From: Eledone cirrhosa
Taxonomy: Eukaryota
Length of the DNA: 64,000 nt
Direction of reading: 5' to 3'
Assembly: GCA_964016885.1 (NCBI GenBank)
Contig: OZ024743.1
Coordinates: 241,490,001-241,554,000 of the forward strand
In this document: in pieces, positions 1-64,000 of the stretch
Layout of the letters: the number at the start of each line of letters is the position of its first letter
Position numbering within the stretch: position 1 is the stretch's first letter
Notes under the pieces: generated by a model
Database searches by the model: none
Told to the model about the DNA's origin: nothing
The model's input: the letters and a program-made list of their open reading frames with translations, nothing else
Program-made: the position numbers and the translations under genes

Positions 1-345
1 GCATCAAGGGCCCTCTCCATATCTACAAAAGCCATATACAGTCACTCTCAACTAAGTACCTCAACCGTAGTTGTCTAACAAGAGACAAGGGCATCGTTAG
101 CATCCCTGCTGGACTTAAATCCAAAATACATCTCATCTAACTTGATTCAGTCCTTAATTAATTCTGCTATAACCGTTTCAGCAGCTTTTATGACCTGGTC
201 CTTCAGCCTGAACTCTCTGTAGTGGTTTCTCTCTAGTGCATCTCCTTGCCCTTGTAGCAATTTACAATGATACTGCTGGCCCAGTCATTGGGTATGTTCC
301 CTTCCTTTACCACTTGATTAACTATGCGTATGACCTGCTTATATT
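1..345 (-). pseudogene. Degraded non-LTR retrotransposon RT fragment (RTE-like)
   Basis: Minus-strand translation gives IVNQVVKEGNIPNDWASSIIVNCYKG..GDALERNHYR..DEMYFGF..LYMAFVDMERALDA, the LINE RT domain 1-3 region (canonical FVDLEKAFD), with frameshifts and stops. Runs off the window edge. Confidence 0.8.
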
Positions 346-659
346 TATAATATAAATATGATTATTATTGCTAGCTTGTTTATTAGTAATGGTATGTTTA
401 TTAGTACTACCACATTTATTAACGAAGGGATCGATAACATATAGATTCCTGGTACCAACTATTACTAATATAATCGATTATACCTTTCCAGATCCTTAAT
501 ATACGAGGCCTAATAATTGTTATAAATAGCCATTACTACATGTATTAACTATTTCGATATGACCTCTCACTATAACCTCTAGTTTTAAAGTGTCCATATT
601 TGAATTAAAACTTTCCAGTATAAATTTACGTAAGAATCTTTTATGTTGTAAACGTGAAG

Positions 660-1140
660 TTAATGACAAAGCTAGTTATATTATTACTCTTATATTCTTA
701 TAAGGGCGGGGGATTGGCAGTATCGGTAGAGAGTCGGACGCCATGCTTTCCAGCATAGTTACGTCCCGTTACGTTCTGAATTCAAATCCCGCCGAGGTTT
801 ACTTTGCCTTTCATCCTTACGAGGTCGATAAAATAAAGTACCAGTAATGCACTGGGTAATTGCTGGCCTTGTGCCTAAAGTAGAAACAATTATTACTCTT
901 ATATTCTAATGACAAAGTTAGTTATATTAGTTATATTCGTATAACAAAACTAGTTATACTACAGTCATATTCTAATGTCAAAGTTAGTTATGCTACGGTT
1001 ATGTTCTTATGACAAAACTAGTTATACTATGTTATATCCTTATGTCAACGTCAGTTATACTATGTTATGGTTTAATAACAAAGCTAGTTATACTCAGTCA
1101 TATTCTAAGACAAAGCTAGTTTTACTACTTTTATGACTAA
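660..1140 (+). repeat. Degenerate ~40-bp minisatellite (taatgacaaagctagttatact...tattct), interrupted by a SINE
   Basis: The core acaaa(g/a)(c/t)tagttata recurs at roughly 40-bp spacing. Confidence 0.7.
705..890 (+). mobile_element. tRNA-derived SINE, family 1, full length with TSD
   Basis: A-box-like TGGCAGTATCGG and B-box-like TTCAAATCCC. Tail ...ggccttgtgcctaaagtagaaacaattatt. The flanking sequence ttattactcttatattct occurs on both sides. Several more copies lie in the window. Confidence 0.85.
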
Positions 1141-1299
1141 ACATCAAATTAATGACAGAATTATTCGCAGTGCTTAATTGCCTTTATATTTCGATTAAAA
1201 TGCAGCTCTGGTCAACGACTTTTACTTACGAAGATTTAAATGAATTTGCCTTAACCCATTCGTTACCACATTTTTCATAAAAGGCATTGCCTCTGATTT

Positions 1300-1815
1300 T
1301 CAACTAGTACAACAACAACAATAACATCTAGCACAAGAACTAGTTCAACAATATTAACAACAACAACAAAACACAGGGCAACTACAACAACAACAACAAT
1401 AACAACTAGCACAAGAACTAGTTCAACAATAACAACAACAACAAAATACAGGGCACCTACAGCAACAACAACTGGTGCTACAACAACAACAACAACAATA
1501 ACAACTAGCACAAGAACTAGTTCAACAATAACAACAACAAAATACAGGGCACCTACAGCAATAACAACTGGTGCTACAACAACAAAAATAACAACAACTA
1601 ATGCTTCAACAAAAAACAAATAGTGCTACTACAACATCAACAACAACAACTACTACTGCTATAACACCAAGTTACATCTAGTATAAAAACAACAACTACA
1701 ACAACAACAATAATAATAACATCTAGTATAAAAACAATAACAAGCACTACTACAACAACAACAATAACATCTAGTATAAAAACAGCAACTAGTACATCAG
1801 CAATAACAACAAGAA
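1300..1815 (+). repeat. (ACA)n-derived low-complexity tandem repeat
   Basis: Repeated acaacaacaataacaactagcacaagaactagttc blocks. The Val-rich ORF on the - strand is an artefact. Confidence 0.85.
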
Positions 1816-2128
1816 TTGTTACAAATGATTTGCAGGATTATGATTGATGAGTACAAGCTTGGCGTGGTCAAATTTGCCTCGTTTCAGGATCGATGAAATC
1901 AATATCAATTAAAAATATACTGTTGGGATGGAGAAGTATAGCAGCCAGCAGGTAATATTTCCTTACTCCCTAGAAATACCATTTCTTGTTGTTGTAGTTG
2001 TTATTATTGTTTCATACAAAGTTAGCTGGAACCCTGCAGTGTATATGTTACATTTTATATGTTACATTGTTCGGCCTGTAGAACCTAGTTTAGCTGTTGT
2101 TTCTTACAGATCGAGACACTATGTATAG

Positions 2129-2638
2129 CAGAGGTTCGCAAAGTGGGCGCTGCCGTCCACCCGGGGATGTTGAGAAGGTCCAGGCGGCGGTGGGGAAGCG
2201 GTAGAGATGATATAATAGTATATTAAATATCAAATGATACATATTATATATATATTATATAATAAAATAAAAAATATATAATATTTATTTATACATAGTA
2301 TATATTATATTATATTGGCAGTATCCGATAGAGGGTCGGACGCCATACTTTGCAGCAAAGAGTTACGGCCCTTTATGGTCTGAGTTCAAATCATGCCGTG
2401 GTTAACTTTGCCTTTCATCCTTACGGGGTCGATAAAATAAAGTCCCAGTAATGTACTGGGATAATTGCTGGCCTTGTGCCAAAAGCAGAAACAATTATAT
2501 ATTATATATAAATTAACGATTTTATTTATTATATATTATTTACAATTTGCGTGTAGGCAAGTCTCTCTAGATATAGGGTTTAGGGCCGGTGAGGGTATTA
2601 CGTGGGGGTGGTGGCCCCAAAAAGTTTGATAATCTCTG
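2129..2638. mobile_element. hAT (Charlie/Buster-type) MITE containing a nested SINE
   Basis: Imperfect TIRs CAGAGGTTCGCAAAGT ... AGTTTGATAATCTCTG. The 8-bp flanks atgtatag / gtgtagag (6/8 match, central TA) fit a Buster-type TSD. Confidence 0.7.
2315..2497 (+). mobile_element. SINE family 1 copy, nested in the MITE
   Basis: Colinear with 705-890. B-box GAGTTCAAATC and the same tail. Confidence 0.85.
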
Positions 2639-2699
2639 GTGTAGAGGCCTGCTCATTCGCATTGTTGTTGGTGTTGATGCTGTTGTTAGCAGAAAGAGC

Positions 2700-3012
2700 A
2701 AGGCTTTGTGGTTAGATTATTCGGCTTACAATCATAAGGTTGTGAGTTCGATTCCCGCCGGCACGTTGTGTCCTTGAGCAAAACACTTTATTTCCCCTGG
2801 CTCCAGTTCATTCACCTGGCAAAAATGAGTTGTACCTGTAGTTCCAATGGCCTGCTTTGTCACATTGTGTGTCAGGCTTAATCTCCCTGAGAACGACGTC
2901 CAGATTACGGGTGTCTGTGGAATGTTCTGCCACATTCACGTTAATTTCACTAACAGGCTGTTCCGTTGATCCGATCAACTGGAACACTCGTCGTCATAAC
3001 CGACGGAGTGCC
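2700..3012 (+). mobile_element. tRNA-derived SINE, family 2
   Basis: tRNA-like head ggctttgtggttag...GAGTTCGATTCCC, followed by gtgtccttgagcaaaacactttatttc. A homologue lies at 18120-18260 on the - strand. Confidence 0.75.
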
Positions 3013-3319
3013 TCATCACCTCTTGTTAGTAGAAGAAAAAGAAAATGAACAACAGCAATAACATAACGATAAGGATGACGAAGTAATGAAGGAAACGAAA
3101 GATAAGAGGCGAAGAGAAAGAATGAAAAATCGTAAAATGAGGAATGGGGAATGAGGGTAGTTTGTAAAGGAGTGAAAGGAGGTTTAGGGAGTAAATAGAG
3201 AGTAGTGGGAGTGGAGGATAAATCTAAAGAAGACCGACAAACACATAGAACAACAACAACAACAGCAAAATCAACTAGTACAACTATAAAACAACTACTA
3301 TAAACTAGAACTATAAACG

Positions 3320-3460
3320 CCAGTGTATTACTGGTACTTTATTTTATCGACCCCGTAAGGATGAAAGGCAAAGTTAACCTCGGCGGGATTTGAACTGAGT
3401 CCGTAAAGGGACGTAACTGTGCTGCAAAGCATGGCGTCCGACCCTCTACCGATACTGCCA
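3320..3460 (-). mobile_element. SINE family 1 copy (3' truncated)
   Basis: Reverse complement of the 705-860 portion. Confidence 0.85.
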
Positions 3461-3589
3461 AACAATAATGAAAAAATAACAGCTATAAGACAACAGGAAA
3501 AAGATATGCGTGGGTTCAAGTTTGTTAACCTCTGTTTTAGATTTTGTATATTATTTTTATATCTTTTCTATATGTTTATATTTATTGAT

Positions 3590-3777
3590 GTGTACGTATT
3601 TGTGTTTATGTGTGTGTGTGTAAATGTGCATGTGATTATTTATGCGTGCGTGTCATTATGTGTGTGTATGTGTACTTATGAATGTCCACCTGCATGTGAG
3701 TGTATGTGTGTCTGCGTATGTATGTGCGTGTGTGTGTATGTATGTATGTGTGTGTGCATGTGATTATTTACGCGGGC

Positions 3778-3809
<32 letters not shown>

Positions 3810-4020
3810 ATTTGAATGTATCTATGTCCGTCTACATGGATGTGTATATGTGTGTGTGCGTATGTATGTATGTACATCGGTGTGTATGTTTGTGCATATG
3901 GGTGAATATATGTGTATGTGTGTGTGTGAGTGTATGCGTGGTGTGTCAATGTGTGTGTATATAAGTGTGCGAATGTGTGAGTGTGTATCTGCGTACGTGT
4001 GTACGTGTGTGTGTGTGTGT
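3590..4020 (+). repeat. (TG)n/(TATG)n compound microsatellite
   Basis: Seen directly in the sequence. Confidence 0.9.
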
Positions 4021-4624
4021 GGTGGCGGCCCCATCAGCATTTCTATCCCCACAACCACCTCTACAATCTGTAAAACCCACCAACCTGGTACGTATCATTT
4101 CCCATCTCAACCAACACAGACGTACCCACACAGCATTTCCCTTCCATCCTGAATGTAACCCACCCTTGACACATGCATCACTAACTTCCATTATCCCCAT
4201 CACCACTAACACCACAACCATCAAGACCATCATCATCAACGTCATCACCACAACCACCACCAACGCCATCACCACAATGACGGCGAACACTACCACCGCT
4301 AACATCATCATAATCACCACTACTTACGCCGCAACAACACCATCATCACCAACACCACCGTCACAACTCCTATACCATCAACAACCGTATCACCACAACC
4401 CATACCTCAATGAAAACCTCCAACACCACCAACACCACTAATACGACTATTATAATCAACATCACAATTACCACCACCACATCACAACCACAACCTACAC
4501 TAACATTATCATCACAACCATAACCACCATTTCCACGATCACCTCCATCAACATTATGACCACTGCTACCACTAAGATGACCATCATAATCATGATCGCC
4601 AACACAAACATCATCATCACCATA

Positions 4625-7600
4625 ACCACCAACACCACTAACCTACCACCACTACCATCGCCATCAACACTACCACTACCATCACATCCACCACCAACAC
4701 CACTAACCTACCACTACTACCATCACCATCAACACTACCACTACCATCACATCCACCACCAACACCACTAACCTACCACCACTACCATCACCATCAACAC
4801 TACCACTACCATCACATCCACCACCAACACCACTAACCTACCACCACTAGCATCGCCATCATCAGTACCACTACCATCACATCCACCACCAACACCACTA
4901 ACCTACCACCACTACCATCACCATCATCACTACCACTACCATCACATCCACCACCAACACCACTAACCTACCATCACTACCATCGCCATCATCAGTACCA
5001 CTACCATCACATCCACCACCAACACCACTAACCTACCACCACTACCATCACCATCATCACTACCACTACCATCACATCCACCACCAACACCACTAACCTA
5101 CCATCACTACCATCGCCATCATCAGTACCACTACCATCACATCCACCACCAACACCACTAACCTACCACCACTACCATCACCATCATCACTACCACTACC
5201 ATCACATCCACCACCAACACCACTAACCTACCACCACTAGCATCGCCATCATCAGTACCACTACCATCACATCCACCACCAACACCACTAACCTACCACC
5301 ACTACCATCGCCATCATCAGTACCACTACCATCACATCCACCACCAACACCACTAACCTACCACCACTACCATCACCATCATCACTACCACTACCATCAC
5401 ATCCACCACCAACACCACTAACCTACCACCACTACCATCACCATCATCACTACCACTACCATCACATCCACCACCAACACCACTAACCTACCACCACTAC
5501 CATCGCCATTATCACTACCACTACCATCACATCCACCACCAACACCACTAACCTACCATCACTACCATCGCCATTATCACTACCACTACCATCACATCCA
5601 CCACCAACACCACTAACCTACCACCACTACCATCGCCATCATCAGTACCACTACCATCACATCCACCACCAACACCACTAACCTACCACCACTACCATCG
5701 CCATCATCAGTACCACTACCATCACATCCACCACCAACACCACTAACCTACCACCACTACCATCGCCATTATCACTACCACTACCATCACATCCACCACC
5801 AACACCACTAACCTACCACCACTACCATCGCCATTATCACTACCACTACCATCACATCCACCACCAACACCACTAACCTACCATCACTACCATCGCCATT
5901 ATCACTACCACTACCATCACATCCACCACCAACACCACTAACCTACCACCACTACCATCGCCATCATCAGTACCACTACCATCACATCCACCACCAACAC
6001 CACTAACCTACCACCACTACCATCGCCATCATCAGTACCACTACCATCACATCCACCACCAACACCACTAACCTACCACCACTACCATCACCATCATCAG
6101 TACCACTACCATCACATCCACCACCAACACCACTAACCTACCACCACTACCATCGCCATTATCACTACCACTACCATCACATCCACCACCAACACCACTA
6201 ACCTACCACCACTACCATCACCATCATCACTACCACTACCATCACATCCACCACCAACACCACTAACCTACCACCACTACCATCGCCATCATCAGTACCA
6301 CTACCATCACATCCACCACCAACACCACTAACCTACCACCACTACCATCACCATCATCACTACCACTACCATCACATCCACCACCAACACCACTAACCTA
6401 CCACCACTACCATCACCATCATCAGTACCACTACCATCACATCCACCACCAACACCACTAACCTACCACCACTACCATCACCATCATCAGTACCACTACC
6501 ATCACATCCACCACCAACACCACTAACCTACCACCACTACCATCGCCATCATCAGTACCACTACCATCACATCCACCACCAACACCACTAACCTACCACC
6601 ACTACCATCGCCATCATCAGTACCACTACCATCACATCCACCACCAACACCACTAACCTACCACCACTACCATCGCCATCATCACTACCACTACCATCAC
6701 ATCCACCACCAACACCACTAACCTACCACCACTACCATCGCCATCATCACTACCACTACCATCACATCCACCACCAACACCACTAACCTGAGACCACTAC
6801 CATCACCATCATCACTACCACTACCATCACATCCACCACCAACACCACTAACCTACCATCACTACCATCGCCATCATCAGTACCACTACCATCACATCCA
6901 CCACCAACACCACTAACCTACCACCACTACCATCGCCATCATCAGTACCACTACCATCACATCCACCACCAACACCACTAACCTGAGACCACTACCATCA
7001 CCATCATCACTACCACTACCATCACATCCACCACCAACACCACTAACCTACCACCACTACCATCACCATCATCACTACCACTACCATCACATCCACCACC
7101 AACACCACTAACCTACCATCACTACCATCGCCATCATCAGTACCACTACCATCACATCCACCACCAACACCACTAACCTACCACCACTACCATCGCCATT
7201 ATCACTACCACTACCATCACATCCACCACCAACACCACTAACCTACCACCACTACCATCGCCATCATCAGTACCACTACCATCACATCCACCACCAACAC
7301 CACTAACCTACCACCACTACCATCACCATCATCAGTACCACTACCATCACATCCACCACCAACACCACTAACCTGAGACCACTACCATCACCATCATCAG
7401 TACCACTACCATCACATCCACCACCAACACCACTAACCTACCACCACTACCATCGCCATCATCAGTACCACTACCATCACATCCACCACCAACACCACTA
7501 ACCTGAGACCACTACCATCACCATCATCAGTACCACTACCATCACATCCACCACCAACACCACTAACCTGAGACCACTACCATCACCATCATCACTACCA

Positions 7601-8130
7601 CTACCATCACATCCACCACCAACACCACTAACCTACCACCACTACCATCGCCATTATCGCTACCACTACCATCACATCCACCACCAACACCACTAACCTA
7701 CCACCACTACCATCACCATCAACACTACCACTACCATCACATCCACCACCAACACCACTAACCTACCACCACTACCATCGCCATTATCACTACCACTACC
7801 ATCACATCCACCACCAACACCACTAACCTACCACCACTACCATCACCATCAACACTACCACTACCATCACATCCACCACCAACACCACTAACCTACCACC
7901 ACTACCATCACCATCATCACTACCACTACCATCACATCCACCACCAACACCACTAACCTACCACCACTACCATCGCCATCATCTGTACCACTACCATCAC
8001 ATCCACCACCAACACCACTAACCTACCACCACTACCATCACCATCAACAGTACCACTACCATCACATCCACCACCAACACCACTAACCTACCACCACTAC
8101 CATCACCATCATCACTACCACTACCATCAT
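4625..8130 (+). repeat. 65-bp tandem satellite, about 54 copies
   Basis: Unit acctaccaccactaccatc(g/a)ccatcatca(g/c)taccactaccatcacatccaccaccaacaccacta. The anchor recurs at 4641, 4706, 4771 ... 5031 (period 65). A variant acctgagacc appears at 6786, 6981, 7371, 7501 and 7566. Confidence 0.97.
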
Positions 8131-8159
8131 CATTATACCCACCACCACCAGTAGCATCA

Positions 8160-9560
8160 TCATCACAGCCAACCCGTCCATAAACATCATCACCAACACC
8201 ACAACCACCGCCACCACCATCACCACAACTATCACCAAAACTACCACCACAACCACCGCCACCCCTACCTTAACCATCCAGAACATCAACCGCCAGCACC
8301 ATCACCATAACTACCACCACCACTACAACCATAACCACCGCCACCACCAACACCACAACTATCACCACCATTACAACCACAACCACCGCCAGCACCATCA
8401 CCACAACTATCACCACCACTACCACCACAACCACCGCCAGCACCATCACCACAACTAACACCATCACTACCACCACAACCACCGCCACCACCATCACCAC
8501 AACTAACACCACCACTACCACCACAACCACCGCCACCACCAGCACGACAACTATCACCACCACTACCACCACAACCACCGCCACCACCTTCTGAAGAACT
8601 ACCACCACCACTAGCACCATCACCACAACTAACACCATCACTACCACCACAACCACCGCCACCACCATCACCACAACTATCACCACCACTACCACCACAA
8701 CCACCACCAGAACCATCACCACAACTACCACCACCACTACCACCACAACCACCGCCAGCACCAGCACCACAACTATCACCACCACTACCACCACAACCAC
8801 CGCCACCACCTTCTCCACAACTACCACCACCACTAGCACCATCACCACAACTATCACCACCACTACCACCACAACCACCGCCAGCACCATCACCACAACT
8901 AACACCATCACTACCACCACAAACACCGCCACCACCATCACCACAACTAACACCACCACTACCACCACAACCACCGCCACCACCAGCACGACAACTATCA
9001 CCACCACTACCACCACAACCACCGCCACCACCTTCTGAAGAACTACCACCACCACTAGCACCATCACCACAACTAACACCATCACTACCACCACAACCAC
9101 CGCCACCACCATAACCACAACTATCACCACCACTACCACCACAACCACCACCAGAACCATCACCCCAACTACCACCACCACTACCACCACAACCAGCGCC
9201 ACCACCATCACCACAACTATCACCACCACTACCACCACAACCACCGCCACCACCATCACCACAACAATCACCACCACTACCAACACAACCACCGCCACCA
9301 CCATCACCACAACAATCACCACCACTACCACCACAGCAAAAGCCAGCACCATCACCACAACTATCACCACCACTACTACCACAACCAGCGCCACCACCAT
9401 CACCACACCTATCACCACCACTACCACCACAACAACCACCAGCACCATCACCACGACTACCACCACCACTACCACCACAACCACCGCCACCACCATCACC
9501 ACAACAATCACCACCACTACCACCACAACCACCGCCACCCCTACCTTAACCATCCAACGC
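8160..9560 (+). repeat. (ACC)n-derived minisatellite with internal duplications
   Basis: Units of about 45 bp (accaccatcaccacaactatcaccaccactaccaccacaaccaccgcc). The marker ccttctgaagaact occurs near 8587 and 9031. cccctaccttaaccatcca occurs near both ends. Confidence 0.9.
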
Positions 9561-9651
9561 AACTAAATTCGCCTTGATCTGGAATGTTCTCTCTATTTCA
9601 GTATTCCGCTTAAAACTAAAAAATCATCATTGAAGACTACTTTGTAGTCTA

Positions 9652-12600
9652 ACCACCATCACCACCCCCACCAACAATACCACCTACACCACCACCAGCA
9701 ACAATACCACCTACACCACCCCCACCAACAATACCACCTACACCACCACCACCAACAATACCACCTACACCACCACCAACAACAACAATACCACCTACAC
9801 CACCACCAACAACAACAATACCACCTACACCACCAGCACCACCAACAGTACCACCTACACCACCACCAACAACAACAATACCACCTACACCACCACCACC
9901 ACCAACAATACCACCTACACCACCACCACCACAAACAATACCACCTACACCACCACCACCAACAACAATACCACCTACACCACCACCACCAACAATACCA
10001 CCTACATCACCACCACCAACAATACCACCTACACCACCACCACCAACAACAATACCACCTACACCTCCACCACCAACAATACCACCTACATCACCACCAC
10101 CACCAACAATACCACCTACACCACCACCACCAACAATACCACCTACAGCACCACCACCAACAACAATACAACCTACACCACCACCACCACCAACAATACC
10201 ACCTACACCACCACCACCAACAACAATACCACCTACACCACCACCACCAACAATACCACCTACACCACCACCACCAACAATACCACCTACACCACCACCA
10301 CCAACAACAATACCACCTACACCACCACCACCACCAACAATACCACCTACACCACCACCACCACCAACAATACCACCTACACCACCACCACCAACAACAA
10401 TACCACCTACACCACCACCACCAACAATACCACCTACACCACCACCACCAACAACAATACCACCTACACCACCACCACCAACAACAATACCACCTACACC
10501 ACCACCACCAACAACAATACCACATACACAACCACCACCACCAACAATACCACCTACACCACCACCACCAACAACAATACCACCTACACCGCCACCACCA
10601 ACAATACCACCTACACCACCACCACCAACAACAATACCACCTACACCTCCACCAACAACAATACCACCTACACAACCACCACCACCAACAATACCACCTA
10701 CACCACCACCACCAACAACAATATCACCTACACCGCCACCACCAACAATACCACCTACACCACCACCACCAACAACAATACCACCTACATCACAACCACC
10801 AACAACAATACCACCTACACCACCACCACCAACAATACCACCTACACCACCACCACCAACAACAATACCACCTACACCACCACCACCAACAACAATACCA
10901 CCTACACCGCCACCACCAACAATACCACCTACACCACCACCACCAACAACAATACCACCTACACCACCACCACCAACAATACCACCTACACCACCACCAC
11001 CAACAACAATACCACCTACACCTCCACCAACAACAATACCACCTACACCACCACCACCAACAACAATACCACCTACACCACCACCAACAACAACAATACC
11101 ACCTACACCACCACCACCAACAATATCACCTACACCACCACCACCAACAACAATACCACCTACACCACCACCACCAACAACAATACCACCTACACCGCCA
11201 CCACCAACAATACCACCTACACCACCACCACCAACAACAATACCACCTACACCACCACCACCAACAATACCACCTACACCACCACCACCAACAACAATAC
11301 CACCTACACCTCCACCAACAACAATACCACCTACACCACCACCACCAACAACAATATCACCTACACCTCCACCAACAACAATACCACCTACACCACCACC
11401 ACCAACAACAATACGACCTACACCACCACCAACAATAACAATACCACCTACACCACCACCACCAACAATATCACATACACCACCACCACCACCAACAATA
11501 CCACCTACACCACCACCACCAACAACAATACCACCTACACCGCCACCACCAACAATACCACCTACACCACCACCACCAACAACAATACCACCTACACCAC
11601 CACCACCAACAATACCACCTACACCACCACCACCAACAACAATACCACCTACACCTCCACCAACAACAATACCACCTACACCACCACCACCAACAACAAT
11701 ACCACCTACACCACCACCAACAACAACAATACCACCTACACCACCACCACCAACAATATCACCTACACCACCACCACCACCAACAATACCACCTACACCA
11801 CCACCACCAACAACAATACCACCTACACCACCACCACCAACAACAATACCACCTACACCACCACCACCAACAATACCACCTACACCACCACCACCAACAA
11901 CAATACCACCTACACCAACACCACCAACAATACCACCTACACCACCACCACCAACAATACCACCTACACCACCACCACCAACAATACCACCTACACCACC
12001 ACCACCAACAACAATAACACCTACACCACCACCACCAACAACAATACCACCTACACCACCACCACCACCAACAATACCACCTACACCACCACCACCAACA
12101 ACAATACCACCTACACCTCCACCAACAACAATACCACCTACACCACCCCCACCAACAATACCACCTACACCACCACCACCAACAACAATACCACCTACAC
12201 CTCCACCAACAACAATACCACCTACACCACCACCACCAACAATACCACCTACACCACCACCAACAACAACAATACCACCTACACCACCACCATCAACAAC
12301 AATACCACCTACACCACCACCAACAACAACAATACCACCTACACCACCACCACCACCAACAATACCACCTACATCACCTCCACCAACAACAATACCACCT
12401 ACACCACCACCACCAACAACAATACCACCTACACCACCACCACCAACAATACCACCTACACCACCACCACCAACAACAATACCACCTACACCACCACCAC
12501 CAACAACAATACCACCTACACCACCACCAACAACAACAATACCACCTACACCACCACCACCAACAATAACACCTACACCACCACCACCACCAACAATACC

Positions 12601-15600
12601 ACCTACACCACCACCACCAACAACAATACCACCTACACCACCACCACCAACAACAATACCACCTACACCACCACCACCAACAACAATACCACCTACACCA
12701 CCACCACCAATACCACCTACACCACCACCACCAACAACAATACCACCTACACCACCACCACCAACAATACCACCTACACCACCACCACCAACAACAATAC
12801 CACCTACACCACCACCACCAATACCACCTACATCACCACCACCACCAACAATACCACCTACATCACCCCCACCAACAATACCACCTACACCACCACCACC
12901 AACAACAATACCACCTACACCACCACCACCAACAACAATACCACCTACATCACCCCCACCAACAATACCACCTACACCACCACCAACAATACCACCTACA
13001 CCACCACCACCAACAACAATACCACCTACACCACCACCACCAACAACAATACCACCTACACCACCACCACCAACAATACCACCTACACCACCACCACCAA
13101 CAACAATACCACCTACACCACCACCACCAACAATACCACCTACACCACCACCAACAACAACAATACCACCTACACCACCACCACCAACAATACCACCTAC
13201 ACCACCACCACCACCAACAACAATACCACCTACACGACCACCACCACCACCAACAATACCCCCTACACCACCACCACCACCAACAATACCACCTACACCA
13301 CCACCACCACCAACAATACCACCTACACCACCACCACCAACAATACCACCTACACCACCACCACCAACAACAATACCACCTACACCTCCACCACCAACAA
13401 TACCACCTACATCACCACCACCACCACCAATACCACCTACACCTCCACCAACAACAATACCACCTACACCACCACCACCAACAATACCACCTACACCACC
13501 ACCACCAACAACAATACCACCTACACCACCACCACCAACAACAATACCACCTACACCACCACCAACAACAACAATACCACCTACACCTCCACCAACAACA
13601 ATACCACCTACATCACCACCACCAACAATACCACCTACACCACCACCACCAACAACAATACCACCTACACCTCCACCAACAACAATACCACCTACACCAC
13701 CACCACCAACAACAATACCACCTACACCACCACCACCAACAACAATACCACCTACACCACCACCACCAACAACAATACCACCTACACCACCACCAACAAC
13801 AACAATACCACCTACATCACCACCACCAACAACAATACCACCTACACCACCACCAACAACAATACCACCTACACCACCACCACCAACAATACCACCTACA
13901 CCACCACCACCAACAACAATACCACCTACACCACCACCACCAACAATACCACCTACACCACCACCACCAACAACAATACCACCTACACCTCCACCACCAA
14001 CAATACCACCTACATCACCACCACCACCACCAATACCACCTACACCTCCACCAACAACAATACCACCTACACCACCACCACCAACAATACCACCTACACC
14101 ACCACCACCAACAACAATACCACCTACACCACCACCACCAACAACAATACCACCTACACCACCACCAACAACAACAATACCACCTACACCTCCACCAACA
14201 ACAATACCACCTACATCACCACCACCAACAATACCACCTACACCACCACCACCAACAACAATACCACCTACACCTCCACCAACAACAATACCACCTACAC
14301 CACCACCACCAACAACAATACCACCTACACCACCACCACCAACAACAATACCACCTACACCACCACCACCAACAACAATACCACCTACACCACCACCAAC
14401 AACAACAATACCACCTACATCACCACCACCAACAACAATACCACCTACACCACCACCAACAACAATACCACCTACACCACCACCACCAACAATACCACCT
14501 ACACCACCACCACCAACAACAATACCACCTACACCACCACCACCAACAATACCACCTACACCACCACCAACAACAACAATACCACCTACACCACCACCAC
14601 CAACAACAATACCACCTACACCAACACCACCAACAATACCACCTACACCACCAACAACAACAATACCACCTACATCACCACCACCAACAACAATACCACC
14701 TACACCACCACCACCAACAACAATACCACCTACACCAACACCACCAACAATACCACCTACACCACCAACAACAACAATACCACCTACATCACCACCACCA
14801 ACAACAATACCACCTACACCACCACCACCAACAACAATACCACCTACACCACCACCACCACCAACAATACCACCTACACCACCAACAACAACAATACCAC
14901 CTACATCACCACCAACAACAACAATACCACCTACATCACCACCACCAACAACAATACCACCTACACCACCACCACCAACAACAATACCACCTACACCACC
15001 AACAACAACAATACCACCTACATCACCACCACCAACAACAATACCACCTACACCACCACCACCAACAACAATACCACCTACACCACCACCACCACCAACA
15101 ATACCACCTACACCACCACCACCACCACCAATACCACCTACACCTCCACCAACAACAATACCACCTACACCACCACCACCAACAATACCACCTACACCTC
15201 CACCAACAACAATACCACCTACACCTCCACCAACAACAATACCACCTACACCACCACCAACAACAATACCACCTACATCACCACCACCAACAACAATACC
15301 ACCTACACCACCACCACCAACAACAATACCACCTACACCACCACCACCACCAACAATACCACCTACACCACCACCACCACCACCAATACCACCTACACCT
15401 CCACCAACAACAATACCACCTACACCACCACCACCAACAATACCACCTACACCACCACCACCAACAACAATACCACCTACACCACCACCACCAACAACAA
15501 TACCACCTACACCACCACCACCAACAATACCACCTCCACCACCACCAACAACAATACCACCTACACCACCACCACCAACAACAATACCACCTACATCACC

Positions 15601-15640
15601 ACCAACAACAATACCACCTACACCACCACCACCAACAACA
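9652..15640 (+). repeat. Variable-length (21-33 bp) tandem array caataccacctaca(cca)n(aca)n, about 6 kb
   Basis: Nearly invariant core ataccacctac with triplet-slippage spacers. Gives the spurious 2039-aa Gly/Val ORF on the - strand. Confidence 0.97.
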
Positions 15641-16169
15641 ACTCTGACAGCAGCACCAATAATACCTCTATCAGTACCACCCCGACCACTACAAACAACA
15701 ACAATAACACTAATAACAACAACTACCACCATCACCACTACCACCAACACCACCATCACGAACACCACCCACGATCAGCACTACTATCAGCACCAAATCC
15801 AACACCATCATCAACATCACCATCGCCACCATCAACAATACCACCATCAACGTGCAAGTTACCAACTCAACCACCAACACTACTACCATCAAAACCACGA
15901 GTCTAAACAACGCTAATACCATCACCGCAAGTCCCCACCAACGTCCCCACCATCACCGCAAGTCCCCACCAACGTCCCCACCATCACCGCAAGTCCCCAC
16001 CAACGCCCCACCATCACCGCATGTCCCCACCACTACCACAGACTATCCACCCATCAACATCCAGCCTTCTAATATTTTCCGCCTCATTGAGTCAATATCA
16101 AAACCGAGTCAAATCAACCGGAACATATATGAACTTGTCTATCAATGTTACATAAAAGCTTACCCTCTA

Positions 16170-16730
16170 CAACACACACACGCGCATATGCACATACATA
16201 CACACGCACGCATACACACATGCATACATACACATTCACATATACATATAATCATACACACATACATGCACATATACATACACACTTACATACATACACA
16301 ACACATATACATATATACGTACACACATACATACACATATGCATGCATACATACATACATACACACTTCCATAGGTACACAAATACAAACATACACACAT
16401 GCATACATATATACATACATACATACATACAAACATCCACACATACATACATACACACATACACACTTCCATAGGTACACAAATACAAACACCCACACAT
16501 ACATACACACACATACATACACATACACATACACACATCCACACTTCCATAGGTACACAAATGCAAACACCCACACATACATACATACATACATACATAC
16601 ATACATACATACAAGCCTACATAATCATATCACGCTCACATGCATAAACACACACATATATATATATATGTACACATAGAATATTCCCTTTCACACGCGC
16701 ATACACACACATATCCATACAAACACACAG
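16170..16730 (+). repeat. (CA)n/(CATA)n compound microsatellite with three copies of an embedded motif
   Basis: cacacttccataggtacacaaat occurs three times (about 16362, 16462 and 16540). Confidence 0.85.
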
Positions 16731-17200
16731 TGGCTGCCAACTCGTTTTCGAGTACGGCCACTACTTTATATCCATGTAGGAGAACCCTACCGATGCGCTA
16801 ACGTGTGTGACATTTTAGTCCAGCCAGCGACTTGAAAACTCTGGTACAAACACTACACCTGTGACAATTATTTACACATAGTGCTAGGCCCATGGTACCA
16901 TGTGACGACAAGTGCAGAGAGATCTCCAGATATAAAGCAATGCCTGTGCCGTGAAGCTTTTATAGTGAGCAAAGGCACTGCACAAAGCCAGTCCCACTCT
17001 CTTAACCAAGATGATATTTACCAAAAAGAAGAACAAGTCAACATCATTGGATACCATCAGGGTTGCAGGTGTTATATCAGAGTTTTCCTTCTCCTAGAAT
17101 TCTGCCTTGACAAAGGCTAAGGGGTCATCTCTCCCGGTGATTTTGGATGGCCATTGACTCTTAAGAGCTCCTTTGCCCTTTGACATACATACATACATAT
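16728..17200 (-). mobile_element. Internally deleted (bipartite) RTE-derived non-autonomous element
   Basis: The minus-strand 3' part encodes the C2H2-like finger CSVCTRVFKSLAGLKCHTR and ends ...gtactcgaaaacgagttggcagcca. The 5' part has ctaggagaaggaaaactctga, a motif I associate from memory with RTE 5' regions. Confidence 0.6.
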
Positions 17201-18119
17201 GCCCTTTGACATACATACATACATACATACATACATACATACATACATACATACATACATACATACACGCACACATATGCATAGACACACACATATAGAC
17301 ACAGTTACATATATACACACCATATTCCCTTACACAAATATACTCATATATATACACACCTATACACACAATATTTCCTCCCACGCACACTGGCTTATAC
17401 AAATACATACGCACACTATTCCTTGCCATACACACACATACTAAAGGCACAATATTGTTAGAGTGACACACATTTACATATATGTACACACACATATAAA
17501 CACTCACATACTTGTATAGAAACACACTCATAATTACACACACAAACACACACACACATACACCACTAATACAGACACAATATTCCCACACTGACACATT
17601 TATTTATATATACATACACATATAAACACACACATATACACACACAACTACGACAGACACAATATTCACACTGGCACATACTTACATATATGTACATGCA
17701 CAAATACACACACACATTTACACATACATACACACACACACAAGAACCTGTCCCTTTGTGTACTCATTTATTTCCAAATTCTGCTTCGAAGAATCGAGAC
17801 GTATCTGAGGATCTTGCGATTTCAGAGTCAGACTCGATCATTACATCGATCGTGTCTCGCGCTGGTCGCTAGAGGAACGATTGTAATATGTCTCATAAAT
17901 TTTAATTCGTCGCACCAATGATTCTCCGTTTCTTATGTGATATTATACTCTGCTCTGTAAGAGCATCGAGTGCTCAAACGGCCTACCTCATACGGACGCT
18001 TTAAGCATCCCAAACCAATTATATATATATATATATATAAAAGGATCGATCGACTTTCGTTAAATCGAACCGAGGCAACAATGTTTCAGTCGGTCTTTCC
18101 AGTTGCTAGTACTATCTAT

Positions 18120-18260
18120 CGGTCGCAGCTCCAGGTAGAAGGAGCAACGTGAAATAAAGTGTATTGCTCAAGGACATAACGCATCGCCCGGTCCAAGAAT
18201 CGAACTCACAACCTCAAGATTGTGAATCCAATTCTCTAACCACTCAGCCACACGCCTTCA
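18120..18260 (-). mobile_element. SINE family 2 fragment
   Basis: Reverse complement reads ggcgtgtggctgagtggttag...GAGTTCGATTC...atgtccttgagcaatacactttatttc. Confidence 0.75.
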
Positions 18261-18565
18261 CATATATATATACAGTTGAAAATTGCAAACTTGACTGTCA
18301 CTACTGAATATGAAGCTGAAGATTGCGAAAACATGAAAGTACTTGTTCAATTAACACTCAACACAATATTGTGTCTGTATTAGTGGTGTATGTGTGTGTA
18401 ATTATGAGTGTGTTTCTATACAAGTATGTGAGTGTTTATATGTGTGTGTACATATATGTAAATGTGTGTCACTCTAACAATATTCTACCATACTATTTCA
18501 TTATACTATCATTATAATTTTAAAGGATTGTAAATAAAACGAGTAAATCAGACAAAGTTGGAATT

Positions 18566-18639
<74 letters not shown>

Positions 18640-18649
18640 GGGGAGAAAA

Positions 18650-18835
18650 AAAATGAAATTTCATTTCTGACTCTTAGTACGGATGATACTTAAATATAAG
18701 TATGTATACGTACATACATATATGTATACAGACGTACAGTAGTATGTATATACATACATACATGCACAGATATATAAACGTATGGGTTTACTGAACATTT
18801 ATTATAATGCTCGGTTTGTTTGTAAATAAACAGCG
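18650..18835 (-). mobile_element. Fragment of the ~446-bp hammerhead element, spanning its end-to-start junction
   Basis: The reverse complement matches 22530-22692 and continues directly into 22243-22290. Confidence 0.7.
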
Positions 18836-18918
18836 GTACATCTATCTAGATTATATTTTAACCTGTAATCAATATTTCATTTCTGCATATACATATATAT
18901 ATAAATATGTGTGTATAT

Positions 18919-18982
<64 letters not shown>

Positions 18983-19052
18983 CGTAAAATAAGAAAATCT
19001 TTTTAAAAAAATTTTTTTTTTTTTTCATTTTTACTTACTTACTTAAATTTTC

Positions 19053-19134
19053 ACTCCAACTAATTAGTTTCTGCAATGGGATAATGACAGTTACGTAATC
19101 TAACTGTCGAGAATTCATTGCGTCATCAGGGAGT
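19053..19134 (-). ncRNA. Type I hammerhead ribozyme fold (copy 1)
   Basis: Reverse complement: actcc-CTGATGA-c-gcaatg...cattgc-a-GAAA-c-taatta-GTT-ggagt. It has a 5-bp stem I and a palindromic stem III. Confidence 0.75.
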
Positions 19135-19619
19135 CTATTCTCAGCTAAGTCTCCAGGCAATGCGTGGACACTGGCGGCTCATATAAAAATAATAATAATT
19201 CGGTAGATGGAACAGCTAGCGAGGACTGAATTTCCATGCACTGAAATCCTCACTGCCTCTAGTCAAATGGCCGATTCTAAAGAATCAATCACGTGACACA
19301 GAGGCTAGTCAGAAGGAATGGGATGGTAAGATGACAGACGCCTACTAACACCCCCCCCCCCCCATTTTTTTTTTTAGAAGTGGTTTTGGCAGGTTTGCTC
19401 GACAAATCAGTGATTTGGAGATAAATATAGATAATTTAATATATCAACTAACATAAGCGCACAGATGCACGCCTATGCCAGCAAATACACAGGTTATGTC
19501 ATAGTACCTAGGTGGTTCAATGCAGGAGGATGCAGAACAATAATATAAAAGACGTAAATAAGAAAATCTTTTTAAAAAAAAATTTTTTTTTTAATTTTTA
19601 CTTACTTACTTAAATTTTC

Positions 19620-19693
19620 ACTCCAACTAATTAGTTTCTGCAATGGGATAAAGACAGTTCCGTAATCTAACTGTCGAGAATTCATCAGGGAGT
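19620..19693 (-). ncRNA. Hammerhead ribozyme copy 2, stem II disrupted
   Basis: Same as copy 1 except for an 8-nt deletion that removes the 5' arm of stem II. Confidence 0.55.
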
Positions 19694-19997
19694 CTATTCT
19701 CAGCTAAGTCTCCAGGCAATGCGCGGACACTGGCGGCTCATATAAAAATAATAATAATTCGGTAGATGGAACAGCTAGCGAGGACTGAATTCCATGCACT
19801 GAAATCCTCACTGCCTCTAGTCAAATGGCCGATTCTAAAGAATCAATCACGTGACACAGAGGCCATTTGACTAGAGGCAGTGAGGATTTCAGTGCATGGA
19901 ATTCAGTCCTCGCTAGCTGTTCCATCTACCGAATTATTATTATTTTTATATGAGCCGCCAGTGTCCGCGCATTGCCTAGAGACTTAGCTGAGAATAG

Positions 19998-20079
19998 ACT
20001 CCCTGATGACGCAATGAATTCTCGACAGTTAGATTACGTAACTGTCTTTATCCCATTGCAGAAACTAATTAGTTGGAGT
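19998..20079 (+). ncRNA. Type I hammerhead ribozyme fold (inverted copy)
   Basis: ACTCC 19998, CTGATGA 20003, stem II GCAATG/CATTGC with inner hairpin GACAGTT/AACTGTC, GAAA 20061, C-TAATTA-G-T-T, GGAGT 20075. There is a C.A mismatch at the base of stem II. Confidence 0.75.
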
Positions 20080-21079
20080 GAAAATTTAAGTAAGTGAGTA
20101 AAAATTAAAAAAAAAAATTTTTTTTAAAAAGATTTTCTTATTTTACGTCTTTTATATTATTGTTCTGCATCCTCCTGCATTGAACCACCTAGGTACTATG
20201 ACATAACCTGTGTATTTGCTGGCATAGGCGTGCATCTGTGCGCTTATGTTAGTTGATATATTAAATTATCTCTATATATATATATATGTATATACAGAAA
20301 TGAAATATTGATTACAGGTTAAAATATAATCTAGAAAGTGAGAAACAAAACGAGGATGTAGATTATGGAACACCAAAATGATTTAGAAATCGACCTCAAG
20401 TAGGAGCAATAACATTAATAAAGACATGAACAAAACTACACCATTTTGTTTTGAAAATGTTGAAAGTAGGTTTAAAAGTATGAATTTTCATAAGATTTTC
20501 GTAGTTGTCTCAGTGGACTAGCCGTAGGTTCTAGAGACGGTCGAGATTCTTGCCTTGGGTACAATCCTGGTCAAGAGGTGCATGTAATCTTTTTCGGTTT
20601 GTATTTATGTCCCAATAACTTTTTTTTCAGTTATTGCTCGCACCAACCAGAGGTATAGCCAGTCACTCTCTCTCTCAGCTGGCCTCTTCCTCATCCTTTC
20701 ACTCAGTCACTCTCTGGTTCTCCCCCTCTCTCACTTCCTCCCGTTTGACCTGTGTGAAATCCTTTTCTCGCTCACATCTCGCCCAGGTCGGATGGCTTTA
20801 CCTCTCGTCTATGATTTCACCGAGCTTAAGTTCATAGATATCACGGGCTTGTCTCTTCTCTTCCCCTCTTTCCGTTACATTACCATCAATGTTTGTTTAC
20901 ATATCTTGCTCTCTTCACCCTATTGTACGTGTCCCAATAACTTTCTTTAGTTATTGCTCGTACCAACCAGAGGTGTATGATCTTTAAAGCGAAGAAATAC
21001 CAATGAAGGTTGGAAGATCACTGATGAAGGACTAAGCTTATTGATATGTAACCCATGTGCAACCACGCAGCACGTCATT

Positions 21080-21146
<67 letters not shown>

Positions 21147-21266
21147 GGGAAGTAAGGATTCTATACAAAACAGTGGATATAGAGAAAAGGTGAAATTGGA
21201 AATAGCACGGAAAATATATTTACGGATCTGTTTTTCTTTTTTGATTCGTCAAAGTGACATTATTGA

Positions 21267-21449
21267 GGTAGTATCGGTAGAGGGTCGGACGCCATGCTTT
21301 GAAGCATAGAGTTACCTCCCTTTATGATCTGAGTTCAAATCCCGCCGAGGTTAACTTTGCCTTGCATCCTTACGGGGTCGATAAAATAAAGTACCAGTAA
21401 TGCACTGGGATAATTGGTGGCCTTGTGCCAAAAGTAGAAACAATTATTG
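21267..21449 (+). mobile_element. SINE family 1 copy
   Basis: Colinear with 705-890. B-box GAGTTCAAATCCC. Confidence 0.85.
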
Positions 21450-21891
21450 ATAAGATAACATTATTGAAAAAATGAGAGGGACAATCTTTTGAAAAAAGTT
21501 TTATAATGTATATAAAGTATATAAAGTATTTCCGGTTTCGATGTATTATTAAAATTCATCTTATCAAATGTTGAGTATTGAAATAAAAATTAAAAAGAAT
21601 TAATAGGAGTTAAAAACTAAAAATTAAGGATTTAAAATTAAAATCAAATGTTTGGAGTAAGTTTTCTTCCATCCTTCTTGATCAAAATTTGGTGGTAAGA
21701 GAAGGTAGCAGTAACTGTGATTCTTCACAGAAGAAAGTTGTTTTTTGAGAATATCTTGTGTGTTAATTGAGTAGTCAATAGTTGAAAAGAGGATGGGGGA
21801 TTGTAAGTTAGAGGTAAGTTCTGTAGAAGCAGCAGGAGTGTAGGAGAAATTTTATTATTGGAATGTGGTTTTAGAGAGTGTGTGTATATAT

Positions 21892-22066
21892 GTAAGGATG
21901 AAAGGCAAAGTTAACTTCGGCGGGATTTGAACTCAAATTTATAGTCTGAGTTCAAATCCCGCCGAGGTTAACTTTGCCTTTCATCCTTACGGGGTCGATA
22001 AAGTAAAGTACCAGTAATACAATTGGATAATTGCTGGCATTGTGCCAAAAGTAGAAACAATTATTG
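21892..22066 (+). mobile_element. SINE family 1 copy, 5'-truncated with a fold-back inversion and a long TSD
   Basis: 21892-21936 is the reverse complement of 21948-21990. The flanking direct repeat attattggaatgtggttttag(a/g)gagtgtgtgtatatat occurs at about 21854 and 22060. Confidence 0.85.
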
Positions 22067-22197
22067 GAATGTGGTTTTAGGGAGTGTGTGTATATATATG
22101 TATAGGAAAATGTTCAAGAACCCGACTGCAAGGCTCAAGCCATTTCGACGGCTATTTCTGGACTTAATTAGATTTATATATATATATATATATATAT

Positions 22198-22687
22198 ATA
22201 AATGGAATAGAATGAAACGAAATTTCATTTCTCACTCTTACATTTAAGTAAGTGCCGAACTAAGAGTGAGAAATGAAATTTCGTTTCATTCTATTCCATT
22301 TATCGTTTTCGGTGCGCCTGGCCGACTGAACTCACTCGATATGCAAATTAGGCTGCTCAGCCGTTAATTTTCATAAGGAAAGTATATACTTTCGAACGTT
22401 CAACCATCTGGCAGAAAGGTATACGGTGCTGACGATAGCTAACAAGCTTGAAACAAGTACATCGTTCCTGTGTCAGTGTTGAACAAAAACGTGACGTTGT
22501 TGCCTGAACACTGTACGGCGTAAATCAGGCTGTCGGTTTGTTTACAAACGAACAAAGCGAACATTATAATAAATGTTCGGTAAACTGATACGTGTATATA
22601 TATATGCGTGCCTGTATATATATATATATATATATATATACATGCTACTGTACGTCTGTATATATATATGTGTGTACGTATACATAC

Positions 22688-22692
<5 letters not shown>
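22198..22692 (+). mobile_element. Unit-length ~446-bp hammerhead element with a 43-bp 5' inverted repeat, embedded in (TA)n
   Basis: Inverted arms at 22198-22240 and 22261-22303. Terminal redundancy tacattta at 22239 and 22685. Hammerhead fold at 22424. Confidence 0.7.
22424..22464 (+). ncRNA. Minimal type I hammerhead ribozyme fold
   Basis: CGGTG-CTGACGA-T-AGCT-aaca-AGCT-T-GAAA-C-aa-GTA-CATCG: 5-bp stem I (one G-U pair), 4-bp stem II, rudimentary stem III and a GUA cleavage triplet. Confidence 0.8.
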
Positions 22693-22757
<65 letters not shown>

Positions 22758-22854
22758 ATAGTAATAATAATAAATTTGAAGACTAAAATCCAAAGAGGGC
22801 TCGATAAGGATAAATATATATCAAATATATAAGAACCGTAGAGGAAATATTTAT

Positions 22855-25094
22855 TAAAATAACAGTTTAAAGTTTAAGCAAAGAATCGCTGCTTTCGCCC
22901 TTAACGGGATCTTCTGAAACTAACAAAGTCAATCTGTAAACGCAGAAGTGGATATTTCAAAAAACGTTGCAACCGGAGGAAGACAGGAAGATGATACTTT
23001 GGTTCGTGGAAACGTTCGCTGGCAAAGAACGGGAAAAAACGAATATAATACGTCATTAATAGGAGCGGAGAAAAACAATTACGCGCAAAGACAGAACCAC
23101 GTTAATGGTATAAAAGAGGTCGTAGACTAGTGTTCTCTTAGGTGGTTCATAGAGACGTTTTCTCGCAATGAACGAAAAAAACGAAGATAATACGTCATAT
23201 GTGGAGCGTGGAGAACAATTGCACGCAAAGACAAAACCACGTAAATGGTATAGCAGAAGTTGTAGACTAAAATTCCAACTAGGAGACCGAATGAATCTCC
23301 GCGTCAGCGTTAAGAACAAAGTAAATAAATACAATACAGAAGTAATAGAAATTAAATAAATACATACACGCATACAAATACGTACATACACAAGCATACG
23401 CGAAAACACTTACCATAGGTATACAAAACCACGCACATATAAATATCTGTGTGTGTGTGTATGCGTGTATACAAATAAATAAATAATTAAATAAACGTAT
23501 ATAAATAAATAAATACGTATATAACAAGCGCACGCACATACATACATGTAAATACACAAATGTTACACAAATGTTCGGAGACGTAAGTCAACCAAAACAT
23601 GAAGTACACATATACACACATCCTACATACGTACGAACCTGCATACTCACACAGACGCAAAACTCCCGTATACACATAACCAAACCATATGTACCAGAAT
23701 ATATAAAATTATACGCCATAACATATACAATCAAATATACGTACGAGAAAGTATACGTACTTTCACAAAACATACAGGTAATATATACTTACCTATGCAA
23801 ATAAGTAATGGTATAAACAAAACATATACTTAGCTACCACATCAAGACGTAAAATATCCACGTATAGATCGTACTATCCGTTAGGGTATAGCGTGGGGCT
23901 GTAATACAGGAAAGGTTTGTGCAATTTATGTTTACAAGCCGAAATTGCCTCAGATTTTTTGTTTAAGATGTGGTCTGTGGCGTAGAGTATTTCCAGGGCC
24001 TCAGCGGCGCAGAGGTCACATGGTCTTTTATTTCCGTTATACGATCTAGCTCTAGCTAGGATCTCCCAGTGTAACTTATATTGGGTGTGGTTGTCTTTTA
24101 GACTCCAGATATAAGCTGAAAATGACGTCATATTACTTCTTAGAGGTTAACGAAAAGAATGGGTATGCATATAAAGACGCTGCTTGAATATATTGGCAGT
24201 TAACCCTATGTAGGCCCTACGGGACGTGGGTGTTTCAACCTTACATGTGTAGACAATGTTACTAGAGAGGCATTTCCCGGATAGGGGGCAATCAACCCGA
24301 TTCCTACAATTACAGTTAGTACTAACTACAGGGTTGCACGTGTTCCTACGGCTAGGTAGTTTAGCTAAATTTGAAGCTGTGATGTTATGTGCAAGGTTAG
24401 GAGTCGTAGGGTAAGAAATTCTAATAGTATTTCTATTAAAAATGTTACTATATTTATGTGTAGGGGGAAAATGCTTCGTAATAAGGGAAAGAAAGATCTT
24501 AGCTACTGGTGTGGCCACCTCCATATTATATGGTGGGTTATACCAACAAATTCGACGGGATCTATTTCTTCTAGGTCTATTTTCATACTCTATATATGCT
24601 ACCTTATCGACAAATCCACTCCGAGCAAGAGCTTCGTTGTAATAAGTGGAATGGTCGTTGAAAATATGCTCGTTAGTAGATAGACGGGAAAGCCTCAACG
24701 AAACGTTTCTTACCAGGTTCTTGGTTATGCTGGCAGGATGGTTGGAATGCTTACTTATGTAATTAAGCGTATCATTCGGCTTTCTATACGGGTAATACAA
24801 CCCATTCAATAAATTGAGGGTAACGTGGAAGTAATTAACGACCGAGAGATTGGCCTCAACCTGTATAGAGAGGTTGAAGCCTTTAAAGAAGGCTGTGAGT
24901 TCTTTTCTGAACGTGTCGCAAGCACAAGGTCCGCACTTAGTCATGGTCAAAAGACCATCATCACGGTACAAACCACCGCCCGCGTTTTTTGAAATATCCG
25001 CTTCTGCGTTTACAGATTGACTTTGTTAGTTTCAGAACATCCCGTTAAGGGTGAAAGCAGTGATTCTTTGCTTAAACTTTAATCTGTTATTTTA

Positions 25095-25095
<1 letters not shown>
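22855..25095 (-). mobile_element. 5'-truncated Penelope-like element (Naiad-like) with an inverted copy of its 3' tail
   Basis: The RT-GIY-YIG ORF lies inside. Segment 24983-25095 is the reverse complement of about 22855-22967. (TA)n on both flanks. Confidence 0.85.
23874..24982 (-). pseudogene. PLE polyprotein C-terminal part: RT C-terminus plus GIY-YIG endonuclease
   Basis: GLYRDDGL (RT catalytic motif), SNHPASI, WYNPPY, CNCRNRVDCPLSGKC, NIVYTC..AYIGLT..FKQR and CDLCAAE. The two track ORFs are in the same frame, separated by one TAA at 24147. Confidence 0.9.
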
Positions 25096-25186
<91 letters not shown>

Positions 25187-25463
25187 TAGGGGTGTATATA
25201 TAACAATACACACATGTGTTTGTGGTGGGGGGGGGGGGGTTCAACCTGTCTGTCACAGATCACTTTGTGGTGGGAAATTAATAAAATTTGTTTCTTCAAA
25301 ATTCAGAAAATTGTCCAAAATTAAAAACTAAAGTCCAACGGATTCTTTGATTCCCAAAATTTTAAAGTTAAACATTTTTTTTTTTTAATTCTTTAAAATA
25401 AGCCAAATTAGAGTATCAGTAGCAGTAACTTCTGCAATGAGTAATTTTTTCTCTAATTTTGTG

Positions 25464-25507
<44 letters not shown>

Positions 25508-25639
25508 TGGAAGGTAATACCCGTAGTGGTAAAGCACTCAGTCCAAGGGACGAGTTAGGTGGAAGTGGTTACACAACAGTTAGTTCATTATACTATACAG
25601 GGAAGTTTAATGGGGGCAGCGGCCTGCTCGCCACTCCAA

Positions 25640-26556
25640 GTAGCAAACTAAAAATCAACCCTAGAATAGGAATGAGAAATGGGATGACAAATAACAAATC
25701 CCCAGGTAATAATAGTCCTAGGAAGGCCCCTACCAACTCCACTAGAACCCCTAGAAGGAATAGACCTAGAAATATCACCTGGCTTAACCCCCCTATTCTC
25801 ATCTAATCTAGCCACTAATATCCCTAAACGCTTCTCCTCTATCCTATCTAAACATTTCCCCCAACCATAGATATTATAAACTCTTTAATAAAAATAACAA
25901 TGAAATCTCATTCTCCACAACACCTAACCTAGCTAGCCACATCGCATTCAGTAACCATCATAAACTAAGACAGTATAACTCCCACACCGCGGCAAAACCA
26001 CCCCTATCAAATACACCACGCCACTACACCAATAATTACTCTTGTAGCACACCTCCCCCATCTAATCCTTCTAGCACTGACCAACCGCTTAGGTTAAACT
26101 ACCCTACTCTGACTAACCGCAGAAGGAACTGCAACTGCCGTTACACTAATGCATGCCCATTAAATAGACACTGCCTGACACCCAACATAGTCTATAGATG
26201 CACGGTTAAAACTGCTCCGAATACCAGCTCTTATATCGGGTCTACCTCTAACCCTTTTAAGGTACGATATAACGCGCACTCTTTTTCCTTCCGAGACTCT
26301 AGCAACAGATGTTCGACATCTCTAGCTAGGCTCATTAAAAACCTTAAGCAACATTGAACACTTACTAAAATGGGATATCGTAGCTAGGGCCCAACCGTTC
26401 AATGGACGAAGAAATTCTTGTGATCTCTGTATTACCGAAGCATATTACATAACTCTATCACGACCTCTACCGATTAACGATAGAACGGAGGTAACTATTA
26501 GCTGTCAACATCGAAGGGCTAATTCCTTCGCCAATAGAATATTAGACCCAACATAG
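25640..26556 (+). pseudogene. Second PLE (Naiad-like) GIY-YIG region, frameshifted
   Basis: RRNRPRNITWLNPP, CNCRYTNACPLNRHC, NIVYRC..SYIGST..FKVRY and KWDIVARAQPFNG..CDLCITEA. Homologous to 23874-24982. Confidence 0.85.
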
Positions 26557-26932
26557 TCATCTAGCCCCATTTTTACTTGTAGCTAATAAGTTAAATAGCT
26601 ATAACTAACTTAGATAATTATAAGTTACCTCCCCTACATTGTCTTTCAATTAAAAAAATTAAAAATTTGCACTTAACTATAAACTACCCACAATTTCTAA
26701 ACTCGAGGAGTTACTTCTCCTGAAACCACCCTCTAATTAGTAAGGTAAATATGACCTTTGGCGGCCATCTTGTTACCCATAGGCAGATCTCACACAATGC
26801 AGCCTCGACAGATGAATACTACTTGATTATGGCTGACAATTGATACAACCAGGACGCCATAGTGAAATACCAATATATGGAACATTACATTATGTAACAT
26901 TCTCTCTTTATTTTAATTTATATTCCTTTGCA

Positions 26933-27051
26933 GTTCCGATGAGCCGCTCTGTTTGTAAATATGTTAATTATTTTCAACTGAACCAGATCAATAATGATAT
27001 ATAGTCATCTGATCCAGAAATATTATATGGAGTAGCGAAACAATTGTAAAC
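26933..27051 (+). ncRNA. Hammerhead ribozyme fold in the 3' pLTR region of the PLE (core variant CCGATGA)
   Basis: GTT-CCGATGA-GCCGCTC...GAGTAGC-GAAA-CAATTG-TA-AAC: palindromic stem III, GUA site and a long stem II insertion. Confidence 0.65.
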
Positions 27052-27084
27052 GGACATTATTATTATTATTATAGTTTTGTGTAT

Positions 27085-27450
27085 CTTTGTTCCAGTGAGA
27101 ATGTGTTTTAGTGATTTAGATTGCATTTTGCTTTTGATGATCTTGTGTTTCTAGAATTTTCTTCATTTTTCATCTTTAAATAGAATGGGCAGGATTTTGT
27201 GTAGGAGGTCGAACATTTCGGTGTTTCTGGGGTTGAACGTGGATACATATGGTAAGGTATTGTTTGTGGATATGTACTTTTGGTTGTTGGGTTGATGAAT
27301 TTGGTTGTAGATTTGTTGTTCGTGAATCCCATGACTAAGTTGGCGTATGTAGGGGCTACCTTTGTTCCCATTGCAGTTCCTGAAATTTGTTGGTATGTTG
27401 AGTCATTGAAAGTAAAGAAATTATTCTGTAAGATAAATCGGAGTCCATCC
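27085..27450 (-). pseudogene. Third PLE fragment (RT domain, internally deleted)
   Basis: [37 protein letters not shown] is the typical PLE RT motif B region. Confidence 0.85.
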
Positions 27451-27455
27451 TATGC

Positions 27456-27487
<32 letters not shown>

Positions 27488-27511
27488 TTATACATATATA
27501 TGTCCATCACA

Positions 27512-27560
<49 letters not shown>

Positions 27561-27566
27561 ATCACA

Positions 27567-27604
<38 letters not shown>

Positions 27605-27721
27605 TGTGAGATTCAAAAATAACTGATATAGGGAAAAATGGTGTTAAATGTGGATATGACTAGCTTCTAATTTTCATTATAACAAACGTTGTCAGACACA
27701 CATACATACATATATATATAC

Positions 27722-27787
27722 ATAATTGTCTCTACTTTAGGCACAAGGCCAGCAATTACCCAGTGCATTACTGGTACTTTATTTTAT
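27722..27787 (-). mobile_element. SINE family 1 3' fragment
   Basis: Reverse complement of the tail at 830-893. Confidence 0.8.
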
Positions 27788-27813
27788 ATAAATATATATA
27801 TATATATATACAA

Positions 27814-27847
<34 letters not shown>

Positions 27848-27988
27848 ATTACATTGATTGGCTTTGGCCGGTATTAGCCCAGGCCATGTCTAACTTAATA
27901 GCAACATCCACATGCACGCGCCCGCGCATTCACACACACACACACGCACATGCACGCGCCCGCGCACTCACACACATATATATATATA

Positions 27989-28054
<66 letters not shown>

Positions 28055-28095
28055 TTATATATATGTGTAAATATGCACACGTACACACACACACG

Positions 28096-28160
<65 letters not shown>

Positions 28161-28191
28161 TTATAAATATGTGTAAATATGCACACGTACG

Positions 28192-28248
<57 letters not shown>

Positions 28249-28642
28249 TTATATATATATGTGTAAATATGCACACGTACACACACACACATACACACAC
28301 ATATACATATATATATATATATATGTATATATATACATAGATACATATATATACATATACATAGCTATCTGCTTAAGGCGCATCTTATTACGTATACTTC
28401 TATCTCCATCAAATATACAGTAAAAAGGTAAAATACTAAAATACTAGTAACTAAAAGCGTTAAGTGTGTGTGTCTGTCCCTGTGTCAGTGTGCATCTGTA
28501 TGTATGCTTATGGATGTATGTGTTTGTGTGAATTAGGATCTAAGTACAGTTACTGTTTGATTGTAGGCCTACAAATAATTCTGGTGTAACTAATTTCTCG
28601 CTTTTTGATGGAAATCTTACTAATGACACATCCTAGATTTTA

Positions 28643-28643
28643 C

Positions 28644-28701
<58 letters not shown>

Positions 28702-28797
28702 ATAGTAGTAGTAGTAGTAGTAATAGCGCAACAGGAGTAGTAGTAGCAGCAGCAGTGGTATTATTATTATTATTATTATTATTATTGTTATTGTTAT
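28643..28797 (+). repeat. (AGT)n followed by (ATT)n: left border of the retrotransposon cluster
   Basis: Seen directly in the sequence. Confidence 0.95.
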
Positions 28798-30282
28798 TCC
28801 TTGAATCTCAGTCATTGATGTTGGTTAACTGGAAAGTCCGTTGGATTGAATATCAAGCCACTACCTGCAGCCTCAGATATTCAGGACGTATCGGAGGGTT
28901 CTTGCTGTTCCAAGCAAGCATGCCTTTTGAAGCGTTCCAAAAAGCGTGAAGGGGCCGATTTTCTTTAACCATCCCTGGAAACCTTTGGAGATAGTCCCCA
29001 GTGCGCCTATGACAATCGGGATCACTTTGACTTCATGGCAGTTCCAAATCCTTTTCACCTCCCACTTTAGGTCCTGGTATCGGTTAATTTTCTCCCTCTC
29101 CTTCTCTTGCACTCTCGTGTCGAACGGGCAGGCCACATCCACAATCAGGCACGATCTTTTTTCTTTGTCCATAACCACCAGGTCAGGTCTATTGTGTTCC
29201 AGTTTTTTGTCCGTCTGTATCCTAAAATCCCACAGCACCTTCACCTGACTGTTCTCCATCACCGCCTCTGGCCTATGCTCATACCATTTCTCAGAATGTG
29301 GTAGATTGTTTAGTTTGCACAGGTGCCAGTGGATCACCCTGCCCATCACATCGTGTCTCCAGCCCTTATAGTGGATCTGGGCTAGGTGTTTACACTCGGA
29401 CACAATGTGAGCCACAGTCTCCTCTCTCTCTCCACAGATCCTGCACAGTGGGCTAGCCTCCTCCTTGTAGATATGGTGCTTCAACCACTTCGTTTTGAGG
29501 GCCTGCTCCTGCGCAGCCATTAGCATTCCCTCTGTAGCCTTTTTGAGGTCTCCTCTTCTCAACCAGTTCCATGTCTGTGGATCTCTAAATTCAGTTTTCT
29601 CAAAGAAGGTACTATGAAGGGATTTTCCCTTAAGGCTGCTCTTCCTCCTTGATGTTATTTCCTCCTTGGACATCCCCTGGCCTACTGTCCCCTCCTTCAG
29701 TACAGTTCTGAGCATTGGCTCCTTACTATAGGTCACGTATTTGTATAGGTTGTTTTTCTTCATCTGAACACAGTCCTCTATGCTGATAAGACCTCTTCCA
29801 CCCTCAGATCTCCTTAGGTAGAGTCTATCGACATCACTCCTCTTGTGGAACATGTTGTAGATAGTCAATAGCTTCCTAGTCTTCCTATCCATTTCCTTTT
29901 GTTCAGCAACATTCCATCTCAGAATTCCCGCACTGTACCTAATAATAGACACAGCTCGGGAATTTACTGCGCTTATGGCATTTCTGCTGTTCAGATGTGA
30001 CTTCAATACGCTCCTTACTCTCCGAATGTATTCAGTTCTTAACAATTCCTTCATTTTTTTGTTCTTTATGCCATCAGCCTCCAGAACGCCCAAATACTTG
30101 TATCCTTCCTCAGAGTCAATTTCCTTTATCATCTCACCTGTTGGTATCTGGATCCCGTTACTTCTGCTCAACCTACCCCTCTTCATCACAATGACTCCAC
30201 ATTTACCAATACCAAACTGCATACATATATCACTGCTGAAAATACGGACAGTGTCAACAAGCTCATCCAACTCCTTCTCACT
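28798..30282 (-). mobile_element. 5'-truncated R4/Dong-like RLE non-LTR retrotransposon
   Basis: Contains the ORF below and a ~75-nt 3'UTR that runs into (TAA)n. The 5' junction is also in (TAA)n. Confidence 0.9.
28873..30270 (-). CDS. RT C-terminus + CCHC finger + restriction-like endonuclease (partial ORF of an R4/Dong-like element)
   Basis: YKYLG, RLYLRRSEGGRGL, CRICGEREETVAHIVSEC, RPDLV..IVDVACP..EKINRY (PD-D/ExK) and PIVIGALG. Uninterrupted but 5'-truncated. Confidence 0.92.
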   Translation of the reverse strand: MDELVDTVRIFSSDICMQFGIGKCGVIVMKRGRLSRSNGIQIPTGEMIKEIDSEEGYKYLGVLEADGIKNKKMKELLRTEYIRRVRSVLKSHLNSRNAISAVNSRAVSIIRYSAGILRWNVAEQKEMDRKTRKLLTIYNMFHKRSDVDRLYLRRSEGGRGLISIEDCVQMKKNNLYKYVTYSKEPMLRTVLKEGTVGQGMSKEEITSRRKSSLKGKSLHSTFFEKTEFRDPQTWNWLRRGDLKKATEGMLMAAQEQALKTKWLKHHIYKEEASPLCRICGEREETVAHIVSECKHLAQIHYKGWRHDVMGRVIHWHLCKLNNLPHSEKWYEHRPEAVMENSQVKVLWDFRIQTDKKLEHNRPDLVVMDKEKRSCLIVDVACPFDTRVQEKEREKINRYQDLKWEVKRIWNCHEVKVIPIVIGALGTISKGFQGWLKKIGPFTLFGTLQKACLLGTARTLRYVLNI

Positions 30283-30323
30283 TTATTATTATCATTAATA
30301 TTATTATTATTATTATTTTATTA

Positions 30324-30554
30324 TTGTTATTCCTTGAATCTCAGTCATTGATGTTGGTTAACTGGAAAGTCCGTTGGATTGAATATCAAGCCACTACCTG
30401 CAGCCTCAGATATTCAGGACGTATCGGAGGGTTCTTGCTGTTCCAAGCAAGCATGCCTTTTGAAGCGTTCCAAAAAGCGTGAAGGGGCCGATTTTCTTTA
30501 ACCATCCCTGGAAACTTTTGGAGATAGTCCCCAGTGCGCCTATGACAATCGGGA

Positions 30555-30557
<3 letters not shown>
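30324..30557 (-). mobile_element. Second, ~230-bp 3'-terminal copy of the same R4/Dong-like element
   Basis: Nearly identical to about 28791-29024, with (TAA)n on both sides. Confidence 0.95.
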
Positions 30558-30610
<53 letters not shown>

Positions 30611-30819
30611 GGCGACCTACGTAGGAAATCGTATTATCGTGAGCTCCGCAAAGGTTTGTTATTTCCGTTTGTTTAAAAATTGCCATTTATGGAAAATTTT
30701 AATGTAAACTGTTTATAAGCACACATACATTGTTTTCCGAAAAGGACACCCAAAAAGATTGGGGCCTTGTGCCCAAAATTTTAACTTTTATTATTATCCA
30801 AAAATTTCTTTGAAAAAAA

Positions 30820-32812
30820 ATGGCTAATTCCCCTCTGCACGAAGCAGCTGAAAGCCTTCCTCACAAAATAACACCTCACACCGACACCACCATTGTAAAT
30901 GTTACTACGTTTGCCAACACAAAAAAAAATATAAGCAGTAGCAATATTTTAAATTTGTCTCAGGCAGACATTCATTTCCCGCCATTACCAATGACTGCAG
31001 GTGTTAAACCCTCCACCACCACCACCACCGCGACAACCACCACCACCACCACCACCACCGCGACAACAGAAACAAAAGAAGAAAAAAATAAATTAACTCG
31101 TGACGTCGAAATGAAATCAAGCAAAATGGACTCTTCCCCACCAAAGACGACTGACGTCACCACCACCACAACTGAAAATAAAATTAATATCAACGATAGC
31201 AACAACAACAACAATGACATTATAAAACCGACCCTCAGTTTCGCCATCGTAGCAAAACAATTCGAAGCGTTCACGGTAACTCAAGAAGATTTAGAAAATG
31301 CCAAACAAATGGTAAAGAAAGATGGGTACAGGGTCAGCCTCACCCCCCCCCCCCCCACCTAATAAAATGGAGCATCGGCGCCTGTGCACCGTGTCGTATA
31401 GAACAATAAATGTAAAATCGCGCCGAGGGGAACGGGCATCCGAGTCCCAAATCCCAAAAGCTTTGGGACATGTGTGGGCAAGAAAAACCCACATCAGACG
31501 TGGGCAAAAGTATGGAACCGTGGATGTGTTCTTTGAAACACCAGAGGAGGCTAGAGAACACTCCATGGCCCCATTAAAAAGTGACGACTTCACACTCGTC
31601 CCAAGCTATTGTGGCCAGAGACTCGTGAAGATCAGGGTGACCCACGTTCCACCGGCCATCGAAATTCCCTGGCTAACAGCGGCTGTCATCGCCGGCATCG
31701 AGGCCAACACGAAAATAATAACAATAGCAAAAGAAAAGCAGGAAAACTGGTCCGGATCTGGGATGGAGCTCCTGATCCAAGCGGACCAAAAAAGCATTGA
31801 GGAGATCCCAGAGGTAATAGACCTCACTGACGGCAGCCACCTCACGGTAATTGTCGAGGGCAGAAGACCTAGGTGTGTCGTTTGTGGTGAAGGAACCCAC
31901 CTAAGGGCTTTCTGCCCTCAGGCTAAAAGGTTGAGGCCACCTCTCCTACCCACCCCAGTGACACAACCATCAACACCACCAGTAGCAGAGATGCCAGCAA
32001 CAACTGTAGCAGCAACAACAGAAGCAACTATAACAGCAGCAACCGCAGCAACAGTAGCAAAACCAACACCACTACCACCACCAGCAAAACCAACACCGCC
32101 ACCACCCAACGCTTCAGAACTAGCACCAGCGCCTACACCATCCACCACACCACAACCAAAACTAACGGCTGTGGAGGATTTTCCACTCCCCGGCCTATCA
32201 CAACTGCAGACAGATTGTGACGACGAGGAGTGGGAAACGATATCCGGAAAAAAAAAAGAAACCAAAAAAGAAAAAAATTCTCTTCCTTCCCCCTCCAAAA
32301 ACAAAATACAGAGGGAAACAAATAAACTAAGAAACAAAAAAGTTAGGACAGATATGCCACCATCCACACCAGCATCACCAACCCCATCAACCCAAACACC
32401 AACACCATCACCATCATTAACTCCAACACCACCATCACCTACACCACAAAAGTCACCAAAATGCGAAACAGAAACAAACCCACAACAAACGCAAACAAAA
32501 CAAAACAACCAAAACGATGCACACTACACAGCATTAAATTTGAACAAGCAATTATTGCACTACATCCAACACAACACCAGCATCACAGAAAAAGACTACA
32601 CAACAACCCCAAAATTCACACCACCTCCACACATACAAATCACTCGCATCACACAGAAAACGTACATGACACTCAAACAAAAATTCCCCAAAGACATCGG
32701 AGACTTCCGACAAGCACTCTCCAGGAGGATTTATAAGGACATCTTTCCTGAGGAGGCCACAAGCAGTGAAAAGGATGGAAAAACCGTCCTTCCCCTACGA
32801 GAAGTAAGGTAA
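30820..32812 (+). CDS. ORF1 (gag-like, CCHC zinc knuckle) of copy A, frameshifted at the poly-C run near 31343-31356
   Basis: ORF 30820-31362 (SFAIVAK..LENAKQMVKKDGYR) and ORF 31322-32812 (CTVSYRT.., CVVCGEGTHLRAFC) align consecutively to the single ORF1 of copy B. Confidence 0.85.
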
Positions 32813-32846
32813 GTGGTCTTTCCAATCTTTTCCACTCCTTTTCAAC

Positions 32847-35800
32847 ATGACCTCACTCATTTTAGTCAGCATAAATGCGCGTGGCTTGGGGTCGTCATGG
32901 AAGCAGGGCCACCTGCTCAACGACCTCAGGTCACTAAACATAGATGTAGTGGCCATCAGCGAGACCAGAATCTCCGAAGCACAGGCTTCCGCACCGATCT
33001 TCGGCGGCTACGATGTGTACGCATCTCCCAGCCGTCCTGGATCGGGGGGAGGAGTTGCTGTGCTTTTTCGGAGAGGTTTGGATCTTGCCATACGGGCCAT
33101 CTTCCTGGACCCAGAAGGTAAGTTGGTGGTGCTGGACGTGACCAGCGGAGACGGGCAAGCTTTCAGGTTAGTGGCCGTCTATGCCCCGACAGGAGCAGGG
33201 CGGCCTGATTTCTTCCGGCGTCTGGAGACCTTTCTTGGAACGTCCCGCTCTTTAGTGTTAGTGGGCGACTGGAACGGGATCTTAGATGCACGCTGGGATT
33301 GTGTGGGATTAGTGGATAGGGAAGGAGGGTGCAAGAGTCTCACCAACCTGCTCAGACGTTTTGAACTGTCTGACAGGTACCGAATGGATTTCCCGAATGT
33401 ACCAATGTGGACTTGGACAAATCGCATAGGGTCATCCAGATCATATCTAGATAGAGTATTTTGTAGGGAAATAGATAGGTCTAGCATAGGCTGTCCACAA
33501 TTCAAGATAGTCAGCTACACGGACCACAAATTCGTGATCTGTGTGCTTGACTTAGATAGGCTTCATAGACGAGGACCCGGCTACTGGAAGTTAAATGCGT
33601 CCTTACCAGCGCGCAAGGCCTACAGAGACCGGATTAGCGAACTAGTTAAGCGGGCGTTGACGGGGGCCATCGTCAACAACAAGTGGTGGTTTGCTCTGAA
33701 AAGAGCAATTAGAATAGAGTCCATTAGGTTTAGTAAGACTTTAACAATAGAGAAAAATAGAGCAGAGGGAGAATTAGTTAGAAAATTAGATGAGACGCTT
33801 AGCAAAGGCATCGCGACCGACGTACTTGCGGCGAAATTGGCCCTTGACCAATTCTTCAATGCAAAGCACGAAGGCTGCGTTGTCAGAGCTAGGGTGCGTG
33901 CTCTCAGACACGAGGGGACGAAAGCCGTTCAATGGGCCCGAGTGGCGGAGGCGCGTCGTGGCAACAAAGCCACGATCCGGTCTTTGGTGGACCACGACGG
34001 GCGCATGCTACTCGATCCCGGGAAAATGTGTGAAGCTTTTCAGCGACACTTCGCTCAACTGTTCGGGGGCAGTGGCGGGCCGGATCGAGGGATGGACTTT
34101 AGTGTCTACCTCGACGGACTGCCGCGGCTTTCGGCCACTGAGGCGGAGTGTTGCGAAAAGCCGATAACAACCGCTGAAGTACGGGATGCAATGACTAGTT
34201 GCACAAGGGGTAAATCGCCTGGTTTGAATGGTCTGCCCTATGAACTTTACGTACAAATGCCAAACTTGTTCGGAGGCCTCTTGGCGGACGTCTACTGCAA
34301 CTGGCAACAGAACGGGAGAATTCCCAGCTCTGTGAGCCGAGGAGCGGTGGCGCTGCTGAGAAAGGATCCGAACAAGGGGGATAACATAGATAATTTTAGG
34401 CCCATAACTCTGCTAAACACAGAGTTCAAGATTTTGGCCAAGGTGCTAGCAAAGAGGTTGGCGCTTGTCGTTGGTGGTCTGGTGGGAGAGGCACAGACAT
34501 GCGCCACTCCCGACAGATCCATCCACGACAACCTCCACCTCATGCGATACATCGTAGAGAGGGTAGCTAGGGAACCTGGCACGGGTGGGTCTTTGATCAA
34601 TTTAGATCAGTCGAAAGCCTTCGATAGGGTCGACCATCGTTACCTAACGGCAGTCCTGAGGGCGGCTGGCTTTGGGCCCGTCTTCAGAGGCTGGATCGCT
34701 GCCATGCACAGCGACATCTGCTCTGTAGTGAGAGTGAACGGTCACCTTTCGGAACCGTTCAACATCATGCGCTCGGTCCGCCAAGGATGTCCCCTCTCGT
34801 CCCTATTGTACGTATTGACTCTCGAGCCATTACTGCACAAACTGGAGACGTTGAGGGGGGTCCCGCGCGAACTAGGATGCGGAAGATCCGTGTCAGCATA
34901 TGCCGACGATGTCACCGTAGTGGTGTCGAACGCCAAACACATCGAGGCGATCAGCACTACACTAAGAGAATACGAAGCGGTGACAGGAGCAATGATCAAC
35001 CAGGAAAAGTCAGTGGGCCTGCAGCTCGGCACCTGGAGAGGCAGGTCCATGCCGTCCAACAGCGTCAGCGGGCGCTGGACGGACGGACCGGTTAAATTGC
35101 TAGGGGTCTGGTTCGGTCCAGACCTCCAGACGGACAAAAACTGGGACGAGGTGACGAGCAGGGTGGCTTCTCTCACCCAGAAATGGGCCGAGAGGAAGCT
35201 ATCCCTGAAAGGTCGAGCGGAGGTGGCGAATGCGTACATCGCATCCGTCATCTACTACCGCCTGACCGTCGTACCTTGTCCTAAGCCCCGCCTGACTGCG
35301 CTGGAGCGTTTGCTCTTTCGCTTCTTGTGGAAGGGACGCGCTCCGATGGTCAGGCGGTCCATCTGCTGTCAACACCCGCTACGTGGAGGGCTGGGCATGC
35401 CGTGGCTGATGATGCGAAGACACGCGCTCAGGCTACGACATCTCCACCGCTTCCTCGACGGTGATCAGGTGTGGTCGCCGTTTGCAAGACACGTTTTTCC
35501 CCAGCTCGTCTCCTTGACGGAGCTGCAGTCCTGGGTCAAGCGAAGACCGAGAGGGAGCGCTTGGAGACTGGAATGTCTTCAGGCGCTCACAGCCCTCGAC
35601 CAATCGGGCAATGTGATCGGTGGAAACTCCACCTTGGCGTTCTATAGGGGATTAGTGGAGGGGAAGAGCGACGACGTACTTGGAGAAACTCTAGGCGTCG
35701 ACGAAAATCAACTAGCCAATCTCTTAGGAAGGACTTTTGGGCCGGGGCCTATGGACAACTTCCAGAAATCCCTGGCCTGGCAGTGCTGCCGAGGAGCTTT

Positions 35801-36266
35801 GCCAGTTCGGGATAAACTCTACAGGCATGGAGGTGCCGTCAGCCGGGCATGTCCGAGATGCGCGCAGGGCGACGAAACCGTCCTGCACGCACTCGTCCAG
35901 TGTCCGAGCATTGCTGACTTGTGGGTTTATGTCGAACACCTGCTGTCACGTGTAGGACGGATCCGGCTATCAGCTGAGTCCATCGTGAGGATTGCCCCGC
36001 CCCCTTCCTTTAGCCTGGAAGGGCAGGCAGTTTTTATCTGTCTGGTGGCCATGGCGAAAGAGATAGTATGGTGGACACGTTTGAAAGGGCTGAAGACGAG
36101 CACTTACCTCTTCGGTGATGCCCTGATTAACTTTTTCAAATTTCATTTGAAAAGGAAAATCAGGGTAGAAAGGGAAGTGCTCTCTTCCCAGCATTTTGTT
36201 GAAAGATGGGTGAGAGAAGCAAGTATGGCCCGAATGAATGGGCCTTCTCTGAGTATGTGTCTGTAA
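32847..36266 (+). CDS. ORF2 of copy A: APE endonuclease + RT + C-terminal zinc finger (1139 aa)
   Basis: SINARGL, VYAP, GDWN, SYLDR, TDH (APE). GPGYWKLN (Tx1/L1 linker). RPITLLN, LDQSKAFD, QGCPLS, YADD (RT). CPRC..ETVLHALVQC. Confidence 0.97.
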   Translation: MTSLILVSINARGLGSSWKQGHLLNDLRSLNIDVVAISETRISEAQASAPIFGGYDVYASPSRPGSGGGVAVLFRRGLDLAIRAIFLDPEGKLVVLDVTSGDGQAFRLVAVYAPTGAGRPDFFRRLETFLGTSRSLVLVGDWNGILDARWDCVGLVDREGGCKSLTNLLRRFELSDRYRMDFPNVPMWTWTNRIGSSRSYLDRVFCREIDRSSIGCPQFKIVSYTDHKFVICVLDLDRLHRRGPGYWKLNASLPARKAYRDRISELVKRALTGAIVNNKWWFALKRAIRIESIRFSKTLTIEKNRAEGELVRKLDETLSKGIATDVLAAKLALDQFFNAKHEGCVVRARVRALRHEGTKAVQWARVAEARRGNKATIRSLVDHDGRMLLDPGKMCEAFQRHFAQLFGGSGGPDRGMDFSVYLDGLPRLSATEAECCEKPITTAEVRDAMTSCTRGKSPGLNGLPYELYVQMPNLFGGLLADVYCNWQQNGRIPSSVSRGAVALLRKDPNKGDNIDNFRPITLLNTEFKILAKVLAKRLALVVGGLVGEAQTCATPDRSIHDNLHLMRYIVERVAREPGTGGSLINLDQSKAFDRVDHRYLTAVLRAAGFGPVFRGWIAAMHSDICSVVRVNGHLSEPFNIMRSVRQGCPLSSLLYVLTLEPLLHKLETLRGVPRELGCGRSVSAYADDVTVVVSNAKHIEAISTTLREYEAVTGAMINQEKSVGLQLGTWRGRSMPSNSVSGRWTDGPVKLLGVWFGPDLQTDKNWDEVTSRVASLTQKWAERKLSLKGRAEVANAYIASVIYYRLTVVPCPKPRLTALERLLFRFLWKGRAPMVRRSICCQHPLRGGLGMPWLMMRRHALRLRHLHRFLDGDQVWSPFARHVFPQLVSLTELQSWVKRRPRGSAWRLECLQALTALDQSGNVIGGNSTLAFYRGLVEGKSDDVLGETLGVDENQLANLLGRTFGPGPMDNFQKSLAWQCCRGALPVRDKLYRHGGAVSRACPRCAQGDETVLHALVQCPSIADLWVYVEHLLSRVGRIRLSAESIVRIAPPPSFSLEGQAVFICLVAMAKEIVWWTRLKGLKTSTYLFGDALINFFKFHLKRKIRVEREVLSSQHFVERWVREASMARMNGPSLSMCL

Positions 36267-36746
36267 ATTAAAGGTGGAAAACTGGGAGAGGGCACTTGCC
36301 CTGGTGGTCAGGGCCACTGTGGTCTTTTAATGGGCTTTCTCCACAAATGTCCCTTGGAAGTCTCCCCCCTATTGGGGAATTTTTCTTTGTTATTTTATTT
36401 CAACCTCTGTTTTTTTACACGCAGAAATGCCCATTTGTACCGTCCTGTATTGTCCTGTACTGTCCTTAATGTCTACTTTATGTGAACCCTTGTGGTTAAT
36501 AAAGAAAACATTAATATTATTATTATTATTATTGAATGCCATGGTTGACGGAGGCTCGGCTCTGTAAGGTATAGTAATTTTTAACCGTTAAAACAATTGT
36601 AAATTGTTTAAAACTTGAACCAAATTGTTGATAAAGACACCCTCCTCCTCGTGAGAGGGGTCTTTCTGTCCGTTATTTGGCCCTTCGGGGTTAAATAACC
36701 AGTTATTGGGGTTTTGTACCCAAAATTTCATTTTAAACAAAAAAAC

Positions 36747-38843
36747 ATGGCTACGAAAAAGAAATTTCATACGTCACTCCCACTCATTCCGTTTTCTTCT
36801 TCCTCAATCATCACTACAGCAGAGAGAAGATTGTCTCTCTCCCTCCCTTCTTTAAATGTGTCTCTCTCCCTCCCTTCTCTTTCGCAAGCGACGAAAGAAA
36901 AGAAAAGTCTCGTGCAAAGCGTGCAAGGTTTCTCCACGACGACGACGACAGCGACGAAACAGGTGTGCGGGAAATACGAAAACCCAGTTCATTCGTCTGA
37001 CGTCAGGAATAATAGCAGTAGCAGCCGTAATAACAACAGCAACAGTGACAATGAAAACAACAGTAGCAGCCGCAACAGCATCACCAGCAGCATAAACAAC
37101 AACAGCATTAGCAGCAGCAACACCAACAACAACCACAGCAACAGCGGCGGAGGCAGTAGTCGTAGTACCTGCAGCAACAACAAAAGTAACAGCAGCTCTG
37201 ACGACAACAACAACAGCAGAGAAAAACCAATCTCATTTGCAGGTATTGCGAAAAACTTGGAAACAATCCTCATAACAAATGAGGAATTAGAGGAAGCGAA
37301 GAAGATGGTGACAAAGAACGGACACCGAGCAATCTGCAAGGCAGCGAAAAATTTTTTCGAAACCCAAGAGCACTGTACGGTCACGTACCGTACAGTAAGT
37401 ACAAAATCCCGTAGGGTGGAAAGAGCCACAGAGGCCCAAATACAAAAAGCCTTGGGGTCTGTGTGGCAGAGGAAAACGCACATCACCCGAGGCAAAAAAT
37501 ACGCCACCGTAGACGTACTTTTTGCCACACCCCAGGAGGCAAAGGCCCAATCAGTAGTGACCCTAAGGAGCGAGGAAATGGTGTTGGTGCCCTCCTACTG
37601 CGGGCAAAAAATTGTGAGGGTCAAACTGACCCACGCCCCCCCCGGAATGACCCCTTCTTGGCTGGCCGCGTCTGTCCTCGTCGGAATCGAGGACAAAACA
37701 ACTGTACTGCAAGTACAGAAAAAAGTAAGAGAAGATTGGGTCGGCTCCTCCATTGAGATGCTAATCCAAACCAACCAGGAGTGCATCGAAGCTATCCCGG
37801 ATGTGATAGACTTCGATAACGGCACTCAACTGCCCATAAGTGTTGAGGGCAAACGCCCGAAATGCTTTCGCTGTGGATCGAAGACTCACCTCAGGGCCTT
37901 CTGCAACGAGAAGACCCTGAGAAAGGAGAAAACCCCCCTCCTTCCGAATCCGGCTCCACGGCTACCAGCAACAGGACAAGCGGCAACCAGGAACGATAGG
38001 TCCGTGGCACCCATACCCACTCCACGGAAATCAAAGACAGCAGCAGCAGTGGAAATATTAACAACAACAACACCAATACCAAATGCAGCTGCAACAGAGA
38101 CTCCAGTGCAAACATCACCAACAACAACAAGTGAAAGAGTGGAGCTGGTACCCCTCCCCGACCTTACAGAATCAGACATGGAGTGTGAGGTGGGAGAGGG
38201 ATGGCAAAAGGTCGCAAGAAGGCACAAACGCAGAAGCAGCGCATCGTCGCCTTTGAAAAGGGAGGAAAGAAATGAGAAAAGGGTAAAGTCTACTGCAAAG
38301 AGACCCACAGCAGCAACACCACCAACACCATCACCACCCACACCAGCACCACCATCACCACCGGCGACAACCCCACCGCCAACAACACCTTCAACACCAC
38401 CACCACAAGCACCAACATCGCAAACACAACAACAAAACACACACACCCAGCAACAACGACAAGAAAATAGCAGAACCACACCCCACCCCCAGAAAAACAA
38501 ATGCACGGCAATAAATACACACAACAAGAAACTAATGACTTACATAATTGAACACACAGACATTTCACAACAGGACTACATAATACCAGCACCAATCAAA
38601 ACGCCAACTAACATAAGACTGCTAAAAATAGCACAGAAACAATACACAAACATTAAAACGAAATTCCCCAACGCAGTTGGTGATTTCAGGGACCTAGGAG
38701 GAACCATCAATCGAAGAGTATACTCAGACATTCTCTTAGAAGAGCCGACGACCAGCCGAAGGGACGATTCAACGGTCCATTCACCAGACGATCAAGTGAA
38801 AAGGGATGTAAAAACCATCCCTCCTCTACCAAAAGTACGGTAA
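36747..38843 (+). CDS. ORF1 (gag-like, CCHC zinc knuckle) of copy B
   Basis: First ATG at 36747, in a context (aaaaacATGGCTA) like that of copy A. CFRCGSKTHLRAFC knuckle, Ser/Asn- and Pro/Thr-rich linkers and a basic NLS-like patch. Confidence 0.9.
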   Translation: MATKKKFHTSLPLIPFSSSSIITTAERRLSLSLPSLNVSLSLPSLSQATKEKKSLVQSVQGFSTTTTTATKQVCGKYENPVHSSDVRNNSSSSRNNNSNSDNENNSSSRNSITSSINNNSISSSNTNNNHSNSGGGSSRSTCSNNKSNSSSDDNNNSREKPISFAGIAKNLETILITNEELEEAKKMVTKNGHRAICKAAKNFFETQEHCTVTYRTVSTKSRRVERATEAQIQKALGSVWQRKTHITRGKKYATVDVLFATPQEAKAQSVVTLRSEEMVLVPSYCGQKIVRVKLTHAPPGMTPSWLAASVLVGIEDKTTVLQVQKKVREDWVGSSIEMLIQTNQECIEAIPDVIDFDNGTQLPISVEGKRPKCFRCGSKTHLRAFCNEKTLRKEKTPLLPNPAPRLPATGQAATRNDRSVAPIPTPRKSKTAAAVEILTTTTPIPNAAATETPVQTSPTTTSERVELVPLPDLTESDMECEVGEGWQKVARRHKRRSSASSPLKREERNEKRVKSTAKRPTAATPPTPSPPTPAPPSPPATTPPPTTPSTPPPQAPTSQTQQQNTHTQQQRQENSRTTPHPQKNKCTAINTHNKKLMTYIIEHTDISQQDYIIPAPIKTPTNIRLLKIAQKQYTNIKTKFPNAVGDFRDLGGTINRRVYSDILLEEPTTSRRDDSTVHSPDDQVKRDVKTIPPLPKVR

Positions 38844-38878
38844 GTGGTCTTTCCCATCTTTTCCACTCTATTTTAAAC

Positions 38879-41800
38879 ATGACCTCACTCAGAATAGGCA
38901 GCATAAATGCGCGTGGCTTGGGGTCGTCATGGAAGCAGGGTCACCTGCTCAACGACCTCAGGTCACTAAACATAGATGTAGTGGCCATCAACGAGACCAG
39001 AATCTCCGAAGCACGGGCCTTCGCACCGATCTTCGGCGGCTACGATGTGTACGCATCTCCCAGCCGTCCTGGATCGGGTGGAGGAGTTGCTGTGCTTTTT
39101 CGGAGAGATTTGGATCTCGCCATACGGGCCATCTTCCTGGACCCAGAGGGTAAGCTGGTGGTGCTGGACGTGACCAGCGGAGACGGGCAAGCTTTCAGGC
39201 TAGTGGCCGTCTATGCCCCGACAGGAGCAGGGCGGCCTGATTTCTTCCGGCGTCTGGAGACCTTTCTTGGAACGTCCCGCTCTTTAGTGTTAGTGGGCGA
39301 CTGGAACGGGATCTTAGATGCACGCTGGGACTGTGTGGGATTAGCGGATAGGGGTGGAGGGTGCAAGAGCCTCACCAACCTGCTCAGGCGTTTTGAACTG
39401 TCTGACAGGTACCGATTGGATTTCCCGAATGTGCCAATGTGGACTTGGACAAACCGCATTGTGTCATCCAGATCATATCTAGATAGAGTATTTTGTAGGG
39501 AAATAGATAGGTCTAGCATAGGCTGTCCACAATTCAAGATAGTCAGCTACACGGACCACAAATTCGTGACCTGTGTGCTTGACTTAGATAGGCTTCATAG
39601 ACGAGGACCCGGCTACTGGAAGCTAAACGCGTCCTTACCAGCGCGCAAGGCCTACAGAGACCGGATTAGCGAACTAGTTAAGCGGGCGTTGACGGGGGCC
39701 ATCGTCAACAACAAGTGGTGGTTTGCTCTGAAAAGAGCGATTAGAATAGAATCGATTAGGTTTAGTAAGGCTTTAGCAATAGAGAAAAATAGAGCAGAGG
39801 GAGAACTAGTTAGAAAATTAGACGAGGCGCTTAGCAAAGGCATTGCGACCGACGTGCTTGCGGCGAAATTGGCCCTTGACCAATTCTTCAATGCAAAGCA
39901 CGAAGGCTGCGTTGTCAGAGCTAGGGTGCGTGCTCTCAGACACGAGGGGACGAAAGCCATTCAATGGGCCCGAGTGGCGGAGGCGCGTCGTGGCAACAAA
40001 GCCACGATCCGGTCTTTGGTGGACCACGACGGGAGCATGCTACTCGATCCCGGGCAAATGTGTGAAGCTTTTCAGCGACACTTCGCTCAGCTGTTCGGGG
40101 GCAGCGGGGGACCGGGTAGAGGGATGGACTTTAGTGTCTACCTCGACGGACTGCCGCGGCTCTCGGCCACTGAGGCGAAGTGTTGCGAAAAGCCGATAAC
40201 AGCCGCTGAAGTAAGGGAGGCAATGACTGGCTGCACAAGGGGTAAATCGCCTGGTTTGGATGGTCTGCCCTATGAACTTTACGTACAGATGCCAGACTTG
40301 TTCGGAGGCCTCTTGGCGGACGTCTACTGCAACTGGCAACAGAACGGGAGAATTCCCAGTTCTGTGAGCCGAGGAGCGGTGGCACTGCTGAGAAAGGATC
40401 CGAACAAGGGGGATAACATAGACAATTTCCGGCCCATAACTCTGCTAAACACAGAGTTTAAGATTTTGGCCAAGGTGCTAGCAAAGAGGTTGGCGCTTGT
40501 CGTTGGTGGTCTGGTGGGAGAGGCGCAGACATGCGCCATTCCCGACAGATCCATCCACGACAACCTCCACCTCATGCGATACATCGTAGAGAGGGTAGCT
40601 AGGGAACCTGGCACGGGTGGGTCCTTGATCAATTTAGATCAGTCGAAAGCTTTCGATAGGGTCGACCATCGTTACCTAGCGGCAGTCCTGAGGGCGGCTG
40701 GCTTTGGGCCCGTCTTCAGAGGCTGGATCGCTGCCATGCACAGCGACATCTGCTCTGTGGTGAGAGTGAACGGTCACCTGTCGGAACCGTTCAACATCAT
40801 GCGCTCGGTCCGCCAAGGATGTCCCCTCTCGTCCCTCTTGTACGTATTGACTCTCGAGCCATTACTGCACAAACTGGAGACGTTGAGGGGAGTCCCGCGC
40901 GAACTAGGATGCGGAAGATCCGTGTCAGCATATGCCGACGATGTCACCGTAGTGGTGTCGAACGCCAAACACATCGAGGCGATCGGCACTACACTAAGAG
41001 AATACGAAGCGGTGACAGGAGCAATGATCAACCAGGAAAAGTCAGTGGGCCTGCAGCTCGGCACCTGGAGAGGCAGGTCCATGCCGTCCAACAGCGTCGT
41101 CGGGCGCTGGACGGACGGACCGGTTAAATTGCTAGGGGTCTGGTTCGGTCCGGACCTCCAGACGGACAAAAACTGGGACGAGGTGACGAGCAGGGTGGCT
41201 TCTCTCACCCAGAAATGGGCGGAGAGGAAGCTATCCCTGAAAGGTCGAGCGGAGGTGGCTAACGCGTACATCGCGTCTGTCATCTGCTACCGCCTAACCG
41301 TCGTACCTTGCCCTAAGCCTCGCCTGACTGCGCTGGAGCGTTTGCTCTTTCGCTTTTTGTGGAAGGGACGTGCTCCGATGGTCAGGCGGTCCATCTGTTG
41401 TCAACACCCGCTACGTGGAGGGCTGGGCATGCCGTGGCTGATGATGCGCAGGCACGCGCTCAGGCTACGACATCTCCACCTCTTCCTCGACGGTGATCAG
41501 GTGTGGTCGCCGTTTGCTAGACGCGTTTTTCCCCAGCTCGTTTCCTTGACGGAGCTGCAGTCCTGGGTCAAGCGAAGACCGAGAGGGAGCGCCTGGAGAC
41601 TGGAATGTCTTCAGGCGCTCACAGCCCTCGACCAATCGGGCAATGTGATCGGTGGAAACTCCACCTCGGCGTTCTATAGAGGATTAGTGGAGGGGAAGAG
41701 CGACGACGTACTTGGGGAAACTCTAGGCGTCGACGAAAATCAACTAGCCAATCTCTTCGGAAGAACTTTCGGGCCAGGGCCTATGGACAACTTCCAGAAA

Positions 41801-42298
41801 TCTCTGGCCTGGCAGTGCTACCGAGGAGCCTTGCCAGTTCGGGATAAACTCTACAGGCATGGAGGTGCCGTCAGCCGGGCATGTCCGATATGCGCGCAGG
41901 GCGACGAAACCGTCCTGCACGCACTCGTCCAGTGTCCGAAAATTGCTGACTTGTGGGTTTATGTCGAACACCTGCTGTCGCGTTTAGGACGGATCCAGCT
42001 ATCATCTGAGTCTATCGTGAGGATTGCCCCGCCCTCCTCCTTTAACCGGGAAGGGCAGGCAGTTTTTATCTGTCTGGTGGCCATGGCGAAAGAGATAGTA
42101 TGGTGGACACGTTTGAAAGGGCTGAAGACGAGCACTTACCTCTTCGGTGATGCTCTGATTGACTTTTTCAAATTTCATTTGAAAAGGAAAATCAGAGTAG
42201 AGAAGGAAGTGCTCTCTTCCCAGCATTTTGTTGAAAGATGGGTGAGAGAAGCAAGAATGGCCCGAGTGAATGGGCCGACTCTGAGTATATATCTGTAA
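38879..42298 (+). CDS. ORF2 of copy B: APE + RT + zinc finger (1139 aa)
   Basis: Same motifs and same length as copy A, differing only by scattered substitutions. Confidence 0.97.
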   Translation: MTSLRIGSINARGLGSSWKQGHLLNDLRSLNIDVVAINETRISEARAFAPIFGGYDVYASPSRPGSGGGVAVLFRRDLDLAIRAIFLDPEGKLVVLDVTSGDGQAFRLVAVYAPTGAGRPDFFRRLETFLGTSRSLVLVGDWNGILDARWDCVGLADRGGGCKSLTNLLRRFELSDRYRLDFPNVPMWTWTNRIVSSRSYLDRVFCREIDRSSIGCPQFKIVSYTDHKFVTCVLDLDRLHRRGPGYWKLNASLPARKAYRDRISELVKRALTGAIVNNKWWFALKRAIRIESIRFSKALAIEKNRAEGELVRKLDEALSKGIATDVLAAKLALDQFFNAKHEGCVVRARVRALRHEGTKAIQWARVAEARRGNKATIRSLVDHDGSMLLDPGQMCEAFQRHFAQLFGGSGGPGRGMDFSVYLDGLPRLSATEAKCCEKPITAAEVREAMTGCTRGKSPGLDGLPYELYVQMPDLFGGLLADVYCNWQQNGRIPSSVSRGAVALLRKDPNKGDNIDNFRPITLLNTEFKILAKVLAKRLALVVGGLVGEAQTCAIPDRSIHDNLHLMRYIVERVAREPGTGGSLINLDQSKAFDRVDHRYLAAVLRAAGFGPVFRGWIAAMHSDICSVVRVNGHLSEPFNIMRSVRQGCPLSSLLYVLTLEPLLHKLETLRGVPRELGCGRSVSAYADDVTVVVSNAKHIEAIGTTLREYEAVTGAMINQEKSVGLQLGTWRGRSMPSNSVVGRWTDGPVKLLGVWFGPDLQTDKNWDEVTSRVASLTQKWAERKLSLKGRAEVANAYIASVICYRLTVVPCPKPRLTALERLLFRFLWKGRAPMVRRSICCQHPLRGGLGMPWLMMRRHALRLRHLHLFLDGDQVWSPFARRVFPQLVSLTELQSWVKRRPRGSAWRLECLQALTALDQSGNVIGGNSTSAFYRGLVEGKSDDVLGETLGVDENQLANLFGRTFGPGPMDNFQKSLAWQCYRGALPVRDKLYRHGGAVSRACPICAQGDETVLHALVQCPKIADLWVYVEHLLSRLGRIQLSSESIVRIAPPSSFNREGQAVFICLVAMAKEIVWWTRLKGLKTSTYLFGDALIDFFKFHLKRKIRVEKEVLSSQHFVERWVREARMARVNGPTLSIYL

Positions 42299-42563
42299 AC
42301 TAAAGGTGGAAAACTGGGAGAGGGCACTTGCCTTGGTGGTCAGGGTCATTGTGGCTTTTTACTGGGCTTTCTCCACAAATGTCCCTCCGAAGTCCCCCCC
42401 CCCCCCTATTGGGGAATTTTTCATTGTTATTTTCATTGTTATTTTTGTTACATCCTCTGTTTTTGTTTTTTTACACGCAGAAATGCCCATTTGTACCGTC
42501 CTGCATTGTCCTGCACTGTCCTTAATGTCTACTTTATGTAAACCCTTGTGGTTAATAAAGAAA

Positions 42564-42565
<2 letters not shown>

Positions 42566-42639
<74 letters not shown>

Positions 42640-42685
42640 CAGTAGTTGTAGTAGTGGCGGTGGGGTGGTAGTAGTAGTAGTAATA

Positions 42686-42721
<36 letters not shown>

Positions 42722-42775
42722 GTAGTAATAGTAGTAGTAGTAGTAGCAGTAGTAGTAGTAGTGGCGGTGGGGTGG

Positions 42776-42817
<42 letters not shown>

Positions 42818-42870
42818 AAGCGGCGGCAGCAACAACAGCGGCAACAGCAGCAACAGTAGTAGTAGTAGTT

Positions 42871-42907
<37 letters not shown>

Positions 42908-42910
42908 CTG
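42566..42910 (+). repeat. (ATT)n followed by (AGT)n: right border of the cluster
   Basis: Seen directly in the sequence. Confidence 0.95.
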
Positions 42911-43099
42911 TGGCGATGATGACGGATGTTGGTTATAGAAAGGCTAGTGGTATACGTACATGTTATCATATTGACGAAACAAAAATACAGCCTTTGCAAC
43001 GACAGAATCAGCAGCCATAAAAGAAGCGAGCTTTAGTGCAGAGTAAAATGGAAGAAAAGGATCAAAATCTTGCAGTCATGTTAATAGTAACTGTCTATA

Positions 43100-43212
43100 T
43101 AGATAATAACAACAACAACAATAGTAACACCAAGAACTGTATCGATAACAGCAGCAGCAGCTGTAATAGCAGCAACAACCACAACAATGAAAGCAAAGTC
43201 AACAGCAGCAAT

Positions 43213-43243
<31 letters not shown>

Positions 43244-43419
43244 GCAACAACAGCAACAATGAAAGCAAAGTCAACAGCAGCTATAACAACAACAACAACA
43301 ACAACAACAACAGCAACAACAACAGCAATGAAAGCAATGTCAACAGCAGCAATAACAACAACAACAACAACAACAACAGCAACAACAACAGCAATGAAAG
43401 CAATGTCAACAGCAGCAAT

Positions 43420-43462
<43 letters not shown>

Positions 43463-46400
43463 GCAACAACAACAGTAATGAAAGCAATGTCAACAGCAGC
43501 AATAACAATATCACCAACCACAACAGTAACAACAACAATGAAAGCAATGTCAACAGCAGCAATAACAACAACAACAGCAACCACAAAAGTAACAACAACG
43601 ATGAAAGCAATGTCAAAAGCAGCAATAACAACAACAACACCAACCACAACAGTAAGAACAACAATGAAACCAATGTCAACCGCAGCAATAACAACAACAA
43701 CACCAACCACAACAGTAACAACAACAATGAAAGCAATGTCAACTGCAGCAATAACAACAACAACACCAACCACAACAGTAACAACAACAATGAAACCAAT
43801 GTCAACAGCAGCAATAACAACAACAACACCAACCACAAAAGTAACAACAACAATGAAAGCAATGTCAACAGCAGCAATAACAACAACAACAACAACAACA
43901 ACCACAACAGTAACCACAAAAATGAAAGAAATGTCAACAGCAGCAATAACAACAACAACAACACCAACCACAACAGCAACAACAACAACAATGAAAGCAA
44001 TGTCAACAGCAGCAATAACAACAACAACAACACCAACCACAACAGTAACAACAACAATGAAAGCAATGTCAACAGCAGCAATAACAACAACAACAACAAC
44101 CACAACAGTAACCACAACAATGAAAGCAATGTCAACAGCAGCAATAACAACAACAACAACAACACCAACCACAACAGCAACAACAACAATTAAAGCAATG
44201 TCAACAGCAGCAATAACAACAACAACAACACCAACCACAACAGCAACAACAACAATTAAAGCAATGTCAACAGCAGCAATAACAACAACAACACCAACCA
44301 CAACAGTAACAACAACAACGAAAGCAATGTCAACAACAACACCAAACCCAACCGTAACAACAACAACAATGAAACCGATGTCAACAGCAGCAATAACAAC
44401 AACAACCATGACAGTAACAACAACAATGAGAGCAATGTCAACAGCAGCAATAACAACAACAACACCAACCACAACAGTAACAACAACTGCAATGAAAGCA
44501 ATGTCAACAGCAGCAATAACAACAACAACACCAACCACAACAGTAACAACAACAATGAAAGCAATGTCAACAGCAGCAATAACAATAACACCAACCACAA
44601 CAGTAACAACAACAATGAAAGCAATGTCAACAGCAGCAATAACAATAACAACACCAACCACAACAGTAACAACAACAATGAAAGTAATGTCAACAGCAGC
44701 AATAACAACAACAACACCAACCACAAAAGTAACAACAACAATGAAAGCAATGTCAACAGCAGCAATAACAACAACAACACCAACCACAACAGTAACAACA
44801 ACAATGAAAGCAATGTCAACAGCAGCAATAACAACAACACACCAACCACAACAGTAACAACAACAATGAAAGCAATGTCAACAGCAGCAATAACAACGAC
44901 AACAACACCAACCACAACAGTAACAACAACAATGAAAGCAATGTCAACAGCAGCAATAACAACAACACCACCAACAACAACAGTAACAACAACAACAATG
45001 AAAGCAATGTCAACAGCAGCAATAACAACAACAACAATACCAACCACAACAGTAACAACAACTGCAATGAAACCAATTTCAACAACAGCAATAACAACAA
45101 CAACACCAACCACAAAAGTAACAACAACAATGAAAGCAATGTCAACAGCAGCAATAACAACAACAACACCAACCACAACAGTAACAACAACAATGAAAGC
45201 AATGTCAACAGCAGCAATAACAACAACAACACCAACCACGACAGTAACAACAACAACAATGAAAGCAATGTCAACAGCAGCAATAACAACAACAACACCA
45301 TCCACAACAGTAACAACAACAATGAAACCAATGTCAACAGCAGCAATAACAACAACAACAATAACCACAACAGTAACAACAACAATGAAAGCAATGTCAA
45401 CAGCAGCAATAACAACAACAACAACAACAACAACCACAACAGTAACCACAACAATGAAATAAATGTCAACAGCAGCAATAACAACAACAACACCGACCTC
45501 AACCGTAACAACAACAATGAAACCAATGTCAACAGCAGCAATAACACCAACAACAACAACCACGACAGTAACAACAACAATGAGAGCAATGTCAACTGCA
45601 GCAATAACAACAACAATAACTACAACAGTAACAACAACAATGAAAGCAATGTCAACAGCAGCAATAACGACAACAACACCAACCACAACATTAACAACAA
45701 CAATGAAAGCAATGTCAACAGCAGCAATAACAACAACACCACCAACCACAACAGGAACAACAACTGCAATGAAACCGATGTCAACAGCAGCAATAACAAT
45801 AACAACACCAACCACAACAGTAACAACAACAATGAAAGCAATGTCAACAGCAGCAATAACAACAACAACAACAACAACCACAACAGTAACAACAACAATG
45901 AAAGCAATGTCAACAGCAGCAATAACAACAACAACACCAACCACAACAGTAACAAAAACAATGAAAGCAATGTCAACAGCAGCAATAACGACAACAACAC
46001 CAACCACAACAGTAACAACAACTGCAATGAAAGCAATGTCAACAGCAGCAATAACAACAACAACACCAACCACAATAGTAACAACAACAATGAAACCAAT
46101 GTACCCAGCAGCAATAACAACAACAACACCAACCACAACAGTAACAACAACAATGAAAGCAATGTCAAGAGCAGCAATAACAACAACGACACCAACCACA
46201 ACAGTAACAACAACAACAATGAAACCAATGTCACCAGCAGCAATAACAACAACAACACCAACCACAACAGTAACAACAACAATGAAAGCAATGTCAACAG
46301 CAGCAATAACAACAACGACACCAACCACAACAGTAACAGCAACAACAATGAAACCAATGTCAACAGCAGTAATAATAACAACAACACCAACCACAACAGT

Positions 46401-48319
46401 AACAACAGCAATGAAACCAATGTCAACAGCAGCAATAACAACAACAACACCAACCACAACAGTAACAACAACAACAATGAAAGCAATGTCAACAGCAGCA
46501 ATAACAAGAACAACACCAACCACAATAGTAACAACAACAATGAAACCAATGTCAACAGCAGCAATAACAACAACAACAATACCCACAACAGTAACAACAA
46601 CTGCAATGAAAGCAATGTCAACAGCAGCAATAACAACAACAACAATAACCACAACAGTAACAACAACTGCAATGAAAGCAATGGCAACAGCAGCAATAAC
46701 AACAACAACAACAACCACAACAGTAACAACAACAATGAAAGCAATGTCAACAGCAGCAATAACAACAACAACACCAACCACAACAGTAACAACAACAATG
46801 AAAACAATGGCAACAGCAGCAATAACAACAACAACAACAACCACAACAGTAGCAACAACAATGAAACCAATGTCAACAGCAGCAATAACAACAACAACAC
46901 CAACCACAACAGTAACAACAACAATGAAAGCAATGTCAACAGCAGCAATAACAACAACAACACCAACCACAACAGTAACAACAACAATGAAAGCAATGTC
47001 AACAGCAGCAATAACACCAACAGCACCAACCACAACAGTAACAACAACTGCAATGAAACCAATGTCAACAGCAGCAATAACAACAACAACACCAACCACA
47101 ACAGTAACAACAACAAAGAAAGCAATGTCAACAGCAGCAACAACAACAACAACACCAACTACAACAGTAACAACAACAATGAAAGCAATGTCAACAGCAG
47201 CAATAACAACAACAACACCAACCACATCAATAACAACAACTGCAATGAAACCAATGTCAACAGCAGCAATAACAACAACAACACCAACCACAACAGTAAC
47301 AACAACAATGAAAGCAATGTCAACAGCAGCAATAACAACGATAACACCAACCACAACAGTAACAACAACAATGAGAGCAATTTCAACAGCAGCAATAACA
47401 ACAACATCACCAACCACAACAGTAACAACAACAACAATGAAAGCAATGTCAACAGCAGCAATAACAACAACAACACCAACCACAACAGTAACAACAACAA
47501 TGAAAGCAATGTCAACAGCAGCAATAACAACGATAACACCAACCACAACAGTAACAACAACAATGAAAGCAATGTCAACGGCAGCAATAACAACAACAAC
47601 AACAACCACAACAGTAACAACAACAACAACACCAACCACAACAGTAACAACAACAATGAAAGCAATGTCAACAGCAGCAGTAACAACAACAACACCAACC
47701 ACAACAGTAACAACAATAATGAAAGCAATGCCAACAGCAGCAATAACAACAACAACTCCAACCACAACAGTAACAACAACAATGAAAGCAATGTCACAGC
47801 AGCAATAATAACAACAACAATAACCACAACGGTAACAACAACAATGAAAGCAATGTCAACAGCAGCAATAACAACAACAACACCAACCACAACAGTAACA
47901 ACAACAATCAAAGCAATGTCAACAGCAGCAATAACAACAACAACACCAACCACAACAGTAACAACAACAATGAAAGCAATGCCAACAGCAGCAATAACAA
48001 CAACAACAATAACCACAACAGTAACAACAACAATGAAAGCAATGTCAACAGCAGCAATAACAACAACAACAATAACCACAACAGTAACAACAAAAATGAA
48101 ACCAATGTCAACAGCAGCAATAACAACAACAACACCAACCACAACAGTAACAACAACAACAATGAAAGCAATGTCAACAGCAGCAATAACAACAACAACA
48201 CCAACCACAACAGTAACAACAACAATGAAACCAATGTCAACAGCAGCAATAACAACAACAACACCAACCACAACTTTAACAACAACAATGAAAGCAATGT
48301 CAACAGCAGCAATAACAAC

Positions 48320-48353
<34 letters not shown>

Positions 48354-51300
48354 ACAACAGTAACAACAACAATGAAAGCAATGTCAACAGCAGCAATAAC
48401 AAGAACAACACCAACCACAATAGTAACAACAACAATGAAACCAATGTCAACAGCAGCAATAACAACAACAACAATACCCACAACAGTAACAACAACTGCA
48501 ATGAAAGCAATGTCAACAGCAGCAATAACAACAACAACAATAACCACAACAGTAACAACAACTGCAATGAAAGCAATGGCAACAGCAGCAATAACAACAA
48601 CAACAACAACCACAACGGTAACAACAACAATGAAAGCAATGTCAACAGCAGCAATAACAACAACAACACCAACCACAACAGTAACAACAACAATGAAAGC
48701 AATGGCAACAGCAGCAATAACAACAACAACAACAACCACAACAGTAGCAACAACAATGAAACCAATGTCAACAGCAGCAATAACAACAACAACACCAACC
48801 ACAACAGTAACAACAACAATGAAAGCAATGTCAACAGCAGCAATAACTACAACAACACCAAACACAACAGTAACAACAACAATGAAAGCAATGTCAACAG
48901 CAGCAATAACAACAACAACACTAACCACAACAGTAACAACAACAATGAAAGCAATGTCAACAGCAGCAATAACACCAACAGCACCAACCACAACAGTAAC
49001 AACAACTGCAATGAAACCAATGTTAACAGCAGCAATAACAACAACAACACCAACCACAACAGTAACAACAACAAAGAAAGCAATGTCAACAGCAGCAACA
49101 ACAACAACAACACCAACTACAACAGTAACAACAACAATGAAAGCAATGTCAACAGCAGCAATAACAACAACAACACCAACCACATCAATAACAACAACTG
49201 CAATGAAACCAATGTCAACAGCAGCAATAACAACAACAACACCAACCACAACAGTAACAACAACAATGAAAGCAATGTCAACAGCAGCAATAACAAAGAT
49301 AACACCAACCACAACAGTAACAACAACAATGAAAGCAATTTCAACAGCAGCAATAACAACAACATCACCAACCACAACAGTAACAACAACAACAATGAAA
49401 GCAATGTCAACAGCAGCAATAACAACAACAACGCCAACCACAACAGTAACAACAACAATGAAAGCAATGTCAACAGCAGCAATAACAACAACAACAACAA
49501 CCACAACAGTAACAACAACAATGAAAGCAATGTCAACAGCAGCAATAACAACAACAACACCAACCACAACAGTAACAAAAACAATGAAAGCAATGTCAAC
49601 AGCAGCAATAACGACAACAACACCAACCACAACAGTAACAACAACTGCAATGAAAGCAATGTCAACAGCAGCAATAACAACAACAACACCAACCACAATA
49701 GTAACAACAACAATGAAACCAATGTACCCAGCAGCAATAACAACAACAACACCAACCACAACAGTAACAACAACAATGAAAGCAATGTCAAGAGCAGCAA
49801 TAACAACAACGACACCAACCACAACAGTAACAACAACAACAATGAAACCAATGTCACCAGCAGCAATAACAACAACAACACCAACCACAACAGTAACAAC
49901 AACAATGAAAGCAATGTCAACAGCAGCAATAACAACAACGACACCAACCACAACAGTAACAACAACAACAATGAAACCAATGTCAACAGCAGTAATAATA
50001 ACAACAACACCAACCACAACAGTAACAACAGCAATGAAACCAATGTCAACAGCAGCAATAACAACAACAACACCAACCACAATAGTAACAACAACAATGA
50101 AACCAATGTCAACAGCAGCAATAACAACAACAACAATACTCACAACAGTAACAACAACTGCAATGAAAGCAATGTCAACAGCAGCAATAACAACAACAAC
50201 AATAACCACAACAGTAACAACAACTGCAATGAAAGCAATGGCAACAGCAGCAATAACAACAACAACAACAACCACAACAGTAACAACAACAATGAAAGCA
50301 ATGTCAACAGCAGCAATAACAACAACAACACCAACCACAACAGTAACAACAACAATGAAAACAATGGCAACAGCAGCAATAACAACAACAACAACAACCA
50401 CAACAGTAGCAACAACAATGAAACCAATGTCAACAGCAGCAATAACAACAACAACACCAACCACAACAGTAACAACAACAATGAAAGCAATGTCAACAGC
50501 AGCAATAACAACAACAACACCAACCACAACAGTAACAACAACAATGAAAGCAATGTCAACAGCAGCAATAACACCAACAGCACCAACCACAACAGTAACA
50601 ACAACTGCAATGAAACCAATGTCAACAGCAGCAATAACAACAACAACACCAACCACAACAGTAACAACAACAAAGAAAGCAATGTCAACAGCAGCAACAA
50701 CAACAACAACACCAACTACAACAGTAACAACAACAATGAAAGCAATGTCAACAGCAGCAATAACAACAACAACAACAACCACAACAGTAACAACAACAAC
50801 AACACCAACCACAACAGTAACAACAACAATGAAAGCAATGTCCTCAGCAGCAGTAACAACAACAACACCAACCACAACAGTAACAACAATAATGAAAGCA
50901 ATGCCAACAGCAGCAATAACAACAACAACTCCAACCACAACAGTAACAACAACAATGAAAGCAATGTCACAGCAGCAATAATAACAACAACAATAACCAC
51001 AACGGTAACAACAACAATGAAAGCAATGTCAACAGCAGCAATAACAACAACAACACCAACCACAACAGTAACAACAACAATCAAAGCAATGTCAACAGCA
51101 GCAATAACAACAACAACACCAACCACAACAGTAACAACAACAATGAAAGCAATGCCAACAGCAGCAATAACAACAACAACAATAACCACAACAGTAACAA
51201 CAACAATGAAAGCAATGTCAACAGCAGCAATAACAACAACAACAATAACCACAACAGTAACAACAAAAATGAAACCAATGTCAACAGCAGCAATAACAAC

Positions 51301-51492
51301 AACAACACCAACCACAACAGTAACAACAACAACAATGAAAGCAATGTCAACAGCAGCAATAACAACAACAACACCAACCACAACAGTAACAACAACAATG
51401 AAAGCAATGTCAACAGCAGCAATAACAACAACAACACCAACCACAACTTTAACAACAACAATGAAAGCAATGTCAACAGCAGCAATAACAAC

Positions 51493-51526
<34 letters not shown>

Positions 51527-54035
51527 ACAACAGTAACAACAACAATGAAAGCAATGTCAACAGCAGCAATAACAACAACACCAACCACAACAGTAACAAC
51601 AACAATGAAAGCAATGTCAATAGCAGCAATAACAACAACAACAACAGCAACAACAACAACAATGAAAGCAATGTCAACAGCAGCAACAACAACAACAACA
51701 ATAACAACAACAATAGCAACAACAATGAAAGCAATGTCAACAGCAGCAATAACAACAACAACAATGACAACCACAACAGGAACAACAACAATGAAAGCAA
51801 TGTCAACAGCAGCAATAACAACAACAACACCAACCACAACAGTAACAACAACAACACCAACCACAACTGTAACAACAACAATGAAAGCAATATCAACAGC
51901 AGCAATAACAACAACAACACCAAACACAACAGTAACAACAACAATGAAAGCAATGTCAACAGCAGCAATAACAACAACAACACCAACCACAACTGAAACA
52001 ACAACAATGAAAGCAATGTCAACAGCAGCAATAACAATAACAACAACAACCACAACAGTAACAACATCAATGAAAGCAATGTCAACAGCAGCAATAAAAA
52101 CAACTACACCAACCACAACTGTAACAACAACAATGAAAGCAATGTCAACAGCAGCAATTACAACAACAACAACAACAACAACAGTAACATCAACAATGAA
52201 AGCTATGTCAACAGCAGCAATAACAACAACAACACCAACCACAACAGTAACAACAACAGCAACACCAACCACAACAGTAACAACAACAATGAAAGCAATG
52301 TCAACAGCCACAATAACAACAACAACAATAACCACAACAGTAACAACAACAATGAGAGCAATGTCAACAGCAGCAATAACAACAACATCACCAACCACAA
52401 CAGTAACAACAACAACAATGAAAGCAATGACGACAGCAGCAATAACAACAACAACAACACCAACCACAACAGCAACAACAACAACAATGAAAGCAATGAC
52501 AACAGCAGCAATAACAACAACAACACCAACCACAACAGTAACAACAACAATGAACGCAATGTCAACAGCAGCAATAACAACAACAACACCAACCACAACA
52601 GTAACAACAACTGCAATGAAAGCAATGTCAACAGCAGCAATAACAACAACACCAACCACAACAGTAACAACAACTGCAATGAAACCAATGTCAACAGCAG
52701 CAATAACAACAACACCACCAACCACAACAGGAACAACAACAACAATGAAAGCAATGTCAACAGCAGCAATAACAACAACAACAACAACCACAACAGTAAC
52801 AACAACAATGAAACCAATGTCAACAGCAGCAATAACAACAACAACACCAACCACAACAGTAACAACAACAACAATGAAAGCAATGTCAGCAGCAGCAATA
52901 ACAACAACAACACCAACCACAACAGTAACAACAACAATGTAACCAATGTCAACAGCAACAACAACAACAATGAAAGCAATGTCAGCAGCAGCAATAACAA
53001 CAACAACACCAACCACAACAGTAACAACAACAATGAAAGCAATGTCAACAGCAGCAATAACAACAACAACAACAACAACCACAACAGTAACAACAACAAT
53101 GAAAGCAATGTCAACAGCAGCAATAACAACAACAAGAACAACCACAACAGTAACAACAACAATGAAAGCAATGTCAACAGCAGCAATAACAACAACAACA
53201 CCAACCACAACAGTAACAACAACAATGAAACCAATGTCAACAGCAGCAATAACAACAACAACAACAACAACAACCACAACAGTAACAACAACAATGAAAG
53301 CAATGTCAACAGCAGCAATAACAACAACAACAACAACAACCACAACAGTAACAACAACAATGAAAGCAATGTCAACAGCAGCAATAACAACAACAACAAC
53401 AACCACAACAGTAACAACAACAATGAAACCAATGTCAACAGCAGCAATAACAACAACAACAACAACAACCACAACAGTAACAACAACAATGAAAGCAATG
53501 TCAACAGCAGCAATAACAACAACAACATCAACCACAACAGTAACAACAACAATGAAACCAATGTCAACAGCAGCAATAACAACAACAACACCAACTCCAA
53601 CAGTAACAACAACAACAATGAAAGCAATGTCAACAGCAGCAATAACAACAACAACACCAACCACAACAGTAACAACAACAACAATGAAAGCAATGTCAAC
53701 ACCAGCAATAACAACAACAACACCAACCACAACAGTAACAACAACAATGAAAGCAATGTCACCAGCAGCAATAACAACAACAACACCAACCACAACAGTA
53801 ACAACAACAACAATGAAAGCAATGTCAACAGCAGCAATAACAACAACACCAACCACAACAGTAACAACAACAATGAAACCAATGTCAACAGCAGCAATAA
53901 CAACAACAACACCAACCACAACAGTAACAACAACAATGAAACCAATGTCAACAGCAGCAATAACAACAACAACACCAACCACAACAGTAACAACAACAAT
54001 GACAGCAATGTCACCAGCAGCAATAACAACAACTG
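43100..54035 (+). repeat. ~57-63-bp tandem array, about 11 kb, with higher-order duplications
   Basis: Unit atgaaagcaatgtcaacagcagcaata(aca)n ccaaccacaacagta(aca)n. The rare 1-bp deletion variant atgtcacagc occurs at 47791 and 50964. Confidence 0.97.
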
Positions 54036-54069
54036 CGAGAAGAACGTCAACAAGAAACTGAGAAAGAGT

Positions 54070-54290
54070 TATAATTATTTCTTCTATAAAGACAGGGCCA
54101 ACCATTTTGAGAAGAGGAAAATGGATTAATTCGACCCCAATGCGTTACTGTTACTTTATTTTATCGACCCTGTAAGCATGAGGGTCAAAGTTAATCTCGG
54201 CTAGATTTGAAATCAGAACGTAAAGGGCCGTAATTCTATGTTGCAATGCATATTGTCCGACGCTTTACCTATACTGCCAATCCATCGCCC
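54070..54290 (-). mobile_element. SINE family 1, older and longer variant
   Basis: Diverged reverse complement with an extra segment between the ctgg hairpin and the tail. Confidence 0.75.
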
Positions 54291-54475
54291 TAAACATAAA
54301 GAAGTATAATGAAGCAGACACAATTCCTTTAGCAAGTTCTACCAGTTTTGTTAAATATATAAGTAGTCCTACATTTCAAACTGACTTTTGGGATCAGATA
54401 ATCATAGTGTGTAATAGTTTTGATTCCGTAATACAAACACACGCACATACGCACACACGCACACACAAACACACA

Positions 54476-54580
<105 letters not shown>

Positions 54581-54588
54581 ACACACAC

Positions 54589-54677
<89 letters not shown>

Positions 54678-54788
54678 TATGTATGTATGGTTGGCAAAAT
54701 CACTGATGAGGGACTAATTTTATAATATGTAATCCATGTGAAACCATGCAGTATTCTTCTTCCCCTTGTTTTTCATATGTATATATCT

Positions 54789-54831
<43 letters not shown>

Positions 54832-54837
<6 letters not shown>

Positions 54838-55295
54838 ATTAAATAAATGGAAACTATATTTATAAAACCATATTTATTTCATTATATATATTTCAGGGAT
54901 ATCATATTAACAATATGTTATGCCTTCATCAGACAAAATACAATATAAACAGTCTTATAAATAAATAGATATGACATACCTTTCAATCGACTTGCATTTG
55001 GGAAGTTGATTTAGCAGTTACTGCCAAATCAACTTCCCAAATGCAAGTCGATTGAAAGGTATGTCATATCTATTTATTTATAAGACTGTTTATATTGTAT
55101 TTTGTCTGATGAAGGCATAACATATTGTTAATATGATATCCCTGAAATATATATAATGAAATAAATATGGTTTTATAAATATAGTTTCCATTTATTTAAT
55201 ATCATAAATATACTCCAAATACTTGTTGAGTGCTTTTATATCAGTTATAAATATTTACTCGTTGTTAACCCAACAATTTAAATATAACTTTCCAT
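54832..55295 (+). mobile_element. Fold-back element: 187-bp near-perfect inverted repeat with a hammerhead fold in each arm
   Basis: Arms at 54832-55018 and 55020-55206 with a 1-nt centre. The right arm continues for about 90 bp. (TA)n on both flanks. Confidence 0.85.
55098..55163 (+). ncRNA. Type I hammerhead ribozyme fold (mirror copy on the - strand at about 54875-54940)
   Basis: TATTTTGT-CTGATGA-AGG...CCT-GAAA-T-atat-ATA-ATGAAATA: 8-bp stem I with two G-U pairs, AGG/CCT at the base of stem II, palindromic stem III and an AUA site. Confidence 0.7.
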
Positions 55296-55427
55296 GTATA
55301 TATATATATATATATATATAGACAGTTCAAGAGTAACCAATCTTAAAGAGATAGATGGAGATAGTAGAGGAGATATGAGAGGAATTGTGAAATTTGTGAA
55401 ATTTGTGGTCTTGTTTTGCTTAACTAA

Positions 55428-55486
<59 letters not shown>

Positions 55487-55514
55487 AACTATATATGTAT
55501 GTATATCTATATAT

Positions 55515-55765
55515 AGTGCCTTTGCTCACTATAAAAGCTTCACGGCACAGGCATTGCTTTATATCTGGAGATCTCTCTGCACTTGTCGTCACATGGTACC
55601 ATGGGCCCAGCACTATGTGTCAATAATTGTCACAAGTGTAGTGTTTGTAACAGAGTTTTCAAGTCGCTGGCTGGACTAAAAAGTCACACTCGTTCAGCGC
55701 ATCGGTAGGAGTTCTCCTACATGGATATAAAGTAGTGGCCGTACTCGAAGACGAGTTGGCAGCCA

Positions 55766-55768
<3 letters not shown>
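55515..55768 (+). mobile_element. RTE-type LINE 3' end, same family as 16728-16980
   Basis: 55631-55708 encodes HKCSVCNRVFKSLAGLKSHTRSAHR* (C2H2 finger), followed by a short 3'UTR hairpin ctcg-aaga-cgag and then (TA)n. Confidence 0.75.
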
Positions 55769-55803
<35 letters not shown>

Positions 55804-55992
55804 TTACATACATATATGTGTGTATGTGTGTGCGCTTGTATGTGCATGTGCATGTGCATGTGCATGTGTGTGTGTGTGTGTGTGTGCATGTACGTAAAGT
55901 TATCTTCATCATTTCGTCTAAAAGAATGACAGGAATAGAAATATAATTCAAGATCAAGAGACAGAAGAATGCGAATTTAAACGTTAGCGCAG

Positions 55993-56026
<34 letters not shown>

Positions 56027-56061
56027 CGCACACACACACACACTCACACACACACACACAG

Positions 56062-56144
<83 letters not shown>

Positions 56145-56150
56145 TGTGTG

Positions 56151-56181
<31 letters not shown>

Positions 56182-56577
56182 GTGTATATATATATATATG
56201 TATATATACATACATAGACACGCCAAATGAATAAAAGAATGCGCAAAGAATAAAAGAGTAGGAAGAAAATCAGTGAATGATAGAATATAATGTGTAAAGA
56301 ACAATTGAAAGTTTGTATTGAGTGTCTATAATTTGGCGATTGTTCATATTTCAGAGTTGATGCTTCAAAGGTGACTATTTCCTCATTGAGGAATGAGTAG
56401 AGTTGGAATGGAGGCAAAAGTGTTGCTGTAGTTTTGACGGTATATCTTTGTTTCCATATATACATAAGTGTATGTGCTTCCGTATGTGAGCCTGGTATGT
56501 CTATATATGCGAATATATATATATATAATACATTATATATATATAATGTGTACATATATATATATATATATATAATG

Positions 56578-56647
<70 letters not shown>

Positions 56648-56814
56648 GTGTGCGTCTGTGTGTACGTTTGTATGTGTGAGTGTTTGTATGTGTGAGTGCA
56701 TGTGTGGATGCGTTCGTATGTGACTTTGTGCTGTGGAATTAGAGACATTTGTATAAGCATGTAAATATATATTAAGTGTATAGAATTGTGTATTTATATG
56801 TTTATTATATCTTT

Positions 56815-56900
<86 letters not shown>

Positions 56901-56910
56901 TATATATATG

Positions 56911-56974
<64 letters not shown>

Positions 56975-57260
56975 TTTCTCTATATAGCATCGGTTGTAAC
57001 GCTGATACTGGGTATTGTAGCGCACAACTGAAGAAATCAAAGAACGTGAATGATATGTATGTGCATATGTGTGAATTTTACAAGTGTGTTCTGTCAAAAT
57101 GTGTGAGCATGCGTGTCTGTGGAGTCGTCCGCGGTTCTTTGACGGAGATTGTACAATAGCACATCAACCAAAATACAATTTAAAACAAAAGACTGATATG
57201 TTTGAATGAGTAATTGCGTCTCTAGTACAGCGAACAAACGGCGTTGTACGTATGTTTCTG

Positions 57261-57359
<99 letters not shown>

Positions 57360-57384
57360 GTGTGTGTGTGTCTGTATATTTGTA

Positions 57385-58045
57385 TATGTATGTGCAGGTA
57401 TGTATGCACCTACGTGTGTACGTATGTATGTATGTATGTATGCATGTATGCATGTATGTATGTATGTATGTATGCATGTATGTATGTATGTATGTATGCA
57501 TGTATGTATGCATGTATGCATGTATGTATGTATGTATGCATGCATGCATGTATGTATGTATGTATGTATGTATGTATGTATGCATGTATGTATGTATGTA
57601 TGTATGCATGTATGTATGCATGTATGTATGTAGGTATGTATGTATGTATGTATGTATGTATGCATGTATGTATGCATGTATGTATGTATGTATGTATGTA
57701 TGTATGTATGTATGTATGTATGTATGCATGCATGTATGTATGTATGTATGTATGTATGTATGTATGTATGTATGTATGTATGTATGCATGTATGTATGCA
57801 TGTATGTAGGTATGTATGTATGTATGTATGTATGTATGTATGTATGCATGCATGTATGTATGTATGTATGTATGTATGTATGTATGTATGTATGTATGTA
57901 TGTATGCATGTATGTATGCATGTATGTATGTATGTATGTATGTATGTATGTATGTATGTATGCATGTATGTATGCATGTATGTAGGTATGTATGTATGTA
58001 TGTATGTATGTATGTATGTATGTATGTATGTATCTATGTATGTAT
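57385..58045 (+). repeat. (TATG)n/(CATG) tetranucleotide array
   Basis: Seen directly in the sequence. All overlapping MYVC/HTYI ORFs are artefacts. Confidence 0.95.
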
Positions 58046-58535
58046 GGGGATAGCTGTGCATCAATAACATTCCGAAACGACTTTAAGTTACTTTCTAGAT
58101 CAATAGTTCCCAAGCGCGTCAGTATCGCCATCTCGCATTTAGGAAACATGAAGGGCCTGGTTAGTTAAACTATATTAAGGGGCATGATAGAAGTGGTGAG
58201 CTAAATTAAATTCTGGTCTCATATTTAGGGATATCATGAAGTCAATATTATTGCTTCTGTTCTTCGTACATTGAGGTATATTGTGGTTTAAAACTGACAA
58301 CAAAGATGTGTAATAAACGAGGCCAAGCGGCAGAAATGCGTGCTAGTATACTGAAGGTGACATGAAAGCTAAATGCAACGATTTATATTGAATAAAAGTA
58401 ATGGAAAGCTTTTCTTCAGCCTCATCACTTCGACGACAACATATTTAATGTAAACAGATAGTAGGCTCACTCGAGAACTATGTTGTTTTTTAATATGATT
58501 AGAATAAGAATGCTTAAGATAACAGACATTGTTTA

Positions 58536-59720
58536 TTAATGTGATTCCTGTTGCTGATAACTACCAACAAGATTTACAATATTTGTGTCCTTAGTGATCT
58601 AGTTAATATACACGCTGCACTACCTCCATTTTGCTTCAATTCCAGGTCAAATTTGGGCTTACTACACTGAAGCACTAAAACCATTCTCCTGTATATATGA
58701 TGATAGAAAAGCAAAAATAGAAAATGCTTGGTTTTATAGAATACAGATAGTTTATGTTGCTGTGTGAATCCCATTTCACACAAACCTTTCATCGTTATTT
58801 TGTAAATAAATGACGCTCTCCTACTGTTCAATGCTTTGTTCTGTTTTACACACAAATGGATTCCATAACAGCCACCATTTATAGCAAAAGTGATCAGGCA
58901 TAAACTTCCGTGTTAGAAAACAAAAATTCAGTTTTTCGCCGAATAGAATAATTTGATTGTCATCAATATGTTCTCGTCACTAAAACTTAATGTGAATATG
59001 CTTTTCAATACATAGTAATGATTTTTTTTTTTTTTTTTAATAAACATTTGTTTTTAATTAATTCATTTATTTCAAAGTTAGCAAACACTTTAAAGAATAT
59101 CTGTTTTTACGTAGCGTCTCTTTTTAATGCATTCAAAACAATTTAAACGCCGTGAAAAAGAAAACATAAAAAATACTAGCTCATTATTTATTCCACCAGA
59201 CAAAGTTTTGACATATCATTGTATTATTTATTATTGCATGTAATTTCAGGCATTTTGTATGTCAAATATATTTTTCTTTTTTAATTTATATGAATTGTTT
59301 TCATAAAATACTATTAGATAAGATATTTTCACTGAAAAAGAGAAATTGGTTGCCCGTCATCTAAACGGTAGGGCAGTATGACCATGTTGCAAGTAGGTTA
59401 TGTAAGTACTACTTGGAACGATTTTAGCATTTTGAGGAATAGAAGGAAGAAATAGTATAACATTTAAAAACGTTTGAATTATTTGAGACATAGTAGATTT
59501 GTAACAGTAAATTAACAACGGCATACGTGGCTTCAGACAAAATCAGATGAAGGGAAACACGTACCTCTATATCTTCTCTACATTCAGAGAGTAGAAATCA
59601 AACATGGGCTTCACAGAACTAGCTCAGTCGACACATCAAATGACACCCCAGATAACAGACCTGCACTACATGTAGCCACCAGAATAGTTCTTATCTACAG
59701 TTACATAAAACTCAACCAAT
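58536..59720 (-). pseudogene. Fossil hAT (Charlie/Buster-type) transposase
   Basis: Minus-strand fragments SSYIQENGFSA and the terminal VNLVGSYQQQESH* resemble the FPSSYLxExGFS..HQxQxSH* C-terminus of Buster transposases. The upstream boundary is uncertain. Confidence 0.5.
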
Positions 59721-59816
59721 TGCGGAACTAAAGTCGTGGATCTCATTTATCACCGATAGACGAACATATATATATATCACACCTCATAATATTATATTAA
59801 TTAGAAAAAAGCTTTT

Positions 59817-59975
59817 AAGGCTATAAATTGGCAGAGTCATTTGGGTGGCGGATTAAAAGCGCTTTGGTATATATTCCTGTTCCCTGCGATCTGAGTTCAA
59901 GACACACCGAGGCCAGTTCTGCCTTTCAATTTTTCGAAGTCGATATATAATGTACCAAACTCTCCTGGCCTGTCT
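59817..59975 (+). mobile_element. Degenerate SINE family 1 copy
   Basis: ttggcagagtc...ctgagttcaagacacaccgagg...tgcctttca...gtcgata. Confidence 0.6.
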
Positions 59976-60412
59976 TTCTGTTTGTTTATTATTCGTTTTA
60001 CATGGAAGTAATCCCGAGAGAGATGCCCAAGGATCTCCACCATAAATTAAAAGTCAGATTCTATATTGTACGAACGCCATTTATCTGGTATACGAAAAAG
60101 CCGTTGAGTTTGTTACAGGATATGTTTATAGCATTAGTTATCCTTTCACACAATGAACTCTGTTAATCATGCTAAATAACGTTTCGTATAATTTTATCGA
60201 GAAGAAATTCGTTAGATGTATGCCTGCGGCTGTACAATATGGTCTGTGTATTAATGATTCGATACTTTTCTAGCTACGACATAGGATGGTTACACTTTCA
60301 CCTGAAGAAGGAAACAATTAGCTCTTGAACTGGTTCTTAAGCTATCGTGAACATGGTTTGCAAATACAAAATTGAGGTTGCGACCCCAATATTAATATTA
60401 CTGCTACTGCTG

Positions 60413-60448
<36 letters not shown>

Positions 60449-60488
60449 GTAGTAGTAGTAGTATTAGTAGTAGTAGTAGTAGTAGCAG

Positions 60489-60526
<38 letters not shown>

Positions 60527-60604
60527 TAGCAGTAATATTGTTTTACAGTGAGGAATCGGATGTCTTTTAGCATGCTCATTATAATTATTAAATATAATTC
60601 TAGA

Positions 60605-60652
<48 letters not shown>

Positions 60653-60709
60653 GTCTGTGTGCGCACGTGTGTGTGTGTGCGCGTGTGTGTGTGTATGTGT
60701 GTATGTGAT

Positions 60710-60835
<126 letters not shown>

Positions 60836-61093
60836 ACAAACTATATATTTATCTCTCTCTCTCTTTCTCTCTATCTTCCTCCTCCTCTCTCCCTCTCTCG
60901 TTCTCTCAATCTCTCTCCCCCCTCTCTCTCTATATATATACTTATATATAAAGGATGAGAAATTAAGCAAGAGACAGCCAAGTCCATACATAGAAATTTA
61001 TATATATATAATTCGACAAATAGGTAGATAGATAGATAGATAGAGAATTTGCTTTCATTTTGGTTTGAAGATAATTGTTGGAAGCAATGGATA

Positions 61094-61251
<158 letters not shown>

Positions 61252-62129
61252 ATGTTTATGATAAAAGAGTAACTAACGAGCTAACAAGTGAAGGGGGAAA
61301 CATGTGAGAAAAAATATATTTTGTGAAGAAACGAAAAAAATTAATAAAAGACAGATTTTTTATTAATGAAATGTCACGCACGTTATTAGTTTAGAGTGAA
61401 AAATGTCTGGAATTATCTTAAAAGTCATAGCCTTAATGGAGTTAAGAAACTCTCTAGATGCAATTCCTTTGTGGAAGTTTCAACCTTGTCTTTCAAAGAG
61501 AAATAATGCAATGAAATATAGTTTAAATTGCATTCATTAATTATAAATATATTTGATTATTCTTTGGATTAGTCCTACGAAAGAGATTACTAACCAGAAG
61601 TCGAGATTATGTGAAAAGTATACAAGTTTTGCTGATACCTTCTCAACCTTAGTAGCCTGCATCCTCTATCAATAATACCACCACAAACATTACCAATAAC
61701 ACCACTAACCACACCACTACATGTAATACCAACCAATCTCCTGCTACTATCTCCCCACCAACACGAACAGCATCACTAACCAATCTCGTTACTACTAAAA
61801 CCACACAACTGACATCAGCAACCAGCCACACTACTATTAGCATCACACCACCACCGACAACAACACGCTAACACCACACCGGCATAAACCTCAGTACCGC
61901 GAATTTAGACCATTTTTTACCACCACTATAACATCTGTATCCCACCACCAAACAACAACTTTCTGTCTTATCATCACCTCAACATTTAATGTGAGACATT
62001 CTATCACCTTTACTAATCCATCTATGACGGTGAAGATGATGATGATGATATTTATTATGATGATAACGATGACGCTGAGGACAATAACGATGATGGTGTT
62101 GGTGGTGGGGTCATCTGTCGGTTTCACCT

Positions 62130-62370
62130 ATGAGCATTTGGTTGTTCAATAAACTAAATGTCAAGCTCCCGAGTTAATGTGCATATGACCCAGTATTCCA
62201 CAGACACGTGTAGTCTTAACGTAAGTTTGCGTTCGTATTAGAATGTCAATATAGGACAAACCTGGACCTTTCAATTACAAATACAATCCAGCCCACGTTC
62301 TCTTGGACAGTTTCCGTCCGTCAGTTGGATTGAACCTGGTATCTTATGATTATGAGGCTACATTCTTAGT
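62130..62370 (-). mobile_element. Degenerate SINE family 2-like copy
   Basis: Reverse complement has ggttcaatcc and cgtgtctgtggaatact..cacattaac, matching 2910-2945. Confidence 0.5.
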
Positions 62371-63059
62371 GTTATAGGGGTAGATATATATAACTGATTT
62401 GGGAAGAAAAATAACGGTCATCAATTATGGTGCAGCTCATAGATATCGATTGTGCGTGGGAGAATATATATTGGTGTCTTGTTTAGCATAGGAAGCTGTG
62501 CAAATTTGACATTTACACACACATATATATATACACACACATACACACACGTACACACACACACATACGTACACACACACGAAGGTCTCTAATGTTTATA
62601 CAGCCTATAGTCTGTCAAATGAAATTATATCCATTATATATATATGTTCTCATATTTAATCTTATTTTAGCTTCGCGATAAAGTAATCTCTGGAGTATAA
62701 AATATGTTTTGTAATGTTTATGTATAAAGAACCTAATTCAATTTCCCAGTCCTAATACAGAGTCGTACTGGGTTTTTTCTCTTTCCAGGAATTACCAATG
62801 TATTTGGTTTCTTCAGATAGAGAGAGAGAAAAAAATAAAAGAATTAATTTCTTGAAATAACAACACTTACTCTAAGACAAGTAGAAAAAGAAACAGTTTG
62901 TCATAGGAAAAATAAGTGTAGATTTTTCAATGTGTCTGTGCATTGCATGTGTCCCTGTATGTTCGTGCACGTGTCTGCGTGTCTGAGTGTGTATGTATGT
63001 GTTTGTGTGTGCGTGTATATGTTTGTTTCCGCCTGTTATATTTGTTTGGACGCTGCATA

Positions 63060-63355
63060 ACTGAATGTTTAAGATATTTGCTTCACACTCACAATATTCC
63101 CGATTCGATCCCACGGCATAGCGTCTTGGTGAAGTGTCTCAGGTTGACCAAAGACTTATGAATGATGTTGGGGAGATGGAATCTGCATGGAAAATAATCG
63201 GATGGATTTTACCTGTAATTAAAAAGTCTAGCCTTGTTTAGACTGACTCTACTTGAATATTATATTATGGACACACGTGTCTATGGAATACTCAACCACA
63301 TACTAATTTAATGAGACTTTTGTTCATATGGTAATCCCGTCGTCGTATTCACCGG
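63060..63355 (+). mobile_element. Degenerate SINE family 2-like copy
   Basis: B-box-like gattcgatccc, plus cacgtgtctatggaatactcaaccac and cgtcgtcgta as in 2910-3000. Confidence 0.5.
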
Positions 63356-64000
63356 CAATTAATTTCCATTTTATGCATGTGCGTACGTATTTATGTATGG
63401 ATGAGTGGATGAATGATGAATGTACGAATGTGTATGCATGTGAATGTGTATAAGTATTTGTGTGATTGTATGTATGTAAGGAGAATATATAACATTATTA
63501 TCCTGTATTGAATCAGCACAACACAGTGTTCTATTTGGCATATATTCAATTCTTATATCTCTCTATTTATAATCTCAGGTCTTTCAATATGTTGCTGGTG
63601 TATATAAAGTGACTTCCAGAAAATTGTCAGTATTTATTCTCATTACTTTGGGGAATGGAAAAACAGGGAATGACGTTTTCAACCCAGAAACACTTTCCAG
63701 TCGTATGCAGAGATATTAAACTTACAAACTAACGGCTTGTAGTAACCCACTCAGCCAGTTAGTTTAGTATGTTAGCCAGTGTAGGAGGATCAGTTTGCAT
63801 GGTCTAGTGGCTTTGAAGGCTTTCTCAGATTGATCAGATTAATGCAGCTAGTATTCAGCTTCAGCTTCTGGAGCATATATGGTGTTATTTATATTTACAT
63901 TGTTATTGCTGTCGTTTTAATTGAGAGTCACCGATACATAATAATAATAACACATGCAGATAACAACACACCCGATATGGTGATATTATATACATACAGC

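Follow-up and report, generated by a model that had tools for sequence, protein, structure and literature searches.

We describe here a hammerhead-bearing repeat of Eledone cirrhosa as a non-coding retrozyme that is probably copied into (TA)n runs by the reverse transcriptase (RT)-endonuclease of a Penelope-like element (PLE), partly from circular RNA. The repeat was analyzed in a window of 64,000 nt (contig OZ024743.1, positions 241,490,001 to 241,554,000) and genome-wide. The class of repeat is known, and the interest lies in the mechanism rather than in the kind: the "tail" signature of PLEs is found here on a retrozyme, with two predicted RT start sites placed to within a few bases, and the new evidence is the presence of rare A>G clusters and, at one array (L255), of the same putative edits in all six units.

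A non-LTR retrozyme family

A wider hammerhead core pattern matched 38,524 times in the genome (control, 0), and 2,690 exact 32-nt cores were found, with seamless junctions spanning the cleavage site. Up to 37 cores follow one another at unit spacing in tandem arrays with a period of 420 to 470 nt; 68 monomers measured 406 to 535 nt, with a mode of 422 nt and a GC content of 38%. No LTR-type layout was seen among the mapped arrays, and no target-site duplication is visible in (TA)n. In agreement with the earlier note, which had seen no convincing coding frame, the longest frames opening with ATG in the majority sequence of the family span 49 to 53 codons and consist of microsatellite. The predicted circular fold of the unit is 71% paired; the microsatellite hairpin within the unit inflates its z score of -9, which we do not count as evidence. 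Long arrays are heterogeneous, with repeated blocks and, at locus L161, trimer repeats, and those that are old have probably undergone rearrangement of their DNA as well. Among the sequencing runs listed, the DNA is present in four contig sets from two studies, and no RNA set contains it.

Each unit is non-coding and low in GC and carries a type I hammerhead, which are among the features by which non-LTR retrozymes are recognized. Judged by its sequence, the family is a non-LTR retrozyme, and the tandem arrays and hammerhead covariation uphold its original description as retrozyme-like. The earlier note did not recognize the family as described, and it was not found in the literature searched; its kind is covered in the available parts of PMC7229834 and of a 2026 preprint (bioRxiv 10.64898/2026.07.22.740005).

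The hammerhead

The hammerhead that had been proposed for the window was borne out, as type I, by a descriptor match, the only one between positions 17001 and 30000 (mean of 0.005 in 200 shuffles). Its core comprises stem I (ACGGUG/CAUCGU), CUGACGA, a stem II with a basal U.U pair, GAAA, a loop and a GUA cleavage triplet, and the predicted cut lies after position 22459. Rfam hammerhead models, which had been suggested as a check, did not detect it either at the gathering score (window) or at E<=10 (two stretches), the only Rfam matches there being miRNA look-alikes in microsatellite hairpins, and the minimum-energy fold of the hammerhead region alone was no better than those of shuffles (z, -0.6 to -0.9). 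Among 12 chosen haplotypes, compensatory changes occur in helices I and II, with 6 of 15 pairs altered on both sides and 95% of cells paired, a score reached by 0 of 500 shuffles; 9 of the 12 lack pairing at the base of stem II.

Loop III reads CAAG in the window copy versus the palindromic CUAG in 48 of 50 copies, and the predicted energy of the ACUAGU self-duplex is -4.8 kcal/mol, compared with +0.9 for the window variant. Since it has a single hammerhead and a broken loop III palindrome, the window copy cannot free a monomer by double cleavage.

The copies in the window

Two insertions of the family lie in the window (Table 1): one has two inverted arms (22198-22692), and the other is a copy, truncated at its 5' side, that belongs to an older subfamily. 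The short left arm ends at 3' end A, at position 22198, and runs into (TA)n at 22175-22197; the long right arm, also delimited by alignment to a tandem copy (L004), stretches between the inversion junction and 3' end B and is followed by (TA)n at 22693-22754. The earlier note overlooked the left arm, the terminus of which is the 3' point shared with the older-subfamily copy, and bounded the unit by a redundancy of tacattta. Tandem units contain tacattta once each; the window arm begins at the inversion junction and stops ~8 nt before the usual end, and the tacattta at its terminus is partly made of target (TA)n.

The older-subfamily copy was correctly described as a relative that runs from the end of the unit into its start (77% and 84% identity). 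Its interpretation as a second circular permutation did not hold: it is 90 to 95% identical to subfamily B, copies of which elsewhere have the remaining unit and the hammerhead upstream of the matching part, and 26 of 29 subfamily B copies have the same 3' stop point, so that it represents a truncated copy. A second, unrelated hammerhead family with a unit of 567 nt, located within the same interval, had been missed.

Two further elements of the right arm may be functional. A near-palindromic hairpin is a candidate RT recognition element. The octamer ATGCAAAT, which precedes 159 of 223 hammerhead cores (for the D subfamily, 44 of 47) by 80 to 100 nt, is what we take to be the Oct-1 site of snRNA-type promoters and is a candidate internal promoter element.

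Table 1. Features of the interval in window coordinates
Feature	Position	Strand	Remarks
5'-truncated single-arm copy, older subfamily B	18648..18834	-	Terminus at end A; without hammerhead
Second, unrelated hammerhead tandem family, two-armed inverted insertion	18977..20279	.	Period ~567 nt
Hammerheads of the ~567-nt family	19050-19137; 19995-20082	-; +	Long stem II; palindromic loop CUAAUUAG
Short inverted left arm ("tail")	22198..22240	-	Matches 22261-22303 at 100% in inverted orientation
Long right arm, nearly a whole subfamily A unit	22236..22692	+	90-97% to full-length copies at other loci
Near-palindromic hairpin immediately 5' of end A	22270..22287	+	From sequence; retained in distant D subfamily (L088, L110)
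Octamer ATGCAAAT	22341..22348	+	From position and conservation relative to hammerhead cores
Type I hammerhead, stem I bulged and extended	22417..22469	+	Core 22429-22459
Internal (TA/CA/TG) microsatellite-like hairpin, length varies	22595..22688	+	Terminus at end B

Insertion ends

Ends were mapped in 95 arrays from 82 position-ordered loci, and 47 of these arrays are two-armed. The 3' ends of the arms fall mostly on two fixed points ~60 nt apart, with 68 at A and 60 at B (together 128 of 145 arms), 17 elsewhere and 3 at a locus edge. Where both ends of a tail-out two-arm array could be typed (n=34), 32 arrays were A+B, two of them duplicates at L095, 2 were B+B, and none was A+A. (TA)4 follows 66 of the 68 A ends, compared with 631 of 8,000 random points. 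The 5' ends lie throughout the unit and show no regard for the cleavage site, with only 3 of 145 lying within 5 nt of it.

Fixed, paired 3' ends combined with scattered 5' ends are the Penelope-like tail. With a pair of neighboring fixed 3' ends divided between the arms, and with 5' truncation, inversion and (TA)n targets, the insertion works like that of a PLE, in support of the partner class named in the earlier note. Of the two patterns that the note took as support, tandem arrays were seen, but no spread of permutations, only the 5' ends being variable. Fixed ends had been regarded as refuting a retrozyme; the fixed 3' ends found here are instead a PLE signature.

Candidate RNA-editing marks

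Rare copies bear clusters of A>G changes on the sense strand that resemble editing by ADAR, and their strand specificity indicates an RNA step. At L255 (C2:78.93 Mb), which was found via a pattern already holding one A>G, nine A>G changes relative to a sister haplotype are common to six units; the last unit is partial and spans eight of the nine sites, both terminal partial units bear the same edits, and one of the three units compared base by base has one extra private change. With at most one mismatch, this haplotype has six matches genome-wide, all within the L255 array, and the assembly contains no source locus for it. The same edits in six units and nowhere else in the assembly suggest that one RNA, likely a circle, was read repeatedly.

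Elsewhere, A>G accounts for 12 of 13 rare changes at L261, three rare changes are common to seven units at L321, and five A>G changes are common to both arms at L342. At L326, L278 and L274, neighboring units differ in their edits, at 20 further loci 7 of 15 A>G changes are unshared, and rare alleles are common to both arms in only 3 of 18 arrays; multimers are likely to be templates as well, since the edits in these arrays are unit specific. Independently edited copies carry different subsets of hot-spot sites. At L100, six full units are identical across both arms. Two changes there were considered as private marks: A>G at 252 was rejected, with 96 matches, and A>T at 69 matched 13 times, of which 8 were in L100 itself and the other 5 on different backgrounds.

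The loop variant CTGG occurs 132 times, compared with 86 for its mirror CCAG, and a second A>G inside the pattern was seen in 16 of 100 CTGG copies among the matches listed versus 0 of 86 CCAG copies. The 5' neighbors of the A>G sites (n=42) are U (23), A (12), C (5) and G (2), a depletion of G as for ADAR. Across 23 CTGG loci A>G is in excess (25 versus 4; 9 versus 4 without L261 and L255), with a control set that also leans toward A>G (13 versus 6). No A>G-rich unit was found among 467 background units, and copies with intact cores show no genome-wide A>G excess, single-unit changes in subfamily C comprising 31 A>G and 31 T>C.

The changes at L255 and L321 include, in all units, edits that break the palindrome of the hammerhead dimer. 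Such edits may stabilize a circle against recleavage.

Proposed mechanism and the nature of the template

We propose that arrays would be transcribed, that neighboring hammerheads would pair via the ACUAGU palindrome and cut after GUH, and that ligation of the cleaved monomers would yield circles. With both strands of a TA run nicked by a PLE protein, cDNA would be primed inside the RNA at end B and also at end A, which lies ~60 nt farther downstream, giving rise to two tail-out arms, one with the extra tail. The RT would read across the cleavage junction, making one turn or many, before it stops at a random position. Where the structured RNA had been edited by ADAR beforehand, as would sometimes happen, the edits would be frozen in every unit derived from that molecule; uncleaved linear multimers are likely to serve as templates too. 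A circular or multimeric template, as had been suggested, is supported by read-through of the cleavage site, the tandem arrays and the editing marks. The stronger version of this scheme, in which the genome records rolling-circle retrotransposition, with single ADAR-edited circles copied for many turns by a PLE from two fixed sites, we regard as evenly balanced between true and false.

It is conceivable, though in our view rather unlikely, that the same element inserts in the PLE manner from templates that are always linear RNA, either read-through multimers or a monomer reread by template jumping; homogeneous arrays would then derive from homogeneous sources, DNA-level expansion or gene conversion, and circles would be a by-product. 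An Anolis PLE uses unprocessed RNA in vitro, and hammerhead mutants leave its insertion unaffected (PMC11167929); only one of nine Xenopus retrozyme dimers was cleaved in vitro; and the unit-specific edits at L326, L278 and L274, the L161 trimer repeats and the block repeats of long arrays point in the same direction. However, the terminal partial units of L255 share their edits in an assembly that lacks a source locus, and since unequal crossing-over preserves the two original end units, the edited stretch must have been copied twice or fully converted. The different hot-spot subsets of independently edited copies, the covariation of hammerhead helices across subfamilies and the seamless cleavage-site junctions in the exact cores also speak against exclusively linear templates, although template jumping along a single linear monomer may still have taken place.

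If templating by circles is correct, private edit sets would reveal, for each insertion, whether its template was a circular monomer or a linear multimer and whether its two arms stem from one RNA molecule. Such editing barcodes can be counted genome-wide without RNA, and circles and linear dimers of the family provide direct substrates for comparison in the in vitro assay that already exists for PLEs.

Search for a partner element

A Hydra-type PLE is abundant in the genome, neighbors the element and has the same two-arm layout. A first look gave 68,282 candidates, 134 of which were scored, and their open frames reach 879 amino acids. A comparison of the unit with 30 loci of this neighboring family revealed no DNA similarity and no homologous pseudo-LTR (pLTR), and no hammerhead common to the loci of that family was found. 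The PLE protein probes were five fragments from the window only, which gave no Pfam family and in Atlas appeared as HTH_animal/GIY-YIG look-alikes.

The earlier note had raised the case of copies always attached to a PLE ORF. In a sample of the genome, none of 42 single-arm arrays adjoins one at its junction; upstream PLE protein matches occur at 5 of these loci, and the non-unit upstream DNA that the 42 arrays have in common is limited to pieces of 38 to 48 nt. These results bear on the idea that the unit is the pLTR of an unsampled autonomous PLE and the arrays are its truncated products, which we consider very unlikely: the tail, the inversions, the preference for (TA)n targets and a hammerhead with a palindromic loop all count among pLTR traits, and Xenopus retrozymes are related to pLTRs, but full units stand head to tail, up to 37 cores consecutively, with no space for an ORF, and none of the 5 PLE matches lies within ~600 nt of a junction. 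It is scarcely credible that the copies represent a circle opened at random positions, or a satellite propagated as DNA with no RNA step; 5' ends over the whole unit and long tandem arrays would fit, but the two fixed 3' points, the A+B pairs and the strand-specific A>G clusters contradict it.

Comparison with known systems

Newt satellite 2 is a hammerhead tandem repeat that needs dimers and has a snRNA-type internal promoter. The Eledone family is likewise a hammerhead tandem repeat, and its conserved octamer hints at a similar promoter.

Metazoan non-LTR retrozymes, with units of 220 to 245 nt in coral, 350 to 390 nt in mussel and 330/350 nt in axolotl, have demonstrated expression and circles, according to the available text of PMC7229834. 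As far as that text goes, they resemble the Eledone repeat in being short, low-GC, non-coding tandem repeats with a single type I hammerhead in each unit, copy numbers in the thousands, a highly paired circle (here predicted) and PLEs in the same genome. The Eledone hammerhead has the single-pair helix III and palindromic tetraloop of axolotl HHR_Amex1 and the U.U at the helix II base of HHR_Amex2. In contrast, the Eledone unit is longer and shows no target-site duplication in (TA)n, and the available text of PMC7229834 makes no mention of 3' ends fixed at two points, of inverted arms or of marks of editing. The discussion in that paper proposes, without demonstration, that retrozyme circles are templates and PLEs supply the enzyme, and the repeats yield no motif naming the partner (PMC7761336).

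In PLEs, a tail and two adjacent RT start sites have been described (PMC8557442, PMC11167929). The Eledone repeat shares with them, and with the Hydra clade in particular, partial tandems, an inverted 5'-truncated arm, a tail at one end, (TA)n targets and a hammerhead upstream of two adjacent RT start sites, which in Eledone are predicted. Unlike PLEs, it has no ORF, a tail of ~60 nt rather than 30 to 40 nt and whole-unit tandems, and it has no sequence similarity to the neighboring Hydra-type family. Chlamys MRC1 is similarly a non-autonomous PLE dependant with multicopy head-to-tail insertions; however, elements of this type have a 3' end resembling autonomous families and mostly lack hammerheads, as far as described in the accessible part of PMC8557442.

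Vertebrate non-LTR retrozymes are presented as non-autonomous PLE derivatives in the available text of the 2026 preprint (bioRxiv 10.64898/2026.07.22.740005), which leaves the mechanism open. The same partner class is thus reached in both cases, there from co-occurrence and pLTR homology and in Eledone from insertion anatomy and editing marks.

Copies in the window

The host animal genome (3.0 Gb) is rich in microsatellites and has repeats that appear cephalopod-like, and 18000-28000 of the window consists of stacked repeats inserted in TA runs. The hammerhead core is the sole descriptor match within 17001-30000, with 200 2-mer shuffles averaging 0.005; an Rfam search left the window hammerhead undetected. 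The insertion has two outward-pointing arms, each reaching (TA)n, and the inverted left arm rules out reading the element as a lone unit. The word tacattta, which the earlier note took as a redundancy bounding the unit, is incidental: it occurs once per tandem unit, and the window arm falls ~8 nt short of where arms usually stop. That note also saw a second circular permutation in the piece assigned here to the older subfamily B. This is instead a 5'-truncated copy: among 40 scored out of 2,468 candidates, copies matching it extend upstream through the hammerhead and the remainder of the unit; of 29 such copies, 26 end at a common 3' point and 3 continue into the next unit. The interval 18650-22692 includes a second hammerhead family that the note overlooked, with copies 96 to 99% identical, 2,677 first-look candidates, and a longer tail. 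The inverted 65-nt duplicate around it might have arisen during insertion, by fold-back copying of target DNA.

Features of the window
Position	Strand	Feature
4609-15641, 43168-54033		Two 11-kb minisatellite arrays, CAC/AAC-rich and strongly strand-skewed; could be long coding repeats of low complexity
~18316-18345	+	Third hammerhead family, degenerate copy with loop GUAC; locus L083 has intact relatives
18648-18834	-	5'-truncated copy of subfamily B, 90-95% identity to it
18842-18907 / 20273-20338	- / +	65-nt inverted duplicate flanking the TA run that houses the 567-nt family
18977-20279		Second hammerhead family, two arms, period ~567 nt, long stem II, palindromic loop
21321-21449, 21938-22066		Very common short repeat, found in ~100 of the sampled loci; two copies here at 93% identity
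22198-22240		Inverted left arm, perfect inverse copy of 22261-22303
22429-22459	+	Type I hammerhead core, descriptor match
22755-25102	-	Hydra-type PLE: RT, C-terminal GIY-YIG, CxCX5C linker
25441-26357, 27108-27449, 28873-30282	+, -, -	Pieces of two further PLE-like ORFs and a non-LTR RT with zf-RVT
55106-55155 / 54883-54932	+ / -	Inverted hammerhead pair, long stem II, palindromic UAUAUA loop; type usual in PLE pseudo-LTRs

Family size and hammerhead

Genome-wide, there are 2,690 exact matches to the 32-nt core and 38,524 to a wider core pattern, compared with 0 for the reversed control. Arrays run head to tail with a period of 406 to 535 nt and a GC content of 38% (68 monomers), and no ORF longer than 53 microsatellite codons was found in these monomers. 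Runs reach 37 cores in succession. That number is found in a subfamily D array at L230/L231 (G000:C1:5738094-5752747), which has both B and A ends together with one short inverted arm; the 28 units examined there differ by a mean of 2.3 bases, with recurring variants. Another hammerhead tandem array, with a ~281-nt unit and the palindromic loop CGCG, occupies L165:1-900.

In 48 of 50 copies, loop III reads CUAG, a palindrome; CAAG in the window is a change unique to that copy and is predicted to abolish the intermolecular helix (+0.9 kcal/mol versus -4.8 for the palindromic form). Covariation was assessed in 12 hand-chosen haplotypes from four subfamilies (8 from 223 cores, 3 from subfamily B loci, and the window copy). 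Both partners change in six of the 15 hammerhead pairs, and 95% of cells are paired; the pair at the base of stem II is open in 9 of the 12 haplotypes. The score is matched by none of 500 shuffles, and pairing drops to 34 to 52% in slid controls. Because kinship of sequences can outdo such shuffles, the evidence for the helices lies in stems I and II, where pairs change on both sides, and not in the shuffle count. A young 422-nt lineage (L091, L100, L172, and L255) lost the octamer through an A>T change and still formed long arrays, which weakens the view that the octamer is necessary.

Ends and insertion pattern

We surveyed ends at 82 loci taken in chromosome order and chosen by intact core, excluding three further loci within long arrays. 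Among 148 arms in 95 arrays, 68 stop at end A and 60 at end B, two fixed 3' ends spaced ~60 nt apart, with 17 stopping elsewhere and 3 at the locus edge. The 47 two-arm arrays with tails outward comprise 32 A+B (two being duplicates at L095), 2 B+B, and no A+A pairs, the other 13 having an untyped or edge end. (TA)4 follows 66/68 A ends and 48/60 B ends, compared with 631/8,000 random points in the flanks. The 145 5' ends are scattered across the unit, with 3 lying within 5 nt of the predicted cleavage site. RT reads past this site, so that the template would be circular, multimeric and uncleaved, or a monomer reread by jumping. According to parts of PMC8557442, PLEs insert as partial tandems accompanied by an inverted 5'-truncated copy and a 30- to 40-bp tail at one end, often in (TA)n, and a portion of PMC11167929 equates the tail with the distance separating two RT start sites in vitro. 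By analogy, we infer that the family is inserted by the same mechanism as PLEs.

The neighbouring Hydra-type PLE is very abundant (68,282 candidates; 134 scored, at 92 to 94% identity) and has its own two-arm layout, inverted between 22847-22966 and 24983-25102, with a ~90-nt tail. Its loci yielded no shared hammerhead, although one is reported for Hydra elements, and the unit has no DNA similarity to this PLE across 30 loci. In 42 single-arm arrays, the DNA upstream of the unit has no adjoining PLE ORF, matches in 5 loci all being at least 600 nt away; within this sample, the unit is nonautonomous.

A>G changes and the template

At L100, six full units are base-for-base identical over both arms. 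One L100 allele matches the genome at 13 places, of which 8 are inside L100; a second, an A>G, matches at 96, and tracing it led to L255 (C2:78934747-78937199). There, nine A>G changes on the hammerhead strand and almost nothing besides separate the six units from a sister haplotype; the last, partial unit has eight of the nine. The haplotype has exactly 6 genome matches at no more than 1 mismatch, every one in L255.

In a mirror test using the palindromic loop, sense A>G changes numbered 132 and sense T>C changes 86; a second A>G was present in 16 of 100 listed sense A>G rows (11 loci) versus 0 of 86 mirror rows. At L261, 12 of 13 rare changes are A>G, two sites being common to its three tail copies; L342 has 5 A>G changes common to both arms, and three rare changes recur in each of the 7 full units of L321. 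In 20 further loci, neighbouring pieces share 8/15 A>G but 8/69 other changes. The 5' neighbours of 42 hand-picked A>G sites (U, 23; A, 12; C, 5; G, 2) are G-poor (P = 0.01 versus all A's of the unit), as reported for ADAR (PMC5625713). We read the A>G clusters as probable edits on RNA, fixed in DNA by RT.

Several observations count against this reading and against repeated copying of one molecule. Copies with such clusters are rare: none of 467 background units is A>G rich, no A>G excess was found among intact-core copies, and a 23-locus excess (25 versus 4) depends on two loci, with the control set likewise leaning to A>G (13 versus 6). At L326, L278, and L274, edits are unlike between neighbouring units. 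Rare alleles are common to both arms in 3 of 18 arrays (10/114 alleles versus 15/7,128 between loci), and long arrays vary internally and contain block repeats.

The A>G set is present in both terminal partial units of L255, unlike what DNA-level expansion alone would give; most likely, a single molecule was read several times. Template jumping on a linear monomer is a possible alternative, as are gene conversion and an edited source copy now lost or unassembled.

Relation to known retrozymes

We found no account of this family in the literature searched, although supplements to PMC7229834 and bioRxiv 10.64898/2026.07.22.740005 may name it or relatives, and neither the tail signature on retrozymes nor edited retrozyme arrays were found described. 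The main text of a 2026 octopus repeat annotation (PMC13282606), as far as covered, mentions neither hammerheads nor retrozymes, and among the rows listed in one PMC8557442 supplement, octopus has only Naiads. Dependence of retrozymes on PLEs is proposed in sections of PMC7229834 and PMC7761336 and argued through homology in part of the bioRxiv report. The family provides unusually direct genomic evidence for the manner in which such elements move. It agrees, as known here from sequence, with the sequence-level definition of non-LTR retrozymes given in the relevant part of PMC7229834 and on that basis is a further member of an already described kind of retrozyme.

Follow-up and report, generated by a model that had tools for sequence, protein, structure and literature searches.

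Neighbouring L1-group retrotransposons of Eledone cirrhosa with a common ORF2 and deeply diverged ORF1 modules

Two L1-group elements within an (ATT)n tract

The window, a stretch of 64,000 nucleotides from Eledone cirrhosa, contains two LINEs of the L1 group (denoted A and B) that lie head-to-tail on the + strand within an (ATT)n tract (30611-42565). Element A is preceded by an (ATT)18 tract, the likely target microsatellite (30557-30610), and starts with an AT-rich 5'UTR of 209 nt whose first letter is G (30611-30819). It continues with ORF1 (30820-32812), a segment comprising the ORF1 stop and the spacer (32808-32836), an ORF2 of 1139 aa encoding an AP-like endonuclease, a reverse transcriptase (RT) and a C-terminal Cys/His zinc motif (32847-36266), and a 3'UTR (36267-36509). 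An (ATT)n linker (36510-36533) separates A from B, which consists of a 5'UTR of 213 nt, again with G as its first letter (36534-36746), an intact ORF1 of 698 aa (36747-38843), an ORF2 of 1139 aa (38879-42298) and a 3'UTR (42299-42565), and is flanked at its 3' end by an (ATT)10 tract (42566-42596). In both elements AATAAA is located just before the (ATT)n tract, a long poly-A tail is absent, and the ORF1-ORF2 spacer measures 34-35 nt. For the two copies in the window, (ATT)n was found at three of three flanks; A and B probably lie side by side for no other reason than that both families insert into this repeat.

The AP-like endonuclease, RT and Cys-rich motif, together with the two ORFs, the short spacer and AATAAA, identify A and B as L1-group non-LTR retrotransposons. 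The Pfam families Exo_endo_phos, RVT_1 and zf-RVT matched ORF2 of both copies over cut-off, and the catalytic motifs are present in both. Among solved structures, in which few clades are represented, ORF2 was nearer to human L1 ORF2p (E 8e-53) than to the restriction-like-endonuclease element R2 (E 1.5e-21). Membership of the Tx1 clade is likely; in an RT tree whose references included no named Tx1 element, the closest named sequence was an Argonauta RT (74%), followed by turtle and fish proteins at ~40%.

ORF1 is of type I, with a predicted RRM upstream of a CCHC knuckle (CX2CX4HX4C), an arrangement that the available text of PMC5203782 gives as typical of Tx1 in non-mammalian animals. In B, a low-complexity N-terminus is followed by two predicted RRMs and one knuckle (within 37227-37931), a P/T-rich linker and a C-terminal patch. 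An AF2 model of ORF1 reached a pLDDT of 91.8, and its best Foldseek matches were the tandem-RRM proteins HuD, IMP3 and Sxl (E ~3e-4, TM 0.3-0.45); a Pfam MBD match fell under the cut-off and was dropped. None of 974 candidates obtained a score in a word-index search with the ORF1 core. The full HMMER scan with the same core yielded 275 relatives at E <=0.001, and none of the 150 listed exceeded 41% identity. Of two metagenome scans, one gave 211 pattern matches but no relative, and the other, with the spacer pattern, gave 0 matches.

A +1 frameshift at a C14 run (31343-31356) breaks ORF1 of A into two ORFs, 30820-31362 and 31322-32812. The run numbers 14 C residues in the window, 11 in sequencing run X6 and 8 in run X5, and each of these lengths shifts the frame to the same extent, which led us to consider a family-wide programmed frameshift in A-type ORF1. 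The frame is uninterrupted, however, in the dominant A-type contig of run X7, whose C run is shorter by 7, and in the Octopus homolog P0110 (O. sinensis); we therefore regard the split as derived and a programmed frameshift as less likely.

A common enzyme module and diverged ORF1 modules

As the earlier note had claimed, the two ORF2s are colinear and differ only by scattered substitutions: they align without gaps at 96.2% nucleotide identity (129 of 3420 sites differ), and their translation is the same at 1090 of 1140 codon positions, stop counted. Over 1139 codons, dS was 0.098 and dN 0.021 (dN/dS ~0.2). A single blastn HSP of 95.2% identity links 32765-36533 to 38795-42589 and reaches past ORF2, so that the 3'UTR is also common to A and B. 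Clustering of the ORF2 differences is mild at best (p 0.035-0.34 across four bin sizes, 0.035 at one) and the longest identical run is unexceptional (p 0.65); a mosaic ORF2 is thus unsupported.

The upstream halves are a different matter. ORF1 core and knuckle (180 codons) are 54% identical in amino acids and 62% in nucleotides, with saturated synonymous sites (pS 0.74) and a dN of 0.33, and the C-terminal patch is 42% identical in amino acids (pS 0.77). The claim that the ORF1s align only in core, knuckle and C-terminal patch was right about these regions but too narrow, since 44 codons just upstream of the core can be aligned as well (43% amino-acid identity). Similarly, the 5'UTRs are mostly unalignable, as had been said, but have a motif of ~24 nt in common ahead of the ATG (its local score was reached by 2 of 1000 shuffles). 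The comparison of synonymous divergence proposed in the earlier note gave strongly unequal values for the two ORFs (dS 0.098 in ORF2 versus a saturated pS of 0.74 in the ORF1 core), a difference of more than 20-fold (Fisher p ~1e-53 for the contrast in pS).

ORF1 is generally the more variable LINE gene, according to the accessible part of PMC4120745, and one might suppose that no recombination took place and that ORF1 and 5'UTR simply changed very rapidly, for instance under an arms race against the host. We give this explanation practically no weight: saturated synonymous sites in the ORF1 core, with dN far below dS, indicate long purifying selection rather than fast adaptation, and the transition to high identity is abrupt, falling within 6 nt.

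The breakpoint, the doubled ORF1 tail and their recurrence

The abrupt rise in similarity that had been noticed in the last ~50 nt of ORF1 (~32770/38800) could be mapped precisely: high identity between A and B starts at 32769 (32768-32773 within 2 lnL), corresponding to ~38800 in B. Divergence is discordant across this breakpoint, as in recombinant LINE families of the Tf/Gf type. The ORF1 tail of A that is common to B (32769-32812, ~81% identity) is represented twice in B, in frame and 42 nt apart, first by a diverged copy (59% identical to A) and then by one that resembles A (81%). The first copy (38760-38786) has 16 of 27 nt in common with A 32771-32797 and is presumably donor-derived; the second (38800-38843; identical to A at 22 of 27 nt within 38802-38828) would stem from the ORF2-bearing chassis. 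Identity in the upstream register continues to 32798, whereas that in the downstream register already begins at 32769, and a model that ends the upstream match at 32765-32771 is worse by 5.0-5.8 lnL. Only 1 of 842 other offsets reached the 16/27 matches of the 27-nt overlap in the pre-anchored upstream register. When translated, the first copy gives a weak match (BLOSUM 9, a score reached at 9 of 687 other positions). The A-type copies vary at 32786 and 32794, being B-like in run X6 and like A of the window in run X7; judged from these letters, later exchange could have blurred the scar. The doubled tail, which gives the direction of the swap, was absent from the earlier note.

Both junctions recur in contigs of other sequencing runs. 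Among the pieces listed, those of runs X4, X5 and X6 (three of four runs examined) cross the B junction with 31 nt or more on each side, and the X4 contig extends from ORF1-B ~1.7 kb into ORF2. Contigs of runs X6 and X7 (two of four) cross the A junction; A-type contigs of other runs end in the common tail or spacer (32804 or 32837), short of ORF2. A loose end ahead of 32769 in run X6 is B-type sequence that overlaps the end of the diverged copy. Runs X1 and X5 may stem from the source of the window itself and do not count as independent evidence. In run X22, none of the raw reads (1938 million letters) fell on the A ORF1 core or the ORF2 5' end, although another run with the same organism label contained 0.46 of the words; we therefore consider organism labels (17 coded) unreliable as evidence for the host and draw from them no conclusion on host range or horizontal transfer.

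The junctions occur at depths resembling those of their own ORF1 bodies. Contig depths were 29.5-33.7 for A, 43.2-44.1 for B and 74.5-82.4 for ORF2 in run X6, and 3.5-4.7, 6.1 and 8.6-10.1, respectively, in run X4. The per-contig depths of A and B thus sum to that of ORF2, which is at most a hint of copy number; the X6 contig just past the convergence (32808-32927) has a depth of 44.1, not ~78. The recombinant junction is common to a multi-copy family, as listed contigs of runs X4, X5 and X6 cross it at a depth like that of B-type ORF1 itself, with the same caution that depth only hints at copy number. In run X7, B-like junction alleles had depths of 25,000-100,000 versus ~285-330 for A-type ORF1, and in this comparison, which covered the A-type ORF1, further ORF1 types may be joined to the common ORF2.

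These contigs bear on the idea, also raised earlier, that ORF2 was homogenised at a single locus by gene conversion within the tandem pair, or that the pair is a misassembly. The copies are adjacent, and the mild clustering of ORF2 differences at one of four bin sizes (p 0.035) leans the same way. However, both forms exist beyond the locus, in contigs from other studies, and the 129 differing sites with a dN/dS of ~0.2 reflect divergence under selection. We regard such a local origin as very improbable. The main reading put forward at the outset, a promoter+ORF1 module swapped onto a common ORF2, is supported by the >20-fold synonymous contrast and by the junctions in the contigs of other runs.

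We propose that B represents a recombinant family in which the 5'UTR and ORF1 of an old sister lineage were joined, ~42 nt out of register, to the tail of an A-type ORF1, and which then multiplied (rough probability 0.7). A donor family with B-type ORF1 on another ORF2 did not turn up, both metagenome scans being empty. The out-of-register doubled tail points to B as the recombinant and to A as the native partner of the common ORF2, a polarity in which we have good confidence. The opposite polarity would require a native B-type element with an ancient internal tail duplication, A being the recombinant or having lost one of the copies. It would fit the closeness of copy B to the dominant sequence of the runs, its very short RT branch (0.0017 versus 0.023 for copy A) and the greater depth of B-type contigs in runs X4 and X6. 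Yet it needs an extra old duplication whose copies differ exactly as the ORF1s of A and B do: the two B copies match each other at 16 of 27 positions, as do A and the first B copy. In addition, the A-type ORF1 is the more diverse, with two variants in run X6, an 88%-identical contig in X5 and a 96%-identical one in X7, whereas B-type ORF1s form single contigs of 1.4-1.6 kb that are 99.1-99.5% identical to copy B. At 10 listed ORF2 sites, most of the summed depth in run X1 has the letter of B and not that of A in the window, so the long RT branch of A is largely due to alleles that are rare outside this copy. We therefore consider a reversed direction unlikely.

How the proposed recombinant arose can be pictured in two ways that the observations do not separate. 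During insertion, the reverse transcriptase may have copied an A-type RNA all the way across ORF2 and the spacer and then have jumped onto the homologous tail of a donor RNA or genomic copy. Such a crossover would survive, as ORF1 is whole and in frame and spacer, ORF2 and 3'UTR all come from one parent, and the chimera could have multiplied as its own family. Among the mechanisms considered, we assign this jump about an even chance. The same chimera, with the same direction, could have formed at the DNA level, either by a ~6-kb deletion joining the ORF1 tails of a donor and A-type tandem in (ATT)n or by a 5'-truncated A-type insertion into a donor ORF1 tail. Head-to-tail copies are indeed present at this locus, end-joining is compatible with an out-of-register join, and a truncated-insertion route is proposed in the available portion of PMC4120745. 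On the other hand, the text of PMC3600994 that was at hand discounts recombination between genomic copies as unlikely to give an active element, and an endonuclease preferring (ATT)n would seldom cut within an ORF1 tail. We view a DNA-level origin as a possible but clearly less favoured route. Intact ORFs and motifs and an identity of 97.8-99.5% to the dominant B contigs are consistent with B being potentially active.

The crossover (~32769/38800) lies immediately upstream of a spacer for which pairing with the 3'UTR is predicted. Among ~2900 windows, the best partner of the spacer was the start of the 3'UTR in both copies, and 0 of 500 shuffles reached this pairing. The predicted duplex arms are 32808-32836 and 36273-36300 in A and 38839-38867 and 42305-42332 in B. 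With spacer, ORF2 and 3'UTR from one parent, the predicted pairing would be preserved. A broader proposal, which we find tempting but doubtful, is that in octopod Tx1-like LINEs spacer, ORF2 and 3'UTR form a self-paired RNA cassette passed repeatedly among promoter+ORF1 modules of ancient divergence, and that crossovers occur solely in the ORF1 tail, immediately outside the 5' pairing arm. If so, each family would be a particular combination of modules: host pressure would act on ORF1 and promoter, and the enzyme cassette would sweep across them. Separately, the spacer segment of A carries a splice-donor-like GTAAGT motif; an intron of 61-62 nt at the spacer would fuse ORF1 to ORF2 in frame, and removal of ORF2 as an intron is another conceivable event. 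Run X20, guessed to be RNA, covered low-complexity parts only.

Relation to known systems

The principle is familiar from rodent L1. In mouse L1MdTf and L1MdGf, the 5'UTR and ORF1 of one lineage are found on the ORF2 of another, with breakpoints near the ORF2 5' end; the recombinants amplify as families of their own, and RT strand switching has been proposed (PMC3600994, accessible part). There, the parents amplified only ~2-8 My ago and the breakpoints lie inside ORF2. By contrast, A and B combine ORF1s that are 54% identical and synonymously saturated with a breakpoint in the ORF1 tail, an RRM+CCHC ORF1 and a remaining 14-codon duplication. Transfer of a whole ORF1 onto another ORF2, with reticulate ORF1 evolution, is also described for CR1/L2, where the transfers are ancient and inferred from tree conflict; the abstract and conclusions of PMC4120745 give neither junction nor direction. 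The A/B swap happened recently: the two combinations still coexist, and the scar can be read. Whole-ORF1 exchange between distant LINEs has until now been deduced chiefly from ancient conflicts between trees; here, the survival of both combinations and of a scar giving direction opens the mechanism to study with one assembled genome.

Kibi, Koshi and crocodilian Tx1 of the Tx1 clade resemble A and B as APE+RT LINEs with simple-repeat flanks. They target (TC)n, (TTC)n, (TTCC)n or (TTTC)n, whereas the flanks of A and B, two copies only, are (ATT)n; ORF1 exchange is not mentioned in the portion of PMC4494074 available. For octopods, 13 L1-Tx1 families with recent activity are reported (PMC13282606). 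Other published LINE lineages likewise have a short 5'UTR of ~0.2 kb, for which, in the text at hand, the authors found no replacement; in A/B the short 5'UTR was replaced along with ORF1. Engineered human-mouse L1 elements tolerate exchange of ORF1 or ORF2 at ~35-63% amino-acid conservation and keep retrotransposition (PMC3091869, part available), and by analogy B would be predicted to work. Those are laboratory constructs with a type II ORF1, whereas B is natural, amplified and of type I.

The pair allows two questions to be tested in nature: does a type I ORF1 protein depend on a matching ORF2 or RNA partner, and do two families with the same enzyme and target persist side by side by virtue of different promoters? 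Repeat libraries based on RT similarity will merge the A and B families and mis-date them. Taken together, and as far as the available portions of the literature reach, swaps of 5'UTR and ORF1 are already known from mouse Tf/Gf and inferred in CR1/L2; what is new in A and B is the depth of the divergence between the exchanged modules and the readable, out-of-register scar.

Two LINEs sharing ORF2 but not ORF1

Two LINE copies, A (30611-36509) and B (36534-42565), lie head-to-tail with (ATT)n at all three flanks of the pair. Their ORF2s are each 1139 aa long and align without gaps at 96.2% DNA identity, bearing out the near-identity and colinearity reported in the earlier note. A single alignment block of 95.2% identity runs from 32765/38795 through the 3'UTR, which is shared as described. 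The ORF1s are, as claimed, deeply diverged: core and knuckle (180 codons) show 54% protein and 62% DNA identity, and the C-terminal patch is 42% identical. The 5'UTRs, described as essentially unalignable, are so over most of their length, but a short motif before the ATG is common to both (score matched by 2 of 1000 shuffles). Synonymous divergence differs correspondingly (Nei-Gojobori): ORF1 core and knuckle have pS 0.74 (saturated) and dN 0.33, versus dS 0.098 and dN 0.021 for ORF2. A and B group as sisters in the ORF1 phylogeny (support 99/97), separated by 0.78 changes per site, versus 0.024 in a separate RT tree. The observation of a shared ORF2 and 3'UTR with diverged ORF1 and 5'UTR stands.

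Pfam matches above cut-off give ORF2 an endonuclease, an RT and a zinc-binding domain, and its best match among solved structures is human L1 ORF2p. The ORF1 core yielded no Pfam match above cut-off; its AlphaFold2 model (pLDDT 91.8, built from a 30-sequence alignment) resembles tandem-RRM proteins, and a CCHC knuckle comes after this part. On this predicted fold, ORF1 is of type I, which in non-mammalian animals accompanies the Tx1 clade, according to an excerpt of PMC5203782. The elements are likely Tx1, the RT tree having been made without a named Tx1 reference. Ten ORF1 relatives were looked up, and the six that have names are all from Octopus or Argonauta, which makes an octopod host probable; 13 recently active L1-Tx1 families are described for O. 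vulgaris in part of PMC13282606 (for further context, see excerpts of PMC5872511, PMC4640811 and PMC11203168). For the ORF1 core (37227-37931), an Atlas features search gave clusters that contain RNA-binding domains of ZCCHC3 (177 shared features, score 0.91); this hints at kinship of this ORF1 type with ZCCHC3, a host protein that suppresses L1, going by paper titles. Repeats matching the knuckle region number 26 in the ORF1 relative P0109 and 40 in P0113.

Copy B is intact in ORF1 (698 aa) and ORF2, with catalytic motifs present, and is close in sequence to the dominant B contigs of the sequencing runs (coded X1 to X22). In A, ORF1 is broken by a frameshift at a C14 run (31343-31356), which sequence comparison indicates is derived, because a contig of run X7 with 7 C fewer and the O. 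sinensis homolog P0110 are continuous. The run measures 14 C in copy A, 11 in X6 and 8 in X5, all in the same shifted frame (3 and 6 C fewer leave X6 and X5 still out of frame); X7, with 7 C, reads in frame. In the shifted forms, the downstream part of ORF1 shares its frame with an ATG at 31322, and a split-ORF1 subfamily may be spreading. In both copies GTAAGT overlaps the ORF1 stop and, with an AG at ORF2 codon 8, delimits a candidate 61-62 nt intron (32809-32869, 38840-38901) whose removal would fuse ORF1 and ORF2 in frame.

Upstream, on the minus strand at 28759-30610, lie a 449-aa ORF (28873-30222), which weakly matches the restriction-like endonuclease region of R2 (E 0.009), and a second 3' fragment at 30409-30564 (92% aa). 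Each terminates in (TAA)n; they look like Dong/R4 elements, which have a TAA target, stacked in the same microsatellite as A and B, in opposite orientation. A minus-strand 265-aa ORF (24147-24944) had no Pfam match and looks like the C-terminal portion of Penelope-like RT/GIY-YIG proteins. A SINE-like repeat, about 190 nt long, is dispersed over the window (703-894, 2308-2507, 3320-3470, 21258-21448, 21938-22065, 27710-27787, 54136-54291); most copies are 80-92% identical to each other, and blastn found no similarity between the repeat and the final 116 nt of A's 3'UTR. Minisatellites form two very long, strand-biased blocks (4424-15850, 43168-54033), with CCA-rich units of 65 and 30 nt and AAC-rich units of 63 nt, the latter beginning about 570 nt past element B.

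The junction and the probable direction of the exchange

The A/B offset is 5989 when anchored on the conserved C-terminal patch and 6031 when anchored on the stop codon, a gap of exactly 14 codons. In the upstream register about 55-60% identity extends to 32798 (32789-32813 within 2 lnL); in the downstream register 81% identity begins at 32769 (32768-32773), so that likelihood mapping upholds the abrupt rise noticed near 32770/38800. Cutting the upstream match at the start of the downstream match costs 5.0-5.8 lnL. Because the registers overlap, A 32771-32797 has two matches in B, at 38760-38786 (16/27 identical, equalled by 1 of 842 other offsets) and at 38802-38828 (22/27). B's two tail copies are as far apart from one another as the first is from A; the protein-level signal for the first is weaker (score reached by 9 of 687 positions).

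An old B-type 5' module joined once, out of register, onto an A-type tail would explain both registers, the doubled match and the equal divergence of B's copies. The reverse direction, with A as the recombinant, requires an additional ancient duplication. The greater variety of A-type ORF1 in the runs (X6 shows two variants, X5 a contig of 88% identity and X7 one of 96%, against single 1.4-1.6 kb B-type contigs 99.1-99.5% identical to copy B) agrees with B being the recombinant, to which we assign a probability of about 0.8.

Both pairings outside the locus

A survey of sequencing data listed B in 20 data sets from 16 studies, no RNA set among them; of its 24 runs seven were examined, with contig evidence taken from the pieces listed, at most 8 per run. 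Both ORF1 types are covered in all four runs of the first set (X1, X5, X4 and X6; 3 studies), of which X1 and X5 may be the window's own source. Among the contigs listed, those of X4, X5 and X6 bridge the B junction, one X4 contig spanning ORF1-B to about 1.7 kb inside ORF2. For the A junction, bridging contigs come from X6 and X7, the A-type contigs being followed as far as the spacer. X22 and X20 gave no coverage outside low-complexity parts. In X6, A and B contigs stop at one homologous position (32837/38868), and B-type sequence makes up the loose end ahead of 32769; in X7, examined without B's ORF1, B-like junction alleles are about 100-fold deeper than A-type ORF1. The ORF1 difference with a shared ORF2 is not local to this locus. 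The proposal that ORF2 conversion within the tandem array, or misassembly, made the ORF2s alike fits poorly with these bridged junctions, and the dN/dS of about 0.2 between the ORF2s makes it very unlikely.

Per-contig depths add up in X6 (A 29.5-33.7 plus B 43.2-44.1 versus ORF2 74.5-82.4) and X4 (A 3.5-4.7 plus B 6.1 versus 8.6-10.1), although an X6 contig just past the convergence, at 44.1, counts against the sum. Since contig depth is not copy number, this is a hint that the two ORF1 types cover most of the close ORF2 pool in these runs; the reach of the A-type contigs, the much deeper B-like junction alleles of X7 and the possible identity of X1 and X5 with the window's source also count against the picture. 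Run data covering the ORF2 region also contain many contigs about 86% identical to the shared ORF2, and X6 and X7 hold loose ends with diverged ORF2 starts; these point to several sister families, one of which may be the donor lineage.

Origin of the join and comparison with known systems

Among about 2900 windows, the best predicted pairing partner of the spacer arms (A 32808-32836, B 38839-38867) is the 3'UTR start in both copies, at -36.0 (A) and -40.7 (B) kcal/mol, the next independent partners reaching -29.6 and -31.5; none of 500 shuffles reached this score. The margin is smaller with longer windows (z -2.8 in A, at least 1 of 200 shuffles being better, and -4.4 in B). The spacer arm begins about 40 nt 3' of the crossover, so that a recombinant takes both arms from one parent and ORF1 stays in frame; we infer that the pairing arms may constrain breakpoint position.

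We favour an RT jump during insertion, discussed for rodent L1 in part of PMC3600994, as the event that would have made the join. Loss of the DNA between two tandem copies is also possible, as is a truncated insertion (excerpt of PMC4120745), and either would leave the same scar as an RT jump. The adjacency of A and B most likely reflects a common (ATT)n preference, seen here at two copies only. At 0.0036 substitutions per My, the rate used in PMC13282606, the ORF2 dS of 0.098 corresponds to roughly 14 My, a loose upper figure because some alleles of copy A are rare in the runs.

In the literature searched, mainly open-access papers, exchange of ORF1 was not found for Tx1 or cephalopod LINEs, and replacement of short 5'UTRs was not found in clade 2 L1 of fish, frog and lizard, as far as the excerpt of PMC5381506 extends. 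The A/B swap resembles that of mouse Tf/Gf, in which the 5'UTR and ORF1 of one lineage were joined to the ORF2 of another (PMC3600994, in part); human-mouse L1 swaps show that such chimeras can function (PMC3091869, in part). Compared with Tf/Gf, the A/B swap is deeper (ORF1 54% identical, with synonymous sites saturated), involves another ORF1 type, replaced a short 5'UTR and keeps a scar that reveals its direction. The swap is real and well supported, and the underlying process is one already known.
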